DNA of 64,000 bases. Source: a virus. Below the pieces are notes generated by a model that saw nothing but the letters and a program-made list of their open reading frames with translations, was not told the origin of the DNA and made no database searches. How positions within the stretch are numbered: the first letter of the stretch is position 1; each line of letters starts with the position of its first letter. Below, piece after piece: positions 1-64,000 of this stretch. Location: positions 64,001-128,000 of the IMG/VR virus record IMGVR_UViG_3300024518_000034; one strand, written 5' to 3'. The translations under genes were made by a program, and so were the position numbers.

Positions 1-13
1 ATCTTCACTGTAC

Positions 14-538
14 TTGATCTGTGTCATGTTCAAAGAACTTAAGGAAAAATTCTTTGAGAGAGAAGATGACGATGGACAGACGTGGACTAAATTTTGCAAA
101 GATAGAATAGGAATTTCTAGGCATGCTGTTGCTGGTTATTTGAGAATAGGAAGATATGTATTACCAAGGATTTCTATAGATTTAGCAAACAAACTGGGAG
201 TTGCAAAACTTCTTGTACTTTCCAAGTTAGGAAAGGATGCAGATTGGGATAAAATTCTAAATGAATTGCACGAAGAGGTAGAGTTGAAAACTATAAAACA
301 TATAGCGGACAAATATGGTGGTGTCGAGAGAGAAGATAGACCAAGACCACTAAAAAAGACTGTCTCAACTTTAAGAAAAAATATTGAAGTTTTAGATGAA
401 GATTTGAGAGCTTACTTGCCAAATCCTAACGATTTTGAGTCAAAAAAGAAATTCAAGGAAGTAGCAAACCAACTTTATAACCAAATGGATTCGTTGATGA
501 ATATGATGAGAATGTTAATGAAAGGCGCAGACGAGTAA
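14..538 (+). CDS. Hypothetical HTH-like protein, probably 5'-truncated (DUF3102-like)
   Basis: Frame is open back to the window start; WTKFCKDRIGISRHAVAGYLRIG resembles a small phage HTH family; stop overlaps the dnaE start. Confidence 0.55.
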   Translation: MICVMFKELKEKFFEREDDDGQTWTKFCKDRIGISRHAVAGYLRIGRYVLPRISIDLANKLGVAKLLVLSKLGKDADWDKILNELHEEVELKTIKHIADKYGGVEREDRPRPLKKTVSTLRKNIEVLDEDLRAYLPNPNDFESKKKFKEVANQLYNQMDSLMNMMRMLMKGADE

Positions 539-3500
539 TGAAATATACCCCTCTACATGGACATAGTGACTTTTCAATCTTGGACGCTTGCTCAAATGTA
601 AAAAGCATTTGCAAACGAGCAGCAGAGATTGGACTAGAGCATATAGCACTAACGGACCATGGAACTATGGCTGGAATCTTTGAGTTTTACAAAGAAGCAA
701 AGGCTGTAGGAATAAATCCTATTTTGGGAGTAGAGGCGTATATAGTAGAAGATAGATTGCAACTAGGACCAACAGATGAGCAAAAAGAGGGATTGAGCAA
801 GCCTGAGCGCGATGCTTTAAATAAGAAGCATAGGAAGTATAATCACGTAGGTTTGATAGCTCAGAATGGGACAGGGCTTAAAAATTTATTTCATGTCGTG
901 TCAGACGCTGCAAGAAATGGAACTTATTATAGACCAAGAACTGATTGGGATTATCTTGCAGAACATTCGGAAGGTGTGATAGCGCTTTCAGGATGCCTAC
1001 AGGGAAAAGCCAATAGGATGATTTTGGATGGAAATCTCGATGGGGCGTTGGCACACTTGAAGCAACTAAAAGACATCTTTGGTAAGAGAGTGGTGGCTGA
1101 ATTGCAAGTCAACGAAGCACCAGAACAAAAGATATGTAATGAAAAAATATACATGCTATCGAAAAAAGTAGGGATGCCGTTGGTAGTAACTAACGATTAT
1201 CACTACGTTTCTCCAGAGAGTGTAGAAGCGCACCGCATGTGTAAGTTCATTGATTACATAAAGGGCAGAGGAAAGAAGGATTTGGAGTTTTGTGGGTTTG
1301 AAGGCTATAGAACTACAGGACACTACGTAGCTTCTTATGATGAGTTGAAAAGTCTGTGGGTAGCAAATCACGGAAACATGACGACTGGAATTTTCGAAAG
1401 CGCATGCAGAAACACTATGAAAATAGCTGAAAGTTGCAGCGTGGACATAGACAATTCTCATAAGTTGGTAAAGTTTCCATTGCAAGAGGGAATGAGTAAG
1501 GAAGAGTACTTGAAGAAAGTGGTCACTCATGGGTGGAACAAGCGCAAACACAAATTTGTTGAAGGAAAAAAAGAAGAGTATACTAAGAGAATACAGAAAG
1601 AAATTAATCTGATTAAGAAGATGGGGTACTTAGACTACTTCTTCATGGTTCAAGACTTTATTCTATGGGCAAAAGGACAAGGGATTCCTATAGGGCCAGG
1701 CAGAGGTTCAGCGGCAGGCTCATTACTGTCCTGGCTACTTGAAATCACTCAAATTGACCCAATCAGATATGGGCTATCTTTTGAGCGTTTTTTGAACCCA
1801 CACCGCAAAAAAATGCCAGATATAGACGTTGATGTATGCAAGCGTCGTAGAGGTGAAGTTCTTCAGTATATGAAAGATAGATGGGGAGAGGAAAATGTTG
1901 CTGCGGTAGCCACATATCACAGATTTACTTCAAACTCTTTGTTTAGGGAAGTGTCAAGAGCGTTGGGATGTGAGTACAATACGTATAATGATATTGCTAA
2001 GAAAATTGACCACACTGATAATTGGGAAAACAACTTAGAGAAGAACAAAGAGTTAAAAAATTATGTAGATCAAAATGAAGATATAAATCTTTACATGGAT
2101 GAGTTAGATGGAAATATAAAAAACTTCGGAACTCATGCAGCAGCTATCATTATTACAAATGGAAACATTAGTGACTATTTGCCGCTACGAAGAACTACAG
2201 ATACGGCTGGCAATGTAAATATAATCACAGAAATTGAAAAAGATTTACTGGAGGCGTTTGGATATTTAAAGAAGGATATCTTGGGATTGAAAACTCTGAC
2301 GATAATTGCAGATACTGCAAAAGCGGCAGGAATGACATATGGAGATTTAGAGGACATTCCAGTTGACGATCCAGAAGTTTATAAAATGTTTAACGAAGGA
2401 GACACAGTAGGAGTATTTCAATTTCATGGTAGCGGTATGACAGATTTGGCAGTCGATATAGGCGTTGAGAACATGGAAGACTTGTCAGCCTGTAACACTA
2501 TGTATCGTCCAGCCGTTTTGAAAGCTGGAATCGATAAGAGTTTTATTAGAAGGCGAAGAGGAGATGAAGAAGTAACGTTTTTACATCCCAAACTAAAGGA
2601 TGTACTTGAACCAACAGAGGGGCTCATTATATATCAGGAACAGATAATCCACATTATGATGAAATTGGGATTAGATGAAGGCGAGGCTGATTTGATGAGA
2701 AATGACATGGAGAAGGTTTATAAGGGGGCGAAACCACAATCTGTGTTAGACGATTGGATAGAGAAAGCTAAAAATAGAGGGTTTGGTGAATTTGATGAAG
2801 ATGAAGCTGAAGATGTCATCGACCAAGTGATGGCGCAAATTGGTTATCTGTTCAATAAAGCTCACAGTGTGTCTTATAGTTTAATTGGATATATATGTCA
2901 GTGGCTTAAAGTTTACTATCCTTATGAATTTTTAACATCGTGCTTGAACAATGAGGAGAAGTTAGAAAAAATTGAAGAATATTTGGCGTACTTCAATAAC
3001 ACATATGAGGTTGATATTAAAATTGGAGATCTAAATAATTTTAGTGTAGATTTTTGTGTAGAAGATGAAGAAACAATTAAAGTTGGGCTAGAAAACACTA
3101 AAGGTCTTAGTAAGAAAGTGTTAGATATGGTAAACGATAATAGGCCGTATGATTCTATTATGGACTTTTTCTATAGTGACATTGATTGGCGTGTTTTAAA
3201 TAAAAGAAAAGTTCAGATAATGGCCGAGTTGGGACTGTTTGACGGACTGCCTATATATGAAGATGGACCGAAGATTGAACATGCAAATCAAATGAAAGGA
3301 TTTTATAACGGATTAAGAACATATGGTTCTGGTGAAACAAATCACTATGTAACACAAAAGCAAGATAGAGAAGTTTGGGGTAAGGTTTATGGAGATGTTG
3401 AATTGTACGACAGTCCTTCATTCGCTGACTTGGCTCAAAAGGAAGTTGAATATTTTGGTTTTCACATTGTGTACGATCCGCTGAGCTACATTAGAAATAA

Positions 3501-3795
3501 TTTTGATTTCAAGAAGATAGGAATGGTAATGCCAGGTACTTTGGCGGTGGGTGGAGTAGTTAATGGGATTAAGCTTCACATAGACAAGAAGGGAAATGAA
3601 ATGGCATTTGTGTCATTGAAGACTTTAGAGGACTTCAAAGACATTGTTATCTTTGCTAGCCAATGGGGACATTATAGTAAGAAGTTGAAGATTGGCTCTT
3701 GTGGTATATTTTTCTTAGCTATGTCGGATAGAAAGAGTTATATAGTAAGGAGATATGAAAAGGTAGAGTTACCTCACGGATATGATGGAGAATAA
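538..3795 (+). CDS. dnaE: DNA polymerase III alpha subunit (C family)
   Basis: PHP motifs LHGHSDFS, TDHG, GVEAY, TNDYHY; GPGRGSAAGS; FERFLNP; catalytic PDIDVD; FNKAHSVSY; C-terminal OB fold. Confidence 0.97.
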   Translation: MKYTPLHGHSDFSILDACSNVKSICKRAAEIGLEHIALTDHGTMAGIFEFYKEAKAVGINPILGVEAYIVEDRLQLGPTDEQKEGLSKPERDALNKKHRKYNHVGLIAQNGTGLKNLFHVVSDAARNGTYYRPRTDWDYLAEHSEGVIALSGCLQGKANRMILDGNLDGALAHLKQLKDIFGKRVVAELQVNEAPEQKICNEKIYMLSKKVGMPLVVTNDYHYVSPESVEAHRMCKFIDYIKGRGKKDLEFCGFEGYRTTGHYVASYDELKSLWVANHGNMTTGIFESACRNTMKIAESCSVDIDNSHKLVKFPLQEGMSKEEYLKKVVTHGWNKRKHKFVEGKKEEYTKRIQKEINLIKKMGYLDYFFMVQDFILWAKGQGIPIGPGRGSAAGSLLSWLLEITQIDPIRYGLSFERFLNPHRKKMPDIDVDVCKRRRGEVLQYMKDRWGEENVAAVATYHRFTSNSLFREVSRALGCEYNTYNDIAKKIDHTDNWENNLEKNKELKNYVDQNEDINLYMDELDGNIKNFGTHAAAIIITNGNISDYLPLRRTTDTAGNVNIITEIEKDLLEAFGYLKKDILGLKTLTIIADTAKAAGMTYGDLEDIPVDDPEVYKMFNEGDTVGVFQFHGSGMTDLAVDIGVENMEDLSACNTMYRPAVLKAGIDKSFIRRRRGDEEVTFLHPKLKDVLEPTEGLIIYQEQIIHIMMKLGLDEGEADLMRNDMEKVYKGAKPQSVLDDWIEKAKNRGFGEFDEDEAEDVIDQVMAQIGYLFNKAHSVSYSLIGYICQWLKVYYPYEFLTSCLNNEEKLEKIEEYLAYFNNTYEVDIKIGDLNNFSVDFCVEDEETIKVGLENTKGLSKKVLDMVNDNRPYDSIMDFFYSDIDWRVLNKRKVQIMAELGLFDGLPIYEDGPKIEHANQMKGFYNGLRTYGSGETNHYVTQKQDREVWGKVYGDVELYDSPSFADLAQKEVEYFGFHIVYDPLSYIRNNFDFKKIGMVMPGTLAVGGVVNGIKLHIDKKGNEMAFVSLKTLEDFKDIVIFASQWGHYSKKLKIGSCGIFFLAMSDRKSYIVRRYEKVELPHGYDGE

Positions 3796-4369
3796 AATGA
3801 GTAGAATTTTAACTATTGCAGGGGACCAGGACGTAGATATTGAAGAGATCACCAAAGATTTAGTATTACCCAAAAATGAATCCCTAAAAGAAATTATAAC
3901 AATGTGTTTGGTTATCTCTCATAAATATAGGAGAGGCGTTCCGACAATAGCAGGTGATACGGATAGGAAGTGTTTAACCGACGATTTAGCTAGGCTTGCT
4001 TATTTGCGAGACAGGTTTGCAGCGGTGTCTGCTCACTTTGAGGGAATTTTACACAAAGCAGAGGGCAGGTTTAAGAATCAGTTGGAAGGAGAGTTTTACT
4101 TAGACGCTAGGAAAGAGTTGGAAACAGAATATGAAGAGAAGTATGAAAGATATAAAAGGGGCGATATAGATAAGCCAAGACAACCAACAGATACTTATGT
4201 AAAAGCCTTGGCTGAAATGAAATCGAAAGATAATAGAAAGAGGTTAGCCGAGGCTCAAGGGAATGTTAAATATATTAGAGCGTTCTGGTCTTCGGCTATG
4301 GAAAGTGCTAACACATTGAAAGCTGTGTTGAAATACACAGAAAATCAAGGGTACGGGCCAAGTGAATAA
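3782..4369 (+). CDS. Helical hypothetical protein, possibly a UvsY-like recombination mediator
   Basis: 195 aa helical ORF between the polymerase and SSB/RecA; function inferred from context only. Confidence 0.45.
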   Translation: MMENKMSRILTIAGDQDVDIEEITKDLVLPKNESLKEIITMCLVISHKYRRGVPTIAGDTDRKCLTDDLARLAYLRDRFAAVSAHFEGILHKAEGRFKNQLEGEFYLDARKELETEYEEKYERYKRGDIDKPRQPTDTYVKALAEMKSKDNRKRLAEAQGNVKYIRAFWSSAMESANTLKAVLKYTENQGYGPSE

Positions 4370-4395
4370 AAGTTAACATTTTTGGGCTTTTTAGC

Positions 4396-4423
4396 TTGAC
4401 TTTTTGGCCAAAAATGGTAGTAT
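4396..4423 (+). promoter_or_regulatory. Sigma70-type promoter with a palindromic spacer
   Basis: TTGACT(4396)-16 nt-TAGTAT(4418) with extended -10 TG; perfect palindrome TTTTTGGCCAAAAA at 4401-4414. Confidence 0.65.
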
Positions 4424-4471
4424 GTATACTAAGAGTAAAACGAAGAATTTGGTAGGTAGAGGGGGTATAAA

Positions 4472-4702
4472 ATGGACATTGTCAAGATAACCAAAGAATA
4501 TGAAGAAGAAATTGTCACTCAGGATTTCACTGCTGTAAGAATTAGAAATATCGTAACCGGAACTCTATCTGAACAAGAACAGGAGGGTGGAGCTAAGGAG
4601 TTGCAGAAACATTCTGATAAGCTATTCGTAATAGCTAAGAAGTTGACAGAAAGAGACATTAAGAGGTTTTATAAAGACAATAATATAGAAGAGGAGATTT
4701 AG
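4472..4702 (+). CDS. Hypothetical protein
   Basis: 76 aa ORF with strong SD (AGGGGG). Confidence 0.7.
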   Translation: MDIVKITKEYEEEIVTQDFTAVRIRNIVTGTLSEQEQEGGAKELQKHSDKLFVIAKKLTERDIKRFYKDNNIEEEI

Positions 4703-4706
4703 TAGT

Positions 4707-5309
4707 ATGGCAAGAATTATAACAGTAGGTGGTCAAGGTGGAAGCTACGAGGCAGTTCCAGAAGATTATTACATGGCAGAAGTTGGCAAGATTGAATTTG
4801 TAGCTGATCAGAAGAATCACTTTACGGGAGAGCTTGAAGACAGATGGAAGCTTTTCTTCAAAGTAACTGAAGGCGAACATGCTGGTAAGACGTTCACAGG
4901 TTTGGCAAAGAATAGTACTCACCCAAAGAGTAAGTTAAGAGATTGGCTCAAAGCATTCTTTGGTCCACTGAAAGAGGGAGATCCAATTGATATTGATGAC
5001 ATTGTAGGTCGTCCATGTATGATTTATATTTCTCATGGAAGTTCTTTGAGAGACGATGGACAGCCGTGGTGTAACGTAAGTAAGGTTCAGAAAAAGCCAA
5101 ATAGTGGTGTTGAACTTATGAGTCCGTTGTCAGAATCAGAAGTTAGTGATCGTGATGGTGATGAAGCAGATGAGACAGAAGAAGCTTCAGAACCAGTGGT
5201 AAAAAAAACTAAAAAAACAATGGTAGGTAAGAAGAAGACTACAAAGAAAAAGCCGAAAGTTACTGTCCCAGAAGGAGAAGAGGAAGAGGAACTTGACGTA
5301 GAATGGTAA
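4707..5309 (+). CDS. Putative single-stranded DNA-binding protein (DUF669-like OB fold)
   Basis: Beta-rich N-terminal domain, linker and acidic tail ending in an aromatic residue (EEEEELDVEW); adjacent to recA. Confidence 0.7.
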   Translation: MARIITVGGQGGSYEAVPEDYYMAEVGKIEFVADQKNHFTGELEDRWKLFFKVTEGEHAGKTFTGLAKNSTHPKSKLRDWLKAFFGPLKEGDPIDIDDIVGRPCMIYISHGSSLRDDGQPWCNVSKVQKKPNSGVELMSPLSESEVSDRDGDEADETEEASEPVVKKTKKTMVGKKKTTKKKPKVTVPEGEEEEELDVEW

Positions 5310-6346
5310 AGGGAACTTTGAAAAGAAAAAAGAAAACATCAGAAGATGAATTGCCAGGAGATGACTATGAAGCTTTTATGGCTTGTCTGAAACCGCAAGT
5401 AAAATCTGGCTTAATTATGAGCTTAGGAGGGGAAAATTCTAAGCTAAAGGTAGATGCAATTTCTACGGGGATTGGCTCTCTAGACAAAGCATTGGGGGTC
5501 GGAGGGTTGCCGAGGGGAAGAATTGTAGAATTGTTTGGCCCAGAGAGTGGGGGAAAAACTACCTTAGCGCTGCAATGCATTGCCGCCTGCCAAAAGGCAG
5601 GCGGTATTGTAGTGTTTCTTGATGCTGAACATTCATTAGACCCAGTATGGGCAGGAGTGCTTGGTGTAGATACTGAAAAGCTAGCAATAGCACAACCGGA
5701 CTATGCCGAGCAGGCTTATGAGTTAGTTAATACCTTACTTGATAGTCCTAGGCCTCCCGATATGATAGTGCTAGACTCTATTGCAGCTATGCCTACAAAG
5801 AAAGAAATTGAAGGTGACGTAGAGGATCTACAAAAGCAGATAGGTTTGCAAGCTAGAGTGAACACGGGAAACTTGCGTAAACTTATGCCAAAACTATCTA
5901 GGGCTGGCACTGTATTTGTTATTATAAATCAGGTGAGAGAAAAGTTTGGTGGTGGATGGTCAGGTTATGGTCCAAACGAAACTACGCCAGGTGGAAGAGC
6001 GATGAGGCATGCTTACTCTGTTAGAATGTCAGTTAGAAAAGGTGAGATGATAAAAGAAGGACCAGAGTTTATCGGTAATAGAGTAAAGGTTAGAATTGCA
6101 AAAAATAAAGTAGCTGCACCATTTGGGAAAACTGAATTTCCTATATATTATGCAGAAGGAATAGATATAGTTTCCGATGTATTTATGAACGCAGTTGAAA
6201 AGGGAGTGGTTCTAAAAAAAGGTGCCTGGTATTTTTATGGCGAAGAGAAGTATCAAGGAAGGAAGGGACTGATTGAGGCATTAAAGAGTGATCAAGAGTT
6301 GTATCAGTCTTTGGCGGATGAACTCGATGCAGTAGAAGAAGAATAG
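5303..6346 (+). CDS. recA: RecA recombinase
   Basis: GRIVELFGPESGGKTT, FLDAEHSLD, DSIAAM, IINQVREK, TTPGGRA, KNKVAAPF. Confidence 0.97.
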   Translation: MVKGTLKRKKKTSEDELPGDDYEAFMACLKPQVKSGLIMSLGGENSKLKVDAISTGIGSLDKALGVGGLPRGRIVELFGPESGGKTTLALQCIAACQKAGGIVVFLDAEHSLDPVWAGVLGVDTEKLAIAQPDYAEQAYELVNTLLDSPRPPDMIVLDSIAAMPTKKEIEGDVEDLQKQIGLQARVNTGNLRKLMPKLSRAGTVFVIINQVREKFGGGWSGYGPNETTPGGRAMRHAYSVRMSVRKGEMIKEGPEFIGNRVKVRIAKNKVAAPFGKTEFPIYYAEGIDIVSDVFMNAVEKGVVLKKGAWYFYGEEKYQGRKGLIEALKSDQELYQSLADELDAVEEE

Positions 6347-6874
6347 ATGAGGGAGGCGGTAACAAGAATTGTAGAAGAAAATAGAGATCGAATTGAGGAA
6401 AGATTTTGGTCTAAAGTGAAAATTCCACATGAAGGATTTGGATGCTGGATATGGAAAGGTAGCACTAAAGGCGTGGCGAGAGGGTATGGACATTTCTATT
6501 TTGGAAAATTAAATAATAGAAAATACTATATGATCGCCCATCGTGCAGCGTGGTGGCTAGTTTATGGAGAAATCATAGATTTGCCAGATTCTGATTTCAG
6601 AGGAACGTGCGTTTGTCATAAGTGTGATAATAGGCTGTGTGTAAATCCGACACATCTATTTATTGGGACGCATAAGGATAATGTAAAAGATATGATTGAG
6701 AAAAATAGAAATTACATTGTGTCTGAGTGGACTAGAAAACTAGATTTATCTCATGTGGAAATTATGAGAAAAATGAAAAAAGTTGCAAATATAAGTAATG
6801 AAAAAATTGCAGAAATTTTTGAAACTACAGTTCCAAATGTAAGTCTTATATTAAATAATAAGAGGTGGAAATGA
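6347..6874 (+). CDS. Free-standing HNH endonuclease
   Basis: [36 protein letters not shown]; C-terminal HTH. Confidence 0.92.
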
Positions 6875-7989
6875 AAATCGCTTTTAGTGCCGATTGGCAT
6901 ATTGGTATATCTACACATTCAAAGAATAAGGTAGGTATTCCATCTCGCACGCAGGATTCAATAGATTCTGTAAATAAGATAATTAACAAAGCTAAAGACT
7001 TAAACTGTGATACTTTTATAGTAGGCGGGGATTTGTTTCACCATTCAAATCCCCGACCTGCATTTATACTTGAAGCAGTTAGGCTATTGCAATATGCAAA
7101 TAGAATGTTTGATGATCTTATAGTTATAAGCGGCAATCATGATCCAATGCCGCTAAGCGGCGGTGTTGGAGCAATAGGCTTATTGGCTAACATGAATGAA
7201 ATGCCTCACAATAGAATGTATGAAGAAGATGCAGATCTGTTGGTGACTAAGCGCGAAGAAAAAGTTCATTTAAGTATTCGACCATATCAAAAGAAAACAC
7301 AGGTAATGGAAAAACCTAGTTCCCTTGGCGGTGAGGCACCAACCATAATGATAGCCCACCATCATTTTCAGGGAGCAGTGGTAGGGTCTGAAACAAGAAT
7401 GCTGGCAGGAGGCGTTTCTGTAATTGAAGAATTAGATGGCGTAAGCTTAATTTTAAGTGGACATATTCATAAACCTCAACATCTTAAAACTCCAAAAGGA
7501 GTACCGGTTCTTTACCCTGGTTCACCGGCTAGATTTTATTTTAGTGACAGAGATGACGAAAAGGGATTTTGGACCATTGAAGTTGACTCACAAGGAGTTA
7601 AGGGTTTTGAGTTTATAGAGATAGAGAATAGGCCAATGGTGCAAATAGAAAAAGACATTAAGTGGCTAGCGAAACCTAAAAAGTACTGTGTGGAGGATTT
7701 AATAGTCGAGGGAGTGAGGGGCGCTGATGTGAAAACTATTATAAGTTGCGATGATGTTTTAGAAATAGATACCGTTAAAATGGTTGACCTGTTGAAGAAG
7801 GCTGGCGCTTATTACATAGTTCCACCTAAAATAGAATTGAGACATAAAAATAGGACAAGAGAAGAGGAAATCAACCGTGACCAAAATAAGGACAAATGTG
7901 TTGATTTATGGCTAAAAAACAACGATTTAGGACAGTTTGAAAAAGAAGAGATAAAGCAGAGTGCAGACGAGATCATGCAAGACGATTAA
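6871..7989 (+). CDS. sbcD: SbcD/Mre11-family nuclease
   Basis: Metallophosphoesterase motifs ADWHIG, GGDLFH, SGNHD, GHIH. Confidence 0.92.
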
Positions 7990-8450
7990 TGAATATATTG
8001 ACATTAGATTTAGCAACAACAACTGGATGGGCACAAAAGAAGAAAAAGAAGATCGAGAGTGGGATAGTAAATTTCTCTCCTAAAAGAGGAGATAGTCCTG
8101 GGGTAAGATTTTTGAAGTTTAGAGCCTGGCTCACTAAAGTAGTTAAAGAATTGGAACCAGAAGTTATAGTTTATGAGCGCCCCCATCATCGAGGAGGGGC
8201 AGCAACCGAAGTCTTAGTAGGATTGTCCACTAGAGTGCAGGAGATAGCCGCAGAGTATAAAATAGAATGCCAGGCGGTTCACAGCACTACGCTTAAAAAA
8301 TTTTTAACAGGGGGCGGCAGAGCGTCTAAGGAAGATATGATCAGAGAAGCCAAAATTAGGTTCCCGAAACAAGATATTGTTGACGACAATCAAGCCGACG
8401 CGCTAGCTCTTTTAGCATATGCAATAGAAACTTACGAATATGAAGATTAA
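7989..8450 (+). CDS. RuvC-like Holliday junction resolvase
   Basis: LDLATTTGWA, VYERP, TLKKFLTGGGRASKEDM, DNQADALA. Confidence 0.88.
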   Translation: MNILTLDLATTTGWAQKKKKKIESGIVNFSPKRGDSPGVRFLKFRAWLTKVVKELEPEVIVYERPHHRGGAATEVLVGLSTRVQEIAAEYKIECQAVHSTTLKKFLTGGGRASKEDMIREAKIRFPKQDIVDDNQADALALLAYAIETYEYED

Positions 8451-10509
8451 CAGAATAAGAGCTTTAAACTATCTGTCCTTTGGACATGTAGACATAAATT
8501 TGTCTAAAGCTAGACTTACTTCTATTTTGGGAGATTGCGGAGAGGTAGGAAGATCAAATGGTGCTGGAAAAAGCACCATATTTGGTGCCATATGTTATGG
8601 ATTGTTTGGAAAGTACATTGTTGCCTCTGATGATTTGTTGATTAGAGATGATCAGTCTAGGATGGAAGTAGAAATAGAATTTGAAATAGATAATCATCAA
8701 ATAAAGATAATTAGAGGTAGAGATAAGTCAAGCAAGCATGCAAAACTTATTGTAGATAATAAACTGACAGCCGAAGGAATAAGAAATGTAAATTATGAAG
8801 TAGTTAAATTGATTAAGATGAACTTTGATGTATTTCTAGCTACTACTTTTTTTATCCAAGGAGGATTGGACAACTTCACTAGTGCTGCACCATCGTCAAG
8901 AAAAGACTATCTTGGATCAATCTTGGACACCACTTGTTGGGATAAATGGTACAATGAGGCCAAAAACAAGTTAACGGATTTAAGTCAAGAAGTTGAAAAA
9001 TTAGACAGCGAAGTTGGAATTATAAAAGACAATTTTGACCTTAAAAAGAACTATACTAAAGAGATAGGTGAATTGAAGAAGAAACATACTGGTGAAAACT
9101 TGGTTCTGAAGAGGTTGGAGAAAAAGAAGAAAGCTGCTACAGATAGAATTGCTGAATTAGAAAAGCTTAAAGTAGAACATCAAGCGCTTTTAAAGAACAA
9201 AAATGGAACTAGCGTAGATGTGATGTTAGTAAAAGCTAAACAGGAGTTAAGTAAGGCGAAAAAAGAATTTGAAGGAAATCAAATCCAAGAAAAAAGAATA
9301 AAAGAGGAGTTAAAGAAATATAAACCTAGAAGTGTCATACTTAAAGAAGAAAAAGAGATAGGTGAAAAAATAGCTCAATTTGATGAAAAAATACGTAGTA
9401 GTAAGGAAATTTTGGCCTTATTGAACAAAGCAGGAACAGGGAAAGACGTTGATTGTCCTGTGTGTGAAACAAAAATAGAAGGAGTTGCCGCAACCATAGG
9501 TCATAGAAAACTTGAATTGATTTCCTTGGAAAAAGAGCTTGGTGAGACGCAGGAGACAAGGAGAAGTTACAAAAGTGATTTAGCAGAGGTTAATGTGCTA
9601 ACAAATGAGGAAATAAGATTAGAAACAAGTGGAATGCATTTAAAAGAAGATGTGCATATTGCTAATCGTAGAGTGAGTGATGCTAAAGAGCTTCTTGTAG
9701 AAGAGAAAAAACGTTTCAAAGAAGTAAACAAGAGGATAGCTGAAACGGTAGTCGATGAAGATGAAATCTATAACTTGATGAATCAACGAGAAGATTTAAA
9801 AAAACTAGTTGACAGCAAGAGAGGGAAAGTGGTAGACTTAGAAGTTAAAATAATTTCTTTGGAAGGAAATAAGGACAAAGTAGAAGAAAATAAAGAGAAG
9901 GTAAAGAAATTAACAGAGCGAAAAAAGGAAGCTAAAAAGGAAGGCAGAAAGATTACTCTAGTAAAGAGAATGTTTTCTAAAAAGAGTGGGATACCAGCCT
10001 ATATCATTGAGAATGCAATTGCAGACATAGAAGATAGGGCTAATGATATATTGAAATCTTTTGGTAGTGGATTGATAGTTGCATTAGAAAGTCAAAAGAT
10101 TACAAAGACGAAGAAAAAAGAAGTGGACACGTTAGAAATCTTTGTTATAACTTCAACCGGTAGGAAAAGAATCTACCAACTGCTTTCTGGCGGTGAGAAA
10201 GCACAAGTTAATATAGCAATGAGATTGGCACTGTCTATGCTTTTGTCGAACAGGTATGGAGTTAACATTGATACCTTGTTTATAGATGAATCTATGGGAG
10301 CCTTTGACGAAATGAATAGGTCGGTAATGTTAGGCATTTTTAAGCTATTATCTAACAGATTTAGGCAAGTTTTTGTCATTAGTCACCACGAAGATTTGAG
10401 AGATATGATGCCAGATACAATATTAGTTTCTAAAAAAGATGGCGTGAGTAGCGCCAAGGTTGTATTAGGCAATAGAGGTAAGCTAGTGTTGGCTAGCAAA
10501 GGAGAATAG
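8440..10509 (+). CDS. sbcC: SbcC/Rad50 SMC-like ATPase
   Basis: Walker A NGAGKST, coiled coil with CPVC zinc hook, LSGGEK signature, LFIDE Walker B, ISHH. Confidence 0.93.
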   Translation: MKINRIRALNYLSFGHVDINLSKARLTSILGDCGEVGRSNGAGKSTIFGAICYGLFGKYIVASDDLLIRDDQSRMEVEIEFEIDNHQIKIIRGRDKSSKHAKLIVDNKLTAEGIRNVNYEVVKLIKMNFDVFLATTFFIQGGLDNFTSAAPSSRKDYLGSILDTTCWDKWYNEAKNKLTDLSQEVEKLDSEVGIIKDNFDLKKNYTKEIGELKKKHTGENLVLKRLEKKKKAATDRIAELEKLKVEHQALLKNKNGTSVDVMLVKAKQELSKAKKEFEGNQIQEKRIKEELKKYKPRSVILKEEKEIGEKIAQFDEKIRSSKEILALLNKAGTGKDVDCPVCETKIEGVAATIGHRKLELISLEKELGETQETRRSYKSDLAEVNVLTNEEIRLETSGMHLKEDVHIANRRVSDAKELLVEEKKRFKEVNKRIAETVVDEDEIYNLMNQREDLKKLVDSKRGKVVDLEVKIISLEGNKDKVEENKEKVKKLTERKKEAKKEGRKITLVKRMFSKKSGIPAYIIENAIADIEDRANDILKSFGSGLIVALESQKITKTKKKEVDTLEIFVITSTGRKRIYQLLSGGEKAQVNIAMRLALSMLLSNRYGVNIDTLFIDESMGAFDEMNRSVMLGIFKLLSNRFRQVFVISHHEDLRDMMPDTILVSKKDGVSSAKVVLGNRGKLVLASKGE

Positions 10510-10510
10510 T

Positions 10511-10741
10511 ATGAGTGAAGAGAGAGTTAGTAATCGTGAGTTAAAGGATCAAGAAGAGAGAGAAAAACTTAAAGTTACTGGATTGGGTGATCTGGTTGCA
10601 GAGATGATTGCTATAGGCGATCCGAAAGATGTATACACAAAACGTAGTCCAGGTAAGGTGAAGAAAGCTCAATTTATACAAGATGAATTGAACAGAAGAG
10701 GAAAATTAAGAAAAACAAAAAAGTCAGCAGCGGCTGAGTAA
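10511..10741 (+). CDS. Hypothetical protein
   Basis: Tightly packed 76 aa ORF. Confidence 0.6.
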   Translation: MSEERVSNRELKDQEEREKLKVTGLGDLVAEMIAIGDPKDVYTKRSPGKVKKAQFIQDELNRRGKLRKTKKSAAAE

Positions 10742-10744
10742 AAC

Positions 10745-11974
10745 ATGAGCGAGGGCAAGCGAAAAGTTATGTGGGTAAGTGATAGCCCACAATGGAGATA
10801 TGTTGGACAATCTAGAGTAACTAGAGAGGTCTGCAGAAGGTTGAATTCCAAATATGATATGTGTGTGGCTGGATTCTTTGATAAGAAAGAAGTTGGAAAA
10901 GAAGCAATATTTAAAGATGGATATCCAGTCTATAACATAACAAGGGATGCTACTGGATTAATTATTGACGCTATACATCATTATAATCCAGACGTGGTCA
11001 TCATGAGTCACGATTGCTGGGAGTTTCCAAACATAGAACTGTTTAGAAGAAAATTTCCAAAGATTAAATTTATTGGATGGTTTACTATTGATGGTGATCC
11101 GATAGATACAAAGTGGAAGAATTTGTTGGAAGCTTGCAATTTAATAATTAGTCCTACAGAATATGGAAAAAAAGTAATAAAAGATCAGTACATGCACTTA
11201 GATGTAGATGTTGTCTCGTATGGAATTGACCATTCTAATTTTTTTAAGATAGATCAGTTACAAAAAGAGATGCATCGTAAGAGTATAAGAATGAATAATG
11301 GGGCAAGTTTGGAGGGGAAATTTTGTGCTATTTTCACAGGACAAAATCACACTAGAAAAAATCTGGGAGCAGCCTTCGACGGATGGAATAGATTTTCTAA
11401 AGGAAAAGATGATGTGGCATATACCATCATCACCCATACGCGAAAAATTAAGCATGGAGAATGGGCTAACATGCCAGTAGATTATGATCTAGGCAATTGG
11501 TATAATGCTGATAGCATGTTAGTTGTGGATGGTGTAGTAGATGATCCAACTCTTTCTAGATTTTATCAAGTAAGTGATGTAATGTTGTTACCCACCCTAG
11601 GCGAGTCGCCTTCTCTGCCATTGTTGGAATCTATGGCTTGCGGAGTAGTGCCAATAGTTACTAATTATTCTGGCCCAACTGATTTCTGTAGGCATAATGA
11701 AAATGCCTTCTTGATGGAAGGAGTAGATTTTTGGCCTCAAATGTGGCATGTGAGAAGAAAGATAGTTTCGCCAGAAACAGTTCAAGAATCGTTGGAAATA
11801 ATGTATAACAAATGGAAAAATGAAAAGGCCAACTTTCACAAGTTGGCGCAAAATGCAGTGGCTGCTTCTAGAGAATACGATTGGGATAAATCGGCAGCGG
11901 GAATAATGAATAGTATTGAAAGTCTATTCAAAGAGAATAGAGTAGAGAGAACAAACAAGGTAACTAGAGTATGA
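10745..11974 (+). CDS. Glycosyltransferase family 4 (GT-B)
   Basis: KVMWVSDSP N-terminus; GQNHTRKN; ESPSLPLLESMACGVVPIVTNYSG (EX7E motif). Confidence 0.9.
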   Translation: MSEGKRKVMWVSDSPQWRYVGQSRVTREVCRRLNSKYDMCVAGFFDKKEVGKEAIFKDGYPVYNITRDATGLIIDAIHHYNPDVVIMSHDCWEFPNIELFRRKFPKIKFIGWFTIDGDPIDTKWKNLLEACNLIISPTEYGKKVIKDQYMHLDVDVVSYGIDHSNFFKIDQLQKEMHRKSIRMNNGASLEGKFCAIFTGQNHTRKNLGAAFDGWNRFSKGKDDVAYTIITHTRKIKHGEWANMPVDYDLGNWYNADSMLVVDGVVDDPTLSRFYQVSDVMLLPTLGESPSLPLLESMACGVVPIVTNYSGPTDFCRHNENAFLMEGVDFWPQMWHVRRKIVSPETVQESLEIMYNKWKNEKANFHKLAQNAVAASREYDWDKSAAGIMNSIESLFKENRVERTNKVTRV

Positions 11975-14196
11975 GATCTATAAACGTTTTTGGAACTTTT
12001 AATGGGGTTACTGGATATGACCATGTAGTTAGAAATATTGTAGAAAGAATGTATTTCAAGGGTATCGTTGTAGGATTGCATGATTTCAAGGAATGGTCGG
12101 GTACTAAGATACCTACGTCAGTTTTGTTACAGAATATGGTAAAAAGCGCACCGGCTGTGCGCTCTGATATGCTGTTAGCTTTTTGTTTACCAGAGCAGAT
12201 TTATAAAAATAAGAATCTGCACCAAGGAAAAATTATAGCTAATTACACTATGATGGAAACTGATAGGATACCTAGAAATTGGGTAGATTATGGTGCATCA
12301 AGTGATGTAATAATAGTGCCTACTCAATTTAATAAAAAGGCCTGGATAGATAGTGGAGTGAATGAGAACAGATTGGAGGTCGTACCGCTAGGAATTGATG
12401 TAGGTATGTACAATCCAAGCATTCACCCATTGCCATTATATGATGGTGACGAGCTAATAAATGACAAATATAAGTACAGATTCTTAAATATACAGGAAGC
12501 GGTAGATAGAAAGAATTTAGATGGCATATTAGAAAGCTGGATGATAGCTACTAAAGATAGAGACGATTGTTGCTTAATATTGAAGTTATCTTCATACTCA
12601 GAAAATAGATTAGACTTTTTCGGAACTAGAATGGATCGTATTAGAGAGAAGGTAGGAATCAAAAAAGAAGAACACGCGCCTATTTTTATATATTCTAATA
12701 TGTTGTTGGACTCACAAATGCCTTCATTACTTTCAACTTGTACACATTACATATCACTTAGTTTTGGCGAAGGGTGGGATCTAAATATGATCGCAGCAGC
12801 GTCGATGAATAAACAACTGGTAGCGCCAGACAATTCATCTTATAAAGAATATTTGAACGATGAGATTGCATTCATGATTGATACTAAATTAGAGCCAGCA
12901 AAACAAAGCGGACCAACAGCTAGAATCTATCATGGGTCAAACTGGGCAAGACCACAGATGGAATGTGTATTGGATACGTATAAGAAGATTTTTGATGGAG
13001 AAGTGAAGAAAGAAGCAAGAGAGGTGATTGCAAAAGAATATACTTGGGATCACACTGTAGACAATTTAATAAAGACATTAGATAGAAGATTTTATGGCAC
13101 TAAACCTTTTTCTCTACCCAAAGAAGTAGAGAAAAAAAAGACGGGTGTCATGTTAGTTTGCAAAAGTAATGTTGGTTCAGAGAAATGTGGAATATTGGAG
13201 TATAGCAAGTCATTGATAGGTGCATTTCAAAATTCGGAAGAAAAGTTAGATAAAGTGGGACTTATGGGCGGAAATGAGCCGACTTATGTCGATCATATTG
13301 ATAACAATGAAATAGCATTAGTGCATTATCAATATGAGTATCAGTTTCATAGCCCAAGTAGATTGAAGTTTATGTTTAGAGAATTAAAGGCTCGCGGTGT
13401 TAAAACGGTTGTGACTCAACACACTCTAACGAAAGAGGCTGCACCGCACAATTGCGTGATAAGAGATTATGCTGATGCTATCATAGTGCATAGTGATCGT
13501 AGTAAAGAATATGCTAGCGCACAATTAGGATATGATTCAAAAAAGGTTCACAAGGTTATAATGCCATGCAATCCAATCATAGAAGAGTTTGATTCCACTG
13601 TTCCATTGCCGAAAGACAAATTGAAGGTGGGATTTTTTGGATTTTCCTATTATCACAAGGGAATAAACAAACTTATAATTAACTACTATTCACTGAAACA
13701 GCACGAGGCTTTTAAGGATCTAATGTTAGTTATAGTTTCGAACAAGCCTAAGCAGGACCAGGTTGGATATTATGAACAATGTGTAAATATGTTGAACTAT
13801 TTTGGATTGAAGAACAAAGAAGATTACATTTGGATAGATAAGTTTTTACCTGAGGAACAAGCTGTAGGTTATTTGAACCAGTGTGACTGCATTATATTAC
13901 CATATGATGATTATGGTGGAGTAGGTACGAGTGCGGCAATAAGAACAGCTATGAGAGCAGGCAAGCCAGTTTTTGCATCAGACACTTGTTGGTTTTCTGA
14001 CATACCAGAAATAGTAGTACCTAGAATTAATGATGATAATTTCGAAGGAGATTTGAAATCATTGTTGGGTGAGGTTAGGAAAAAAGAGAATTCAGAGGCA
14101 CTTTCTGGTAGAGTTAAAAAGTATGTTGAGAGGAATTCATGGGAAGAGTCGGCAAGGCAGCACAGAGAGATATATCAAACGCTTATAGGTACTTAA
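11971..14196 (+). CDS. Tandem two-domain GT4-like glycosyltransferase
   Basis: Domain 1: RKNLDGILE, GEGWDLNMIAAAS; domain 2: FGFSYYHKG, ILPYDDYGGVGTSAAIRTAMRAGKPV. Confidence 0.88.
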   Translation: MRSINVFGTFNGVTGYDHVVRNIVERMYFKGIVVGLHDFKEWSGTKIPTSVLLQNMVKSAPAVRSDMLLAFCLPEQIYKNKNLHQGKIIANYTMMETDRIPRNWVDYGASSDVIIVPTQFNKKAWIDSGVNENRLEVVPLGIDVGMYNPSIHPLPLYDGDELINDKYKYRFLNIQEAVDRKNLDGILESWMIATKDRDDCCLILKLSSYSENRLDFFGTRMDRIREKVGIKKEEHAPIFIYSNMLLDSQMPSLLSTCTHYISLSFGEGWDLNMIAAASMNKQLVAPDNSSYKEYLNDEIAFMIDTKLEPAKQSGPTARIYHGSNWARPQMECVLDTYKKIFDGEVKKEAREVIAKEYTWDHTVDNLIKTLDRRFYGTKPFSLPKEVEKKKTGVMLVCKSNVGSEKCGILEYSKSLIGAFQNSEEKLDKVGLMGGNEPTYVDHIDNNEIALVHYQYEYQFHSPSRLKFMFRELKARGVKTVVTQHTLTKEAAPHNCVIRDYADAIIVHSDRSKEYASAQLGYDSKKVHKVIMPCNPIIEEFDSTVPLPKDKLKVGFFGFSYYHKGINKLIINYYSLKQHEAFKDLMLVIVSNKPKQDQVGYYEQCVNMLNYFGLKNKEDYIWIDKFLPEEQAVGYLNQCDCIILPYDDYGGVGTSAAIRTAMRAGKPVFASDTCWFSDIPEIVVPRINDDNFEGDLKSLLGEVRKKENSEALSGRVKKYVERNSWEESARQHREIYQTLIGT

Positions 14197-14537
14197 TAGT
14201 AGACAGGCTTGAGGAAAAAGATTTAGATTTTATTGACTACACTGAAGAAGGAGGGTGCCTTTATCTTGGAAAAGATTGGAAAGATGGAGGTCACCAAACA
14301 TATGTAATAGGATTGTCTAGTAAGATGGTGGTGTTTTTAAAAGAATTAATAAGATATAAATTTGGAGTTATAGATTTAAAAAGTGGATCGTGGCATTATT
14401 TCATTTGGTCTAAGAACAAACCTGGAATTATTTGTACTATGTATCATAAGTTTAACGACAACATAGAGGGGGACTCAAGAAGATTTTGGAGAGTGATAAG
14501 ACTGTTAGCGGGAAATTTGAGGGCAAGAGATGAGTGA
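14139..14537 (+). CDS. Hypothetical protein (start uncertain)
   Basis: Fills the gap between GT genes; overlaps the upstream gene by 58 nt. Confidence 0.5.
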   Translation: MGRVGKAAQRDISNAYRYLIVDRLEEKDLDFIDYTEEGGCLYLGKDWKDGGHQTYVIGLSSKMVVFLKELIRYKFGVIDLKSGSWHYFIWSKNKPGIICTMYHKFNDNIEGDSRRFWRVIRLLAGNLRARDE

Positions 14538-15444
14538 ACCAAAAATTAGTGTACATATATTGGCGAAGGAAACCACAGAGCTTGGAAACAGACTGTTTGA
14601 GTCATGTGTTCAATCTATATTGGATGCAGACTATGCGTATGAAATTATAATAGTTGATAACGGGTGTGAACCGGGACTTGTTGATGGGCAGTGGGGAGAA
14701 TGCCAAATAACAGTAATAGACGGAACAAACATTGCTGACTTTGCTGCATTAAGAAATCTAGCTTTAGAATACACAGGAAAAGATTGTACACATTTTCATT
14801 GGATTGACACTGATGAGTGCTATCCAAAAGAGACTTTATCAAAGCTAAAGGAAATGGCTAAAAATGATAATATTTCAGCAATAACTACGTGGTTTTGGCA
14901 CTTTATGATTGATCCTACACAATGGCAAGAACAACAGAATAAAACGAACTTCTACAAGCTTGTCCCAGGAATAAAATGGGAATTGCCAGTTCATGAGCAT
15001 CTAGTTGGATATGATAAAACGAAGGTGGCCCATCTGAACGCTTCATATCATCACTATGGATACATTAGGCCACAATGGGTCCAGGCGTTGAAGTGGATAA
15101 AGTATGACGTGTGGCAAAAAGGAAACGCAAATCATTATCGAGAATATTACGACGGAGGTTGGGAAAAGGTGGTAGACTATTATAGCGATGAAAGAACGCC
15201 AGATCAATGTTTAGAAGATCGCAGATCTTATTGCTCTAAATATATAGGGAATCACACGGATGGGTTTGAAAAGAATATAATAGAACCATGGATAGATAGT
15301 GGTAAGACCTGGAATGAGTGGCTTAAGACGATTAACGATTGCACAATGTGGGACGAGTGGGAAGAGAAGAGAAAAGAGTTGGGTTCGTGGAAAGACACAA
15401 TAAGTTGGGCATGTGAACGATATGGATTGAAAGAAAATGAATAA
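14530..15444 (+). CDS. Glycosyltransferase family 2 (GT-A)
   Basis: ISVHIL, IIIVDNG, FAALRNLAL, WIDTDE (DxD), VHEHL, HHYGY. Confidence 0.9.
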   Translation: MSEPKISVHILAKETTELGNRLFESCVQSILDADYAYEIIIVDNGCEPGLVDGQWGECQITVIDGTNIADFAALRNLALEYTGKDCTHFHWIDTDECYPKETLSKLKEMAKNDNISAITTWFWHFMIDPTQWQEQQNKTNFYKLVPGIKWELPVHEHLVGYDKTKVAHLNASYHHYGYIRPQWVQALKWIKYDVWQKGNANHYREYYDGGWEKVVDYYSDERTPDQCLEDRRSYCSKYIGNHTDGFEKNIIEPWIDSGKTWNEWLKTINDCTMWDEWEEKRKELGSWKDTISWACERYGLKENE

Positions 15445-15628
15445 AGCAACGCTAGAGAAAAACTACAAATTAACCTTGCAACTTACAGATGAAGAGATTC
15501 AGAACTATAAAGTGATATTGCATACATTTAAGACGTTGGGGGACAAGTCAGGTATAGCTGCAAAATATCCTGGTGCCGCGCTTTTAGCAGATGCCATTTT
15601 GTATTCTATTGAAGGAGACAACGAATGA
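15437..15628 (+). CDS. Hypothetical protein
   Basis: Overlapping start/stop with both neighbours. Confidence 0.55.
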   Translation: MNKATLEKNYKLTLQLTDEEIQNYKVILHTFKTLGDKSGIAAKYPGAALLADAILYSIEGDNE

Positions 15629-16338
15629 CAGTAGGAATGTTGATTTGCTCTTTTAACGACCTGGAATTAAGTAAAGTAATGTATCCATCTTTAGTTAAGT
15701 CAATGCCTAGTCATATTCCTTATGGAATTGTTGTAGTGGATGGCGGATCAACAGATGGATCGCTAGAGTTTTGGAAATCGAAGGCACCCGTGATACATCC
15801 AGGCGATTCAGATTTGCTAAAGCAGTTAAACGCTGAACCTGGAGATTTGAGACACTTATCTAGATCCTTAAATGTGGGAGGTAAGTATTTAATGGATAGT
15901 GGAGAGTATTCTCACATATTACACCCACATCCTGACATGGAATTTCCCCAAGAGGGGTGGGTAGAGACAATGGTCAATTATCTCAAAAAAGAGCCAAAAA
16001 TAGCTAAATTATCAGCAGATTGGGACCATTTGAGAATGGGAGATAGAGAGGGAAATCAATGCCCGTGGATAATGCCGGTTTCTGTAATCAAAGAAATGAT
16101 TGAAGGTGATGGATATTGGTTCGATCCAGAGTTTAGAGGGATTGGTGGAAGTGAAGACTGGGATCTAAATTGCAGGTTGATCAACAAGGGGTATCGTGTT
16201 ACAATTACATCTGATGCAATAGTAGAGCATGAGGGAATGGGAACTAGGGGTCAAAAGGGAAGAGACACTAACCAGGATGCTCTGTACAATAGAGGTTATT
16301 ATGTGAGCAAGTGGGGAACGCACATGTCCCCAGTATAG
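15625..16338 (+). CDS. Glycosyltransferase family 2
   Basis: VVVDGGSTDGS, HPDM (DxD-like), GSEDWDLNCRL, IVEHEG. Confidence 0.88.
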   Translation: MTVGMLICSFNDLELSKVMYPSLVKSMPSHIPYGIVVVDGGSTDGSLEFWKSKAPVIHPGDSDLLKQLNAEPGDLRHLSRSLNVGGKYLMDSGEYSHILHPHPDMEFPQEGWVETMVNYLKKEPKIAKLSADWDHLRMGDREGNQCPWIMPVSVIKEMIEGDGYWFDPEFRGIGGSEDWDLNCRLINKGYRVTITSDAIVEHEGMGTRGQKGRDTNQDALYNRGYYVSKWGTHMSPV

Positions 16339-16346
16339 GAGATAAA

Positions 16347-16625
16347 ATGACAGTTAAAGAAGCAAAGAAGGCAGTGTACGGATTTATTGAAGACACAGAT
16401 CTTACAACGAGAGATGCGCTTGATTTTACTGAATTAGTAAATGACTTAATTGAGGCTGCAAAAGAAGAACAGAAAAGTTCATACGATGGTGAATTGCAGA
16501 GACTATATCATCTAATATATAATCAAGCTGTAAGTGCAGCAAGAGAAGCATTTGTACAAGGGATGAGGCCTCCTGAGAACAGTGAAGAGGCGAAAGAAGA
16601 GGTTGAGGAAGTTGCAAATGTCTAA
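16347..16625 (+). CDS. Hypothetical protein
   Basis: ATG at 16347 preceded by AGGAG. Confidence 0.6.
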   Translation: MTVKEAKKAVYGFIEDTDLTTRDALDFTELVNDLIEAAKEEQKSSYDGELQRLYHLIYNQAVSAAREAFVQGMRPPENSEEAKEEVEEVANV

Positions 16626-17526
16626 ACCAAGAGTTGCTATAGTTATGACCACTATGAATCTTAAGTGGACAAAAATGGCATTACCAGATCTTATCGAGAA
16701 TACTAAGTATCCTTACGATCTAATATTGGTGGACGATTGCACTACAGATGAAGCTAGAAAATTTATCTGGAGTGGATATAAAGAAGTAGAAGACGCTTCG
16801 AAAGCGTTAAATAAGAAAATCGTTTGTTTTTCTACGGGAGAAGAGGACAGGCGAGGAGTTGCAGGATGTTGGAATATTGGGTTGGAAAAAGCGATAGAAG
16901 GTGATTATGAATATTGTTTGATTATGAACAATGACATAGCTTTTCCTGCACCAAAAGATGATAAATGCTGGCTTGAGAGACTAGTAGATTTGGGAGACAG
17001 TAATAAAGATTATGCTTGGCTGTCTCCAGCTTGGCATTGGACAGGTGAACCAGAAGCGGGAGGAATTAAGTGTTTTAAAGCTTCCTGTTGGGATTACACA
17101 GAAAAGCATAAAGATCAAATAGACGATGGAGGAATTGGGTGCTTCTTTATGCTTAGGATGGCTGATGTTAAGTGGATGAAGAATTCAGAAGAAGCTAAAG
17201 GTGAAGAGAATCATCCAGGCTTGTTTGATAAAACATCATATCCAACTAACTGGGAAGAAGTGGATTATTTGATAAGATTGAGGAGAAAAACCTCAATAAA
17301 GGTTAAAAATAAAACAGGAACATTTCACGCTGTAGCATTATATCATAAAGGTAGTGGTACAACGGGGTCGCCCGAATGGCATGGAAAAGTTAAAGTAGAT
17401 TACCAAACGGGACATGTCAACTTTTGTAAGAAATGGAATCTTCCTCATCCAAATAGTGGGTTTGGAGTGCATAATGCAATATATGAATATGTTAATAAAG
17501 ATGGCAAATGGGAAAAGGCAACATAG
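16618..17526 (+). CDS. Glycosyltransferase family 2
   Basis: LILVDDCT, GVAGCWNIG, IMNNDI, WEEVDYLIRL, LYHKG. Confidence 0.87.
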   Translation: MSKPRVAIVMTTMNLKWTKMALPDLIENTKYPYDLILVDDCTTDEARKFIWSGYKEVEDASKALNKKIVCFSTGEEDRRGVAGCWNIGLEKAIEGDYEYCLIMNNDIAFPAPKDDKCWLERLVDLGDSNKDYAWLSPAWHWTGEPEAGGIKCFKASCWDYTEKHKDQIDDGGIGCFFMLRMADVKWMKNSEEAKGEENHPGLFDKTSYPTNWEEVDYLIRLRRKTSIKVKNKTGTFHAVALYHKGSGTTGSPEWHGKVKVDYQTGHVNFCKKWNLPHPNSGFGVHNAIYEYVNKDGKWEKAT

Positions 17527-17534
17527 GAGGTGAA

Positions 17535-18539
17535 ATGATTTTAGCAGAATACATATGGATAGATGGAACAACGCCAACAGCGAGGTTAAGATCAAAAACG
17601 AAAGTGTTAACTTTGGAAGACGAAGGAATTTGTCCAGATTGGAACTTTGATGGGTCGTCTACAAATCAGGCTGATGGAGACGATTCAGATGTTAAGCTTA
17701 AAGTTGTAAGAACGGTAAAAGATCCATTTAGAAAAGGTACGAATTACCTTGTTTTGTGTGAATGCACAACTCATGATGGCAAGCCTGTAGAAAGTAATGC
17801 AAGAGCTAAATTGAGAGCGCTGCTGGAGAGTGGTGTTAGAAAAAAGCATGAGCCGTGGGTTGGCTTTGAACAAGAATATACATTAATTGATGAAATATCT
17901 GGGAAACCAAAGGGATTCCCAGAGAGGGGATATCCATCACCGCAAGGGCCATATTATTGTGGAACAAATATACCAGGAAGGGTGGTAATGGAGAGGCATC
18001 TGCAGGCATGCATTGAGGCTGGGTTGAAAATTACGGGTACAAATGCTGAAGTCATGGTTGGGCAGTGGGAATATCAGATTGGCCATGGAGATCCGCTAGA
18101 GATTAGTGATCATCTGTGGATAGCTAGATATCTCTTGGAGAGGATAGCAGAGGAAGAGGGGGTAGGCGTAAGTTTGGAAAATAAACCAGTAAAAGGCGAT
18201 TGGAACGGATCAGGCGCACATTTAAACATATCTATTAAATCAACAAGAGAGAAAAACGGATTAGAGGCTATTGACAAAGTTATATCGAAGTTGAAAAAGT
18301 GTCACAGGGAACATATATTGGAGTATGGGCATGGGTTGGGAGAGAGACTTACTGGTGAACACGAGACTTGTCATATTGGTGAGTTTAAGTGGGGTGTAGC
18401 AGATAGAACTGCATCCATTAGAATTCCTTATAAAGTTTATAAGGATAAGAGGGGGTATTTTGAAGATAGAAGGCCAGGGGCCAATATTGATCCATATCGA
18501 GCATGTAGAAGGATGCTACAAACAATAGCAAGTGAATAA
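17535..18539 (+). CDS. glnII: Glutamine synthetase type II
   Basis: EYIWIDG, WNFDGSSTNQA, GFEQEY, PQGPYYCG, NAEVMVGQWEYQIG, DWNGSGAH, RLTGEHET, FEDRRPGANIDPY; SD GGAGG. Confidence 0.95.
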   Translation: MILAEYIWIDGTTPTARLRSKTKVLTLEDEGICPDWNFDGSSTNQADGDDSDVKLKVVRTVKDPFRKGTNYLVLCECTTHDGKPVESNARAKLRALLESGVRKKHEPWVGFEQEYTLIDEISGKPKGFPERGYPSPQGPYYCGTNIPGRVVMERHLQACIEAGLKITGTNAEVMVGQWEYQIGHGDPLEISDHLWIARYLLERIAEEEGVGVSLENKPVKGDWNGSGAHLNISIKSTREKNGLEAIDKVISKLKKCHREHILEYGHGLGERLTGEHETCHIGEFKWGVADRTASIRIPYKVYKDKRGYFEDRRPGANIDPYRACRRMLQTIASE

Positions 18540-19026
18540 AAAATGTACAAAGTGTAATTCAAGTAAAGATATTTCTAATTTTTATAAAGATAAGCACAAT
18601 AAGGATGGGTATAATTATAGATGTAAATTTTGTGTGAATCAAGGAAATACGTGCAGTGAATGCGGTAAAAGTATTACAAAAAGATCAAAATATTGCGATA
18701 GGTGTTGTAAAATTGGAGTGAAAAATCCTGACTGGAAGGGCGGCAGAGTTGTAAGAGGGTCTGGCTATGTTAGGGTTAAGATGCGAGATCATCCGAATGC
18801 GCACGTTGATGGCTATGTATTTGAACACGTAATGATAATGTCTAAAATGATAGGAAGACCATTGTTAAAAAAAGAAACAGTACATCATAAAAATGGAATT
18901 AAAAATGATAATAGACTAGAAAATCTTGAATTGTGGAGTTCAGATCATCCTTCTGGTCAAAGAGTAAAAGATTTAGTAAAGTGGGCTAAAGAGATACTTA
19001 GAAAATATGGTGATAGATGCGACTAG
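18532..19026 (+). CDS. Free-standing HNH endonuclease with N-terminal Zn fingers
   Basis: CxxC pairs; EHVMIM, VHHKNGIKNDNRLENLELW. Confidence 0.9.
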   Translation: MNKKCTKCNSSKDISNFYKDKHNKDGYNYRCKFCVNQGNTCSECGKSITKRSKYCDRCCKIGVKNPDWKGGRVVRGSGYVRVKMRDHPNAHVDGYVFEHVMIMSKMIGRPLLKKETVHHKNGIKNDNRLENLELWSSDHPSGQRVKDLVKWAKEILRKYGDRCD

Positions 19027-19580
19027 AACTTGGACCAGGAAACGATCCGTCACCGGGTTTTGATTACTATGTAGACATTGCTCCTCTTGATCATGTAACT
19101 CATGTGCTTGATTTTGCCAAACAAGGACTGCAAGGTTTTGAGGATAACAGTCTTGATGAAATCTTAGCTATACATTTTCTTGAGCATTTACCACAAGGCA
19201 AGCAAAGTTATTTTTTTGCTGAATGTAAGAGAAAACTAAAAGTGGGCGGCAAGCTTGTAGTACATGTACCAAACTTAGAAACGATATTTAGAGCATATGA
19301 GTGTTTTAAAAATAATAACCAATATGATGCGCTTATGACAGAGCTTCAATCGATGTTATTTGGTGTACACAATGGTGATGTTTATTCTGTGCATAAAATA
19401 GCGTATAATTGGCAAATATTAGAGAAAATGTTTCACAATCATGGGTATGAGCCTGTGAGAAACCTAACAGGAATAAAAAAGGACAGACACACTGTTGGTT
19501 GGGAGTGGGTCACAAAGTATATAAGAGATGCTGGTGGAGTCACACCAGAATTTAGTTTAATAGTAGAAGGGAAAAAATAA
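19017..19580 (+). CDS. Class I SAM-dependent methyltransferase
   Basis: RLELGPG motif I, VDI, DEILAIHFLEHL, LKVGG. Confidence 0.85.
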   Translation: MRLELGPGNDPSPGFDYYVDIAPLDHVTHVLDFAKQGLQGFEDNSLDEILAIHFLEHLPQGKQSYFFAECKRKLKVGGKLVVHVPNLETIFRAYECFKNNNQYDALMTELQSMLFGVHNGDVYSVHKIAYNWQILEKMFHNHGYEPVRNLTGIKKDRHTVGWEWVTKYIRDAGGVTPEFSLIVEGKK

Positions 19581-20560
19581 TGAAATCACCGGGAAAAAAG
19601 TTTAAAGAATTAATCGAAAAAGATGGATATATTTTTACAGGTGGAGTATACGATGCTATATCTGCAAAAGTAGCAGCGATGGCTGGAATGAAGGCTTTGT
19701 ATTTGTCAGGATATTCTCAGTCATTGGGGTTGCTTGGAAGATCAGATATGGAATTTGTACAGAGACATCAGGCTGTTGACAATTCGAGAAGAGTAGCAGA
19801 GTCACTAGAAGATGGCGGATTTGATGTCCCAGTAATCGCAGATGCAGATACAGGCTATGGGTCAGTTAATCAGGTTCAATACACTGTGAGGTCGTTTGAG
19901 CGTGCTGGTGTTGCAGGTGTACATCTAGAGGATCAAACGATTCCTAAGAGGTGCGGGCATATTGCAGGAAAGACAGTGCTTCCTATGGAGGAAAGCGTTG
20001 GAAAGATTGCAGCAGCAGTTGATGCAAAAACGGACAAGGATTTCATTATTATAGCAAGAACTGATGCATTGGGTGCAGCCGGTGGATCTATGGAAGATGC
20101 AGTTAAGAGAGCTATCGCGTACCACGACGCAGGTGCTGACATGGTATGGTGCGAGTTTGGCAGTGCATCTAGAGAGTTAGCTAAAGAGTTTGCATATCTT
20201 ACAACATCGTTAAGACCAAAAATGGGTTTGGCTTTTAACTATTCTTCGTCATTTAAGTGGCACGAGCAAAAAGAGCCTATGGTCGCTGAAGAATTGCACG
20301 AGATGGGCTATACATTTATGTTTGTAACATTGTTTGGTATTCATGCTGCAACGCTAAGCTTGTATAATCATTTTGAAAATATGTATGTAGACGGACCAGT
20401 GGCTCAGTGGGATTTAGAAGTGCTTAAGAAAAATCATCCAACGGAGAGTCATCACGTCATGGGAGATACTGCAACATATCAAGCAGTAGAGCAGAAGTTT
20501 CTGCCAACTGTGGCAACTGAAAGAATTGAAGCATCAGAAGGATATAAGGAAGAAAAATAA
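19580..20560 (+). CDS. aceA: Isocitrate lyase (ICL/PEP-mutase superfamily, short type)
   Basis: ADADTGYG, HLEDQTIPKRCGH catalytic motif, IARTDA, LAFNYSSSFKW, HPTESHH. Confidence 0.8.
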   Translation: MKSPGKKFKELIEKDGYIFTGGVYDAISAKVAAMAGMKALYLSGYSQSLGLLGRSDMEFVQRHQAVDNSRRVAESLEDGGFDVPVIADADTGYGSVNQVQYTVRSFERAGVAGVHLEDQTIPKRCGHIAGKTVLPMEESVGKIAAAVDAKTDKDFIIIARTDALGAAGGSMEDAVKRAIAYHDAGADMVWCEFGSASRELAKEFAYLTTSLRPKMGLAFNYSSSFKWHEQKEPMVAEELHEMGYTFMFVTLFGIHAATLSLYNHFENMYVDGPVAQWDLEVLKKNHPTESHHVMGDTATYQAVEQKFLPTVATERIEASEGYKEEK

Positions 20561-20561
20561 T

Positions 20562-21551
20562 ATGCATCCAAGTGAAGCGTTAGTTGAAAGAGGGACTAAG
20601 GATATACCAACAATGTCGCCAGTTGAACATTTCTGCGGGACGGAAAAGTTTGTAAAGAAAGCGATGAAAATTCAGCAAGAGAGAAATGGTGATTTTGACA
20701 TTACTATCGATCTGGAAGATGGTGCGCCAAAAGGTAAAGAGAAAGACAACCTTGATATGGCTATTGCTATGATCAAGTCAGACGACAATAAGTTTAATAG
20801 AATAGGTGTACGTATCCATGACCCAGGAAACGATTGGTGGTTTAAAGAGGCTAATTTATTGAGAGAAGAAGTTGGAGATAGATTAGCTTATATAACTTTG
20901 CCAAAAGTTCTAGGTGCGGAAGATGTAATGAAAATGAGAACAACGCTTTTTAGGTCAAACCTTTCTCTGCATGTAATCATTGAAACGCTTGAGGCGTTTC
21001 AGAATTTAGATGACATTTTAAAAGTACACAATGTAGATTTAGTAGATTTTGGCCTTATGGACTTTACATCTGCCCACCAGGGAATTCTTTCAAGAGATGT
21101 AATGAAATCGCCGCAGCAGTTTACAAACCCATTGATGCAATATTATAAGTCACAGTTTGTGGCAAAAGCCTTGGCAGCAGGTAAAGTGCCAGCACACAAT
21201 GTAACAGTGGATGTTGGTAAAAAGGACTTAGCATATAAAGACGCAGCAACAGCAAGAAACGATTTCGGCTTCTTGCGTATGTGGTCCGTCTTTCCTGCTC
21301 AGATAGATGAAATTATGAGAGGCATGGCGTCAGCATATAATCTCTTGCAGTTGAAGGCGTATTCTGATATCCTATGTAAGGCTCAAGAAGCGGACTGGGG
21401 TCCAATCGGTTATATGGGTAAGATGGAAGACAGAGCAACGTATAGACTTTATTGGCAGACTCTGAAGAGAGCAAGAAGTGTAACTGGAGTTGAAATTCCA
21501 GCAGAAGCAGAAGAAAGATTTTTTAAGGACGTTAAGCTAGTGGGAGCATAA
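20562..21551 (+). CDS. CitE/HpcH-family acyl-CoA lyase (malyl-CoA lyase/malate synthase-like)
   Basis: IDLEDGA, GVRIHD, LPKV, IIETL, FGLMDF, HNVT, GFLRMWSVFPAQI, DRATYR. Confidence 0.85.
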   Translation: MHPSEALVERGTKDIPTMSPVEHFCGTEKFVKKAMKIQQERNGDFDITIDLEDGAPKGKEKDNLDMAIAMIKSDDNKFNRIGVRIHDPGNDWWFKEANLLREEVGDRLAYITLPKVLGAEDVMKMRTTLFRSNLSLHVIIETLEAFQNLDDILKVHNVDLVDFGLMDFTSAHQGILSRDVMKSPQQFTNPLMQYYKSQFVAKALAAGKVPAHNVTVDVGKKDLAYKDAATARNDFGFLRMWSVFPAQIDEIMRGMASAYNLLQLKAYSDILCKAQEADWGPIGYMGKMEDRATYRLYWQTLKRARSVTGVEIPAEAEERFFKDVKLVGA

Positions 21552-21554
21552 AAA

Positions 21555-21905
21555 ATGTATTTAAACAAGTATCAAGAAGAAGCGACAAGAACAGCTAGGA
21601 ATTTTGAAGACGTTGAAATGGGGCCAACCAAGTTGGCCCTAGCTAATTGGGCGCTAGGTTTAGCAGGTGAAGCAGGAGAGGCGGCAGAGCTTGTAAAAAA
21701 GCATGTATTTCACGGACATGAGTTAGATTTGGCTGAAGTTAGAAAAGAGCTAGGTGATGTGTTGTGGTATATAGCTAATCTGGCTGAAACTGTGGGACTG
21801 GAAATGGAAGATATAGCTAAGGCTAATATTGAAAAGTTGAAAGCTAGATATGGTGATGGGTTTTCAGAAGAGAAATCTCAAAATAGAGTAGAATATAGCA
21901 ACTAA
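21555..21905 (+). CDS. MazG-like NTP pyrophosphohydrolase
   Basis: LGLAGEAGE, KELGDVLWY, NIEKLKARY. Confidence 0.9.
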   Translation: MYLNKYQEEATRTARNFEDVEMGPTKLALANWALGLAGEAGEAAELVKKHVFHGHELDLAEVRKELGDVLWYIANLAETVGLEMEDIAKANIEKLKARYGDGFSEEKSQNRVEYSN

Positions 21906-22816
21906 TGAACATATTAATGCTTTTTGCTTTTACTGATAAACCAGCCTCTCCAGCTTGGTATATCAGAAGGTCTTTTCTTCGTATGGGTCATAGTATAACT
22001 ACGATGGGCCATAATTGTGAGATTAATACTAAAGGTAAAAATCCTTATCAAACTCAAAACATTCACAGTATAATAAAAAAGAAGAATATTGATCTAGTTT
22101 TGGAAATAGACTCTGGAGGTTTTGACATAAGTTGGAACCCTGGACCTTTGAAGAATCAATATAAGAATGTTAAATTTGTATACTGGGGATCAGATACACA
22201 CTTGGGAACTGTTGCAGGAGTGTATGGGAACAAGAGAAAAAGATACGATTTGGCATTTTTCGCACAGAAGAAGTTTATTGATGATCAGCATATGTCTCAC
22301 AGGTATTGGTTACCACACGCATGTGATCCAGAATTTCACAATCCAGACATAAAAGACAAGAAGAAGATTCACGATGTAACATTTATTGGACATAAGCATC
22401 CTACGGTACATGGTAAAAGAATTACCTTGCTTCAAATGATTAAAAATGATAGAATAAACATTAATGACAGGTGTTATATTTATACAGATAAGATGGGTGC
22501 TGAGTTCGTTAAAAGCAGAATTGTGTTGAATTGTTCATTGAATGGCGACTTAAATATGAGGTTTTTTGAAGCCATGTGTTCTGGTGCATGTTTGCTGACT
22601 GATTGGTCAGATCATGGAGGTTTTACAGAACAAGGATTTAAAAGAGGGGAACATTATTGTGCTTACGATAGTAATCGTCATGCGGTGACAGCGATAAGAG
22701 CATTGCTTAACGACCATGAGAAAAGAAAGAGAATAGCTAAGGCTGGACAAAAGTATGTTTTGGAAAATCATACCTATGATAATAGGGCGAAAAAAATATT
22801 AAGTTTTGTAGAATGA
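21905..22816 (+). CDS. GT-B glycosyltransferase (CgeB/YkvP-like)
   Basis: WLPHACDP, VTFIG, LNCSLNGDLNMRFFEAMCSGACLLTD, HTYDNRA. Confidence 0.87.
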   Translation: MNILMLFAFTDKPASPAWYIRRSFLRMGHSITTMGHNCEINTKGKNPYQTQNIHSIIKKKNIDLVLEIDSGGFDISWNPGPLKNQYKNVKFVYWGSDTHLGTVAGVYGNKRKRYDLAFFAQKKFIDDQHMSHRYWLPHACDPEFHNPDIKDKKKIHDVTFIGHKHPTVHGKRITLLQMIKNDRININDRCYIYTDKMGAEFVKSRIVLNCSLNGDLNMRFFEAMCSGACLLTDWSDHGGFTEQGFKRGEHYCAYDSNRHAVTAIRALLNDHEKRKRIAKAGQKYVLENHTYDNRAKKILSFVE

Positions 22817-23295
22817 GCAGCACTGTTGATTATTTTGGTATTGTTTACGGAAGGAATCAAACAATGAATTGGAAATATTACGAACTAGTTGAAGGCGTGC
22901 ATAATAAGTTTTGGATGATAGCTAGACATGAAGATGGAAAAGGATTCACGGCGCGATGGGGGAAAATTGGAACAACTGGTCAAATGCAAATGAAGAATTT
23001 TTCAAGCGTAAGTAGGACTATAAAAGCCTTTAATGACAAAGTGTGGGAGAAAACTAAAAAGAGGTATGTATTAAAACATCATGGGGATGATTTCTTGACA
23101 GCGGAAGGTGCTAATGCGTATAGGCCTGGTCGCCCAATTACGGAAACTATGAAGTACTTCAGAAGAAGAGATCCAATCGTACATGATCCAAATAAGACAA
23201 TCACACCGGCACCAAAGAAGAAAAAAGCTAAAGGTAAGAAGACTGCGATAAAGCCAAAGTTTAAAATAAGAATAAGGAAAAGAAAAGCAGAATGA
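22813..23295 (+). CDS. WGR-domain protein with basic tail
   Basis: YYEL-NKFWMI-ARWGKIGTTGQ-EKTKKRY. Confidence 0.8.
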   Translation: MSSTVDYFGIVYGRNQTMNWKYYELVEGVHNKFWMIARHEDGKGFTARWGKIGTTGQMQMKNFSSVSRTIKAFNDKVWEKTKKRYVLKHHGDDFLTAEGANAYRPGRPITETMKYFRRRDPIVHDPNKTITPAPKKKKAKGKKTAIKPKFKIRIRKRKAE

Positions 23296-24281
23296 AGATA
23301 GCAATGTTGACAACATGGGATGTCCGATGTGGTATCGCACAAAACTCAAAGTTTTTAGTAGATGCATTAATTGAAGCTGGACATGAGGTGGGATTATTTG
23401 TTCAATTTAGTAATGATATTGAAAAGAAAGAAAGAGTGCCTCCTTCCTGCATCCATAGAAGAGATAAGAATGGCGAGTATTGGTCATATTTTAAATTATG
23501 GCGATGTTGGAGTTGGTATGGGAGATCAGATAAAGTAGAATTTGATGTAGAACCAATTAAGGAATTTAAGCCAGACGTGATTCACGTTCAATATGAGTCA
23601 TTCCTTTGGCATGAATCATACTTGCCGCAACTAAAAGGTATAGCACCGATAGTAATAACCCACCATTCGTCTTGTACGGGTCCAGGTTGTCCTGTAAATG
23701 AAGCACAGGCTAATGTTGTACACGATGAAGAGTTTCCCGCTTTACCTAATAGGAGAATAATCCCTATGGGCATTCCAGACACCTTTGATTTTGTTAATTT
23801 CGAAGACACAGAACCAGTAATGGGTTCGTTTGGATTGCACAGAAATAATGATGACTATTGTAAGGAGGCCATGACTTTGGTCAGTAAAGCGTTGTCAGCA
23901 CCTATTCATTATAGAACACATTATGGCAATTCAAAATGGGTTCCAACAGAAGAACTGGTAAAAATCTTACAGAAGAATAGAATGTTGGCTTTGATTTATC
24001 CAAAAACAGGCGCTGTGGTGTCGAGTAGTGCAGCATGTGTAGCTTTGGGGGCAGGACTTCCTGTATTATGTTCAAACACTAGGTGGTTTAAACATTTAAG
24101 TAAATATGTACATCTTATTGATACTGTAGAAGAGATGGCTCACATTATAGGTCATTATATGGTAGAGGAAGATTTTTGGAATATTGCAAGAGATAGGGCT
24201 ACGCAGGCCAGAGAAGAAAGAGGCTGGAGTAAGATTGCTAAACAACACGAGAATCTATATAAGGAGATTTTAAATGGATGA
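23292..24281 (+). CDS. Glycosyltransferase family 4-like
   Basis: KIAMLTTWDVRCGIA, DVIHVQYE, SSSAACVALGAGLPVLCS, WSKIAKQHENLY. Confidence 0.82.
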   Translation: MKIAMLTTWDVRCGIAQNSKFLVDALIEAGHEVGLFVQFSNDIEKKERVPPSCIHRRDKNGEYWSYFKLWRCWSWYGRSDKVEFDVEPIKEFKPDVIHVQYESFLWHESYLPQLKGIAPIVITHHSSCTGPGCPVNEAQANVVHDEEFPALPNRRIIPMGIPDTFDFVNFEDTEPVMGSFGLHRNNDDYCKEAMTLVSKALSAPIHYRTHYGNSKWVPTEELVKILQKNRMLALIYPKTGAVVSSSAACVALGAGLPVLCSNTRWFKHLSKYVHLIDTVEEMAHIIGHYMVEEDFWNIARDRATQAREERGWSKIAKQHENLYKEILNG

Positions 24282-24699
24282 ACAAGAGAAGATGCTTTCG
24301 GAAGATATATCCGTAGGCAAGATGTGCCCATTTTTGATGGGAACGGCAGAAGACTTTCAATCAAATCAGGCTATATGTGTGGGAGATAAATGTGCCTTGC
24401 ATCAAACTATGCATGAAAGTTATGTAGAGACAGATGACAATGAGGAACCAGTTGTAAAAGATGGACAACCAGTGGTTAAAACTAAAGAAATAAAAGGATG
24501 TTCGTTTGCGTTGTCTTCTAGATTAGAATATATGTCTGTAATGACATTGTCTGACTCAAACAGAACAGGGCACTTTGTAGCCCAGGGACTTTCAAAACTT
24601 ATGCAGGCAATGACGCCTGTGGGAATGAATAAACCAAAAGGTGGGATCGTTTTACCAAGAGGTAATATAGCACCAAGTCAAATGGGTCCAGCAAGATAA
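24274..24699 (+). CDS. Hypothetical protein with Cys motif
   Basis: CPF-CVGDKCAL-C. Confidence 0.6.
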   Translation: MDEQEKMLSEDISVGKMCPFLMGTAEDFQSNQAICVGDKCALHQTMHESYVETDDNEEPVVKDGQPVVKTKEIKGCSFALSSRLEYMSVMTLSDSNRTGHFVAQGLSKLMQAMTPVGMNKPKGGIVLPRGNIAPSQMGPAR

Positions 24700-24703
24700 A
24701 TGA

Positions 24704-25333
24704 ATGAAGAAGAATCAAACCAAGAGTAGATTAGAGAAGATAGACAGATCTGTATTTCTTTTACAAAACGGTACTATACCGGAAAGGGAGTCATCATCTA
24801 GAGATCTTCTTGAAATATTTCACCCATTGGTAATCTCTGCTGCTCAAAGGATCGCTAACAGATTTCCTCATAATTTGCAGGAAATAATACCTGTGGTGCA
24901 AAACAAGCTTATTGTGATAATTATTGAGTTTCGTACTCCGAGAAAGGATACGAGAGGAAATGGTCGTCCCAAGGGTGGCTGGGCACCTAATATTAATGTG
25001 TATTTAAGGCAAAATCTCTACTATTTTAGTATGCTTGAAATAAGGAAAGATATTAGTGGGTCTAAAAATAGTAATCAAGACTCAACTATAGTGATACAAG
25101 ACATTTGTGATTATGAGACGCAAGGTACGGTTGAGTATGATTACGATGTAGCATCGGAAATGCTAGGAATGATTGAATTTGAATATGGAGCGAAAATAAG
25201 GGATGTGGTAATGCTTAAGTACCTTTTTGGGTTTAAATATGCAGAAATCAGTTGGATTACAGATATGTCTAATATACAAATAAGAAATAGTCTTAGTAGA
25301 GTTAAGAACAAATTTCAATCAATAAAGCTATAG
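24704..25333 (+). CDS. Putative phage RNA polymerase sigma factor (ECF-like)
   Basis: Region-2-like helices (LLEIFHPLVISAAQRI) and region-4 HTH (LFGFKYAEISWITDMSNIQIRNSLSRVKNK). Confidence 0.65.
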   Translation: MKKNQTKSRLEKIDRSVFLLQNGTIPERESSSRDLLEIFHPLVISAAQRIANRFPHNLQEIIPVVQNKLIVIIIEFRTPRKDTRGNGRPKGGWAPNINVYLRQNLYYFSMLEIRKDISGSKNSNQDSTIVIQDICDYETQGTVEYDYDVASEMLGMIEFEYGAKIRDVVMLKYLFGFKYAEISWITDMSNIQIRNSLSRVKNKFQSIKL

Positions 25334-25338
25334 TAATT

Positions 25339-25515
25339 ATGAGGTTATCATCAAGTTTAAAAGGTTATTGCGTGTCTTGTAACGATGAAAAGATATTCGT
25401 TAAGAAGAGAATGCAAACGATGGGTGAGCGTAAAGTAATAAAAGGTAAGTGTGATTGTGGTATGTTAATGATAAAAATAGTAGATGGGCCTGGGGGAAAG
25501 AATGCCAACTTATAG
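25339..25515 (+). CDS. Small Zn-ribbon protein, 58 aa (below the ORF-track cutoff)
   Basis: MRLSSSLKGYCVSCNDEK-KGKCDCGM; fills the gap. Confidence 0.6.
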   Translation: MRLSSSLKGYCVSCNDEKIFVKKRMQTMGERKVIKGKCDCGMLMIKIVDGPGGKNANL

Positions 25516-26047
25516 ATTTCAGTGTGATTCGTGTGAAGGTTATTATGAAGAAGTATTTCATGGATATGAAGAAAGAGGACCATTTGAGTGCAAATGTGGT
25601 GGTTCTTTGGAAAGAACTATGAAGGGGTGTATTCCAGGTCTTAAGTTTGTTGGTAAAGGTTGGAATGACAAGGATCGTAAAATAGATGAGCATATGGACT
25701 GGGTCGGTCAGGTTATGGCAGAGCCCGTGTGTGCAAGCGAAATAGATGAAGGTAAGGACATGTTGAGAGAGAGGGAGCAGGAGAAGGGGTATCCTGAAGG
25801 TTATTTGACAGGTGACAGACCGCAGGAAACTAAATTGGTAGAAGCAAAAACAGGACAGCAGGTTGATATAAGTAAAATGGTTGACGCGGGCCTAGCTACT
25901 CAGGGTGCTGTGGAAAAGAAAATAGCAGATAGTGTAAAGGCTGGAGATTTGGTAGAGGTAAAGCAGACTAAGCTCCAGGGGGCAGAAAAGATTAAAAAGA
26001 GAGCGAAAGCTCAAGCTGCAGAAAGAAGAAGGACTACGGGGTCATGA
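25502..26047 (+). CDS. FmdB-family zinc-ribbon protein
   Basis: MPTYRFQCDSC-CKCGG-FVGKGWND. Confidence 0.8.
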   Translation: MPTYRFQCDSCEGYYEEVFHGYEERGPFECKCGGSLERTMKGCIPGLKFVGKGWNDKDRKIDEHMDWVGQVMAEPVCASEIDEGKDMLREREQEKGYPEGYLTGDRPQETKLVEAKTGQQVDISKMVDAGLATQGAVEKKIADSVKAGDLVEVKQTKLQGAEKIKKRAKAQAAERRRTTGS

Positions 26048-26307
26048 AAATATTTACAAGAGAAGAATATGAAAAATATGATTTGAAGCATGTACGAGAT
26101 AAATTAGAAGGAACGTGGTCGGACAAGTTTCAAATATGGGATCCGCCTTTGGGATATAGAAAAACGTATGGGGAATATCCAGTTATTAGGTGGGACGAGA
26201 AGAAAAATCTTTATGAGAAAGTTAGAAACTATATTAGAGCGAGAACGTACCGTTTTAAAAGATTAAAAAGATATCTTAAAAAAGTGATGCAAGGGAGAAG
26301 AGAATAA
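26044..26307 (+). CDS. Hypothetical protein
   Basis: ATGA overlap with upstream gene. Confidence 0.6.
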   Translation: MKIFTREEYEKYDLKHVRDKLEGTWSDKFQIWDPPLGYRKTYGEYPVIRWDEKKNLYEKVRNYIRARTYRFKRLKRYLKKVMQGRRE

Positions 26308-26477
26308 TGATAGCATGTTTCGGATTATGCCCAGTCGATTGGGTAATTGCAGGATTGCTGGCTGTAGGGGTCGGTGGCACAACATTGGCAAACTATTTAA
26401 AAGAAAAAAGATGTGGGAAAAAGGAATGTTGCACACATAAAGATGGAGAACATACAAAAGAAGAAGAAACTACTTAA
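26307..26477 (+). CDS. Small single-TM protein, 56 aa
   Basis: MIACFGLCPVDWVIAGLLAVGVGGTTLANYLKEK; start overlaps the upstream TAA. Confidence 0.5.
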   Translation: MIACFGLCPVDWVIAGLLAVGVGGTTLANYLKEKRCGKKECCTHKDGEHTKEEETT

Positions 26478-27939
26478 ATATAGGCTACATCAATTAACAG
26501 ACGAAGAACTGTGTAGTGATAGTATGGTTAGAAGTGCTGCTGATGAGGAAAATTATCCTGGGTTTGAATTTAGACCGCTAAGAAAAAAGGATTATTTTAG
26601 TCCAGAGAAAGAGATGGAAGTGCCTATGGCTCCTATGGATTTATATAATGAATTAGGAGAAGCGATAACAGAAGAAGAAAGACAGGTAGAACAAGGAGGA
26701 TTTCCTTCTATACCTGAAAAAGAAAGAAACCTTCCTCAAATGAGGGAGGAAAGAAGAGATCTGGAAGATCCAGAAGCTGCAATGCGTGTGTTAGGAGTAT
26801 ATTCTGAAAGATTTGAGGAGATTGCTGATAAGGTTTTTCAAATAAAGCGAGGATTGAAATCTATCACTGACGAGATTGAAAAAAAGAAAGAAGAACATAA
26901 AGCTAATGTTGAAATTGTAAGAACGTTAGCGATACGTGATAAAATATATCACACAATGAACACGGCAATAATACCTATATTTAAAACACATAGGAGAATA
27001 ATATGGGCAGTCCAGCAAGAAATCAAAAGGACAACTAAAGAATCTAGTTGGTATACAACACCTGAAGAGATTGAAGAGTTAAACGCTAAATATCCAAGAA
27101 GAGAACCTTTCAGATATGAAACTACGTCAAAAGGCGTTCGTTTCTTGAGAATGAGAGAGTTTAAGGATAGGTGGGTAGATGATAGAGAAGAAGAAAATAA
27201 AATCTATCAAAACATGGGCAATGCTGTAGCTTCTGCGTGGCAATCCTATGAGAGAGCGCTGAGACTTAAGGGTGAATTTTTGATAAGATATGCACAGCAG
27301 GATAATCTCTTAATGGCCCTAGAGAGTCTCGCAAATGATATGGAAGTTTTGGCGCAAGCAGCTTCGGAATTGGCAGAGCGAGATAGACAGACGGAAATGG
27401 CACTTGGGGCAGAATTGGAGATGCCTAAGGCAGCAAAATTAATTTCCCCAGATAACTTTTCTAAGATAGCTGTTGAAACTTTAGATGAGTTTTTGCAGCC
27501 GCCAATGATGTCAGATTTAGACGAAGAGGAACAAGGAATTCCTCCAGCCCAGCCAATAATGGATGATGGGACTCTAGAGCCTATTCCAGTAGACGATGAT
27601 GAATTTTTAAGACTTAAGTTTCCTGAAAATGATAGGATGCCTGAGTCGATGTGGGCAAAAATTCAATTTGCTGGAGCTAAGAATCTTTTAATAAGTATAA
27701 CTTATACAAAGATCACCCCACCTGAAGAAGGAATGACTAAGTCGTATGTCGTTGAACCATATTCGTTTAGATTGAAGCGACCAAGGCGCACAGGAGGCGG
27801 CTCACAGTATTATTTCTTTGCATATGATACAGAGGATCACCATATTAAAGGTTTTATATACAGGCGTATTCAGAGTATAGAAATATTGCCAGAGAGTTTT
27901 GATCCTAGATGGGAGGTTGAATTTCATTGGGCAGATTAG
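26413..27939 (+). CDS. Coiled-coil protein with C-terminal WYL-like domain (true start possibly 26524)
   Basis: C-terminal ISITYTK-YVVEPYSFR-YFFAYDTEDHHIKGFIYRRIQSI fits the WYL pattern. Confidence 0.7.
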   Translation: MGKRNVAHIKMENIQKKKKLLKYRLHQLTDEELCSDSMVRSAADEENYPGFEFRPLRKKDYFSPEKEMEVPMAPMDLYNELGEAITEEERQVEQGGFPSIPEKERNLPQMREERRDLEDPEAAMRVLGVYSERFEEIADKVFQIKRGLKSITDEIEKKKEEHKANVEIVRTLAIRDKIYHTMNTAIIPIFKTHRRIIWAVQQEIKRTTKESSWYTTPEEIEELNAKYPRREPFRYETTSKGVRFLRMREFKDRWVDDREEENKIYQNMGNAVASAWQSYERALRLKGEFLIRYAQQDNLLMALESLANDMEVLAQAASELAERDRQTEMALGAELEMPKAAKLISPDNFSKIAVETLDEFLQPPMMSDLDEEEQGIPPAQPIMDDGTLEPIPVDDDEFLRLKFPENDRMPESMWAKIQFAGAKNLLISITYTKITPPEEGMTKSYVVEPYSFRLKRPRRTGGGSQYYFFAYDTEDHHIKGFIYRRIQSIEILPESFDPRWEVEFHWAD

Positions 27940-28451
27940 GTAAGTGTATTTGGTTATATGGGTTGTCAGGATCGGGAAAGTCCACGATTGCAAATGAGCT
28001 TTTGATGAGGTGGGGGCCGTTTCACGTCACTTTATTAGATGGAGATGAAGTGAGAAAAAACTTATCTTATGGGTTAGGATTTTCTAAAGAGGATAGAGAA
28101 AGACACGCACTGAGGGTGGCGTGGGTTGCAGCAGAAATAGTAAGACATGGAGGAACTGCAATAGCTGCTTTAATTACACCTTATGAATCTACTAGAGAAA
28201 AAATAAGAGAAATTGTAGGAAAAGAAAATCTTATTGAAGTTTATGTGGATACTGCCTTAGAGGAGTGTGAAAAGAGAGATCCTAAGGGGTTGTATAAGAA
28301 AGTTAGAGCGGGCGAAATTAAAAATTTTACTGGAATAAGTGATCCTTTTGAGTTTCCAAAAGAAGATCCAGACGTAATTATAGATACTTCAAAATGCTCA
28401 CCAATTGATGCTGTGGGCAAAATATATAAAGTTTTAATGGACAATGAATAG
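27927..28451 (+). CDS. cysC: Adenylyl-sulfate (APS) kinase
   Basis: WLYGLSGSGKSTIA, LDGDEVR, LGFSKEDRE, ITPY, RDPKGLYKK, FTGISDPFE. Confidence 0.95.
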   Translation: MGRLGKCIWLYGLSGSGKSTIANELLMRWGPFHVTLLDGDEVRKNLSYGLGFSKEDRERHALRVAWVAAEIVRHGGTAIAALITPYESTREKIREIVGKENLIEVYVDTALEECEKRDPKGLYKKVRAGEIKNFTGISDPFEFPKEDPDVIIDTSKCSPIDAVGKIYKVLMDNE

Positions 28452-28770
28452 AAATAAATACATACCAGGCAAGGATTTATCAAATATAGAGAAGATTGCT
28501 ATCAAGTGTTGCAAAGGTAAAACGATAATGGAAATCTACTATATAAAGAAGGGTTATCCGAATGGTAAAAGATACGAAATTGAGCCATATGAGATCAAAA
28601 ATGGCGGCTTGTATGCATTTCACCCAGAGGATAACACTATTAAGAGATTCAATTTAGGTGGTATTGTACAAGTAGGGGAACTTAATAAAAAGTGGGAAGT
28701 AGAAGAAGGCCACGAGAGAGAAAATTTTGAGCTAAAATTAGCTAAAAAAGGAGAAACTGATGAGAGGTAG
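28444..28770 (+). CDS. Stand-alone WYL-like domain protein
   Basis: MEIYY-RYEIEPYEI-LYAFHPEDNTIKRFNLGGI. Confidence 0.7.
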   Translation: MNRNKYIPGKDLSNIEKIAIKCCKGKTIMEIYYIKKGYPNGKRYEIEPYEIKNGGLYAFHPEDNTIKRFNLGGIVQVGELNKKWEVEEGHERENFELKLAKKGETDER

Positions 28771-29275
28771 ATTGCCAGTAAATAGAAAAAAAATTGATAA
28801 AGTATCAGATATGTACTTTGATAAATATTCACAATTAATTCAAAGTCAGCAGCCCCAGGATATGGATCCACAGATGGGTCAGGCAGATGTAGGCGCGGCA
28901 CAGGGATTGCCAGCCTCACCGCAAGATGGAATGGCTCAAACAATACCCAATATGGTAGACAGGACGCATGATGTTAGGGAAATTGTTAAAAATTATGAAA
29001 GATTGGAAAAGTTAGTTAGCTCTAATTTGAAGATGTGGCAAAAGATGCTGGAAAGTGATGGTCAGGATACGGCAGGTTTTCTAGATGATCCAAATGAGTG
29101 GGACGATAAAAAATGGGGTGAAGCAACTAAGGCTACTGAAAGATTAGTTAAAGATGCAAATAATGCTCTAATGAAGACGGGTGAAACAGGGGCGATAGAG
29201 GGCGGCGAAGTATTAGGGCCTGATCTTGGAGGAGAAGACGAAGAGATTGATTTACTGGGAGAGGAAGCTATATAA
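28760..29275 (+). CDS. Hypothetical Gln/acidic protein (possibly virion)
   Basis: Low complexity, acidic tail, SD GGAG. Confidence 0.65.
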   Translation: MRGRLPVNRKKIDKVSDMYFDKYSQLIQSQQPQDMDPQMGQADVGAAQGLPASPQDGMAQTIPNMVDRTHDVREIVKNYERLEKLVSSNLKMWQKMLESDGQDTAGFLDDPNEWDDKKWGEATKATERLVKDANNALMKTGETGAIEGGEVLGPDLGGEDEEIDLLGEEAI

Positions 29276-29541
29276 TGTTAATAGGGAACTGCGACGTAAG
29301 GAGTGCGAAGGTATCATCGGGGGGACATTGGATATGTCCATTTTGCTGCCAAATGGTAGCAAAAAAGTTTAAAATACATAAGCAGTGCGATGCTGTATTG
29401 GTAGAGCGTGGTAACTTGACTGCTGCATATAGAAAGAGAAGTGACAGTGGAGTGTGGGGCGGAAAAGCTGATAGTTTAACTCATAGTAAAATATTAAGGG
29501 AATTAAGAAGAGCATCGGACAAAGGCGAAAAAATAGAATAG
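29275..29541 (+). CDS. Hypothetical Cys-containing protein
   Basis: WICPFCC-HKQC. Confidence 0.55.
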   Translation: MLIGNCDVRSAKVSSGGHWICPFCCQMVAKKFKIHKQCDAVLVERGNLTAAYRKRSDSGVWGGKADSLTHSKILRELRRASDKGEKIE

Positions 29542-30168
29542 ATGTCTAAAATCTTAGTAAAGAAAAAAAAGAAAGAATCACTTCCAGCGCTGACGCGACA
29601 CCAGAACAAAATAGAGAGATTTAAGTTGGAAGAAATTGTAGTTGATGCGTATGTCAATAAAAGTTGTACGGTTGCTCAGGTAGTTAAGAGATGTCAAGCT
29701 GATCTGACCAAAAGAGGGGTAAACGTAAAGATAAATAAAACTAACGTAAGAAATTACATAAAAAAGATTAGAAATAAGTTGGCAAAACTTGATCAAGATT
29801 TCTTTCAAGATGTAATTCAGGACGCAGGCGTAGTAGACAAGATAAAGAATCTGTCTGCATTGGTTAAAAGTGGGTGGCATAGAAGACAAGCCATAGTTGA
29901 AGACATGGAAGCTTGTTTTGAAAAGGGAGACAGAGACGGTTTTCAAAAGGCTGTTAGGCTAGATCAACAAAATGACGCACTTATGGCTGATATAGTTACA
30001 AAACTAGCTACACTGGAGAGTAAGTTACAAACAACCGTTACTATAGAATTCGTAGCGAGCTTGGCACAAAAAATGACAGATGTTGTGTTGGGTTTTGACG
30101 GCATCGATGGATTGGCCAAAGAACATTTGGTTGTAAAAATGTCTAAAATGATAGACTTTGGTGGCTAA
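29542..30168 (+). CDS. Putative terminase small subunit
   Basis: N-terminal HTH-like region plus helical body directly upstream of terL. Confidence 0.55.
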   Translation: MSKILVKKKKKESLPALTRHQNKIERFKLEEIVVDAYVNKSCTVAQVVKRCQADLTKRGVNVKINKTNVRNYIKKIRNKLAKLDQDFFQDVIQDAGVVDKIKNLSALVKSGWHRRQAIVEDMEACFEKGDRDGFQKAVRLDQQNDALMADIVTKLATLESKLQTTVTIEFVASLAQKMTDVVLGFDGIDGLAKEHLVVKMSKMIDFGG

Positions 30169-32177
30169 TGAGAACATTTAGAGAAGAAGCACAACGAATA
30201 CAAGAAGCGATGTTGGACAGAGTGTCTTCTTTGAGAGCAGAACCCAAAAAGAAAATATTAGTTCCAAAAACTGTATGGGAACAATATCCTGTAAGTCCAC
30301 ATGAATTTATAAATGGAAGAGATTTCTTACACGATACCAAAGGTGATATTTGGCCAGCGCTAAGAGCAGACATGGAAACTATCTTTGCTGGTGAAGATAG
30401 CAAGGGGAGAGAAGACTATAGTCCAATTTGCAATGTATTCTTAGATTGTGAAGGGTTGGGGTCTGGTAAGTCAACAAAAGTTGTGCTTTTCATTTGTTAT
30501 ATAACTTATTGGTTGCATTGTTTGAAAGATCCGTATGGGTATTTTGGACTAGGCGACCTAGGGTCAACCATGGCTGTTATGAATATAGCGCCAAAAGAAG
30601 AAAAAGCTAAAAGAATTATTTACAATAGGCTTTTCTCAATGATTCACAGAATTCCTTGGTTCAGGGATATGGGATACATTCCAGATAAGAGATTTAGAAA
30701 CGAACTAAGATTTTATAAAAACAAGCAAACTCTTAGTATGAAAAAGGATGACTTAGATCAGTTTATATCGCCATTTCTAGTCTTAAGACCAGGATCAGGT
30801 AAAATTTCTTCTGCTGTAGGTGAAGATTTGTACGCAGGAATCGTTGACGAAGCTTGCTCTGAGGACGGCTTTGAGTTGATGGATGGAACGGACAGATGTG
30901 AAGACATTTTTGAAGTAATGCATACAAGAAGGAAATCAAGATTTGGCGATAAAGGTATAAACATGTTTATATCGTCTGCCGGTACTGAAGATCGCTGGAT
31001 GGAACGTATGATTCAAGAGGTAGAAGAACATAGAGCTATTCATCAGACTACAGGTGAAATAACTGAAATAGCTGACATGAAGATAATTCATCGTCGCAGA
31101 CCTTCCTATAAAGCAAACCCAAGATACAAAAATAGTAAAACATTCCATTACACAGTTACTAAAGATACTGAAAAAGGAATTCAATTGGTATATGAATTAG
31201 ACATACCAGTTGAATTTAAGAGAGATATGGAGTTGAAGCCTGAGAAAATGTTGAGAGACATTTGCGCTTTACCAACTCTTGCACACAATCCATTCTTTGC
31301 TGAGTGGGCTAGAATTAGAGATAATGTAAACAAGCAGAGGCGAGATCCGCTACCTGATAATGGTAACGAAATGTCATTAGCACCATTATGTAAGAAATGT
31401 TTGGGATTGCATAGAAACGATTCTACACCGTGCGCGTGGGAAATGTTGCCAGGGTGGTTCAAAGGAGAAAAGGGAGTACATTACTACGTTCATATCGACC
31501 TAGGAACGGGTGGCACAAAAAAATCAAAACGAGATGGTGCAGGTCTTGCAATCGCGCATCGTGGTCCAGATGTAGAATATAATGGAACTATGTTACCAAG
31601 CGTTGTTGTTGATCTGGCTGTTAGATTTAAAGCATCTAAGAAAAAGATGACAATTAGAAAACAAGACGGTGGTAAAACATCATCTTCTAAGAGAGTAGAA
31701 GAAATAGATATAGCTTCAGTTAGAGAGTTTATACTAAAGTTAGATAGAGAAAGAGGATTTAAGTTCGCAAAAATAACATATGATGGTTTCCAGAGTCTTG
31801 AAACACTGCAAACGTTCCAAAAATTAGGGTACTTAGCAGAAAGGGTTTCGTGTACAAAAGATTCTTGGGACAACTTAAGAACTTTATGGTACGACGGAAG
31901 AGTTGACATATTTCAGGATAACTGGCTATTGTATGAGATGAGTAAGTTGGAAGACAAGGGAGCCAAAGTAGATCACGCTGTTGGAGCTTCAGACGATGAA
32001 GGGCAGGCAGTGGCAAGAGCTATAGAAATGGCAATTGAAGGAGAAGTTCCAGAAGTTAAGAAGCCTAGATCAATACCGAGAGCGGGAGGATTTAGGGGAA
32101 TAGCAAATACAAATCCAGCAGTAAATCAATCAAGGGCAAGAAAAGGTGGGAATGCAGGACTGCCCCACTTTAAATAG
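30168..32177 (+). CDS. terL: Terminase large subunit
   Basis: Walker A EGLGSGKST, Walker B GIVDEA, nuclease VHIDLG, ITYDGFQS, KVDH-SDDEGQAVA. Confidence 0.88.
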   Translation: MRTFREEAQRIQEAMLDRVSSLRAEPKKKILVPKTVWEQYPVSPHEFINGRDFLHDTKGDIWPALRADMETIFAGEDSKGREDYSPICNVFLDCEGLGSGKSTKVVLFICYITYWLHCLKDPYGYFGLGDLGSTMAVMNIAPKEEKAKRIIYNRLFSMIHRIPWFRDMGYIPDKRFRNELRFYKNKQTLSMKKDDLDQFISPFLVLRPGSGKISSAVGEDLYAGIVDEACSEDGFELMDGTDRCEDIFEVMHTRRKSRFGDKGINMFISSAGTEDRWMERMIQEVEEHRAIHQTTGEITEIADMKIIHRRRPSYKANPRYKNSKTFHYTVTKDTEKGIQLVYELDIPVEFKRDMELKPEKMLRDICALPTLAHNPFFAEWARIRDNVNKQRRDPLPDNGNEMSLAPLCKKCLGLHRNDSTPCAWEMLPGWFKGEKGVHYYVHIDLGTGGTKKSKRDGAGLAIAHRGPDVEYNGTMLPSVVVDLAVRFKASKKKMTIRKQDGGKTSSSKRVEEIDIASVREFILKLDRERGFKFAKITYDGFQSLETLQTFQKLGYLAERVSCTKDSWDNLRTLWYDGRVDIFQDNWLLYEMSKLEDKGAKVDHAVGASDDEGQAVARAIEMAIEGEVPEVKKPRSIPRAGGFRGIANTNPAVNQSRARKGGNAGLPHFK

Positions 32178-32186
32178 GAGAAAGAT

Positions 32187-32471
32187 ATGAAGTTAAGAGA
32201 TACAAACGATTTTAGTAGTGACACAACTGAAGAATATTCAAGAAGAACAAATAGTGTTGATTATGCTAATTGTGGTAAATGTGGAAGAAAAGTTGTTGAT
32301 AAACAGGGTGTTGAGATCAAGGTCACTTCCGAGGAAGAAATAAGATTAAGTCCTAGTAATATCAGTGTTTTAAATTATACGTTTAAAGTATGTAAAAAGT
32401 GTATATTGAGACTAGTTGGTGGTGGTGGATCTGTTTTAAAAATTAAGTACGGACTAGAAGAAGAGGAATAA
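32187..32471 (+). CDS. Hypothetical Zn-finger protein
   Basis: CGKCG-VCKKC. Confidence 0.6.
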   Translation: MKLRDTNDFSSDTTEEYSRRTNSVDYANCGKCGRKVVDKQGVEIKVTSEEEIRLSPSNISVLNYTFKVCKKCILRLVGGGGSVLKIKYGLEEEE

Positions 32472-32472
32472 T

Positions 32473-32964
32473 ATGAAAAAGATATTGATTTTAATGGTAC
32501 TATTATTGGCATTAGGTGGATGTCAGACAGCGCCAAAAGATGTTACGCACGGCTGGGATGTGGCTATGGATCAAGCTGATTTGTCTCATTCTTTTTATGT
32601 TAATAGGTTAAAAGCATATAATAGTAATTTAGACCTTGAACAGGAAAATCACAGAAATACGATTTTTAAGAATCAAATTAAGATACTTAAAAAGAATGGT
32701 CAGATTGATGCTGACGGAGTATTGAAACTTTTTACTCTATTAAAGGCTAAAGAAAAAGAAAATAGAGATAGGTTAAAGAAACACGCTAAAATAGATGCTA
32801 AGGTTGAAAAAGCTTGGGAAAACTTTGAAAAGATTATGGGAGCAGTTCGAAGGTATTTAGCTTCTGGTATGACTGAAGAAGATAGACAGAAGATGTATAA
32901 GACTTTAGCTCAATTAGCAAAAGAAGGATTTAAAACTATAGAAGAGGAAAAAGAGGGAAATTAG
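32473..32964 (+). CDS. Lipoprotein, helical
   Basis: Signal peptide with lipobox MKKILILMVLLLALGGC. Confidence 0.75.
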   Translation: MKKILILMVLLLALGGCQTAPKDVTHGWDVAMDQADLSHSFYVNRLKAYNSNLDLEQENHRNTIFKNQIKILKKNGQIDADGVLKLFTLLKAKEKENRDRLKKHAKIDAKVEKAWENFEKIMGAVRRYLASGMTEEDRQKMYKTLAQLAKEGFKTIEEEKEGN

Positions 32965-33273
32965 ATGTCAGATACAGCAGATAAGATTAAAAAATTAATT
33001 GAAGCGGCTAACGAATTAGCAAAAAAAGTAGTTTTTGAAGACGCAGAAGATAGGATTGAAAACCCATTTGATGAAGTAGGTGACATGTCAATTCTTGATG
33101 AAAGCGCAAGCGAAATGGGAACATTATTGGAATTAATCCTTAATGGTGAAGAGGTTAGTGATATTGTCGCTACGGTAGATGGAAAGACTCACGACAAGCA
33201 AGAAGTGGCCGAATGGGCTAATGTAACCGTGGAAATTCTTAAAATGGCGAGAAGCAAATTTTTCGCTGTATAA
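32965..33273 (+). CDS. Hypothetical acidic protein
   Basis: Packed after the lipoprotein gene. Confidence 0.6.
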   Translation: MSDTADKIKKLIEAANELAKKVVFEDAEDRIENPFDEVGDMSILDESASEMGTLLELILNGEEVSDIVATVDGKTHDKQEVAEWANVTVEILKMARSKFFAV

Positions 33274-33316
33274 TAGTTTATTTAACTATAGTAATGATAA
33301 GGAGTGTGGATTATCT

Positions 33317-33652
33317 ATGAGATATAATACACCTAAAAGAAGTACAGAAATTCCAAATTTTATTTTAAATGGATTAACCGATCCCAAAAAGAAGCGTGCT
33401 GCTCAGCTTATTGGCGAAGTAGAAGCGCAAGTTGCTGTCGGTCTAAGGCAGGGACAAATGAATAAACAAGCTTTTATGCGACATATACCCAACATTAGAC
33501 ATGGGGCGGGCGTATACGAAGCACAACATGATATGAGTATATGGGAATTACAAGGCGACACAATTGTGCGTCGTAACGATAGTCAAATGGAAGTAGAGGC
33601 TGTTCTAAGCGCTCTTGAGGCTAATGAAGATGAGGAAAATATAAATGGCTAG
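33317..33652 (+). CDS. Hypothetical protein, putative head-associated
   Basis: SD AAGGAG; first gene of a block of acidic low-complexity proteins. Confidence 0.6.
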   Translation: MRYNTPKRSTEIPNFILNGLTDPKKKRAAQLIGEVEAQVAVGLRQGQMNKQAFMRHIPNIRHGAGVYEAQHDMSIWELQGDTIVRRNDSQMEVEAVLSALEANEDEENING

Positions 33653-36600
33653 ACCTATTAAGAAAGACGATTCTTCTATTTTGAATCTCCTTTTTGCTAA
33701 CAAAAGATTGGCGAAAAAAGTCAATAAATCAATTAATGAGGAAAGAGAAGATCTGGTTGCAAATATCAAGAGAGTAGACGCAAAGTCTAAAAGAGATATT
33801 CGCGCTTATGCAGTGACTCATCCTGACAATATAAATAGAACTCCCGATTTGACACATGATAATAGGGAATTGATTGTCAAAAAAGCTAGCGAGGCGCTTG
33901 AAAGCAGATTGGCAGCTTTTATTGGCAAAGGTGGAACAAATGTTGATTTGGATGACATGGAAATTAAAAGTTCAAAAAATGACATAGGAGATCCACACGG
34001 GAAAGTTATTGATAAGGCCTTGTTGGCTTTTGCAGTTAGACTGCAGACCCCCACTAAGCCTTTGAAAGTTTTTGCAGCAGTAGAGTATGATGAAAGTCAA
34101 GAAACTCCAGAACAGTACAAAGTTGTAGAGAAACTATTTACTGGCGACGGTGAAGAAATGCCTTTTACTTCGGAAAACTTGCAAAGCTTTGTTGAAGATA
34201 ACGGAAGCATTAAAGAAAGTAGCTATAAGACTAATCGTAAGCTTGTATTGTTTGATCTAAGTAGCGACGATCCCAGAACGCATGCGTATGTTGAATTGCC
34301 AGTTAAAAATGTAGAAGCTGCAAGAGCTAAGCTACGCACTGCTGGCATTAATGTTCTTTCAAAATGGCTAGGCGCTGAACACAATGTGGAAGGTCCAGTC
34401 TATGAAGTAGTTTCTATTCCTAAATTTTATCCAGAAATCAAAAAGGTTTTGGCAGAAGAATATAAAGAATATAGCCGCGAACCACATAATGATGAAGATA
34501 AGGCGTGGAGTGACGCTACTGAAAACGCATCAGATTTCTCTGGTCGTTCTCGTGAAAAGAATGCCGCTCCATGGCAGAGTGAAGAAGGCGGTCCTACACA
34601 TCAGGAACCACATGCTGACGAAGACAAGGCACAAAGTAATGAAAGTGAAGAATCTGGAAAATTCCCAGGTCGTGCCCACGATAAGAATCAAAGTGAATTG
34701 TCTAGACCAGATGTAGATCGTTCAGTAAAGAATGACGAATTTGATGGTAACCACATGACAGACGCTAGAACTGAAAGCGTATCTGAATTCCCAGGTCGTG
34801 CCGCAGAAGGCCCAGTTGCAGATGCAGCTACTCCTGAGAAAATGCTTAGATATGAGAAGAAAAAGGCTATGTACAGTTGCGGATCGGAATGCGACTGCGA
34901 ATGTGAGAAATGTGAAGGAAGTGCTTGCTGCAAAAAGGAAGACGATAAGAAGGAGGCTCAAATGCAGGCTCCCGAACAACTTCCAGGCGAGTACGAAATG
35001 GGTGAAGTGTCACCCCTAGAACAGACCGAACAACCAATGGAGTCTTTAGAAGAAGAAGGACTTGATATGGGACTAGGTGATGAACTAGAAGAACCTGGCG
35101 CAGATTACGATGCTATAATTACCCTTCTTGATTGGGCACACTCAAAGATGGGAAAGAAGAAGTTATCTAAGAAATATAAAGTATCATTGGCTGATATGGA
35201 AAAGTTCGCTGCCGATTGGGAAAAGAAGGAAGGTCCAGAGGATCTGTCTGAAGCCAAGGAAGCAGCCGAAGCAGGCGAAGGTATGGTTAAGTTTACTGAA
35301 GATGACGAGACTCTGACCGCAGAAGCTTCTAGAAGAGGAAAGAGAATCGCTAAGTATCTTGACTATGTATCAAGCAAAGGCTTTGAAGTAAGAGCAGCAT
35401 GTTTCTGCAGAAATAGTGGAAACTGTGCATATTGCGGATCGTTTGGATGTAGTTCTTGCGGCGAATGTAATTCAAGTAGAGGAATTGCATTGATGGCGCA
35501 AAAGAAGAACAGTCCAGGTACAACTTGTGACATGCTAAGTGCAAAAAGTCATCCATCACCAGAAGGATTTCCGGCACCAGATAGTATGGACGGACTAGAA
35601 GGTTGTGGTGACTGCGAGCCAAAAGTAGTCCCTTCGCAAGAAGCTAAAAGTGAAAGTGAAGTAAGACATGGTGGAAAGAAAGAAGCTATTACAACTAGTG
35701 GAGTAGACAACGATCCGCCAAGTATTACATTAGAACATAATGAGATGGACGGTATGCAGGTTTCTAAGGGAGACGCTGCACCAAAGATGGTTCCATCAGA
35801 GCATGGAGAATATGAAGAAACTCCAGGCTTGAATAAGAACCATAAGCAAGATATTACTGATGATTCAGAAGAAGAGCCATGTGACGGTGTAGGTCCAAGG
35901 CCTGAATATAAGCCAAAGAGTAATAGCGATGCTACGAATGACTCAAAAGGTGAGAGTCATGAGTGGAAACCAGGAAAGCGTAAAAGCTCATTAGATATGT
36001 TTGACGATAAAGAAGAAGAAATAAAATTCTCTGGCTCAGAGAAAGCAAGACCATCAGGTTTTAATAGAGTTTATGCTAAGAAAGTAGTTGCTGAAAAGAG
36101 ATTGAAAGCGGCTTACGATTCTCAGAGAGGAAAGATTCTAGATGACTGGAAGATGGGAATGGTTGACTTAGACGAGTGCAACAAGAGAGTTGCCATGTTG
36201 AATGGTCAGTATATGAATAAAAAAAAAGAGCTAGAGCGTAAAGCAAGCGATATGGGCCACGAACCTGCAAAAGGTGGGGACGATGCCGATAAGCAAAAAG
36301 GACGCGACAAATATCACCAAAGTGAAACTCTAACTAACAACTCAGAGTTTGGTGATAATGATTGGTTCGATAGGGCAAAAGAAAAGAACCCTCACCAGGG
36401 TGGGTCACATAATTGGCACCCTAAGCTGAAGGGCGATGAAGGCAAGGAGCGTTCTGATGAAACTGAAAATCAGAAGGATTGGCCAGGTCGTTCTAGAGAA
36501 AAGCAACCAGACGATTCCGTAAAGCATCTTAATGAGATTAACCAGAATGCTAAAGAAATGGGTGAAGTCAAGGGTGACGAAGGTAAGGAACGTTCTGGCG

Positions 36601-38136
36601 ACAGCGAAGACGCTGATAAATGGCCAGGAAGAACTCACGAAAAGCGTAAGAGCGATCCATCAAAGGATGCAAGTAAATACATGTATCGTAGCGAGCAGAA
36701 GAAGTGTGATTGTGATTGCGACCCATGTGAATGCCCAGATCCTGACGACAAAAGCGGCGGTGATAAGAAAACAGGCGGTCCCGGTGAGTTCGTTAACGCA
36801 CTAAAAAAAAAGGCTAACGTCTCAGGCGGTGGAAAAGAAACTTCATACGCAAAAGAAGGTAAAGACGATATAGCGACAAACATGCCACCATGGGAATATG
36901 ATGGTAATGATGAGCTAGGTCGCTCTGATCAGGCACAAGATGTGCCTTCGCCACTCCACCGTTCAGAAAATGTAGACGAAGAGTTTTATTCTGAAGGTAA
37001 ATACCTTAAAAGCGGTGGAGCCCACTCGCCTGCGACACGCAAAAAATCTGACGAAGCTAAGCTGATCGACGCACGAAAAAAAAAGCTAGCAAAAAAGTAC
37101 CGTAAATCATATGCTAGTTATATGAATAAAGGCGGGCAGCTAGATTTTCAGGCGTGGTTAAAAAAGAAGAAAATTGCTCAAGGAGATCCTATGTTTACAG
37201 GACAAGAGCAATTAAAGCCAATGACACTTAATGATTTAACTCCAGAGGAACAGGAGCAATTCTTGCAGTGGCGTCAGCAAAAACAACAACAGGAACAAAT
37301 GCAGCAACCACAAGTTCAGGCTAGAAAAAGAACTGCTGGCGGAAAGTCTATGTGTGGTGGATGCAAGACAATGAAACCAGTTGGCGATTTTAGTGGAAAA
37401 CGTTGCAAGAAATGTGCTTCTAAGAAAACTGCTATAGAACATGACCGTGTACCTACAGATATTAGAAGGCATAAAGTAGATCAACACATAGGAAGAGTAA
37501 ATCACTTAGGTCATCCTTACAAAGGGAATGATGTAGTGTTTGCTCCAAACGATTCAGTATATTCTGATTTAACTGAAGGTCGCAAGCCAAATTACATGTC
37601 ACCACTTACAGAGCATTACTTTGTAGATCGTGCATTGCGCGGAATGGATAATGGGTTTTACTGGAGTGGTAACGAAGCTTATCGTGGTGTAGTTGCTGCC
37701 GAAGAAGCTAAGTATCTTAGCGATTCACAGAAGATCAGATTAGCTGAGAATATGAGAGGGTACGGTATCTGGGTCGATGACGACGTAGTTCAGAAGACTA
37801 TAAAGGCTGGAAACGAGTTTGAGATTCAGCAGCGTACAGATACTGGCGACTTGAATAAGAAAGCAAAAAAAAAAGAAGCGCACATAGGAAACATGGATGA
37901 TTTTTTTAAAGAAAGAATAGGATATACTCCAGATTTTACAAAAGCGGAATATTGGGATGAAATAGATCCAGACGACCCAATGGCGAATAGAATTCCATGT
38001 GTTGATATGGGGTGTCCTGCGGGGAGAACGTGTCCTAAGTGTGGATTTACGCCTGAGCAGCGAGAAAAGAGAGAAAGATGGGAAGAAAAAAATAATGAAG
38101 GCCATGATCGCTGGGAACATGCAAGTTGGAGTCAAG

Positions 38137-38144
<8 letters not shown>
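33645..38144 (+). CDS. 1499 aa low-complexity putative head/scaffold-type protein
   Basis: Charged, largely disordered; repeated [FW][PS]GR motifs, Cys clusters and KKxA motifs; downstream of terL. Confidence 0.7.
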
Positions 38145-39803
<1,659 letters not shown>

Positions 39804-39804
<1 letters not shown>

Positions 39805-40388
39805 TGTCAATTGTAGATAACTTTTATAAGAGAACGAATGAGGGCGAAGTTCAGAAAAAAACTGTTGCAAGAGTAAATGAAAATCAACAGTTGAGCAGCG
39901 CTTTAAGTTTGTTTAACGAATCAGTAGATTCACAAAAAAGAACTGCTGAAAATGCTGGGCGTCAATCCGATGAAACTGTTATTCAGTGGGAACAACGAAT
40001 AAGAGAACAGGGTCGTAGTCAGAGAGGCCAAAGCAGTCAACATGAGCCGCTTTATGCTGATCAATATAGAAAAGCTGATTATGAGTCAAATGAAAGATAT
40101 GTACAAGAAGCTGCTGAAATTGAGAATAGAGTAAGTGCAGGTGAAAGTCATGAATCAACGGGAATTGCAAACGATTTACCTTGGACTAAAGGCGATTCTG
40201 TAACGAACGTTGAAGACACTTACAAAGAGATGGGTGATATGCAAGTAGACAATTCTATGTTGCAGAAAGCTGTAAGTGAAAATGTAATTACTCACGCAGA
40301 TGCAGTTAAAATAAGTAAAAAGGGTAAGGTTGAGGGTATTAATTCGACTATGTGGACTTCAAAACCAAGAGAATCGGAGTTTGAATAA
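39804..40388 (+). CDS. Hypothetical protein (putative virion)
   Basis: Start overlaps upstream stop. Confidence 0.65.
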
Positions 40389-40390
40389 TT

Positions 40391-40729
40391 ATGGATTATG
40401 CGATAACAGCACTAGTAGTTGGTATAGTGATGGCTCTCATAAAGGTCATAGAGAAATTAATTGATCATAATGGTGAGAAGAAATCTATTCTGATGACAGA
40501 CGAAAGAGAGTGGTTACGTGAGTTGTATACGCAGCACCAGAAGTTTGACGAAAACGGAACGCCAATTTGGTATGTTCCGAGATCATGGGATGACACACAA
40601 CAAGAAATAGTAAAAGCTTTGACAACAGTTGTTGGCGATCAGCGCAGAATAGCAGAGTTGTTGGATAAAATAGAACAAAGATATGAAAAGATAAGTGAAA
40701 CTTTATCTGAAATGAAAAACAGATGTTAA
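40391..40729 (+). CDS. Single-TM coiled-coil protein, holin-like
   Basis: N-terminal TM (AITALVVGIVMALI) then coiled coil. Confidence 0.5.
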   Translation: MDYAITALVVGIVMALIKVIEKLIDHNGEKKSILMTDEREWLRELYTQHQKFDENGTPIWYVPRSWDDTQQEIVKALTTVVGDQRRIAELLDKIEQRYEKISETLSEMKNRC

Positions 40730-40747
40730 AATATAAAGGAGAATATT

Positions 40748-40960
40748 ATGGGAAGCGAAAAATATAATTTAGGTTATGGAGATTTACTAAAGCTTGGTAA
40801 GGGTGCTGCACTTGCAGGTCTTGGCGCGTTAGGAAGTTATCTATTGCAAGTTGGAGTACCAACTAGTTTAGATAAGCAGGAATGGTTACTTCTTGGTGCC
40901 GCAGCAGGGTCAGTAGCTTTGAACGCTGCATATAAATTTCTAACTGACACGAGCGCATAA
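40748..40960 (+). CDS. Two-TM small membrane protein, holin-like
   Basis: Two hydrophobic Gly/Ala-rich helices; SD AAGGAG. Confidence 0.55.
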   Translation: MGSEKYNLGYGDLLKLGKGAALAGLGALGSYLLQVGVPTSLDKQEWLLLGAAAGSVALNAAYKFLTDTSA

Positions 40961-41710
40961 ATGTATTATCACAATAGAGTGAAAAGATCTGCTAGTGCGG
41001 ATTGGAGAAAACCAGAAGATGGCGAAAAGGTCAAGGAAAATAGTCCATCTGTAAGAGCCGCCAAAGAAGCTGCAAGTTACTTAAAAGCGTTAAGATATGG
41101 GCAACTGGCAACACCAACTCCAGTGGCAGGAACAGAGCAGACAAGTCCATTGACGCCGGAACAGCAACAGGAACGCTTGAAACAACAGCAAGAGCAGGAA
41201 CGTCAAGTGCAGCTTCAGCAACAGCAGCAATTACAGCAACAGCAACAGGCTCAACAACAGCAGCAACAGCAACAAATGCAACAGCAACAAATGCAGACCG
41301 CTCAAAAAACAGAAGCGATAGGGCCAGATGAATGGAGAGAATATAGGAAAATGTTTCCAGGTCCACGAGGACGTGTGCATTCGAACCCTGAAAAGTGGAA
41401 CGATGAACCGGGGCAGATAGATATAAACGAACCAGATCCGCCGTTTTTAGGAACTGATAGAGATATCGATATGAGGTCAGAGGTGGGATACATGAGTCGA
41501 GAAGACGCACTAGAAGAATTAAGGCAAGATGAAGCTTCGTATGATCCGACCGCTGATTTCAGAAGAAAGAAAAGAGAAGATTTGGTAAAAGAAGATTTTC
41601 TAGAGCAGCCTGGCGTACAAGAAAAAGGCTGGTCTGCTCCTGTAAGAGAAAAAGAAGAGGCGGCAGATGAGATGGGATATGTAGATCCAGAAGAGGACTG
41701 GAAAGAATGA
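40961..41710 (+). CDS. Poly-Gln low-complexity protein
   Basis: About 45-residue Q-rich tract. Confidence 0.7.
   Translation: MYYHNRVKRSASADWRKPEDGEKVKENSPSVRAAKEAASYLKALRYGQLATPTPVAGTEQTSPLTPEQQQERLKQQQEQERQVQLQQQQQLQQQQQAQQQQQQQQMQQQQMQTAQKTEAIGPDEWREYRKMFPGPRGRVHSNPEKWNDEPGQIDINEPDPPFLGTDRDIDMRSEVGYMSREDALEELRQDEASYDPTADFRRKKREDLVKEDFLEQPGVQEKGWSAPVREKEEAADEMGYVDPEEDWKE
41161..41300 (+). repeat. CAG/CAA tract encoding poly-Gln
   Basis: Repeated CAACAG/CAGCAA. Confidence 0.85.
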
Positions 41711-41964
41711 GACAAATTAAAGGCAAATCGATAGCGGATTATCTTCTTGACAGTAGGAAGAGGTCTGGTATGATGGAACATGAAGCTATTCAAGTACACG
41801 ACGTTAGGGAACGTATAGTTCTGGCAGAAATAAATCAAGGATTGCCAGAGAGTGACAAGAGCGATACTGGAGAAGTAGGACAAGAAAAAGAAGACTTAGA
41901 AGATTTAGACGGCAAGGGTAAGAAGGAAAAGAAAAGCCGTCCCAGTGTTGCCTATGATGGCTAA
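41707..41964 (+). CDS. Hypothetical protein
   Basis: ATGA overlap. Confidence 0.55.
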   Translation: MRQIKGKSIADYLLDSRKRSGMMEHEAIQVHDVRERIVLAEINQGLPESDKSDTGEVGQEKEDLEDLDGKGKKEKKSRPSVAYDG

Positions 41965-41975
41965 GAAAGGGATTT

Positions 41976-42833
41976 ATGAAGAAACTTAGAAATTTGAGCG
42001 AAGAGGATGTCAAGAAGCTTCTGGCAATAGTAAGAAATGGCGGAAGTGGAAAAGACATTCGTGATGCTGGAATTAGAACGTCAAATGGTGATTTAGTTTC
42101 TGAAAGGCAAGCAAGAAGATATAGAACTGCTGCTGTGGAAACTATTGAAAACACAGACGATGAGTTGCTGGACCGCTTCGTTAAGGGTGAAGGATACATG
42201 AGAGATCTGAATTTAGACGAAGAAGTTCATACAGCCTATCCAACTATCAAAGCGCCAAGGATTCAGAATAAAACAGCTATCATGGACATAGAGGTAATGT
42301 CCCCAGCGTTTGGAAGAATGTCTAAGTATAGTATTTATTTGCTATGTGTTAGTTTTCTTGATTTTGAAACAGGCGAAGTAAAAACGCTAGAAATAACACA
42401 TGAAGATGGCAGAGACGACAAGAGATTGTTGAATGCTGTCTTTCAGGAAATGAGAAAATATACGTTCATTATTGGACATAATGTAAAAGGCTATGATTTG
42501 AATTGGTTAATGACTAGAGCTATCTTTTATGGTTGGGATATACCAGATAGAGCTTTTTATTACTGTACTTATCAGGGCGCTAAGCGTATACCATTATTGC
42601 ATAGGAAGGGATTGGGGAATCTTATTGATTTCTTTAGAATTAAGACTGCAGAGAAGACTCAAATTATGCCTATTGAGTGGGACAGAGCAAACTCGCCACA
42701 CAAGGCTGACTTTGATGAAGCTATGCAGCAAATTGTCTATCATTGCGAGCAAGATGTAATTGCTAATAGAGAAGTATATGATCTCGTGATGAAATATGAC
42801 CCGAAACCTTCTTGGAAGCTATGGCCGCGATAA
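41976..42833 (+). CDS. DEDD/RNase H-like 3'-5' exonuclease with N-terminal HTH
   Basis: MDIEV (ExoI), GHNVKGYD (ExoII), YHCEQDV (ExoIII). Confidence 0.82.
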   Translation: MKKLRNLSEEDVKKLLAIVRNGGSGKDIRDAGIRTSNGDLVSERQARRYRTAAVETIENTDDELLDRFVKGEGYMRDLNLDEEVHTAYPTIKAPRIQNKTAIMDIEVMSPAFGRMSKYSIYLLCVSFLDFETGEVKTLEITHEDGRDDKRLLNAVFQEMRKYTFIIGHNVKGYDLNWLMTRAIFYGWDIPDRAFYYCTYQGAKRIPLLHRKGLGNLIDFFRIKTAEKTQIMPIEWDRANSPHKADFDEAMQQIVYHCEQDVIANREVYDLVMKYDPKPSWKLWPR

Positions 42834-43549
42834 AAAAAACATTTGTATTAATATTATTAATTTTTACCCTAACAGGGTGTGCAAGTTCTCTTTTTAAAAG
42901 TTTTCCTCTTCAAACTGAGACACCTATTGTTAAAAAAGACTATGTTAAGTTTGTAAAAGTTGGCGATATTCAAATCGCTGATGTTGGGAAAACTAAAACT
43001 GAGACGAACCTCAAACAACAACTGGCTACAGCCTTAAAAAGATATCCTAGGATTACTACAACATATCTGACGGATGTGTGGTTGGTTGAGTCGGCAGATA
43101 AGAGTGGAGATGTATTAGGTAAGTATGTATATAGAGAAAAAGCTATCTACATATCTATAAATGGATACAGTGATAGAGAAATAATTGATACGTTCTATCA
43201 TGAATTAGGTCATGCAATTCATTTAAGTATGACTGTTAAAGCAGAAGACGCATGGTATGCTTTATTTTTAAAGAGATTGAAAGTTTTGGGATATAAGAAG
43301 TCTTTAGGAAAAGATTGGCGAACTGTAAAAGATATAAAAGGGTTTCCAAGCTATTATAGTTTAAAGAGTTTTTGGGAATATTTTGCTGAACATTTCAGAG
43401 TAAGCTCTATGAGATCTGAACATCACAAGAAAATGTTTAAACCAGAACATAAGTTACTTTTGAAACATAAACTATTACCAGTTAAGAAAATTAAAAAAAT
43501 AAAAAATGAGAAGACAAAGCGTAAAAAGAGTTATTGCAGAGCAGCCTAA
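42812..43549 (+). CDS. Zincin metalloprotease-like lipoprotein
   Basis: Lipobox LTGC; HELGH zinc motif; EYFAEHF third-ligand motif. Confidence 0.7.
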   Translation: MEAMAAIKKTFVLILLIFTLTGCASSLFKSFPLQTETPIVKKDYVKFVKVGDIQIADVGKTKTETNLKQQLATALKRYPRITTTYLTDVWLVESADKSGDVLGKYVYREKAIYISINGYSDREIIDTFYHELGHAIHLSMTVKAEDAWYALFLKRLKVLGYKKSLGKDWRTVKDIKGFPSYYSLKSFWEYFAEHFRVSSMRSEHHKKMFKPEHKLLLKHKLLPVKKIKKIKNEKTKRKKSYCRAA

Positions 43550-44762
43550 GGGTCATATTCACTACAACCCTAGGCATGGATCAGTTCCTAGAAAAACTAA
43601 TACTGATGAAGATCAGGAAGTAGTAGAGATGGGGTCTAGAGAGACAGGTATGGGCTCTGAGACTAATAATCAAAGTAGTGAAAATAGAAATACAGGTTTT
43701 CCCTCTTCTTCGAAAAGTGATAGGTCCGTAAAGACGCACGGACATAATAATCCTAAAGTGGACAGTCGCCCCGTCGAAACTTCAAATGAAAAAGGCTCAT
43801 CGACTAGTCAGAGACAGTTGGAGGGGGCAAAAGGCCCTCAGTCGTCAACGAGAGATTGGGATTGGTTTATATATGTTCCAAACAATCATAGCAGAGAATG
43901 TCCAAAATTTTCGTGGATAAATAATCAATGTGAGTGTCCGCCAGGATATCTTGAAGATATGTTTGAAAAAATGCAGCAATGGGAAGAAGGTGGAATGAAA
44001 GGTCCAGACCCTAGGGGTATTATAGGATCTAAAAGAGAAGCTGGAATAATTTGGGTAGAGAATCCAAAAATGCCAGACGGTGGATATTGGGCACACGACC
44101 CAAGTCAAAAAACTGATCCAAATTTTAAACAAGAAAAGGCTGTCACAATTGAGCCACATCCTGGTCTAGAAGGAATTAGAGAACATGAGAGTGAATTTCC
44201 TGGGTATGTTAAAAAAGATACTCCTTTAGAATATAGTGATCTATTAAATAGATTACAGGGGGGAGAAGATATACCATTAAAACAGGAAGCCCTTCATCTT
44301 TGTATAGATGAGAGATTAAGAGGTAACGTCAATTCTATAGTTGAATCATTTGATGATTTAAACTGGGATGATATTGATTCTGTGTCTTATCAACCGATGG
44401 CTGCGGCTGAATCAATTGAAGATTGGCCAACTACGTCAAAAGATGGAATAATGATATACCATGCAGACACCCCATCGAGGCAAGCTCAAGGATTACAGTA
44501 TGTAGAGGAAAATGATTTCCCTAAGAATGCTGTCATGTTGTTCAAAAATGCTTCTGGACCTTTCCATATGCATAACTGCAGATTCCCTATTGATATTATA
44601 TTTACTGATGACGATTTCAGAGTGTTAGCGATTCATAACATGATTCCTGAAGGTGGATATACATATTCGCCTATGGGGACAAAACACGCAGTTGAAACAC
44701 ATCCTGATTGGGCTGAAAATAAGGGAATTAGCGAAGGTGATATCTTATTTAAAGATGAATAA
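43506..44762 (+). CDS. Disordered protein with C-terminal DUF192 domain
   Basis: QGLQY-VMLF-FHMHNCRFPIDIIF-HAVET-GISEGD. Confidence 0.75.
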   Translation: MRRQSVKRVIAEQPKGHIHYNPRHGSVPRKTNTDEDQEVVEMGSRETGMGSETNNQSSENRNTGFPSSSKSDRSVKTHGHNNPKVDSRPVETSNEKGSSTSQRQLEGAKGPQSSTRDWDWFIYVPNNHSRECPKFSWINNQCECPPGYLEDMFEKMQQWEEGGMKGPDPRGIIGSKREAGIIWVENPKMPDGGYWAHDPSQKTDPNFKQEKAVTIEPHPGLEGIREHESEFPGYVKKDTPLEYSDLLNRLQGGEDIPLKQEALHLCIDERLRGNVNSIVESFDDLNWDDIDSVSYQPMAAAESIEDWPTTSKDGIMIYHADTPSRQAQGLQYVEENDFPKNAVMLFKNASGPFHMHNCRFPIDIIFTDDDFRVLAIHNMIPEGGYTYSPMGTKHAVETHPDWAENKGISEGDILFKDE

Positions 44763-44891
44763 ACCCTACCTTAAACCGCTTAAGTACGACCAAGGGAGTA
44801 GTCCCTTGTGCCATTCGTGTGGTAAAAAAACTTGGAACTTCGCTACCGTAGTCTAGCCTAACAAGCAGGCGTCACGAACTGGTGTGCCCAT

Positions 44892-44921
44892 AGTGCCCAA
44901 CACTGTGGGCACTTTTTTTTT
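44892..44921 (+). terminator. Rho-independent terminator
   Basis: AGTGCCCA-ACACTG-TGGGCACT followed by a T run. Confidence 0.85.
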
Positions 44922-44931
44922 GAAAAAAGTT

Positions 44932-44959
44932 TTGACAAGGGTTGGAATTGTGGTATAGT
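44932..44959 (+). promoter_or_regulatory. Sigma70-type promoter for the tRNA region
   Basis: TTGACA-16 nt-TATAGT with extended -10 TG. Confidence 0.8.
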
Positions 44960-44978
44960 AGTAATACGTTAATAAGAC

Positions 44979-45052
44979 GCCTCCGTAACTCAATTAGGTA
45001 GAGTACCCGCCTTTTAAGCGGCACAGTCTTGGTTCGATTCCAAGCGGAGGTA
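44979..45052 (+). tRNA. tRNA-Lys(TTT)
   Basis: GCCTCCG/CGGAGGT acceptor, loop CTTTTAA, TTCGATT; no encoded CCA. Confidence 0.9.
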
Positions 45053-45074
45053 TAAGAAAAGGGAGGGTAGTAAT

Positions 45075-45455
45075 TTGGCAAAGCAAAAATATAGGTTGAC
45101 ACCACCAACAATTCATCGTAAGATTAGAGACGAGAAGAGAACGGTGGCGTCAGAGAAGTATGGCAAGAAGACTAAGTATCGTATTGGTTTTGTACAAAGA
45201 GAAACAGTAGCAGGATTAGTTAAGCATATTTATATTGATCCTCGCCCAGTAAGAGATGAACCTGGAGTTTTCACAAGTACAGAAGCTTACATTACTCAAA
45301 GTAATCATTTGGATACTAAGTTTAGTGATGTAACTAAAACACCAACTGGTAAGGTTTTCTTCAGATGGATCGATAGGCAGACGTTAAGATCTTTAAGAAG
45401 AAAGATGACTTGGGCCGGTATAAAATTAGTAAAAAAGCAAACAGTAACAGTTTAA
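45075..45455 (+). CDS. Hypothetical basic protein
   Basis: TTG start with SD GGGAGG. Confidence 0.65.
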   Translation: MAKQKYRLTPPTIHRKIRDEKRTVASEKYGKKTKYRIGFVQRETVAGLVKHIYIDPRPVRDEPGVFTSTEAYITQSNHLDTKFSDVTKTPTGKVFFRWIDRQTLRSLRRKMTWAGIKLVKKQTVTV

Positions 45456-45458
45456 TAT

Positions 45459-45551
45459 AACGTGCAGCGCACAGGTTGCGGGCTAATTGGGAGTCTAGTG
45501 GCAGATGCAGAAGCGGTAAACCCAATGGATCTGAAACTACAAGTACACGTT
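45459..45551 (+). ncRNA. Candidate pseudoknotted structured RNA
   Basis: AACGT/ACGTT closing stem; GCAGC/GTTGC hairpin; crossing helices ATTGGG/CCCAAT and TAGT-CAGAT/ATCTG-ACTA. Confidence 0.45.
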
Positions 45552-45552
45552 A

Positions 45553-45622
45553 AATATTACCGAGCGGTAAAAAGGAGTAGCAAAAGCGGCTGAAGTCGGT
45601 ATAATATTACCGAGCGGTAAAA
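45553..45622 (+). repeat. Two exact 20-nt palindromic direct repeats with a 30-nt spacer
   Basis: AATATTACCGAGCGGTAAAA at 45553 and 45603; core AGCGGTAAA also at 45512. Confidence 0.85.
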
Positions 45623-45661
45623 TTAGTCGCTTATCAAGACAGCCTGGAAAGACAGGCAACT

Positions 45662-45734
45662 GGGAACGTAACTTAATTGGCAAAGCACCTGACTCTTAAT
45701 CAGAGAGATGGAGGTTCAAGTCCTCCCGTTCCTA
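45662..45734 (+). tRNA. tRNA-Lys(CTT)
   Basis: GGGAACG/CGTTCCT, loop CTCTTAA, GGAGG-TTCAAGT-CCTCC. Confidence 0.9.
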
Positions 45735-45747
45735 TTAGAAACAAAAT

Positions 45748-45820
45748 GCCCTGCTTGCTGGATTGCAGACTAGGGACTTCTAATCCTTAAGACCATGTTC
45801 GATTCATGGGTGGGGTGCCA
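45748..45820 (+). tRNA. tRNA-Arg(TCT), shortened D-arm
   Basis: Loop CTTCTAA, CCATG-TTCGATT-CATGG, encoded CCA. Confidence 0.75.
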
Positions 45821-45933
45821 GATATGAAAAGCACATTGGAAAGAATTAACGTAAAGAAACTTTTAGAGTTTTGCAATAAGTTATTTGGGCCAAAGGTTGC
45901 AAAAGAAATGGAAGCTTTGAATAAGAAAAAGAT

Positions 45934-46008
45934 GGAGAGGAAGTCAAATGGATAGACGCTGTTCTGATACGACAGTTTCAGCAGGTTCGATTCCTGCCCT
46001 CTCTACCA
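45934..46008 (+). tRNA. tRNA-Ile(GAT)
   Basis: GGAGAGG/CCTCTCT, loop CTGATAC, CCA. Confidence 0.9.
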
Positions 46009-46057
46009 TAATTGTGTATAGAATATAACTAAAATACACTATAGTACTTATAATAGG

Positions 46058-46303
46058 GTGAAGAAAATGAGTAGGTCATATAGAAAGACTCCAATTTGTG
46101 GAAACACAAAAGCGGAATCTGAAAAAGAAGATAAAAAGATTGCAAATAGAAGTTTTAGAAGAAAAACTAAAATGCAATTAATTAACTCAGATGAGGAACT
46201 TCTCTTTAACATAAGACAAGTTTGTGATGGACGAGGATATTATTCCAAGGACGGCAAACAGTGGATTGACAAAGAGGAACATCCTGATATAATGAGGAAG
46301 TAG
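46058..46303 (+). CDS. Small basic hypothetical protein
   Basis: MSRSYRKTP-DKKIANRSFRR. Confidence 0.65.
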   Translation: MKKMSRSYRKTPICGNTKAESEKEDKKIANRSFRRKTKMQLINSDEELLFNIRQVCDGRGYYSKDGKQWIDKEEHPDIMRK

Positions 46304-46310
46304 TAAAGAA

Positions 46311-46386
46311 GGCGGTATAGCCCAACGGCAGAGGCAGCAGGTTCAAATTCTGTACAGTCTAGGTTCGAATCCTAGTATCGCTACCA
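46311..46386 (+). tRNA. tRNA-Leu(CAA) with short variable loop
   Basis: GGCGGTA/TATCGCT, loop TTCAAAT, 5-nt variable ACAGT, CCA. Confidence 0.85.
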
Positions 46387-46477
46387 AGATTCGCAAAGGG
46401 ACTCCCCGATGATGGAGATAATGTTTCATTTTTAAAATGATAGAAGTAAATTAATTAGAAGTAAAAAGTTATAACTC

Positions 46478-46507
46478 GCGGCTAAGTTTGCAAGCTTGGC
46501 CGCACCA
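46478..46507 (+). other. tRNA-minihelix-like hairpin ending in ACCA
   Basis: 11-bp stem GCGGCTAAGTT/AGCTTGGCCGC with TGCA loop, then ACCA. Confidence 0.5.
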
Positions 46508-46508
46508 A

Positions 46509-46591
46509 CCAGAGACTAGGCATCGGTGAGCCCAGCGGTCTGTAAAACCGCCGTGAAAACTGTGGGTGTTCGAATCACCCTCTCTGGACCA
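46509..46591 (+). tRNA. tRNA-Tyr(GTA) with C1-G72
   Basis: CCAGAGA/TCTCTGG, loop CTGTAAA, 12-nt variable arm, CCA. Confidence 0.88.
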
Positions 46592-46666
46592 TTATTACAT
46601 GTGATGTATATCGACAGGTTTGTGAGGACGACACCTGGCTTAATCAAAAAAATCATCCTTATTTAT

Positions 46667-46741
46667 GGGCCTATCATCTAAAGGTTAAGATACCGGACTG
46701 TCGATCCGGCGATTGGGGTTCGATTCCCCATAGGCTCGCCA
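46667..46741 (+). tRNA. tRNA-Asp(GTC)
   Basis: GGGCCTA/TAGGCTC, loop CTGTCGA, GCCA. Confidence 0.93.
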
Positions 46742-46786
46742 GACAGGTTTTTCGGTTGTTCCTGTATAAATAAAACTCCGATTTAT

Positions 46787-46863
46787 GTCCCACTAGCCCA
46801 ACTGGCAGAGGTAAGCGGCTTAAACCCGTAACAGTCTAGGTTCGAATCCTAGGTGGGATACCA
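46787..46863 (+). tRNA. tRNA-Leu(TAA) with short variable loop
   Basis: GTCCCAC/GTGGGAT, loop CTTAAAC, variable ACAGT, CCA. Confidence 0.85.
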
Positions 46864-46915
46864 GCAAAATTTAAACGGCTTAACAATATGTACAACTTGA
46901 AGGGGGTGTCAGAAA

Positions 46916-47887
46916 ATGAAGTATAAACTGATGAATAGGAGGAACCGAGTGTACCAAAAACAGCTAGATTTAACTTTATCTGGTACTGGCCCTGTAAGAT
47001 TTCCAGCGTGGGTTGGCGTTCTAAGATATATAGAAGAAAGAGGATACCATATACGTAGACTTGCCGGTACATCGGGTGGCGCATTAGTTGGCGGTTTATA
47101 CGCGGCTGGGATGTCAGTAGACGACTTGGAAAGTGTTCTACTTAAAACAGATTATTCGGATTTCGCTAGGACTAGTTGGTGGAGAGTAGCAAAAGCTATT
47201 GCTTGGCCAAAAGCTTTTGGTGGCGGCTATATGAATAACGGGTATAAGTTAGAAAAGTTTCTACATGGTCTTATTGGAAAGAAATCTTTTAAACACGCAA
47301 AAGGATTACATATATTTACTACAGATATGTGTAATGGCGTATCTAAGATTTTTAATTGGAAAGATGACTATCATTATTCAATAGCTAAGGCTATTCGAGC
47401 AAGTATTTCTTTACCTATCATCTGGAATGGTGTACCATATAAGTACAAAAAGGGACACAGAGTGAAGGGGATAAAGAGAAGAAGAACTGTTTTGATGGAT
47501 GGCGGTTTAAGAAACAATTTTCCAATTGATTACTTTGAACCAACAGATTTGGATGTAATAAGTGGAAAGAAAGTCCCACTTGTTGGGTTTACAATTGAGC
47601 ATGATTTTTGTACAATTAAAGAACAGTATTCGTTTAAGGATATTGGTGGATCAGTTATTTCAAATATGATCGGAGCAGCAGATCGAAAATATGAGGAAGA
47701 CAGTAAAGGAAATTACATAATGTTGACTCATGGCGATCTGGATGATGGAAACCCTTACGAGTTTGATATAAATAATAGCGTAAAGGCAAAGTGGATTGAA
47801 GCAGGGTATAAGGTAGCAAGAGATAACTGGGGCGATTTAATTAATACCTCAGAAAAAGAGGTTGACAAACCTGTTGCTCAGAGATAA
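46916..47887 (+). CDS. Patatin-like phospholipase
   Basis: LAGTSGG (GxSxG), IRASISLP, MDGG catalytic Asp. Confidence 0.88.
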   Translation: MKYKLMNRRNRVYQKQLDLTLSGTGPVRFPAWVGVLRYIEERGYHIRRLAGTSGGALVGGLYAAGMSVDDLESVLLKTDYSDFARTSWWRVAKAIAWPKAFGGGYMNNGYKLEKFLHGLIGKKSFKHAKGLHIFTTDMCNGVSKIFNWKDDYHYSIAKAIRASISLPIIWNGVPYKYKKGHRVKGIKRRRTVLMDGGLRNNFPIDYFEPTDLDVISGKKVPLVGFTIEHDFCTIKEQYSFKDIGGSVISNMIGAADRKYEEDSKGNYIMLTHGDLDDGNPYEFDINNSVKAKWIEAGYKVARDNWGDLINTSEKEVDKPVAQR

Positions 47888-47890
47888 CAT
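47862..47890 (+). promoter_or_regulatory. Sigma70-type promoter
   Basis: TTGACA-17 nt-TAACAT. Confidence 0.65.
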
Positions 47891-47954
47891 AGTACTAGAG
47901 GTTAAAATTTAAGGGAAAATTTGGTTTGCTTTTTAGCAGAAAGGAAGTTTAGTT

Positions 47955-48548
47955 ATGACAGAAATGGAATTGTTTGTAAGAAGTTTGCTTCATCATGGTG
48001 CTGATTTCATGGTTGGTATGAAGGGGCAGGATTCGAAGCAGTTGGCGGTAAAGATTGGTACGATTGCTGCGGTTTTGGTAGGTATTTATTTGAGTAAGAA
48101 AGTTTGGGGCGGATATCGTCGTAACTTTAGCTTTTCTAAGAAACTGGTTTACGTTGGATCGAAGAAGTTGGCAGTTGAAGGCGGTTGGGGCGGAATGCTC
48201 TTGCTTCCAACAGCAGTCGTAGAAACTGTTTTGGTTCCGCTGTATCTCCTTCTAGGTTGCTTCTCGCCTCGTAGCGATGAAGAAAAGCAGAAGATGCTAA
48301 ATCAGGATAAGGATGTTGTTAAGACTCTTGATCGCCACAGCGGTCTTCAGGAAAATCTAAACGAACGTCTTATGGAGTCTGAAGATAAGGTTGCAGATCT
48401 GGAAGCACACATTAAGAGATTGACAGATAGTGTGGGCAAAGTTCTTTCAGAAGTAAAGAAGAACAGACAGGACGCTCCAACTAGACGTATCGCAAGACCA
48501 GCAGCAAAGCAGTATAGCGATTATCAGTACGCTGATAACGATATGTAA
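47955..48548 (+). CDS. Membrane protein with C-terminal coiled coil
   Basis: Two hydrophobic segments followed by heptads. Confidence 0.7.
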   Translation: MTEMELFVRSLLHHGADFMVGMKGQDSKQLAVKIGTIAAVLVGIYLSKKVWGGYRRNFSFSKKLVYVGSKKLAVEGGWGGMLLLPTAVVETVLVPLYLLLGCFSPRSDEEKQKMLNQDKDVVKTLDRHSGLQENLNERLMESEDKVADLEAHIKRLTDSVGKVLSEVKKNRQDAPTRRIARPAAKQYSDYQYADNDM

Positions 48549-48581
48549 GAAACAAATAGCCTAAGAAATTAGGCTATCTTA

Positions 48582-48654
48582 GGCCCTGTAGTTTACTTGG
48601 TAAGAACGCCAGGCTTTCACCCTGGAAGATCGGGTTCGAATCCCGGCAGGGTCA
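48582..48654 (+). tRNA. tRNA-Glu(TTC)
   Basis: GGCCCTG/CAGGGTC, loop CTTTCAC. Confidence 0.9.
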
Positions 48655-48685
48655 TTATTTTTTAAACATTGGCAGAGGGTATAAA

Positions 48686-49129
48686 ATGAAAACTTGTATT
48701 ATTATTGCTGGACTACCAGGAAGTGGTAAAAGTAGTCTAGCAAGAATTTTAGCTAGTATGTTTAGTTTCAACACTAAAATAATTTGTACTGATGATTATT
48801 TTGTAAATGAAGAAACTGGAGAATATGAATTCGATGTTAAGGATTTACATCGAAACCACAATAAAGCATTTAATGACTTTAAGAAGGCGGTACTTGGAAG
48901 AGGTATTGAGTATCATACAGTTATAGTATCAAACACTTGTACCCAAACTTGGGAATACAAGAGATACGAAGATTTTGCAAAAGAAAATGGATTTATAGTA
49001 TTTCCTGTTATTGTAAGAAAGAACAAAGAACAAGTTTATAAGAATTTGCATGGTGTTCCAGATGAAGTGGTGGATAAAATGCAAGCAAGACTTGTTCAAG
49101 ATTTCGTAACACCGAAATTGAAGAGATAA
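48686..49129 (+). CDS. P-loop kinase (AAA_33 / polynucleotide-kinase-like)
   Basis: GLPGSGKS, ICTDDYF, IVSNT, HGVP-VDKM. Confidence 0.85.
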   Translation: MKTCIIIAGLPGSGKSSLARILASMFSFNTKIICTDDYFVNEETGEYEFDVKDLHRNHNKAFNDFKKAVLGRGIEYHTVIVSNTCTQTWEYKRYEDFAKENGFIVFPVIVRKNKEQVYKNLHGVPDEVVDKMQARLVQDFVTPKLKR

Positions 49130-49132
49130 ACT

Positions 49133-49199
49133 GGGCGACCCCATGGTGGGACAGTGGACTTACATTCCATTAGATCAGGTTCGATTCCTGGGTGGCCTA
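49133..49199 (+). tRNA. Degenerate tRNA-Val(TAC), possible pseudo-tRNA
   Basis: GTGGA-CTTACAT-TCCAT, T-arm TTCGATT; only 67 nt, C8, truncated D-arm, acceptor mismatch. Confidence 0.55.
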
Positions 49200-49235
49200 T
49201 TACCAGAGGTATAAACGTAAACGTAACCAGCATGA

Positions 49236-49349
49236 GTTTGACGAGTGAAGGCGTTAACCGTAAAGCGGCGAACCGGTACGAAGTCGCACGCCACAACGGG
49301 GCAGGGAATAGTGTGAAATATGTGTGCGTGACGATCAGGAGAGACTGAT
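49236..49349 (+). ncRNA. Candidate structured RNA between tRNA-Val and tRNA-Thr
   Basis: GTC-GCACGC/GTGTGC-GAC stem, CCG-TAAAG-CGG, ATCAG-GAGAGA-CTGAT hairpin. Confidence 0.4.
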
Positions 49350-49355
49350 AGGTTT

Positions 49356-49431
49356 GCCCCTGTAGCATAATTGGCAGTGCAGCACTTTTGTAATGTGCAG
49401 ATTCCGGGTTCGAATCCTGGCAGGGGCTCCA
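49356..49431 (+). tRNA. tRNA-Thr(TGT)
   Basis: GCCCCTG/CAGGGGC, loop TTTGTAA, CCA. Confidence 0.9.
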
Positions 49432-49446
49432 GAGGGGGGCAAAAAA

Positions 49447-49836
49447 ATGAAAGTAAAGGTGTATTTAAAAAATAATGATCCTGAACTAGAAGAGGTTCTA
49501 GAGATGGAAAACATTAGACCGGAAAGCGTAATAGGCTTTAAAAGTATGCAAATCTTTGCTGCAACCGGAATGATGTCATTTACAACGCTAGATGGGACAA
49601 GGTGGGAAATCATTCCGAGAGAAATGATTGAAAGAATAACTTGTATACTGGATGACGATATCTCAGACAACACCGGAATGCCTTCCATTGAAGAAATTAG
49701 TGATGATGACATGGAAGAGTTTGAAATTGATATACCGGACGTTGACATTATAGATGGACAAGAAGAGATGGATTTTCTGCTAGGTGGAGATCTAGAGATT
49801 CAAACAGAAGAGGGCGATGAAGAAACTGCAGAGTAA
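49447..49836 (+). CDS. Hypothetical protein with acidic tail
   Basis: ATG 49447 after a G-rich SD; the longer track start overlaps tRNA-Thr. Confidence 0.7.
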   Translation: MKVKVYLKNNDPELEEVLEMENIRPESVIGFKSMQIFAATGMMSFTTLDGTRWEIIPREMIERITCILDDDISDNTGMPSIEEISDDDMEEFEIDIPDVDIIDGQEEMDFLLGGDLEIQTEEGDEETAE

Positions 49837-50071
49837 GATTTTTATCATAGTACTGATTTTAATGCTTGCATTTGGATCAGGATGTGGTAGTATAGCATAT
49901 AGGCACCATAATAAGGGTGCAGATATACCATACGGCGGAACGATGTTAATTATTTATTGGTCGGCACTATCATTAAATCCATTTATTTTAATAGATTTGC
50001 CGGGTAGTTTTCTTGTAGACACAATATTACTTCCAAGAGACATTATATTAATGAATAGGGGAAAAAGATGA
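49817..50071 (+). CDS. YceK/YidQ-family lipoprotein
   Basis: Lipobox GSGCGS; PYGGT-IDLPGSFLVDTILLP. Confidence 0.8.
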   Translation: MKKLQSKIFIIVLILMLAFGSGCGSIAYRHHNKGADIPYGGTMLIIYWSALSLNPFILIDLPGSFLVDTILLPRDIILMNRGKR

Positions 50072-50412
50072 ATAAAGAAGTAGCTAAGAAATTTGGGAAA
50101 AGTGGATTGTTTTGCGGATTGGTGCTTTTGGCTGGTACTATAGTTTATGAAGTCGGTGATCGCATTCATCATCATGTGACTAGAACTGTGCAGGAAAAAG
50201 AAGCAGACATGAGAGCAGATTATCGCATCGTATATGATGGTGAGTATTATGCTGCACAAAAATATAGATCTGCTGAAGGGTGGTATTTTATAAATCTTTG
50301 GAATGGTGAAAACCACCAGAAATTTTATAAAGATAAGGTGAAAGTAAAAAAGGCTTTAGAAGTTCGTTTGCACGAACTGCATCCAGATATTTTCTTTAAG
50401 CCCGTTAAGTAG
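50068..50412 (+). CDS. Single-TM hypothetical protein
   Basis: N-terminal TM segment. Confidence 0.65.
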   Translation: MNKEVAKKFGKSGLFCGLVLLAGTIVYEVGDRIHHHVTRTVQEKEADMRADYRIVYDGEYYAAQKYRSAEGWYFINLWNGENHQKFYKDKVKVKKALEVRLHELHPDIFFKPVK

Positions 50413-50418
50413 CAAGAG

Positions 50419-50491
50419 TGTGGAGTGATGTAATTTGGTAGCATACGGCGCTGTTAACGCCTCTGTCGGGGTTCAAGTCCCTGCTCCACAG
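50419..50491 (+). tRNA. tRNA-Asn(GTT)
   Basis: TGTGGAG/CTCCACA, loop CTGTTAA; no CCA. Confidence 0.85.
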
Positions 50492-50560
50492 TTAGACTGA
50501 ATGTAATAAGAGTTACAATAACTGATGATGTTTGTAATGGTACGGACTCAGATAAGTACC

Positions 50561-50578
50561 CACCTTCGGGTGTTTTTT
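50561..50578 (+). terminator. Rho-independent terminator
   Basis: CACC-TTCG-GGTG-TTTTTT. Confidence 0.6.
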
Positions 50579-50712
50579 AAATATTCTGAAAGATTTATGT
50601 TTTTTGAAGTATAGTATGTAGTACCTACTAACTTTTATTGACGTATGTCAGTCATTTCGCAGATATGATGTTAGTGGTACAATGTGTACTAACAGTAGAT
50701 GGTTAGGAAATA

Positions 50713-50991
50713 ATGCTGGAAGATTTAAGAACAAAGAAGAAAGTAAAATTAAAGAAATTGAAAAAGAGATATCAGAATTGCAACATTGTAGAAAAGATAT
50801 GGCGTAGAAGATGGTATCTTTTAATACCGTACCACACTTTTAGGTTTTATTATTATACGAGGAAGAAGAGTAGTTTTAGGATGTCTTTGAGGCATTGTTA
50901 TAAACTTGCAGTTGGGATGGCTCAATATAAAATGAACTGGATGTATGGTTGGAAAGAAGTAAAAGAGAGAATAGAAAATAAGTTAAAATAA
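50713..50991 (+). CDS. Hypothetical basic protein
   Basis: 92 aa ORF with AGGA SD. Confidence 0.6.
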   Translation: MLEDLRTKKKVKLKKLKKRYQNCNIVEKIWRRRWYLLIPYHTFRFYYYTRKKSSFRMSLRHCYKLAVGMAQYKMNWMYGWKEVKERIENKLK

Positions 50992-50992
50992 A

Positions 50993-51069
50993 CTACCTAT
51001 AGGCTAATTTGGCAAGTCGCTCGGTTTGGGTCCGAGAGAGTGGAGGTTCAAATCCTCCTAGGTAGACCA
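50993..51069 (+). tRNA. tRNA-Pro(TGG)
   Basis: CTACCTA/TAGGTAG, loop TTTGGGT, CCA. Confidence 0.92.
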
Positions 51070-51085
51070 TGGAGGGGGTAGGAGG

Positions 51086-51436
51086 ATGTTGTTAGATTAT
51101 AAACAGGAGGACGGTAAAATAAATATGCATATAAACCTTATGAACGGTCCATTGGATGGACAAAGATTTGCTATAAATGACCCCCCAGACGAGATATCTC
51201 TACCGTTATATGTTTTTAAGAATAGACAGATATCTAACGTGTTTATGGATAGTAAGAAAGCTTGGCACTATGAACATAAACTACCTAATAGAGACTACTG
51301 CCCATCCCCTAAGGCTATTGGAAAAGCCATCTATAGGCATAATTTTAGAATTAAAGAAGAAAAGGGTAAAATAATAGAGAAGTATTATGCTTATGTAAGA
51401 AGCGAAAAGATAGAAGAAAAAGAAAAAGAGAAATAA
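51086..51436 (+). CDS. Hypothetical protein
   Basis: Strong SD; L-x-GPLDG motif. Confidence 0.65.
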   Translation: MLLDYKQEDGKINMHINLMNGPLDGQRFAINDPPDEISLPLYVFKNRQISNVFMDSKKAWHYEHKLPNRDYCPSPKAIGKAIYRHNFRIKEEKGKIIEKYYAYVRSEKIEEKEKEK

Positions 51437-51465
51437 TACATTTTCGCTTTCATTTTTTTACCTCC

Positions 51466-51502
51466 AGGGTCTTGCGATTTTACGTCGTAAGGCCCTATTT
51501 TT
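51466..51502 (+). terminator. Rho-independent terminator-like hairpin
   Basis: 12-bp stem AGGGTCTTGCGA/TCGTAAGGCCCT followed by ATTTTT. Confidence 0.7.
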
Positions 51503-51532
51503 ATTCTATTGTATATATGGAGATAGGATGAT

Positions 51533-52855
51533 ATGAGATACTGTATGCCATGTAAAAGTGAACCGGATAAGAATGACGCGAAATATGCCTCATATGGCAT
51601 CTGCAATCGTTGTTATATTAATAATAATAAAATGATTGCAGCAGAACGCATCGTACAATCTATTTTAATTACAGCAGCAGAACCCAAAAAGAAACGAAAG
51701 AGAAAAAAGAAGAAAAAGGACCAGCCAGAGGAAAAACCTTATCCTGATTATGACGACCCGTATTGGACAGAGGGGATAGAAGAAAGAAGGATGACCTATC
51801 CAGAAGAAAGGCCACCAAAAGATCCTGTCCACCTAGCCCCTGGATATGAAAATAGGATGAGAACGAAAGAAGAAATTCCAGGCAGAAGAAGAAGGTTACT
51901 TACAATTGATGAGCTTGTAAGAAGCGCTGAAATGATGGATTCGTGGAAGGATTGGTATGAGAGAAATGATGGAATTATAGAAGAGCTTTTTGGTGCTGAT
52001 ACAGATTTGTTAAAAAGTCTTTTAGCGCTAACTTCACCAAATAACGCAGTTAAAGGAAATGTTACGCAAGCTATGAAAGCTTATGTTAAAATCTTGAAAG
52101 GCGAGCCAATTAGACCAGGAGATCAAGATAGACCAGGGTCAGATTTCTTACCAAACCATGCGATAAATATAAATAAGATGCTTAGAGGAGAACCAATTAG
52201 TGGCCCCAAAGTGATTCCTTTTGAGAAGAATGTATTTGGCGATAGATTGGCGGTAACGATAGATCTCCACATGCAACAATTGTTTTATGGAGAGTGGGGA
52301 ACTTGTCCTGGTTGCAAGGGTGCAGGAAAAGGCAAAGTAAATGGAAGAATGCAAAAGTGTAAAACTTGCAAAGGGAACAAAGAAGGATATTTTTTAGGTA
52401 AGTCAGTTGTCAGTGCAGATCACACAATGTTTTATGCAGATAAGATTGTCAGAGAAGTGGCTGAAGAGTTAGGGTGGGCACCACCTGAAACTCAAGCTGC
52501 TTTATGGGCTTTTAATTTAGAATTAAGAAATGAGGAGGTACAAAGTTATGACGGAGTATTGGAAGCAAGGTCAGAAGAATACGGAGAAATCATCAGAATT
52601 CTCCAAGAAGAATACGGAACACTCTTCGAAAGATCAGGAGGAGGGCAAGGAGGAATTGATGAGCCACTTAGCGGAAGCGGTCAAGACAAGATCGAATTCA
52701 GTACAGAACGCAGCCCTCTTTTGGAAGAAACTGAAGGAGAAGGTGAACAAGAGCAGGGAAGACAGAGGTTTGAAACCTATCCCGTAAACTTAAAAAAGTT
52801 TGATCCGATGGATCCAGAAGATCCAGAAGATTTTAATCCACTAAAACCAAATTAA
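51533..52855 (+). CDS. Protein with HhH-glycosylase-like core (DUF7178-like) and Zn-finger insert
   Basis: LALTSPN-GPKV-AVTIDLHM-IVREVAEELGW-ETQAALW; CPGC-CKTC. Confidence 0.6.
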   Translation: MRYCMPCKSEPDKNDAKYASYGICNRCYINNNKMIAAERIVQSILITAAEPKKKRKRKKKKKDQPEEKPYPDYDDPYWTEGIEERRMTYPEERPPKDPVHLAPGYENRMRTKEEIPGRRRRLLTIDELVRSAEMMDSWKDWYERNDGIIEELFGADTDLLKSLLALTSPNNAVKGNVTQAMKAYVKILKGEPIRPGDQDRPGSDFLPNHAININKMLRGEPISGPKVIPFEKNVFGDRLAVTIDLHMQQLFYGEWGTCPGCKGAGKGKVNGRMQKCKTCKGNKEGYFLGKSVVSADHTMFYADKIVREVAEELGWAPPETQAALWAFNLELRNEEVQSYDGVLEARSEEYGEIIRILQEEYGTLFERSGGGQGGIDEPLSGSGQDKIEFSTERSPLLEETEGEGEQEQGRQRFETYPVNLKKFDPMDPEDPEDFNPLKPN

Positions 52856-52926
52856 TCTAGTATAGTACTTTTGAAGCCCATCAGGACTTCAACCCCTACC
52901 CCCCTTTCTTCGCTTGTCCGCGTTGT

Positions 52927-52955
52927 AGGCCCCCAGTTCGCTGGGGGCCTTTTTT
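52927..52955 (+). terminator. Strong Rho-independent terminator
   Basis: AGGCCCCCAG-TTCG-CTGGGGGCCT-TTTTT. Confidence 0.92.
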
Positions 52956-52957
52956 AA

Positions 52958-52986
52958 TTGACAGGACAGCGGTTCTAGGCTATGAT
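52958..52986 (+). promoter_or_regulatory. Near-consensus sigma70 promoter
   Basis: TTGACA-17 nt-TATGAT. Confidence 0.85.
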
Positions 52987-52990
52987 AGAT

Positions 52991-53047
52991 GTACTTGGTG
53001 AGTCGAGCCTGTTTTCCCTATAGAGAAGACGTGGCTCGTATGAGTAC
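52991..53047 (+). ncRNA. Candidate long-hairpin small RNA
   Basis: GTACT/AGTAC, CGAGCC/GGCTCG, GTTTTC/GAAGAC nested stems just after the promoter. Confidence 0.45.
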
Positions 53048-53060
53048 CAGCAATCCTTAC

Positions 53061-53120
53061 ATAGTTAAATAGCGTAAATAGCGTAAATAGTTAAATAGCG
53101 TAAATAGTTAAATAGCGCAA
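53061..53120 (+). repeat. Array of seven 8/9-nt AT-rich units
   Basis: ATAGTTAA x3, ATAGCGTAA x3, ATAGCGCAA x1. Confidence 0.9.
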
Positions 53121-53129
53121 CATACGGCA

Positions 53130-53158
53130 TTGACAAAAGCCAACATGTGCAGTAGACT
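53130..53158 (+). promoter_or_regulatory. Sigma70 promoter
   Basis: TTGACA-17 nt-TAGACT. Confidence 0.75.
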
Positions 53159-53232
53159 AGATGAATAGTATAAAGAACAAATAACAAAACAGTTAAGGAT
53201 TTTAAGCGAGAGAAAAAGGAGAGCAAAATAAG

Positions 53233-55407
53233 ATGGGTAAAAAGTTTTATATTGAAAGGTTAAAAATAGAAGTAAAAATTCCTGACAACTACTATCTTTC
53301 AGAAGAAGATCATGAAGTGGCAGAAGATGATCTAACTTGGTGGAAGGCGAAAGAGGATTTTGTAACACCAAGTCATGTGGGAGAGTTAGCGGGCGATAAA
53401 TATTGCTGCATTTCGCCATGTGATAGAAATCATCCCCCTCACGGTTACGAGTTAGTACCAGACGACAGTGAAGAAATAGTTAAAAAAGATTGGAAGTGGT
53501 GGGGGGCGGCAAAGAGGTGGGTTAGGACGGACTGCTCAATAGGAAAAGTTGTAAAAGATTTGTATACAGTAAATGGACTGCACGGACTAGCGAAACCAAT
53601 AGTAAAGCTTCCAGCAATCCCAGAAGGCTTTGAATTAGCTAAAGTGGGCGAAAGAAAAGAGGCTGGCTGGATGTATTTTTCTGCCAATGGGGATTGGAAG
53701 ATTGGCACTTTTTCACTAGTTGGAAACATTTTACGTAAAGGTGGGGCGTTGACTTTTGTCAAGCCAATCAAGGCAAAGCTTCCAGCAATCCCAGAAGGCT
53801 TTGAGTTAGTTAAAAAGGATGAAAAAATTATCCAACACACTTGGAAAGTTTGGCATAAAACGTCAGGGTGGAATAGAACCGTTGACGCTGGTGCTGACAG
53901 AATGAGAGCGGAGGGCACTAGTAAACTAATTTACATAAAGCCAGCGAAGAAAATGACTGGCTGGATGATATCGAATGCGCCAGAAGGGTATGAATTAGTG
54001 CCAAAAAGCAGCGAAGAATTAATTCAAAAAGGTTGGTTAACTTATGTATATTGGGAAGAGCTTGACGAGAATGGTAAACAGTTAGAATGGAAACCATCAA
54101 GTCATCATGCCATTGGACGTAAAAATAACACTACCGCTGAAAAATACGCTAAACCAGTCGCAAAGAGAAAAGAAGAAAGGAAGGAATCAGTGATAGATCA
54201 GAAATTGAAACCAAAGAAGCAGATGTACAAAGAGTACGTGAAGTTGCAGAATCTCAAAAAAGATCATGCAAATTTGGCTCACGAGTATAAGGAATTGTTG
54301 GCTAAGCATGACTCGTTGAGAGAAGCCGAAGAAGCGCAACAATGTGCGCTTGAAGATTTGCAAGACGAGTACAACGGACAGGTGTGTAGGAATGAGGATC
54401 TACAAGACGAGTACGACGAGTTGGAATCGGAAAAGGAATCTTTGCAAGACGAGTACGACGAGTTGGAATCGGAAAAGGAATCTTTGCAAGACGAGTACGA
54501 CGAGTTGGAGAGTGAAAAAGAAGAGCTTGAACAGGAACGCGATGAAATAAGAGAAGAATATAGTTCCGCCTTGGATGAAAGAGCAGAGCTTCAACAGGAT
54601 TGCGAAGATTATTCTGAAAAATTAGATGATGTGGAAGTAGTTTATGAGGAAACTAAAAAGGCATTTGGTGAATATCAGACAAAGGCAAAGGCTAAGATTA
54701 GAGAACTTGAAGATATCGCAGATAAGCACTATCAAGAAGCGCATGTGAATAAGTTGAAAGCCGCTGCCTACGACACCGTAGCCGGTCATGCCGCTGCCTA
54801 CGACAAAGATAGAAAAATCTACAAAACAGAAGAAGCCAAATATAGAAATCTATATGTTGCTGCTGTTAAGACCATCAACGAACAGGAAGAGAAGGAAAAG
54901 TCACAAAAGAAACGCAACAATGCTCTTATTGACACTGTGAAAAGTCTAGTAAAGAAGTATTCGAAATATGCAAGAATCTACAAGGGGCTATGTATCGTTT
55001 CGGATGATTCAGGAATAGACGGACATTTCGAAGATGAACACGCCTGTGTATCACCGTATAAGCCAGAAGTTCATGGGTCGCTAAATGGTGATCAGGAAGA
55101 ATTGTTGGAAATGCTGGGCTGGAAGAATGACGGGGATGACATGTACGTGTACGATCTGAGAAGTGATGAAGAAAAGAAGAAAGATGCTGATAAGACTAAG
55201 TTTTATGAAGAACTTGCAATATTAGGACCAGTGGAACCATTACCACAACCGCTAGACTATGACTGCCCTCACTGTGAAACGAAGTTGATCGAAGGTGTTG
55301 AGGGTGAAGTTTTAAGTTGCGGTAATTGTGGTGAAGATATTGGATGGAGTGACGAGTATGGGTATGTGTTAGTCATTGATCCGATTGAGGAAGATTTGGA
55401 CATATAA
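53233..55407 (+). CDS. Modular protein: P[EH]G[FY]EL repeats, long coiled coil, C-terminal Zn ribbon
   Basis: 4-5 N-terminal repeats; LQDEYDELESEKES tandem repeats; CPHC-CGNC. Confidence 0.8.
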   Translation: MGKKFYIERLKIEVKIPDNYYLSEEDHEVAEDDLTWWKAKEDFVTPSHVGELAGDKYCCISPCDRNHPPHGYELVPDDSEEIVKKDWKWWGAAKRWVRTDCSIGKVVKDLYTVNGLHGLAKPIVKLPAIPEGFELAKVGERKEAGWMYFSANGDWKIGTFSLVGNILRKGGALTFVKPIKAKLPAIPEGFELVKKDEKIIQHTWKVWHKTSGWNRTVDAGADRMRAEGTSKLIYIKPAKKMTGWMISNAPEGYELVPKSSEELIQKGWLTYVYWEELDENGKQLEWKPSSHHAIGRKNNTTAEKYAKPVAKRKEERKESVIDQKLKPKKQMYKEYVKLQNLKKDHANLAHEYKELLAKHDSLREAEEAQQCALEDLQDEYNGQVCRNEDLQDEYDELESEKESLQDEYDELESEKESLQDEYDELESEKEELEQERDEIREEYSSALDERAELQQDCEDYSEKLDDVEVVYEETKKAFGEYQTKAKAKIRELEDIADKHYQEAHVNKLKAAAYDTVAGHAAAYDKDRKIYKTEEAKYRNLYVAAVKTINEQEEKEKSQKKRNNALIDTVKSLVKKYSKYARIYKGLCIVSDDSGIDGHFEDEHACVSPYKPEVHGSLNGDQEELLEMLGWKNDGDDMYVYDLRSDEEKKKDADKTKFYEELAILGPVEPLPQPLDYDCPHCETKLIEGVEGEVLSCGNCGEDIGWSDEYGYVLVIDPIEEDLDI
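54361..54528 (+). repeat. 42-nt in-frame tandem repeat (4 units)
   Basis: Units start CAAGACGAGTAC at 54361, 54403, 54445, 54487; the middle two are identical. Confidence 0.9.
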
Positions 55408-55820
55408 TGAGTGTCTGGTCGAAAGGCCAGACACAGCTTCTCTTTGACGAATATAGAAGTTGGGCGAACCAACACGAGTGGGACATATATGCACACTTAA
55501 CTTTTGGAAAGAAGACAAGCTACAATCTGGCACGAGAGAAATTTAGGAAGTGGATAAGGGCGATAGAAAAGCACGAAAATATAAAGGGCAAGACATCATA
55601 CTACATGTCGGTCGAATTCAATAAGGCTGGTGCCCATATCCACGCTGTTGGGAAGAATATTAAGGACGTTAACTTTGCTAGAAAGTGGTGGACAAAACAC
55701 CATGGCAAGTGTATGATAGAAGCATACGATGAAAAGCAAGACGGCATAGGATACATTACTAAAATAGTAAATGTCGGAGGGACACCGGATCCATGGGGGC
55801 CGGTTTGGAAAGGTAAATAA
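55407..55820 (+). CDS. Minimal HUH (rolling-circle Rep-like) endonuclease
   Basis: Motif I HLTF, motif II VEF-AHIHA, motif III GYITK in canonical order. Confidence 0.72.
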   Translation: MSVWSKGQTQLLFDEYRSWANQHEWDIYAHLTFGKKTSYNLAREKFRKWIRAIEKHENIKGKTSYYMSVEFNKAGAHIHAVGKNIKDVNFARKWWTKHHGKCMIEAYDEKQDGIGYITKIVNVGGTPDPWGPVWKGK

Positions 55821-55821
55821 A

Positions 55822-55995
55822 ATGAGAGAAAAAGATTTTTTGGAAAGATTTGAAAGTGGAATGACAAGAAAAAGCAATTCAATATTTACGGGAGTTGGAA
55901 TAATTTTTGTAGGAACATTATTGTTGAATCTAGGTTTGCTGGCATTTGGAATCTGGGTTATTGTTAAACTTATGCAACATTTCGGAGTTATTTAA
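55822..55995 (+). CDS. Small membrane protein
   Basis: Long hydrophobic C-terminal half. Confidence 0.6.
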   Translation: MREKDFLERFESGMTRKSNSIFTGVGIIFVGTLLLNLGLLAFGIWVIVKLMQHFGVI

Positions 55996-56523
55996 ATGTT
56001 AACAGCGGGACAAAAAGAAAAGCTTTTAAAGTGGGACGAGGATTTTTCGGATATGCCTTACGACTATATGTATAAAGCATATATCAAGCCGAGAAACAAG
56101 AGAAGGGTATTCTTTCAAGAAACGTTCAATATTGCTGCAAGGCATATGATTGAACAAGGCGAAAGAGCGTACATGAAGGGCTACAACAACATGTACGAAA
56201 CCAGAGGTGGTCTTAAAAGTCCTGTCAGAGTATTAATCTCTGACAGAGACTGGATTCTGCCAGTAGAGTTTGCTGGCGATAAGAGAAGGCCAGCATATTG
56301 GATTCCATCGAAAATGGAATTTACCTCTTGTGACACAGGAGTGGTAGCGGGGGCGTTGATGAAAGCGGGACACGATTTGGATCTTTGTAAAAAATTGCAA
56401 AAGATTCATGATAACGTGGAACCAAAATTTTGGGAAAAAGCCTTGAACAGATTGGCAGAATCGTATAAGATCTATGGAGTAAAAAGATCTTGGTATAAAA
56501 CTAAGGAGAAGTATCGTGATTGA
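55996..56523 (+). CDS. Hypothetical protein
   Basis: 175 aa packed ORF. Confidence 0.65.
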   Translation: MLTAGQKEKLLKWDEDFSDMPYDYMYKAYIKPRNKRRVFFQETFNIAARHMIEQGERAYMKGYNNMYETRGGLKSPVRVLISDRDWILPVEFAGDKRRPAYWIPSKMEFTSCDTGVVAGALMKAGHDLDLCKKLQKIHDNVEPKFWEKALNRLAESYKIYGVKRSWYKTKEKYRD

Positions 56524-56938
56524 ACTAAGAAATGTAGAAGAGAAAATTGACTTGGAACTTTCATATCAAACATTGTATGCGTGGGTGCAACATGTAGATT
56601 TTGACAAACGCCAGGCGGGTGACCATACGTGGATCGATGGTGCAGTTGCAGACGCACTATGGAGAGACACTCCAGCGTTTAGTGGAATAAATCGTACACC
56701 ACTGTTGCACAGATTGGAAGATACAGCTAGAGTTATAACGGTAGTTAAAATTTATGAAAATCCAACAGACTATAAGAATGGATTTTTACCAATTAGTTCG
56801 GGCGTCTCTATTTGTGATTTTCGTGATCAATGGTGTAGAAAAGTGGGAAGAGATAAAGCTCTCAGAAGAGCTTTGGGTAAAATTGGTTATCTGTTAGATA
56901 CGCCTAAAGGCGTAGTAAAAACATTTAGAACTCAATAA
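56516..56938 (+). CDS. Hypothetical protein
   Basis: C-terminal CDFRDQWCRKVGRDKALRRA motif. Confidence 0.65.
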   Translation: MIELRNVEEKIDLELSYQTLYAWVQHVDFDKRQAGDHTWIDGAVADALWRDTPAFSGINRTPLLHRLEDTARVITVVKIYENPTDYKNGFLPISSGVSICDFRDQWCRKVGRDKALRRALGKIGYLLDTPKGVVKTFRTQ

Positions 56939-56951
56939 GGAGGTAAATTTG

Positions 56952-57100
56952 ATGAAAAAAGATTTTGATTATGGCAATTTTGCTAATGGTAAGTGGTTGT
57001 GCTAAGCTGAAGGCGGTAAGGGCGGTAAGGGCGGTAAGGCAATGGAGAAGATCCACAACCACCAGGACATGATGGGAAGCCAGATAAACAGAATGATTAA
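56952..57100 (+). pseudogene. Frameshifted small Gly/Pro-rich lipoprotein gene
   Basis: SD AAGGAGG; signal peptide ILIMAILLMVSGC lies out of frame with the ATG; GGCGGTAAG x3. Confidence 0.5.
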
Positions 57101-57119
57101 AAAGCTTTATGCAGAAAGT

Positions 57120-57150
57120 AAGGGAGTCCTTTAGGGGACTCCCTTTTTTT
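57120..57150 (+). terminator. Rho-independent terminator
   Basis: AGGGAGTCC-TTTAGG-GGACTCCCT-TTTTTT. Confidence 0.9.
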
Positions 57151-57157
57151 ATTTATT

Positions 57158-57415
57158 ATGAAAATTTACGAATATAAACACAAATACGCAAATGTAAGGG
57201 GATATACTCATTGTTGTGCTGTTTTAGTAGTATATCCATTTAAGCACGCAGAATGGTGCCCTTATCATAACTTTGACACAAAGAAAATCAAGGCTGGTGA
57301 TATACCTATAAATGTAAAAAGACCTTATCTTGAGGGGGATTTGATACAAGATTATCATACGGGGAAAAGATATAGAATGAAAGACGGCTCGTGGGCTGAA
57401 GAAGAAAGTGGATAA
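57158..57415 (+). CDS. Hypothetical protein
   Basis: 85 aa ORF. Confidence 0.55.
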   Translation: MKIYEYKHKYANVRGYTHCCAVLVVYPFKHAEWCPYHNFDTKKIKAGDIPINVKRPYLEGDLIQDYHTGKRYRMKDGSWAEEESG

Positions 57416-57686
57416 TTTTTACATAAACGATTATAAGTCACTATATAGCCAAAAGGTATTCGAGGTCGGAGGAGACAGGAATGAATACATAATATTCTCA
57501 ATTGAAGGAAAAGAGAGATTGAGAATTGGGAAAGATAAATTTTATATAGATGGCAAGCCAACAGAGGACCATAAGAGAATATATGGGGCTTTTGTAGATT
57601 GGCTTATAAAGCAGAACTTATACAAAACTAAACCTAAGTTTAGAATTAGGATGAAAAAGAAAGAAAAACCAGGAGAAGAGGTATAG
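57408..57686 (+). CDS. Hypothetical protein
   Basis: 92 aa ORF overlapping upstream stop. Confidence 0.55.
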   Translation: MDNFYINDYKSLYSQKVFEVGGDRNEYIIFSIEGKERLRIGKDKFYIDGKPTEDHKRIYGAFVDWLIKQNLYKTKPKFRIRMKKKEKPGEEV

Positions 57687-57705
57687 TATTATAGAGGAGA
57701 GATAT

Positions 57706-58101
57706 ATGGATAAGAGGCGAAAAGAAGGACGAGTAGAACAATTTGGTGAAGTTTGCCAAGAGATGGTGGCACTCTTCGCTAAGAAGAATGAAGATTATGG
57801 AGATGCATTTGCGGATTCGGGAACAATTGGTGTATTGGTAAGTATCAACAATAAGATACGAAGATTGCAAAACATTACTAAGACAGGAATTACGCTAGTT
57901 GAAGACGAAAAAATAAGAGACACAGTGTTAGATCTGGCTAACTATTCAGTAATGTTTCTTATGCTATTGGACGAAAAAGAAGAAGGTGAGGAAGACGAGT
58001 ACGAGGAAGAGATAGATTTATTTTTAGATGAGGACGACGAAGAAGAAACGTTTAATGAAAGTGATAGCATAATAGACGAATTATTTGATGAAGAAAAATA
58101 G
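57706..58101 (+). CDS. DUF1599 / nucleotide-modification-associated domain protein
   Basis: FAKKNEDYGDAF-NKIRRL-DTVLDLANYS. Confidence 0.82.
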   Translation: MDKRRKEGRVEQFGEVCQEMVALFAKKNEDYGDAFADSGTIGVLVSINNKIRRLQNITKTGITLVEDEKIRDTVLDLANYSVMFLMLLDEKEEGEEDEYEEEIDLFLDEDDEEETFNESDSIIDELFDEEK

Positions 58102-59200
58102 CCAAGAGATTACCTTAATAGACATATCTATATTGGGCGAAACAGAGCCTACAGATTGTTGTCATATATGTGGCACTGAAGCACACAATAGATGTTCTTG
58201 TTGTAAAAAGAATATTTGTGAATATTGTACCATAGAGAAGAACAATGACAGGAAATGTTATTTGTGTACGTCGAGTCAAGAGAGGGTTGAAATAGATGGT
58301 ATGGATAGTAATAAAACCATATGTATAGATTTCGACGGAGTTATATCTGACTACAAGAGTGGATGGCAAGGTTTGGGAGTATATGGAAAGCCTATACCGG
58401 GAGTGGACAGAGCAACTAAGTGGTTGAAAGATCACGGATGGTTTATCATAATAAATACTTGCAGAGATGAAGATGAACAAATAGCTGAGTTTTGCAAACA
58501 GAACAATATTTGGTTTGATTCAATAAATGAAAACCCAAATCAGCCTAAAGATGGTTCAAGTAAACCAATGGCTGATGTATATCTAGACGACAAAGCAATT
58601 GGGTTTACTGGCGACTGGGGGATGACGCTAGACAAAATTGAGTGTTTTAAACCGTGGTGGGAAGAGCCAGCAGAAGAACAAGTTATTAAGGTGTTTTCGC
58701 AAAAGATAAACGACTCGTGTGGCGACTCGTGTGACGTTTGTGGAAAAGCAATAGAGGGTACACCGCTGAAGTATAACAATGAATGTTATCACAGTGAGTG
58801 TTTGCTGGGAAAGAGAGCGCAAACTCTATTGAGGACGGCTAACACTTTGAACAAGTTAGAAAATAAGATGAAGCACTTTACATTAGACTTTGACGATAGA
58901 AGACATATTGAAAAGCAAATAAAAGACATAAGAGCAATGATAATGATAAAAAAGAAATTTGATCCGCTATTTAGAATGGCGGCAGAAGACAACTTTAGTC
59001 CATCGGCTAATAATGATTCAGAAATAGAAGACGCCGACGACGGTGCATCGGAGCCTGATCCAGTACAAAAAGACAAAAAGTCAACAACTAAGAATTATAT
59101 AGATAGAGATTCTGACGCATTACATCAGGACGATCCAGGTAAACCAACATATCCGAGAGAGAAGAATTTGGTGCATAGACCAAGATCGCTGAATGAATAG
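58085..59200 (+). CDS. HAD-family phosphatase flanked by Zn fingers
   Basis: ICIDFDGV (HAD I), INTCR (II), KPMADVYLDDK (III/IV); Cys-rich fingers on both sides. Confidence 0.75.
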   Translation: MMKKNSQEITLIDISILGETEPTDCCHICGTEAHNRCSCCKKNICEYCTIEKNNDRKCYLCTSSQERVEIDGMDSNKTICIDFDGVISDYKSGWQGLGVYGKPIPGVDRATKWLKDHGWFIIINTCRDEDEQIAEFCKQNNIWFDSINENPNQPKDGSSKPMADVYLDDKAIGFTGDWGMTLDKIECFKPWWEEPAEEQVIKVFSQKINDSCGDSCDVCGKAIEGTPLKYNNECYHSECLLGKRAQTLLRTANTLNKLENKMKHFTLDFDDRRHIEKQIKDIRAMIMIKKKFDPLFRMAAEDNFSPSANNDSEIEDADDGASEPDPVQKDKKSTTKNYIDRDSDALHQDDPGKPTYPREKNLVHRPRSLNE

Positions 59201-59426
59201 TTATGAAGTTTACTATACAAAGACTAAACAGTGGATAGTAATAAGAGAAGAGGAGAACAGATATAGAATATCAATCCCCTGTCGTGGGAAGAATGATCAT
59301 GTGATAAGTAAAAGTCTGTGGGAGGTTCAAGATCGTGGTGGACTTTTGACCATTACTCCTGCTATAATGTGTACGGCATGTGGACTAAGAATAATTGTTG
59401 CAGAGGGACAAATGAAGAACACATGA
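59193..59426 (+). CDS. Hypothetical protein
   Basis: LTITPAIMC-CG motif. Confidence 0.55.
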   Translation: MNSYEVYYTKTKQWIVIREEENRYRISIPCRGKNDHVISKSLWEVQDRGGLLTITPAIMCTACGLRIIVAEGQMKNT

Positions 59427-59470
59427 TAAAAAATAGGGGATGTTGAGTTTCAACATAGAAAGGTATAGAG

Positions 59471-59863
59471 ATGGCAAAAGTGATGTCAAGAAAAACAAAA
59501 GGAAATAATATTACAGTTAAATTATGTCATAAAAAACCAAGGACGTTGATGTCAATGGGTTTTGCACAGTTCGAAAAGAGAAACAGAAAAGTAGAGATTA
59601 TTTCAGCTTCTAAAAAATGGATTAGGTACATAAAGAGTTGGAAGAATAGTTTCGATAAGGACATTGGAGACATAAGTAAGCTGAATATATACAAGGCTAG
59701 ACCACACCTTTTTGAAAATGTGGAAATCGTAGGAAGATTGTGGGGAGCAGTAATCATAGAACAAGACTTTGAGTCTAACATGTGTAGACTTGCAGCCCAC
59801 GGTGGAGAGAAGCTGAATGGTGTGTTATGCACATTGTTCTTAGAAAAGAAAGAGGAGAAGTGA
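59471..59863 (+). CDS. Hypothetical protein
   Basis: 130 aa ORF with SD. Confidence 0.6.
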   Translation: MAKVMSRKTKGNNITVKLCHKKPRTLMSMGFAQFEKRNRKVEIISASKKWIRYIKSWKNSFDKDIGDISKLNIYKARPHLFENVEIVGRLWGAVIIEQDFESNMCRLAAHGGEKLNGVLCTLFLEKKEEK

Positions 59864-59864
59864 G

Positions 59865-60110
59865 ATGGATAGAGACGTGCATGATAAATTTAGAGAGTTG
59901 TCTGGTCAAATTAGTGACTTAGCAGATTCCGTACAGAGTTTTGGGAAAAGACTGGAAAAGTCTAAAGAAGGTGAATTAGATAAACATGAAATTATGGTGG
60001 AGATAGAAGAATTGAAGGCGAGACTGACAAAAACTGAAAAAGTGAAGACAGCGGTAAAGAAGAGAGTTGTAAAGAAAAAGAAAGCGACAACAAAGACAAC
60101 AAATGAATAA
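59865..60110 (+). CDS. Small coiled-coil protein
   Basis: Heptads, basic tail. Confidence 0.6.
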   Translation: MDRDVHDKFRELSGQISDLADSVQSFGKRLEKSKEGELDKHEIMVEIEELKARLTKTEKVKTAVKKRVVKKKKATTKTTNE

Positions 60111-60888
60111 GTTAAATGACTTGAGTCCAAGCGAGTGGATACATTGGACGAAAACATGCTGGATGACTGACTATCCGGTAGACTCAACATTTTGCGTTAG
60201 AAAAGAACTTAAGACGACAAAATCACCACAGGCGATGAGAGACATAATTTCGTTTTTCACCAAAGAGGGAGATAGAGTCTTAGACACTTTTGCTGGAGTG
60301 GGGAGTACACTCATAGCAGCCTTGCTATGTGGAAGAGAAGCCGTTGGCATTGAGATGGATGAGAGACACTGTCAGATTTTTGACCAGATTAAAAGTACAT
60401 TCGTCTTGAAGGGCGGCACACTAGTTCCAACTTTAAATAAAGTAGAGGGGCAAATGTGGGCCTCTACGAGGATGATAAACGATGACTGTATGTTGAGATT
60501 ACCAAGGCTCAAGAAGGATTCGGTAGATCTAGTGTTATGCGACCCGCCACACGGTCCACAAGGATATCACGCCAAGGAAGGATTAGGTTCAAGTAAGACC
60601 ACTGAAGAGTTTATTGACAGTATGGCCAAACTTGGCGAAGGCGTTCGTGAAGTGTTGAGGGACGACAAATATTGGGTTATCATAATGGGAGACAGATACC
60701 AGGATGGTGAGTATATTCCACTGACCTACATGCTGGCTACTAAGATGCAGGAGTGTGGGTTTAAACTTAAAGGCATTAAGGTGTGGATCAATCAGGTCAC
60801 ACAGAAGAATCTTAAGGCGTTCAGAGTAGGTGAATCTTTTGTGCCAAATATTGTGCATGAGAACTTAATTATATTGAGGAAAGAATAA
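60103..60888 (+). CDS. Amino-methyltransferase (N4-C/N6-A DNA methylase-like)
   Basis: VLDTFAGVGST (motif I), GIEM, DLVLCDPPH (motif IV variant). Confidence 0.8.
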   Translation: MNKLNDLSPSEWIHWTKTCWMTDYPVDSTFCVRKELKTTKSPQAMRDIISFFTKEGDRVLDTFAGVGSTLIAALLCGREAVGIEMDERHCQIFDQIKSTFVLKGGTLVPTLNKVEGQMWASTRMINDDCMLRLPRLKKDSVDLVLCDPPHGPQGYHAKEGLGSSKTTEEFIDSMAKLGEGVREVLRDDKYWVIIMGDRYQDGEYIPLTYMLATKMQECGFKLKGIKVWINQVTQKNLKAFRVGESFVPNIVHENLIILRKE

Positions 60889-61208
60889 TGTATGGGTACG
60901 TAGTGATGGTAGATGGAGATTGCTGGCATTTGGCGGTGGATCAGGACGAAGCTTTTGATGTTGCGCAATCAGAGGTAAATCAGTACATTTGTGATTTTTA
61001 TAGACATAAATTACCTATGAATGTAGAAAGAGAAGGGTTTGATCCAGATATAAGAGTGCATGTTTTAAATGCAGCGAGCGAACTGGAATTGCCTTTACAA
61101 AAGTGGGTGGACGAAAATTATCAAGAAACAATAGAGTACAATGAAGATCAAGAAAAAAGAGAATACGCAAGATATCTGGAGCTAAAAGAGAAGTATGAAA
61201 ATAGTTAG
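60888..61208 (+). CDS. Hypothetical protein
   Basis: C-terminal YARYLELKEKYE motif. Confidence 0.6.
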   Translation: MYGYVVMVDGDCWHLAVDQDEAFDVAQSEVNQYICDFYRHKLPMNVEREGFDPDIRVHVLNAASELELPLQKWVDENYQETIEYNEDQEKREYARYLELKEKYENS

Positions 61209-61542
61209 TTTTGGATTCAAATATGGTCAGCCTAGGGCGAATCATTATTTTGATGTAAGTTGGATTAAGAATCCTGCTAGAGGAGAGGGCAGAAACTTGT
61301 TTTCACCTATGGATACTGGAATAATAAATGAGGTTCTGCAAGATCAAGCTGTGAAAGATTTTTTAAGCAAAGTAATTCCTTTACTTGATTTCTTGTCCAA
61401 AAAAGATGTAATGGTAGTTGCTTTTGGATGTTCTGCCGGAAGACACAGATCACCGATAATCGCAGAAACGGTTGCTAAGGCACTTTCTAAAGTATATAAA
61501 ATAGATGTTACGATTGAACACAGAGATATAGACCTATGTTAG
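61195..61542 (+). CDS. Stand-alone RapZ C-terminal-like domain
   Basis: IVSFGFKYG-FDV-NP-VAFGCSAGRHRS-EHRD. Confidence 0.85.
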   Translation: MKIVSFGFKYGQPRANHYFDVSWIKNPARGEGRNLFSPMDTGIINEVLQDQAVKDFLSKVIPLLDFLSKKDVMVVAFGCSAGRHRSPIIAETVAKALSKVYKIDVTIEHRDIDLC

Positions 61543-62279
61543 AAGAAAGAATAGATGAATTGAATCCTTGGTATTATTCAGTACAAATGGGCGGGGGCCG
61601 CCGTACTATGCCAGGCATTGGATCTAAACAGAATCATACTGAACTAATAGATAGGCAAAACTATAGATATAAACTATTGGTTGATCCTATATTAGAAAAG
61701 TATGATTTTAAAAATAAAACCATATTGGATGTAGCTTGTAATTGTGCATATTGGAGTTCACAGTATGTGAAGAAAGGAAGAGCTACAGCAATAATTGGAA
61801 TAGAAGGTAGGAAGGAATATGTAGAACAAGCATATCTATATTGGGGGTTGAATGACTTCCTTCCAGCTACAAACTTGGCCTTTGTCCAGATGGATGTGAT
61901 GGACAAAGAAATGTGGGAAAAGCTTAAAATAGATGATCAAGTGGATTTTACATTATGCGCTGGAATACTGTATCATGTGAGTGATTACAAATGGTTGGTG
62001 CAAAAGATCTGTAATGTTACGAAAGAAGCGATTTTGATAGATACGAGGGTGTCTAAAGATGAAAAGAAGATTGAGGAACCAGGAGGTTGGTGTTTCGACG
62101 GAGTAGGAGACAAAGTAGTTAAGGTGAATCCTAACACGAAAAGCATTTGTAAAATTTTGGTAGATAATGGTTTTAAACATGTAGAAATAATTCCTCATGC
62201 GGGTCCAGTTCCTCCAGAGATGAAGAACAATGACAACTATGAGACAGGCGGAAGAGTAACTATACTAGCTAAAAAATGA
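61536..62279 (+). CDS. SAM-dependent methyltransferase (CmoB/DUF1698-like)
   Basis: PWYYSV, ILDVACNCAYW, GIEGR, LCAGILYHV, LIDT. Confidence 0.85.
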   Translation: MLEERIDELNPWYYSVQMGGGRRTMPGIGSKQNHTELIDRQNYRYKLLVDPILEKYDFKNKTILDVACNCAYWSSQYVKKGRATAIIGIEGRKEYVEQAYLYWGLNDFLPATNLAFVQMDVMDKEMWEKLKIDDQVDFTLCAGILYHVSDYKWLVQKICNVTKEAILIDTRVSKDEKKIEEPGGWCFDGVGDKVVKVNPNTKSICKILVDNGFKHVEIIPHAGPVPPEMKNNDNYETGGRVTILAKK

Positions 62280-62830
62280 AAGAATTAGAAAAGTACAAAA
62301 GAATAGTGGTTTCAGGATGTCAGCGTAGTGGCACAACTATTTTGACAAAGATGATAGCACATACGCTGGGATATACCAAACTAGATGAGTTTCAGGTATA
62401 TCCACACAATCTGGCTAATATGTCTGAGACATTAAAGAGAGAAAAAGTAGTAATTCATAGTCCTCAGTTGACTTCTAGATTACATCAGATAACTGCGCCA
62501 TCCACATGCATTGTTTGGATTACAAGACCGTTTGGCGAAATAAGAAAATCGATGAATCGTATAGGTTGGCAGATTGAAGAAGAGGAAAGGCAAAAATATA
62601 TACATAGGTTTGCAAAGATAGTAAAAGGTATTAATTATAACCAACCAATAGAAAAACTAAAGCATGATTTCTGGCAGTGGCAAAAGCAAAGAATGAAGGT
62701 TGATTGGATAGAACATAAGTACGAAAGTGAATATATGAAAACTCATGAGTTGTTTAGGAATAGTGAACAACGTAAAGAATTCAACCCAAAACAAACAAGT
62801 GAGGATAATCGATCAGGAAGAGATTGGTAA
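62276..62830 (+). CDS. Sulfotransferase-like protein
   Basis: IVVSGCQRSGTT (5'-PSB loop), WITRP-RKS (3'-PB). Confidence 0.72.
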   Translation: MKELEKYKRIVVSGCQRSGTTILTKMIAHTLGYTKLDEFQVYPHNLANMSETLKREKVVIHSPQLTSRLHQITAPSTCIVWITRPFGEIRKSMNRIGWQIEEEERQKYIHRFAKIVKGINYNQPIEKLKHDFWQWQKQRMKVDWIEHKYESEYMKTHELFRNSEQRKEFNPKQTSEDNRSGRDW

Positions 62831-63805
62831 ATGAAGCCGCTATGTTCAGTACAGATAGAACTTACAAATCACTGTAATTACAAATGTAAGTTTTGCCCAC
62901 AAGCTTATTATAAAGATCCTCTATATAAAGATACCCCTTTTGATCGAAAGAAGGGGTATATGTCGTTTGAGACATTTAAGAGATCAGTGACGCAGTGCAA
63001 GAACTTTGCACAAGAGATTAACTTCTCCTATTTTGGAGAACCTACCCTACACCCAGAATATCGCAAGATGTTCAGGTGGTTAAAACATAACAAAGGACAT
63101 CTTAGAATAATTCTAAACTCAAATCTTTCATTAGTTACAAATGATATATTTGATGCATGGATGGATACAGGTGTGACACAATGTAGGTTTAGTATAGACG
63201 CAGCTACTTCTGATACCTACGAGAAGGTAAGACCAGGAGGGCCAGTTAAGGATTATTTGACTGGAGAGTTTAAGTCATATCAAGACAGATTAACAAAGAT
63301 AAAAGAAAAAGTGATTGTGTGGTTTGGTAAGAAAGGTCATTGTCCAACAAGGCATGTCTACGTTGTATGTAAAAGAAACAAGAGCGAGATAGTACCTTAT
63401 CTGAGGTTTTGGCAACCATGGTTGGGACCAAATGATGAGATTGTAGTTAAAAGTGTGTTGACCTACGGTGGCGTGATCCACAAAGGGACACCAGACTTTG
63501 ATGGCATTACTGACAGCAATCCTTGCAATGTTTGGTCACAGGACAGCATGACCATAGCTTGGAATGGCGATATAACACCGTGTAATCTCGATGTAAACGT
63601 CGGACTAAGGATTGGCAATATTAAAAATAATACGTTGAAGGAGCTACACAGGGGTCAAAAATGGCAGCAATTGAAGAAACTTTCTGATAGGAGAGAAATC
63701 TCACCTTGCAAGACTTGCCACGATGCAAACAATTGGAGTAAGAATGTAGTGGTTAAGAAAGGTGACAAGATAAATAATGCAATCGCCAATTCTTTTTCTA
63801 GCTAG
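62831..63805 (+). CDS. Radical SAM/SPASM-domain protein
   Basis: CNYKCKFC, FGEPTLHP, NSN, FSIDAA; SPASM C-W-G-PC-D, CKTC. Confidence 0.92.
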   Translation: MKPLCSVQIELTNHCNYKCKFCPQAYYKDPLYKDTPFDRKKGYMSFETFKRSVTQCKNFAQEINFSYFGEPTLHPEYRKMFRWLKHNKGHLRIILNSNLSLVTNDIFDAWMDTGVTQCRFSIDAATSDTYEKVRPGGPVKDYLTGEFKSYQDRLTKIKEKVIVWFGKKGHCPTRHVYVVCKRNKSEIVPYLRFWQPWLGPNDEIVVKSVLTYGGVIHKGTPDFDGITDSNPCNVWSQDSMTIAWNGDITPCNLDVNVGLRIGNIKNNTLKELHRGQKWQQLKKLSDRREISPCKTCHDANNWSKNVVVKKGDKINNAIANSFSS

Positions 63806-64000
63806 AGGCCATTCAGGAACATCTATCTTATCGAAGATACTTGAAGCTAACGGAGTATTTATGGGAGATCATAAATCGCTCAATCCTACTTACGATTCAT
63901 TGCCATGGACCTATGATTTCCAAAGGAAACTTCTGCCAATGTGTTGGGAATACGGCAAAGGATGTTCGCCTAAGAAACCAGAAGTTATGACTGTTGCGGC
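63777..64000 (+). CDS. Sulfotransferase, 3'-truncated by the window end
   Basis: MQSPILFLARGHSGTSILSKILEANGVFMG. Confidence 0.75.
   Translation, partial: MQSPILFLARGHSGTSILSKILEANGVFMGDHKSLNPTYDSLPWTYDFQRKLLPMCWEYGKGCSPKKPEVMTVA

What the first reader, a model, noticed from the sequence alone, without database searches (positions are those of the whole stretch)
19580..21551. Phage-encoded glyoxylate-shunt-like pair: isocitrate lyase plus CitE-type acyl-CoA lyase
Seen: adjacent genes 1 nt apart, one with the ICL motif DQTIPKRCGH plus LAFNYSSSFKW and HPTESHH, the next a CitE/HpcH TIM barrel (DLEDG, HNVT, GFLRMWS, DRATY). Established: ICL cleaves isocitrate to glyoxylate and succinate; CitE-family malyl-CoA lyases and the haloarchaeal-type malate synthase condense glyoxylate with acetyl-CoA. 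From memory, the first resembles the short haloarchaeal-type AceA and the second the CitE-like protein of betaproteobacterial TCA clusters. Inference: the phage carries a two-gene glyoxylate bypass that spares carbon for gluconeogenesis, feeding sugar nucleotides for the surrounding glycosyltransferases and dNTPs. I do not know of this shunt as a phage auxiliary module.
Basis: partly seen in the sequence, partly recalled or inferred. Interest (0 to 1): 0.85.

Follow-up and report, generated by a model that had tools for sequence, protein, structure and literature searches.

The report
Phage glyoxylate-bypass pair, non-canonical second enzyme
An uncultured 192-kb marine phage carries, side by side, a stripped-down isocitrate lyase and a CoA-ester lyase of a family with no known function. 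Together they probably give the infected cell a glyoxylate bypass, an idea already published for large phages but only with the standard second enzyme.

Summary
Two intact genes, 19580-20560 and 20562-21551, lie 1 nt apart in a 192,308-bp IMG/VR phage.

**Gene 1** is a short (326 aa) isocitrate lyase:
- It has ICL-type, not methylisocitrate-lyase-type, substrate residues.
- Its model matches true ICLs best.
- One of three bacterial homologues examined neighbours malate synthase G in one of its two contig contexts.

**Gene 2** is a CitE-like CoA-ester lyase of the orphan 3QQW/3R4I family:
- All four catalytic and metal residues are kept.
- The nearest characterised enzymes are malyl-CoA lyases.

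**The pair is conserved.** It recurs, adjacent or one gene apart, in five phage contexts at 46-95% identity. The phage copies form their own groups in both trees. Neither phage genome checked has a canonical malate synthase.

**Best reading (about 0.55):** isocitrate gives succinate plus glyoxylate, then glyoxylate plus acetyl-CoA gives malyl-CoA or malate. This would be an anaplerotic bypass during replication.

**Main weakness:** the second enzyme's substrate is inferred. Its bacterial relatives are not linked to ICL, and half of those checked coexist with a normal malate synthase.

Phage aceA/aceB were reported in 2013 and 2017 (an aceBA operon in a 179-kb marine phage), and adjacent pairs in huge phages in a 2025 preprint. 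What is new is the non-canonical partner.

The scan also noted this stretch on the same genome in an overlapping window.

The parts
19580..20560 (+). Short (326 aa) isocitrate lyase of the ICL/PEP-mutase superfamily. Its ATG overlaps the TAA stop of the upstream methyltransferase (TAATG), and GAAGGGA lies about 10 nt upstream.
20562..21551 (+). CitE-like / HpcH-fold CoA-ester lyase (329 aa) of the 3QQW/3R4I family. Candidate malyl-CoA lyase or malate synthase. AAGGAAG lies about 10 nt upstream of the ATG.
21555..21905 (+). MazG-type nucleotide pyrophosphohydrolase, 3 nt downstream. This is context only. MazG and/or ThyX lie next to the pair in three of five phage contexts.
19017..19580 (+). 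Class I methyltransferase translationally coupled to the ICL gene. This is context only. A methyltransferase also lies near the pair in L007/L008 and in the SRR20820740 contig.
17508..18539 (+). GlnII-type glutamine synthetase. Possibly a co-functional precursor-supply gene. It is part of a GlnII+HNH cassette that the 84%-identical relatives lack.

Best explanation
The two genes form a phage-carried, minimal glyoxylate bypass.

**Step 1 (well supported).** The short ICL cleaves isocitrate to succinate and glyoxylate.

**Step 2 (inferred).** The CitE-like enzyme uses its conserved Arg/Asp catalytic pair and Glu/Asp-bound Mg2+ to condense glyoxylate with acetyl-CoA to (S)-malyl-CoA. Malate would then be released either by hydrolysis in the same enzyme, as in haloarchaeal malate synthase and CLYBL (the CLYBL activity is from my own knowledge), or by a host thioesterase.

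**Net effect (inferred).** The CO2-losing TCA steps are skipped and C4 acids accumulate (malate, then oxaloacetate, then aspartate). This would feed nucleotide and sugar-precursor synthesis while the phage replicates. It fits the neighbouring MazG and ThyX genes in several lineages and the GlnII gene here.

**History.** The pair was acquired long ago. It has been kept as a unit in several lineages of large phages.
For: **ICL identity**
- In alignment A3 the phage protein and its relatives carry KRCGH plus the ICL-specific WCE, N-x-S-x-S-F-x-W and T-L-x-G-x-H motifs of E. coli AceA. PrpB instead has F-P-E, no NxSxS motif, and P-L.
- The AF2 model has pLDDT 89.7. The 20 best PDB folds are all true ICLs (TMq 0.82-0.87). 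Methylisocitrate lyases score 0.75-0.77 and OAH/DMML about 0.72.
- In the tree the family groups with AceA against PrpB (100).
- A 49%-identical Methylomirabilota homologue sits between a LysR regulator and malate synthase G.

**CitE-like enzyme**
- PDB matches: 3QQW 5.6e-83 and 3R4I 1.5e-64.
- The model has pLDDT 90.9. After its own family, the best folds are malyl-CoA lyases (TM about 0.73).
- Profile A1 hits malyl-CoA lyases 4L9Y at 7e-23, 5UGR at 9e-18 and 4L7Z at 8.5e-16. These come ahead of RipC (1.4e-9) and CitE (about 1e-4).
- R84, E141, D167 and D290 align with Arg76, Glu141, Asp168 and Asp299 of the R. sphaeroides enzyme. PMC3832036 names these as the catalytic and Mg residues.
- All four are at least 98% conserved across 121 family members.
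- Bacterial copies neighbour malate dehydrogenase (15 loci) and malic enzyme. They also neighbour a mesaconyl-CoA-hydratase-like gene, a second CitE and prpBCD. This is malate and C4/C5 acyl-CoA chemistry.

**Linkage in phages**
- Five phage contexts at 46-95% identity keep ICL and HpcH adjacent or one gene apart.
- The six phage ICLs form one clade (SH-aLRT 95). The phage HpcHs lie outside a 100%-supported clade of 25 bacterial ones.
- G000 and the complete 395-kb phage G006 have no PF01274 malate synthase. Each has a single PF03328 gene.

**Precedent**
- A 178.6-kb marine phage that also has DnaE, with GC 37.5%, carries canonical AceA plus AceB side by side (PMC5332604).
- A preprint reports 22 ICL-adjacent 'malate synthases' in huge phages.
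Against: - No member of the 3QQW/3R4I family has a known reaction (PMC3832036).
- The phage protein scores far below the malyl-CoA lyase equivalog (32 bits against a cut-off of 500).
- In bacteria the family is not linked to ICL. None of the 80 loci examined has a short ICL; seven have a PrpB-like gene next door.
- Five genomes with the family lack both a true ICL and a malate synthase. Five others have a canonical malate synthase, and four of these also a canonical ICL. The family is therefore not simply a stand-in malate synthase.
- Neither phage encodes a 4HBT thioesterase or a second CitE-like protein. The release of malate is unexplained.
- Phage copies differ from bacterial ones at His289 to Glu, next to the catalytic Asp.
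- Two of the three bacterial short ICLs examined, and one of the two contigs carrying the third, show no malate synthase neighbour.
- The host is unknown.
Confidence: 0.55

Rival explanations
1. The ICL is real, but the partner handles glyoxylate differently. It might condense glyoxylate with propionyl-CoA to beta-methylmalyl-CoA. It might act only as a malyl-CoA thioesterase. It might cleave citramalyl-CoA or a related ester. The pair would then detoxify or divert glyoxylate rather than complete a classical shunt.
For: - Bacterial homologues sit with a mesaconyl-CoA-hydratase-like gene, an acyl-CoA dehydrogenase, a second CitE and the methylcitrate genes prpBCD. That fits C5-dicarboxyl-CoA and propionyl-CoA chemistry.
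- Characterised malyl-CoA lyases are promiscuous for these substrates (PMC3832036).
Against: - The phages carry none of the accessory genes (hydratase, dehydrogenase, CoA ligase, prpCD) that go with these routes in bacteria.
- The thioesterase subgroup has Glu in place of the catalytic Asp (PMC3832036). The phage protein keeps Asp290.
Confidence: 0.2
2. The pair is not central metabolism. It makes a specialised building block, such as a glyoxylate-, succinate- or malyl-derived group, for the phage's glycan or another modification pathway.
For: - The pair lies inside a glycosyltransferase and methyltransferase island.
- In G006 an RmlD-type reductase (1.4e-55) sits between the two genes.
- In the SRR20820740 contig a sugar-nucleotide epimerase/dehydratase and a methyltransferase lie just upstream.
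Against: - No acyltransferase or CoA ligase was seen among the immediate neighbours scanned with Pfam.
- The genes between or beside the pair differ in every lineage: none, an 81-aa ORF, a 248-aa ORF, RmlD. This looks like insertion noise.
- The ICL substrate residues are those for isocitrate.
- No such pathway is known.
Confidence: 0.1
3. Gene 1 is a methylisocitrate lyase or another member of the superfamily (oxaloacetate acetylhydrolase, dimethylmalate lyase, PEP mutase). The pair would then serve propionate or oxalate metabolism.
For: - By sequence alone, the best PDB hits are OAH, petal death protein and MICL.
- The best NCBIfam model is prpB, at 179.8 bits.
- Some bacterial HpcH genes abut a PrpB-like gene.
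Against: - All these scores are below the curated cut-offs (prpB 179.8 against 354.4).
- The MICL pocket residues Phe/Leu/Pro are replaced by the ICL Trp/Thr set and NxSxS motif.
- Fold ranking and the tree both place the protein with ICLs.
- A Cys in the KRCGH loop excludes PEP mutase, which lacks this Cys (from my own knowledge).
Confidence: 0.07
4. The genes are passenger DNA: a recent host-derived insert, an assembly chimera, or decaying morons with no function.
For: The genes lie in a variable region with indels between close relatives.
Against: - Synteny holds in independent assemblies, and GC3 is phage-like.
- The reading frames are intact, with all catalytic residues kept at 46-95% identity across five contexts.
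- The phage copies form their own groups in both trees.
Confidence: 0.03

Closest known systems
Phage aceBA operon of marine EVG TARA_ERS478052_N000008 (Nishimura et al. 2017, PMC5332604). Also the adjacent ICL and malate synthase genes of huge phages (bioRxiv 10.1101/2025.02.27.640493).
   Same: - Two adjacent genes in a large uncultured marine phage that would install a glyoxylate bypass.
- The TARA phage is of similar size (178.6 kb) and GC (37.5%).
- It also encodes a DnaE-type polymerase, a MazG-superfamily protein and polysaccharide genes.
- G006 is huge_phage_1226 in the preprint's collection.
   Different: - The TARA genes are canonical: AceA 411 aa (TIGR01346 3.4e-178) and malate synthase A 502 aa (PF01274).
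- Here the ICL is a 326-aa minimal form below every equivalog cut-off, and the partner has no PF01274 match.
- I could not see whether the preprint's structure-based 'malate synthases' include this family, because its Table 10 is not held.
Haloferax volcanii ace operon: AceA plus haloarchaeal malate synthase (PDB 3OYZ). From Serrano & Bonete 2001, as cited in PMC7746861 and PMC3832036.
   Same: - An ICL paired with a malate-forming enzyme that forms trimers or hexamers like CitE-like enzymes and is described as probably closer to malyl-CoA lyases than to malate synthases A and G.
- The nearest Atlas cluster to the phage ICL is a 357-aa archaeal ICL.
   Different: - The phage partner shows no sequence match to 3OYZ at E 0.01 or below.
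- It is about 100 residues shorter than the 433 aa I recall for that enzyme (length from memory).
- It belongs to the 3QQW/3R4I family.
- The haloarchaeal link of the ICL was not tested by alignment.
Reut_B4148 (3QQW) and Bxe_B2899 (3R4I): CitE-like proteins of unknown function.
   Same: - 36-38% identity over the full length, with TM 0.8-0.9.
- The same conserved residues.
   Different: - The phage proteins branch outside the bacterial clade.
- They differ at 10 otherwise conserved positions, including His289 to Glu.
- They are always linked to an ICL, which the bacterial genes are not.
Malyl-CoA / beta-methylmalyl-CoA lyases (R. sphaeroides Mcl1 4L9Y, M. extorquens 5UGR, C. aurantiacus 4L7Z).
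   Same: - TIM barrel plus C-terminal lid.
- Arg/Asp catalytic pair and Glu/Asp Mg ligands.
- The nearest characterised enzymes by both profile and fold.
   Different: - Only about 19% identity.
- NF041626 scores 32 bits against a cut-off of 500.

Membership tests
Isocitrate lyase (EC 4.1.3.1) | Catalytic loop K-[KR]-C-G-H with the general-acid Cys. | tested here: met
   KRCGH at residues 123-127. It is invariant in A2 and A3.
Isocitrate lyase (EC 4.1.3.1) | Succinate-side residues that separate ICL from MICL: Trp-x-Glu, Asn-x-Ser-x-Ser and Thr (M. tuberculosis W283/E285, N313/S315/S317, T347; numbering from my own knowledge). | tested here: met
   W190-C-E192, N220-Y-S222-S-S224 and T250 align with E. 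coli AceA WCE, NCSPS and TL. PrpB has FPE, GATPL and PL.
Isocitrate lyase (EC 4.1.3.1) | Score above the curated equivalog cut-offs (TIGR01346, NF011645). | tested here: not met
   123.8 bits against 275.9, and 129 against 562. The protein lacks about 45 N-terminal residues and two insertions of AceA.
Isocitrate lyase (EC 4.1.3.1) | Fold closest to solved ICLs over the full length. | tested here: met
   The top 20 Foldseek hits are all ICLs, with TMq 0.82-0.87.
Isocitrate lyase (EC 4.1.3.1) | Cleaves isocitrate to glyoxylate plus succinate. | not testable with these tools
   Needs an enzyme assay. Supporting context: malate synthase G lies next to a 49%-identical bacterial homologue. This holds for only one of the three homologues examined, in one of its two contigs.
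2-Methylisocitrate lyase (PrpB) | TIGR02317 cut-off, and a hydrophobic pocket (Phe/Leu/Pro) for the methyl group. | tested here: not met
   179.8 bits against 354.4. The pocket positions are Trp and Thr, as in ICL.
CitE-like superfamily (PF03328 clan) | Conserved catalytic Arg and lid Asp, plus Glu/Asp Mg ligands, on a TIM barrel with a C-terminal lid. | tested here: met
   R84, D290, E141 and D167 align with MCLR Arg76, Asp299, Glu141 and Asp168 (PMC3832036). The model shows a barrel plus a beta-hairpin lid at 282-289. PF03328 scores 30.2 bits against a cut-off of 25.
3QQW/3R4I orphan CitE-like family | Full-length sequence and fold match. | tested here: met
   E-values 5.6e-83 and 1.5e-64. 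TM 0.8-0.9. The phage clade lies outside the sampled bacterial clade.
Malyl-CoA lyase (Mcl) | Equivalog-level similarity, and malyl-CoA cleavage or condensation. | tested here: not met
   NF041626 scores 32.4 bits against a cut-off of 500. The resemblance is at superfamily level only. Activity cannot be tested here.
Malate synthase A/G (PF01274) | MS TIM-barrel domain. | tested here: not met
   No PF01274 hit for any of the 17 family members at E up to 1. None in G000 or G006.
Haloarchaeal malate synthase (3OYZ type) | Detectable sequence relationship to 3OYZ. | tested here: not met
   3OYZ, 3OYX and 3PUG are absent from the PDB hits, both for the single sequence (E up to 0.01) and for the profile (E up to 0.001).

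The most novel reading that the evidence does not exclude
The phage branch of the orphan 3QQW/3R4I family is a new, minimal class of malate synthase: a malyl-CoA lyase with built-in thioester hydrolysis. It would have been recruited with a minimal ICL into a roughly 2-kb portable glyoxylate shunt. That would also assign a first reaction to a structurally solved bacterial family found in at least 579 bacterial genomes (GTDB species representatives). A still stranger reading is not excluded (about 0.1): the pair supplies a glyoxylate- or malyl-derived group for the phage's glycan chemistry.
Probability: 0.3. Interest if true: 0.65.

Novelty: new variant of a known kind. Interest (0 to 1): 0.45.

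Why it matters
Phage-encoded glyoxylate-shunt genes are already known. A further example is therefore only modest news.

The added value is twofold.

First, several lineages of large marine phages keep a 2-kb, two-gene version built from a minimal ICL and a non-canonical partner. This argues that rerouting the host TCA cycle at isocitrate is under real selection during infection. It also gives a compact module to test in E. coli ace mutants.

Second, strict linkage to ICL in phages is the first functional clue for the 3QQW/3R4I CitE-like family. That family was crystallised in 2011, is widespread in Betaproteobacteria, Leptospira, Kangiella and Chloroflexota, and still has no assigned reaction.

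Tried and rejected
- **Chimeric or host insert: rejected.** Synteny with L007/L008 and phage-like GC3 argue against it.
- **MICL, OAH or PEP mutase identity for gene 1: rejected.** Residues, fold and tree all point to ICL.
- **'HpcH replaces a missing malate synthase in bacteria': not upheld.**
  - 5 of 5 Leptospira, Kangiella, Pleionea, Tepidiformaceae and Methylophaga genomes lack PF01274.
  - 5 of 5 betaproteobacterial and myxobacterial genomes have it.
  - So there is no clean complementarity.
- **Search of GenBank phages:** it found no HpcH homologue and only a 31%-identical, unpaired ICL-family gene in Kyanoviridae phage C48C1.
- **Full-text search for '3QQW':** it returned only noise.
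- **Search for 'malyl-CoA lyase' with viral AMGs:** it returned nothing.
- **Second thioesterase or CitE gene in the phages:** none found.
- **Supplementary Table 10 of the huge-phage preprint:** it is not held, so I could not see which family its 'malate synthases' belong to.
- **ICL tree:** the careful IQ-TREE search did not finish, so the quick tree is reported.
Full report
**1. The observation**

The two ORFs are present as described. The ICL-like gene runs 19580-20560 (326 aa). A CitE/HpcH-like gene follows it. The real start of the second gene is ATG 20562. All 17 aligned homologues begin M-x-x-H-P-x-E-A-L, which leaves a 1-nt gap after the ICL stop codon. Both starts are preceded by purine-rich Shine-Dalgarno-like sequences (GAAGGGA, AAGGAAG). 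The ICL ATG overlaps the stop of the upstream methyltransferase.

Pfam gives PEP_mutase 1.2e-41 plus ICL 3.1e-30 for gene 1, and HpcH_HpaI 3.5e-7 for gene 2. Its neighbours, in order:
- a GT2 glycosyltransferase
- a GlnII glutamine synthetase (NF041605, 1.7e-127)
- an HNH endonuclease
- a methyltransferase (immediately upstream of the pair)
- MazG (immediately downstream)
- a GT-B glycosyltransferase
- a WGR protein
- a GT4 glycosyltransferase

The window is positions 64001-128000 of a 192,308-bp IMG/VR virus record that CheckV rates about 90% complete. All long ORFs lie on one strand. There is a DnaE-type polymerase with at most 32% identity to any GenBank phage, an SbcC-like nuclease and 12 tRNAs.

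**2. Not an artefact**

Two independent assemblies, JGI 3300009418 and ENA ERZ27274935, are collinear with the window at about 84% nucleotide identity. The collinear stretch runs from SbcC through the glycosyltransferases, the methyltransferase, ICL and HpcH. GC3 of the two genes (0.32, 0.35) equals that of DnaE and SbcC (0.35, 0.30). The closest bacterial homologues are only 45-50% identical. The genes are therefore old residents of the phage.

**3. Gene 1 is an isocitrate lyase of a short type**

Sequence searches alone are ambiguous. The best PDB hits are oxaloacetate acetylhydrolase, petal death protein and methylisocitrate lyases. The best NCBIfam model is prpB. Every equivalog score is below its cut-off.

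Three independent tests point to ICL:
- **Residues.** The phage protein was aligned with E. coli AceA and PrpB, fetched from NC_000913.
  - It shares the AceA-specific motifs WCE, N-x-S-x-S-F-x-W, T-L-x-G-x-H and the C-terminal SHH/SHQ.
  - PrpB and a Methylophaga PrpB-like protein have F-P-E, no NxSxS motif, and P-L.
  - These are the positions that, from the published ICL and MICL structures (my own knowledge), bind the succinate half and discriminate against the methyl group.
- **Fold.** The AlphaFold model (pLDDT 89.7) finds only true ICLs among its 20 best PDB matches, with TMq 0.82-0.87. MICLs score 0.75-0.77.
- **Tree.** The family groups with AceA against PrpB.

The protein is a minimal ICL. 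It lacks about 45 N-terminal residues and two insertions of AceA.

About 3,700 homologues exist. The closest cellular ones are 320-325-aa proteins of Methylomirabilota, Rokubacteria and Binatia. One of them lies between a LysR regulator and malate synthase G. Two others stand alone.

The ESM Atlas places the phage ICL nearest a 357-aa archaeal 'Isocitrate lyase' cluster (TM 0.96).

**4. Gene 2 is a CitE-like CoA-ester lyase of an orphan family**

Its closest solved relatives are Reut_B4148 (3QQW, 5.6e-83) and Bxe_B2899 (3R4I, 1.5e-64). Zarzycki and Kerfeld list both as CitE-like enzymes of unknown function (PMC3832036).

The model (pLDDT 90.9) matches them at TM 0.8-0.9. Next come malyl-CoA lyases at about 0.73, then M. 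tuberculosis CitE, citramalyl-CoA lyase and CLYBL. A profile of the family hits malyl-CoA lyases at 7e-23 to 3e-14. These come ahead of RipC (1.4e-9) and CitE (about 1e-4).

In those alignments R84, E141, D167 and D290 fall on Arg76, Glu141, Asp168 and Asp299 of the R. sphaeroides enzyme. That paper identifies these as the catalytic Arg/Asp pair and the Mg ligands. All four are at least 98% conserved across the 121 aligned family members.

The protein has no match to malate synthase PF01274 or to haloarchaeal malate synthase. It is far below the malyl-CoA lyase equivalog cut-off.

**5. What the bacterial relatives say**

They include Betaproteobacteria, Kangiella/Pleionea, Methylophaga, Leptospira, Chloroflexota and Myxococcota.

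Clustering the neighbours in 80 loci gave three recurrent settings:
- GntR, then malate dehydrogenase, then [H], then aconitase B.
- Acyl-CoA dehydrogenase, then a MaoC/mesaconyl-CoA-hydratase-like gene, then [H]. In methylotrophs a second CitE precedes this set and prpB-prpC-prpD follows it.
- A second CitE, an AMP-forming CoA ligase and a third HpcH-like gene, lying divergent from [H].

Malic enzyme is also a neighbour in some loci. All of this points to malate and C4/C5-dicarboxyl-CoA chemistry. None of it involves a short ICL.

A presence/absence test was not clean. Five genomes lack both malate synthase and a true ICL. Five others have a canonical malate synthase, and four of these also a canonical ICL. 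The bacterial function therefore remains open, and the family is not simply an alternative malate synthase.

**6. The pair is a conserved phage module**

Phage-type copies of both genes occur together in five contexts:
- This genome.
- Its 84%-identical relatives L007/L008, which have an extra 81-aa ORF between the two genes.
- A 5.9-kb contig carrying epimerase, methyltransferase, an unknown ORF, ThyX, ICL and HpcH, with the same 1-nt gap.
- A 16.7-kb contig carrying ThyX, MazG, ICL, a 248-aa ORF and HpcH.
- The complete 395-kb phage IMGVR_UViG_3300032132_000001 (G006), where an RmlD-type reductase sits between them.

In the trees the six phage ICLs form one clade (SH-aLRT 95). The phage HpcHs lie outside a 100%-supported clade of 25 bacterial sequences. 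These are quick trees with some long branches, and the cellular sampling is limited to best hits.

G000 and G006 each have one PF03328 gene, no PF01274 gene and no 4HBT thioesterase.

**7. Mechanism**

*Shown.* An intact ICL-type active site. An intact CitE-type active site. Tight, probably translationally coupled adjacency. Long-term co-inheritance in phages.

*Inferred.* The ICL releases glyoxylate and succinate from host isocitrate. The CitE-like enzyme condenses glyoxylate with acetyl-CoA to malyl-CoA. Malate then follows, either by hydrolysis in the same active site or by a host enzyme. The precedents for same-site hydrolysis are the haloarchaeal malate synthase (PMC3832036) and CLYBL (my own knowledge).

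The likely benefit is anaplerosis without CO2 loss. C4 acids would supply aspartate, nucleotides and gluconeogenesis. This fits the MazG and ThyX neighbours in three of five contexts and the GlnII gene here. It remains speculation.

I put the ICL assignment at about 0.85. I put 'the partner consumes glyoxylate with an acyl-CoA' at about 0.65. I put the complete malate-forming bypass at about 0.55.

**8. Comparison with the literature**

- Hurwitz et al. [quoted passage not shown]
- Nishimura et al. 2017 described an aceBA operon in a complete marine viral genome.
  - That genome is 178.6 kb with GC 37.5%.
  - It has a DnaE-type polymerase, a MazG-superfamily gene and polysaccharide genes.
  - Its gene table shows a canonical AceA (411 aa, TIGR01346 3.4e-178) and malate synthase A (502 aa).
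- A 2025 preprint reports 98 ICL and 22 'malate synthase' genes in huge phages. [quoted passage not shown] It also reports glutamine synthetases.
  - G006 is in that collection as huge_phage_1226.
  - G006 has the one-gene-apart layout, so that survey may already have counted this family by structure. I could not check.

The concept is therefore known. The non-canonical composition, its conservation, and the clue it gives for the 3QQW/3R4I family are what is new.

No paper in the held library links malyl-CoA lyase-like enzymes to viral auxiliary genes.

**9. Verdict**

This is a new variant of a known kind. Interest is moderate (0.45).

Noticed in passing
window 17521-19022: The GlnII glutamine synthetase plus the HNH endonuclease form a 1.5-kb cassette that is absent from the 84%-identical relatives L007/L008. 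Those run straight from the GT2 gene into the methyltransferase. Conversely, they carry an 81-aa ORF between ICL and HpcH that this phage lacks. The HNH gene (GC 0.33) may have moved the cassette.
   Followed up: partly
L022-L101 (bacterial loci of the 3QQW/3R4I family): The orphan CitE-like family has three recurrent bacterial settings:
- GntR, mdh, [H], acnB.
- Acyl-CoA dehydrogenase, a MaoC/mesaconyl-CoA-hydratase-like gene, then [H]. In methylotrophs a second CitE precedes these and prpBCD follows.
- CitE, an AMP-forming ligase and a third HpcH-like gene, divergent from [H] (Kangiella, Pleionea).

This looks like an undescribed C4/C5-dicarboxyl-CoA route ending in malate and propionyl-CoA.
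   Followed up: partly
window 538-3795: The replicative polymerase is a DnaE-type Pol III alpha (phrog_405, 1.5e-273) with at most 32% identity to any GenBank phage. The published aceBA-carrying TARA phage (178.6 kb, GC 37.5%) also has a DnaE, so the two may belong to one lineage of large marine phages.
   Followed up: partly
window 44979-51069: An array of 12 tRNA genes: Lys x2, Arg, Ile, Leu x2, Tyr, Asp, Glu, Thr, Asn, Pro.
   Followed up: no
L102 (Phage C48C1, OQ984149.1 44175-45416): A Kyanoviridae phage encodes a 413-aa 'hypothetical protein' of the ICL/PEP-mutase superfamily. It is 31% identical to the window's ICL over 81% of its length and has no HpcH partner.
   Followed up: no
L009 11120-12757 and 2279-2986 (395-kb phage G006): The huge phage that shares the pair also encodes a TROVE/Ro-like protein and a sigma-70 family factor close to the pair.
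   Followed up: no
window 22813-23295: A stand-alone WGR-domain protein (2e-14) with a lysine-rich tail lies between two glycosyltransferase genes.
   Followed up: no

What the first reader, a model, noticed from the sequence alone, without database searches (positions are those of the whole stretch)
27927..28451. APS kinase (CysC) suggests a phage PAPS-dependent sulfation system with the distant sulfotransferases
Seen: an intact CysC here and two sulfotransferase-like genes at 62276 and 63777. Established: CysC makes PAPS, the universal sulfotransferase donor. Inference: the phage diverts host APS to PAPS to sulfate its glycans, so GTs, methyltransferases, CysC and sulfotransferases form a dispersed sulfated-glycan decoration system. 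CysC sits among genes leading to the terminase, consistent with late, virion-directed use.
Basis: partly seen in the sequence, partly recalled or inferred. Interest (0 to 1): 0.8.

Follow-up and report, generated by a model that had tools for sequence, protein, structure and literature searches.

The report
Scattered phage sulfate-activation and sulfation genes
This uncultured 192-kb phage has an intact APS kinase that most likely makes the sulfate donor PAPS for three phage sulfotransferases in a sugar-chain gene cluster 34 kb away. Elsewhere it also carries two small genes that sit beside, or are fused to, APS kinase in many other phages, which suggests viral cysC serves sulfation rather than sulfur assimilation.

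Summary
Window 27927-28451 encodes a complete APS kinase (CysC) that passes curated thresholds and keeps every catalytic motif.

The "sulfotransferase-like" genes are real sulfotransferases, not kinases, and there are three of them. The third lies beyond the window end.

The genome has no classical ATP sulfurylase (Sat or CysD), no CysH and no CysQ. It does carry two other small genes:
- a 123-aa HxGH nucleotidyltransferase ("tinyNT", genome 14955-15326);
- a DUF2061 membrane protein (genome 35788-36012).

In other viral records these two families lie directly beside CysC or are fused to it. One 107-kb record (L061) holds DUF2061, CysC, tinyNT and an ST1-type sulfotransferase within 5 kb.

Of 23 CysC-bearing viral records, 14 have tinyNT and 2 have CysD. 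None has both. Genes around viral CysC are mostly sulfotransferases and sugar-nucleotide enzymes, not reductive sulfur genes.

Best reading (0.65): a dispersed phage pathway that makes PAPS for glycan sulfation. That tinyNT is a minimal ATP sulfurylase is inferred, not shown. The acceptor and the "late, virion-directed" timing are untested.

This scan has noted CysC, tinyNT and sulfotransferase modules before on other phage DNA. The papers I read treat viral cysC as an assimilation gene.

The parts
27927..28451 (+). APS kinase (CysC), 174 aa, TTG start. It overlaps the upstream ORF by 13 nt and the downstream ORF by 8 nt.
   Evidence: PF01583 E 2.1e-52. TIGR00455 above its cut-off. PDB 2gks E 1.1e-46. 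All catalytic motifs are invariant. GGAGG lies 10 nt upstream of the start.
62276..62830 (+). ST1, a minimal 184-aa sulfotransferase with a QRSGTT 5'-PSB loop and an R84...S92 3'-PB motif.
   Evidence: PF13469 19.9 bits, N-terminal part only. Across the 56-member family, G14, R17-T21, R84 and S92 are invariant. 39 of 56 members score Sulfotransfer_3. Fold searches cannot separate it from small kinases.
63777..64000 (+). ST2, a sulfotransferase of 264 aa. Only its first 74 codons are in the window; it ends at genome 128571, which would be window coordinate 64571.
   Evidence: PF13469 45.6 bits and PF00685 41.2 bits, both above their cut-offs. All 25 weak PDB hits are sulfotransferases, and the TRDGRDVIRS stretch aligns to their 3'-PB motif.
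61536..62279 (+). Class I methyltransferase, the first gene of the glycan and sulfation cluster. The cluster continues beyond the window with GT15, an FkbM methyltransferase, ST3, a GT10 fucosyltransferase, an STM4013-type hydrolase and GT2, up to genome 136172.
   Evidence: Pfam scans.
62831..63805 (+). Radical-SAM/SPASM protein lying between ST1 and ST2; its role is unknown.
   Evidence: PF04055 E 3e-14 and PF13186 E 2e-12. It is not an anaerobic sulfatase maturase by the curated cut-off: 38.7 bits against 349.
10745..24281 (+). Glycosyltransferase island 1 (GT1/GT4, GT2, CgeB-like, GT4 and a methyltransferase, interrupted by metabolic genes). It ends 3.6 kb upstream of CysC on the same strand.
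   Evidence: Pfam scans.
30168..32177 (+). Large terminase subunit, 1.7 kb downstream of CysC in the same tightly packed gene run.
   Evidence: tblastn to annotated terminases, about 25% identity over 87-90% of the query, E down to 7e-36. No Pfam or PHROG hit.

Best explanation
The phage encodes a dispersed sulfation pathway. CysC (window 27927-28451) phosphorylates APS to PAPS. Three phage sulfotransferases, embedded in a glycosyltransferase and methyltransferase cluster 34-41 kb downstream, use PAPS to sulfate a phage-built glycan.

Two further scattered genes probably belong to the same pathway:
- tinyNT, a 123-aa HxGH adenylyltransferase-like protein at genome 14955-15326 (minus strand). 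It is inferred to make APS from ATP and sulfate, that is, to act as a minimal ATP sulfurylase.
- A 74-aa DUF2061 membrane protein at genome 35788-36012, of unknown role.

Shown: gene identities, motif integrity, and the linkage or fusion of these families in other genomes. Inferred: all enzyme activities, the coupling of the genes within this phage, the acceptor and the timing.
For: 1. CysC is complete and under conservation.

2. The genome has three sulfotransferase genes. It has no Sat, CysD/CysH or CysQ, so PAPS has no phage-encoded reductive use.

3. In 18 CysC-bearing IMG/VR records, 10 have a Sulfotransfer_3 hit. Among 7 non-redundant ones, 5 lie within 7 kb of CysC; the chance expectation gives P = 0.0011.

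4. I scanned 150 ORFs within 5 kb of CysC in 13 non-redundant loci. They give 9 sulfotransferase-family hits (6 Sulfotransfer_3, 3 Sulfotransfer_1; these may overlap on the same ORFs), 7 NDP-sugar epimerase/dehydratases, methyltransferases, RgpF, GT2, 5 DUF2061 and 4 CTP_transf_like. Only 2 are CysD/CysN, and no CysH pathway appears.

5. tinyNT has tblastn homologues (30-34% identity) directly downstream of, or fused to, CysC in 8 of the 18 loci. All 9 longer database homologues are APS-kinase fusions. Of its 149 best cluster representatives, 46 carry APS_kinase (best E 9e-63) and 5 weakly hit the ATP-sulfurylase model. 28 of the 63 fused representatives keep DGDxxR.

6. In 23 CysC-bearing viral records, 14 have tinyNT and 2 have CysD; none has both. 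The only weak PF01747 hits fall inside tinyNT ORFs.

7. The tinyNT model (pLDDT 94.5) aligns with Thermus ATP sulfurylase 1v47 at Z 8.9, rmsd 3.2, over 115 of 123 residues. NMNAT and PPAT score Z 10.

8. DUF2061 is present at 58.4 bits. It is fused to or adjacent to CysC in 9 of the 18 loci. It also lies in Mesorhizobium nod loci with nodH, nodP and nodQ (10.1101/2022.04.26.489235).

9. L061 has DUF2061, CysC, tinyNT and an ST1-type gene within 5 kb. CysC and tinyNT are also far apart in the complete records G015 (35 kb) and G023 (15 kb).
Against: In this phage none of the four components is adjacent to another: tinyNT is 77 kb, DUF2061 56 kb and ST1 34 kb from CysC. Co-expression is unknown.

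Only 5 of 49 viral records with an ST1-type gene carry CysC, though many of these are fragments. Phage sulfotransferases can therefore run on host PAPS.

tinyNT has never been assayed. Its closest solved folds are NMNAT and PPAT. No classical ATP-sulfurylase HMM hit exists in this genome.

Its own neighbours are an RNA ligase and an HNH protein, not sulfur genes.

Two cultured phages with a kinase-tinyNT fusion, Xylella phage Sano and Stenotrophomonas phage DLP6, have no detectable Sulfotransfer_3 or ST1-type gene.

The host, and whether it assimilates sulfate through PAPS or APS, is unknown.
Confidence: 0.65

Rival explanations
1. CysC is an auxiliary metabolic gene for assimilatory sulfate reduction. 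It raises host PAPS so that host CysH and CysIJ make more sulfide and cysteine for phage protein synthesis, and it is unrelated to the sulfotransferases.
For: This is the published reading of viral cysC (PMC10914622; 10.1101/2021.01.05.425418). In this phage CysC is 34 kb from the sulfotransferases. 44 of 49 viral records with an ST1-type gene lack CysC.
Against: The genome has no cysH, cysD or Sat. In other phages CysC's neighbours are sulfotransferases and sugar genes, not reductive genes. Neither paper mentions sulfotransferases. The route helps only hosts that reduce PAPS rather than APS, and the host is unknown.
Confidence: 0.15
2. CysC does make PAPS for the phage sulfotransferases, but from host-made APS. 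tinyNT would be an unrelated adenylyltransferase, for example an NMNAT-type NAD enzyme or an RNA-repair accessory to the adjacent RNA ligase.
For: tinyNT's best fold and NCBIfam matches are NMNAT. It lies next to an RNA ligase, 77 kb from CysC. hhalign against classical Sat fragments aligns only the ISxTxxR motif.
Against: The NMNAT models match only residues 5-86 and fall far below their cut-offs: 29 bits against 397, and 28.6 against 127. The genome has no NAMPT. All full-length homologues that have a second domain carry an APS kinase. tinyNT and CysD are mutually exclusive among CysC-bearing phages.
Confidence: 0.2
3. The CysC-like protein is a non-catalytic or re-purposed domain. It could be a regulatory PAPS-binding module, as at the C-terminus of fungal ATP sulfurylase, or a kinase for another nucleotide.
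For: Inactive APS-kinase-like domains exist: PDB hits 1i2d and 3cr8 appear in the list. The trimmed kinase halves of some tinyNT fusions have NAD in place of DGD.
Against: This protein keeps the P-loop, DGDxxR, LGFSKEDR, the KGLYKK lid and FTG, all invariant against cellular CysC. It passes the equivalog-domain cut-off.
Confidence: 0.03

Closest known systems
Bacterial dedicated sulfation loci: NodP/NodQ with NodH (rhizobial Nod-factor sulfation), and RaxP/RaxQ with RaxST
   Same: A private sulfate-activation supply that includes an APS kinase is paired with a PAPS-dependent sulfotransferase acting on a glycan or peptide. DUF2061 occurs in Mesorhizobium nod loci with nodH, nodP and nodQ.
   Different: Those loci use CysD/CysN-type ATP sulfurylase, and their genes are clustered. 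Here no CysD, CysN or Sat exists, the candidate first enzyme is a 123-aa HxGH protein, and the genes are scattered over about 118 kb of a phage genome.
Viral cysC auxiliary metabolic genes (Kieft et al., 10.1101/2021.01.05.425418; Chen et al. 2024, PMC10914622)
   Same: It is the same gene family in uncultured aquatic phages with large genomes. The P-loop and DGD motifs are conserved.
   Different: Those papers file cysC under assimilatory sulfate reduction and do not mention sulfotransferases. Here and in the viral records I compared, the partners are sulfotransferases, sugar genes, tinyNT and DUF2061.
Bifunctional PAPS synthases (metazoan PAPSS1/2, PDB 1x6v; Aquifex Sat-CysC, PDB 2gks)
   Same: An APS kinase is coupled to an adenylyltransferase-fold enzyme. 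Kinase-N plus tinyNT-C fusions have the PAPSS domain order. The tinyNT model aligns to the sulfurylase domain of 1x6v at Z 6.8, rmsd 3.6, over 115 residues, and to 1v47 at Z 8.9.
   Different: tinyNT is about 120 aa, against about 390 aa for whole single-domain ATP sulfurylases (343-402 residues in the chains). It is not recognised by PF01747 in this genome. In this phage it is a separate gene 77 kb from CysC.
Compact phage modules with CysC, tinyNT, DUF2061 and a sulfotransferase, noted earlier in this scan on other genomes, and L061 here
   Same: The same four families are involved.
   Different: Those modules are operon-like or fused. This phage has every component but none adjacent to another.

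Membership tests
APS kinase (CysC, EC 2.7.1.25; PF01583 / TIGR00455) | Profile score above the curated cut-offs | tested here: met
   PF01583 scores 177.6 bits against 21.1. TIGR00455 scores 177.7 against 138.7, and NF003013 scores 167 against 163.
APS kinase (CysC, EC 2.7.1.25; PF01583 / TIGR00455) | Walker A P-loop GxxGxGK[ST] | tested here: met
   GLSGSGKST at residues 12-20. G12, G15, G17, K18 and T20 are invariant.
APS kinase (CysC, EC 2.7.1.25; PF01583 / TIGR00455) | DGDxxR and the APS-binding motifs (LGFSxEDR, S/T-P-Y, KGLYKK lid, FTG) | tested here: met
   D38, G39, D40, R43, L50-R57, P85, Y86, R117-Y123 and F134-G136 are invariant in the alignment with cellular CysC.
APS kinase (CysC, EC 2.7.1.25; PF01583 / TIGR00455) | Catalyses APS + ATP to PAPS + ADP | not testable with these tools
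   This needs an enzyme assay or cysC complementation.
PAPS-dependent sulfotransferase (Sulfotransfer_1/3) | Profile score above the Pfam gathering cut-off | tested here: inconclusive
   ST2 is met: 45.6 bits against 27, and 41.2 against 22. ST1 (19.9) and ST3 (21.0) are below 27. However, 39 of 56 ST1-family members match PF13469 at E <= 0.01, best E 7.8e-14.
PAPS-dependent sulfotransferase (Sulfotransfer_1/3) | 5'-phosphosulfate-binding loop (K/R-x-G-T-T/S) without a Walker-A lysine | tested here: met
   ST1 has QRSGTT, invariant in 56 sequences. ST2 has GHSGTS. ST3 has PRTGTS.
PAPS-dependent sulfotransferase (Sulfotransfer_1/3) | 3'-phosphate-binding motif (R ... S) | tested here: met
   In ST1, R84 and S92 are invariant. 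In ST2, TRDGRDVIRS aligns to the motif of solved sulfotransferases. ST3 was not examined for this motif.
PAPS-dependent sulfotransferase (Sulfotransfer_1/3) | Sulfotransferase fold distinct from nucleotide kinases | tested here: inconclusive
   The ST1 model has pLDDT 79.8. Small kinases score Z 9.6-8.7 (2axp: rmsd 3.4, 128 aligned). TPST2 scores Z 8.5 (rmsd 4.4, 150 aligned). These are tied.
ATP sulfurylase (Sat, PF01747), considered for tinyNT | PF01747 profile match | tested here: not met
   There is no hit in this genome at E <= 1. Only weak hits occur in 5 of 149 homologues and in the tinyNT ORFs of G016 and G017.
ATP sulfurylase (Sat, PF01747), considered for tinyNT | HxxH nucleotidyltransferase motif and a fold matching the catalytic domain | tested here: inconclusive
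   HDGH is present. 1v47 scores Z 8.9, rmsd 3.2, with 115 residues aligned, but NMNAT and PPAT score Z 10.
ATP sulfurylase (Sat, PF01747), considered for tinyNT | Forms APS from ATP and sulfate | not testable with these tools
   This needs an assay or cysD/cysN complementation.
NMN adenylyltransferase (NadM/NadR/archaeal type), considered for tinyNT | Curated NCBIfam cut-offs and full-length match | tested here: not met
   Scores are 29.2 against 397, 28.6 against 127, and 26.1 against 181. Only residues 5-86 are matched.
NMN adenylyltransferase (NadM/NadR/archaeal type), considered for tinyNT | NAD-salvage partner (NAMPT) in the genome | tested here: not met
   PF04095 is absent.
Anaerobic sulfatase maturase (TIGR03942), considered for the radical-SAM gene between ST1 and ST2 | Equivalog cut-off | tested here: not met
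   38.7 bits against 349.45.

The most novel reading that the evidence does not exclude
The 123-aa HxGH protein family (tinyNT) is an unrecognised minimal ATP sulfurylase. Together with CysC and DUF2061 it gives phages, and some bacteria, a host-independent way to make PAPS. Viral 'cysC AMGs' in general would then mark phage-driven sulfation of glycans rather than sulfur assimilation. This phage would show that the pathway works even when its genes are scattered across the genome.
Probability: 0.4. Interest if true: 0.8.

Novelty: new variant of a known kind. Interest (0 to 1): 0.6.

Why it matters
Viral cysC is widely counted as evidence that phages boost host sulfur assimilation. Here, and in the 23 CysC-bearing viral records I compared, its partners are sulfotransferases, sugar-nucleotide enzymes, a mini adenylyltransferase and DUF2061. 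That points instead to phage-directed sulfation of a glycan.

If this holds, it changes how an often-cited auxiliary gene is read in viromes. It gives a purpose to the phage sulfotransferases that one paper calls of unclear function (PMC10580990). It also nominates a roughly 120-residue enzyme as a new kind of ATP sulfurylase.

All of this can be tested with ordinary enzyme assays and E. coli cys-mutant complementation. Cultured phages such as Xylella phage Sano and Stenotrophomonas phage DLP6 carry the fused form.

Tried and rejected
- Single-protein scan of IMG/VR with the terminase found no relative. The ribonucleotide reductase found only three short contigs, one 89% identical but only 9 kb. 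I therefore could not check co-occurrence on long contigs of close relatives. The evidence is indirect: CysC and ST1 each have 76-87% identical homologues in public data.
I used the single fused protein P0007 instead.
- Fold searches for ST1 do not separate sulfotransferases from small P-loop kinases. I settled this with motifs and the family tally.
- hhalign of the tinyNT profile against classical Sat fragments aligned only the C-terminal ISxTxxR motif. I had considered a parallel between tinyNT's GR(K/D)VGY and Sat's GRDHAG. That alignment does not support it, so I dropped it.
- Complex prediction for CysC with tinyNT gave no verdict, score 0.01.
- tblastn of ST2 against GenBank phages found nothing.
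- Reading the radical-SAM gene as an anaerobic sulfatase maturase was rejected on the curated cut-off.
- A weak Sulfotransfer_2 hit at genome 85270-85554 contains a stop codon and overlaps the ORF at window 20526-21551, which an earlier scan note (not tested here) reads as a CitE-type lyase. I ignored it.
- The scan's 'relatives' look-up for this stretch returned nothing.
Full report
**Setting.** The window is bases 64001-128000 of a single 192,308-bp IMG/VR virus record with CheckV completeness 90%. Coding is mostly on the plus strand. The first 100 bases recur at position 192011, which suggests a terminal overlap. The large terminase at window 30168-32177 is only about 25% identical to any deposited phage terminase. 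The single-protein terminase scan found no relative in IMG/VR, and other scans found only short contigs of close relatives.

**The kinase.**
- ORF 27927-28451 (+) encodes 174 aa. It matches APS_kinase PF01583 end to end (E 2.1e-52).
- It passes the NCBIfam equivalog-domain model TIGR00455, 177.7 bits against a cut-off of 138.7.
- It aligns over residues 4-170 with the kinase domain of the Aquifex Sat/APS-kinase 2gks, E 1.1e-46.
- I aligned it with three phage relatives (79-87% identity) and with cellular CysC proteins. The P-loop, DGDxxR, LGFSKEDR, PY, RDPKGLYxK and IKxFTG motifs are all invariant.
- The TTG start has a GGAGG 10 nt upstream, and the relatives begin with the same MGRLGKC.
- The public gene call for this genome is a 148-aa version that starts after the P-loop (P0166). 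That looks like a mis-called start.
- CysC overlaps the upstream ORF by 13 nt and the downstream ORF by 8 nt. It lies in a gap-free plus-strand run that reaches the terminase 1.7 kb later.
- It lies 3.6 kb after the last gene of a glycosyltransferase island at 10745-24281.

**The sulfotransferases.** The genome has three, all found by PF13469.
- ST2 (genome 127777-128571) starts at window 63777. It passes the cut-offs of both Sulfotransfer_3 and Sulfotransfer_1. Its only PDB matches, all weak, are 25 sulfotransferases, aligned through the 3'-phosphate-binding motif.
- ST1 (window 62276-62830) scores only 19.9 bits. I collected 99 viral relatives (80 loci kept) and aligned 56 of them. The invariant residues are G14, R17, S18, G19, T20, T21, R84 and S92. 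These form the 5'-phosphosulfate loop and the 3'-phosphate Arg...Ser pair, with no Walker-A lysine. Of the 56, 39 score Sulfotransfer_3, 6 Sulfotransfer_1 and 5 Sulfotransfer_4; only 1 scores a kinase-type AAA family. Structure search alone could not decide: small kinases and tyrosylprotein sulfotransferases tie at Z 8-9.6.
- ST3 (genome 133082-133720) matches PF13469 over its whole length at 21 bits. It shares the PRTGTS loop with the ST1 profile.
- The three genes are interleaved with a class I methyltransferase, a radical-SAM/SPASM protein, GT15, an FkbM methyltransferase, a GT10 fucosyltransferase, an STM4013-type sulfatase-fold hydrolase and GT2. An earlier report of this scan covers that operon.

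**What else the genome has for sulfur.**
- No ATP sulfurylase (PF01747), no CysD or CysH (PF01507) and no CysQ (PF00459).
- Following a lead from earlier scan notes on other phages, I searched for small HxGH nucleotidyltransferases. I found one 123-aa ORF at genome 14955-15326 on the minus strand, called tinyNT here.
- I also found a DUF2061 gene at genome 35788-36012, 58.4 bits against a cut-off of 23.1.

**Is tinyNT tied to CysC?**
- tblastn places homologues (30-34% identity) immediately downstream of, or in the same ORF as, CysC in 8 of 18 CysC-bearing viral loci.
- All nine longer database homologues (39-44% identity over 93% of tinyNT) are APS-kinase (N-terminal) plus tinyNT (C-terminal) fusions. 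One is from a complete Bradyrhizobium genome.
- An exhaustive HMMER search gave 436 cluster representatives. Of the best 149, 128 score CTP_transf_like and 46 score APS_kinase (best E 9e-63). No second-domain family outside the P-loop kinase/NTPase models recurs. Five weakly hit the ATP-sulfurylase model itself.
- 28 of the 63 fused representatives keep DGDxxR. That includes the closest fused one, P0013, at 48% identity.
- In GenBank phages, full-length matches fall in genes annotated 'kinase' or 'adenylylsulfate kinase': Xylella phages Sano, Salvo and Bacata, Stenotrophomonas phages Suzuki and DLP6, and Clavibacter phage 33. Half-length matches are NadM-type NMNATs.
- In this genome, the only good match to the kinase half of the fusions is CysC.

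**Complementarity.** I compared 23 CysC-bearing viral records: 18 and 5.
- 14 have tinyNT (E <= 1e-35).
- 2 have bona fide CysD.
- 2 have a weaker PAPS_reduct protein far from CysC.
- None has both tinyNT and CysD, and none has Sat.
- The only weak PF01747 hits lie inside tinyNT ORFs.

This is the pattern expected if tinyNT fills the ATP-sulfurylase step. CysC and tinyNT are also far apart in two complete records: 35 kb in G015 and 15 kb in G023. Scattering is therefore not unique to this phage.

**Structure of tinyNT.**
- The AlphaFold model is confident, with pLDDT 94.5.
- It matches NMNAT (Z 10.1, rmsd 2.8, 111 residues) and PPAT (Z 10.0).
- It also matches Thermus ATP sulfurylase with APS, 1v47 (Z 8.9, rmsd 3.2, 115 of 123 residues). 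Other ATP sulfurylases score Z 5.4-6.8.
- The fold fits an ATP-using adenylyltransferase stripped of the parts that hold a large acceptor. It does not tell which acceptor is used.
- The NMNAT models of NCBIfam match only the N-terminal two thirds, far below their cut-offs. The genome has no NAMPT.

**DUF2061.**
- It is fused to the N-terminus of CysC, or lies adjacent to it, in 9 of the 18 loci.
- In L061 (a 107-kb record) the order is DUF2061 5302-5517, CysC 5572-6003, tinyNT 7301-7618 and an ST1-type gene 9950-10510. These are the same four families that are scattered in this phage.
- A preprint places a DUF2061 gene in Mesorhizobium nod loci with nodH, nodP and nodQ (10.1101/2022.04.26.489235).

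**Does CysC go with sulfotransferases?**
- Ten of the 18 CysC records have a Sulfotransfer_3 hit.
- Among the seven non-redundant ones, five lie 0.7-3.7 kb from CysC. The chance probability is 0.0011, given contig lengths.
- Pfam families among 150 ORFs within 5 kb of CysC are dominated by sugar-nucleotide enzymes, sulfotransferases, methyltransferases, DUF2061 and CTP_transf_like.
- In the reverse direction, only 5 of 49 records with an ST1-type gene have CysC. CysC is therefore an optional booster, not a requirement. Even so, 10% is well above the 62 per 7,334 genomes reported for freshwater phages (PMC10914622) and the 6 per 50,697 GenBank phage records.

**Caveats.**
- Nothing here shows activity, the acceptor or the timing.
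- Two cultured phages with the fusion lack any detectable sulfotransferase. Either host enzymes use the product or the fusion does something else.
- In 12 alphaproteobacterial and other genomes with the fusion, a sulfotransferase lies within 2 kb in only two.
- A complex prediction for CysC with tinyNT gave no verdict.

**Comparison with the literature.**
- Two papers treat viral cysC as assimilatory sulfate reduction and never mention sulfotransferases.
- A third says the role of phage sulfotransferases is unclear.
- Searches for phage-encoded sulfotransferase systems found nothing. A search for an APS kinase-nucleotidyltransferase fusion listed seven papers, none on this subject by title or abstract; I did not open them.
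- Within this scan the module has been noted before on other phage DNA. What this genome adds is a complete but fully dispersed set.

Noticed in passing
window 26413-27939 and 28444-28770: CysC is flanked by two ORFs that share a weak C-terminal similarity: 31% over 61 aa, E 2e-4. The 108-aa ORF looks WYL-like by language-model features, score 0.92. Neither ORF has a Pfam hit. No homologue was found in the 18 other CysC loci. It could be a ligand-sensing pair around a metabolic gene.
   Followed up: partly
window 27927-28451: The public protein collection holds this gene as a 148-aa product that starts after the P-loop (P0166). The conserved N-terminus and the GGAGG upstream show that the TTG start at 27927 is the real one.
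   Followed up: yes
window 62831-63805, and genome 134550-135341 (L005:10550-11341): A radical-SAM/SPASM protein weakly matches the STM4011 family. A 263-aa sulfatase-fold hydrolase matches the STM4013/SEN3800 family at 161 bits, against a cut-off of 250. This may be a counterpart of an uncharacterised Salmonella gene set inside the sulfation cluster.
   Followed up: partly
window 61195-61542: A 115-aa protein consists only of the RapZ C-terminal domain (PF22740, E 1.8e-22). It lies directly before the methyltransferase and sulfotransferase cluster.
   Followed up: no
window 22813-23295: A WGR-domain protein (PF05406, E 2e-14) lies between two glycosyltransferase genes.
   Followed up: no
window 24704-25333: A 209-aa protein has a sigma-70 region 4 match (E 1.8e-5). 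It stands at the head of the gene run that contains CysC and the terminase.
   Followed up: no
L037 (Xylella phage Sano, NC_042344.1), locus 806-1483 and 4596-5333: In Sano, the kinase-tinyNT fusion gp35 lies 3.1 kb downstream of gp28, which is annotated as cysteine dioxygenase. This is a second sulfur-related gene in a phage that has no detectable sulfotransferase.
   Followed up: no
G000:C1:1-100 and 192011-192110: The first 100 bases of the record recur near its end. This suggests an assembly overlap of a circular or terminally redundant genome, although IMG/VR lists the record as linear.
   Followed up: no
L007:8759-10513 and L013:2721-4793: In two other viral records CysC is the C-terminal part of ORFs of 584 and 690 aa, next to a CysD gene. 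These phages appear to carry the classical CysD/CysN-CysC route instead of tinyNT.
   Followed up: partly
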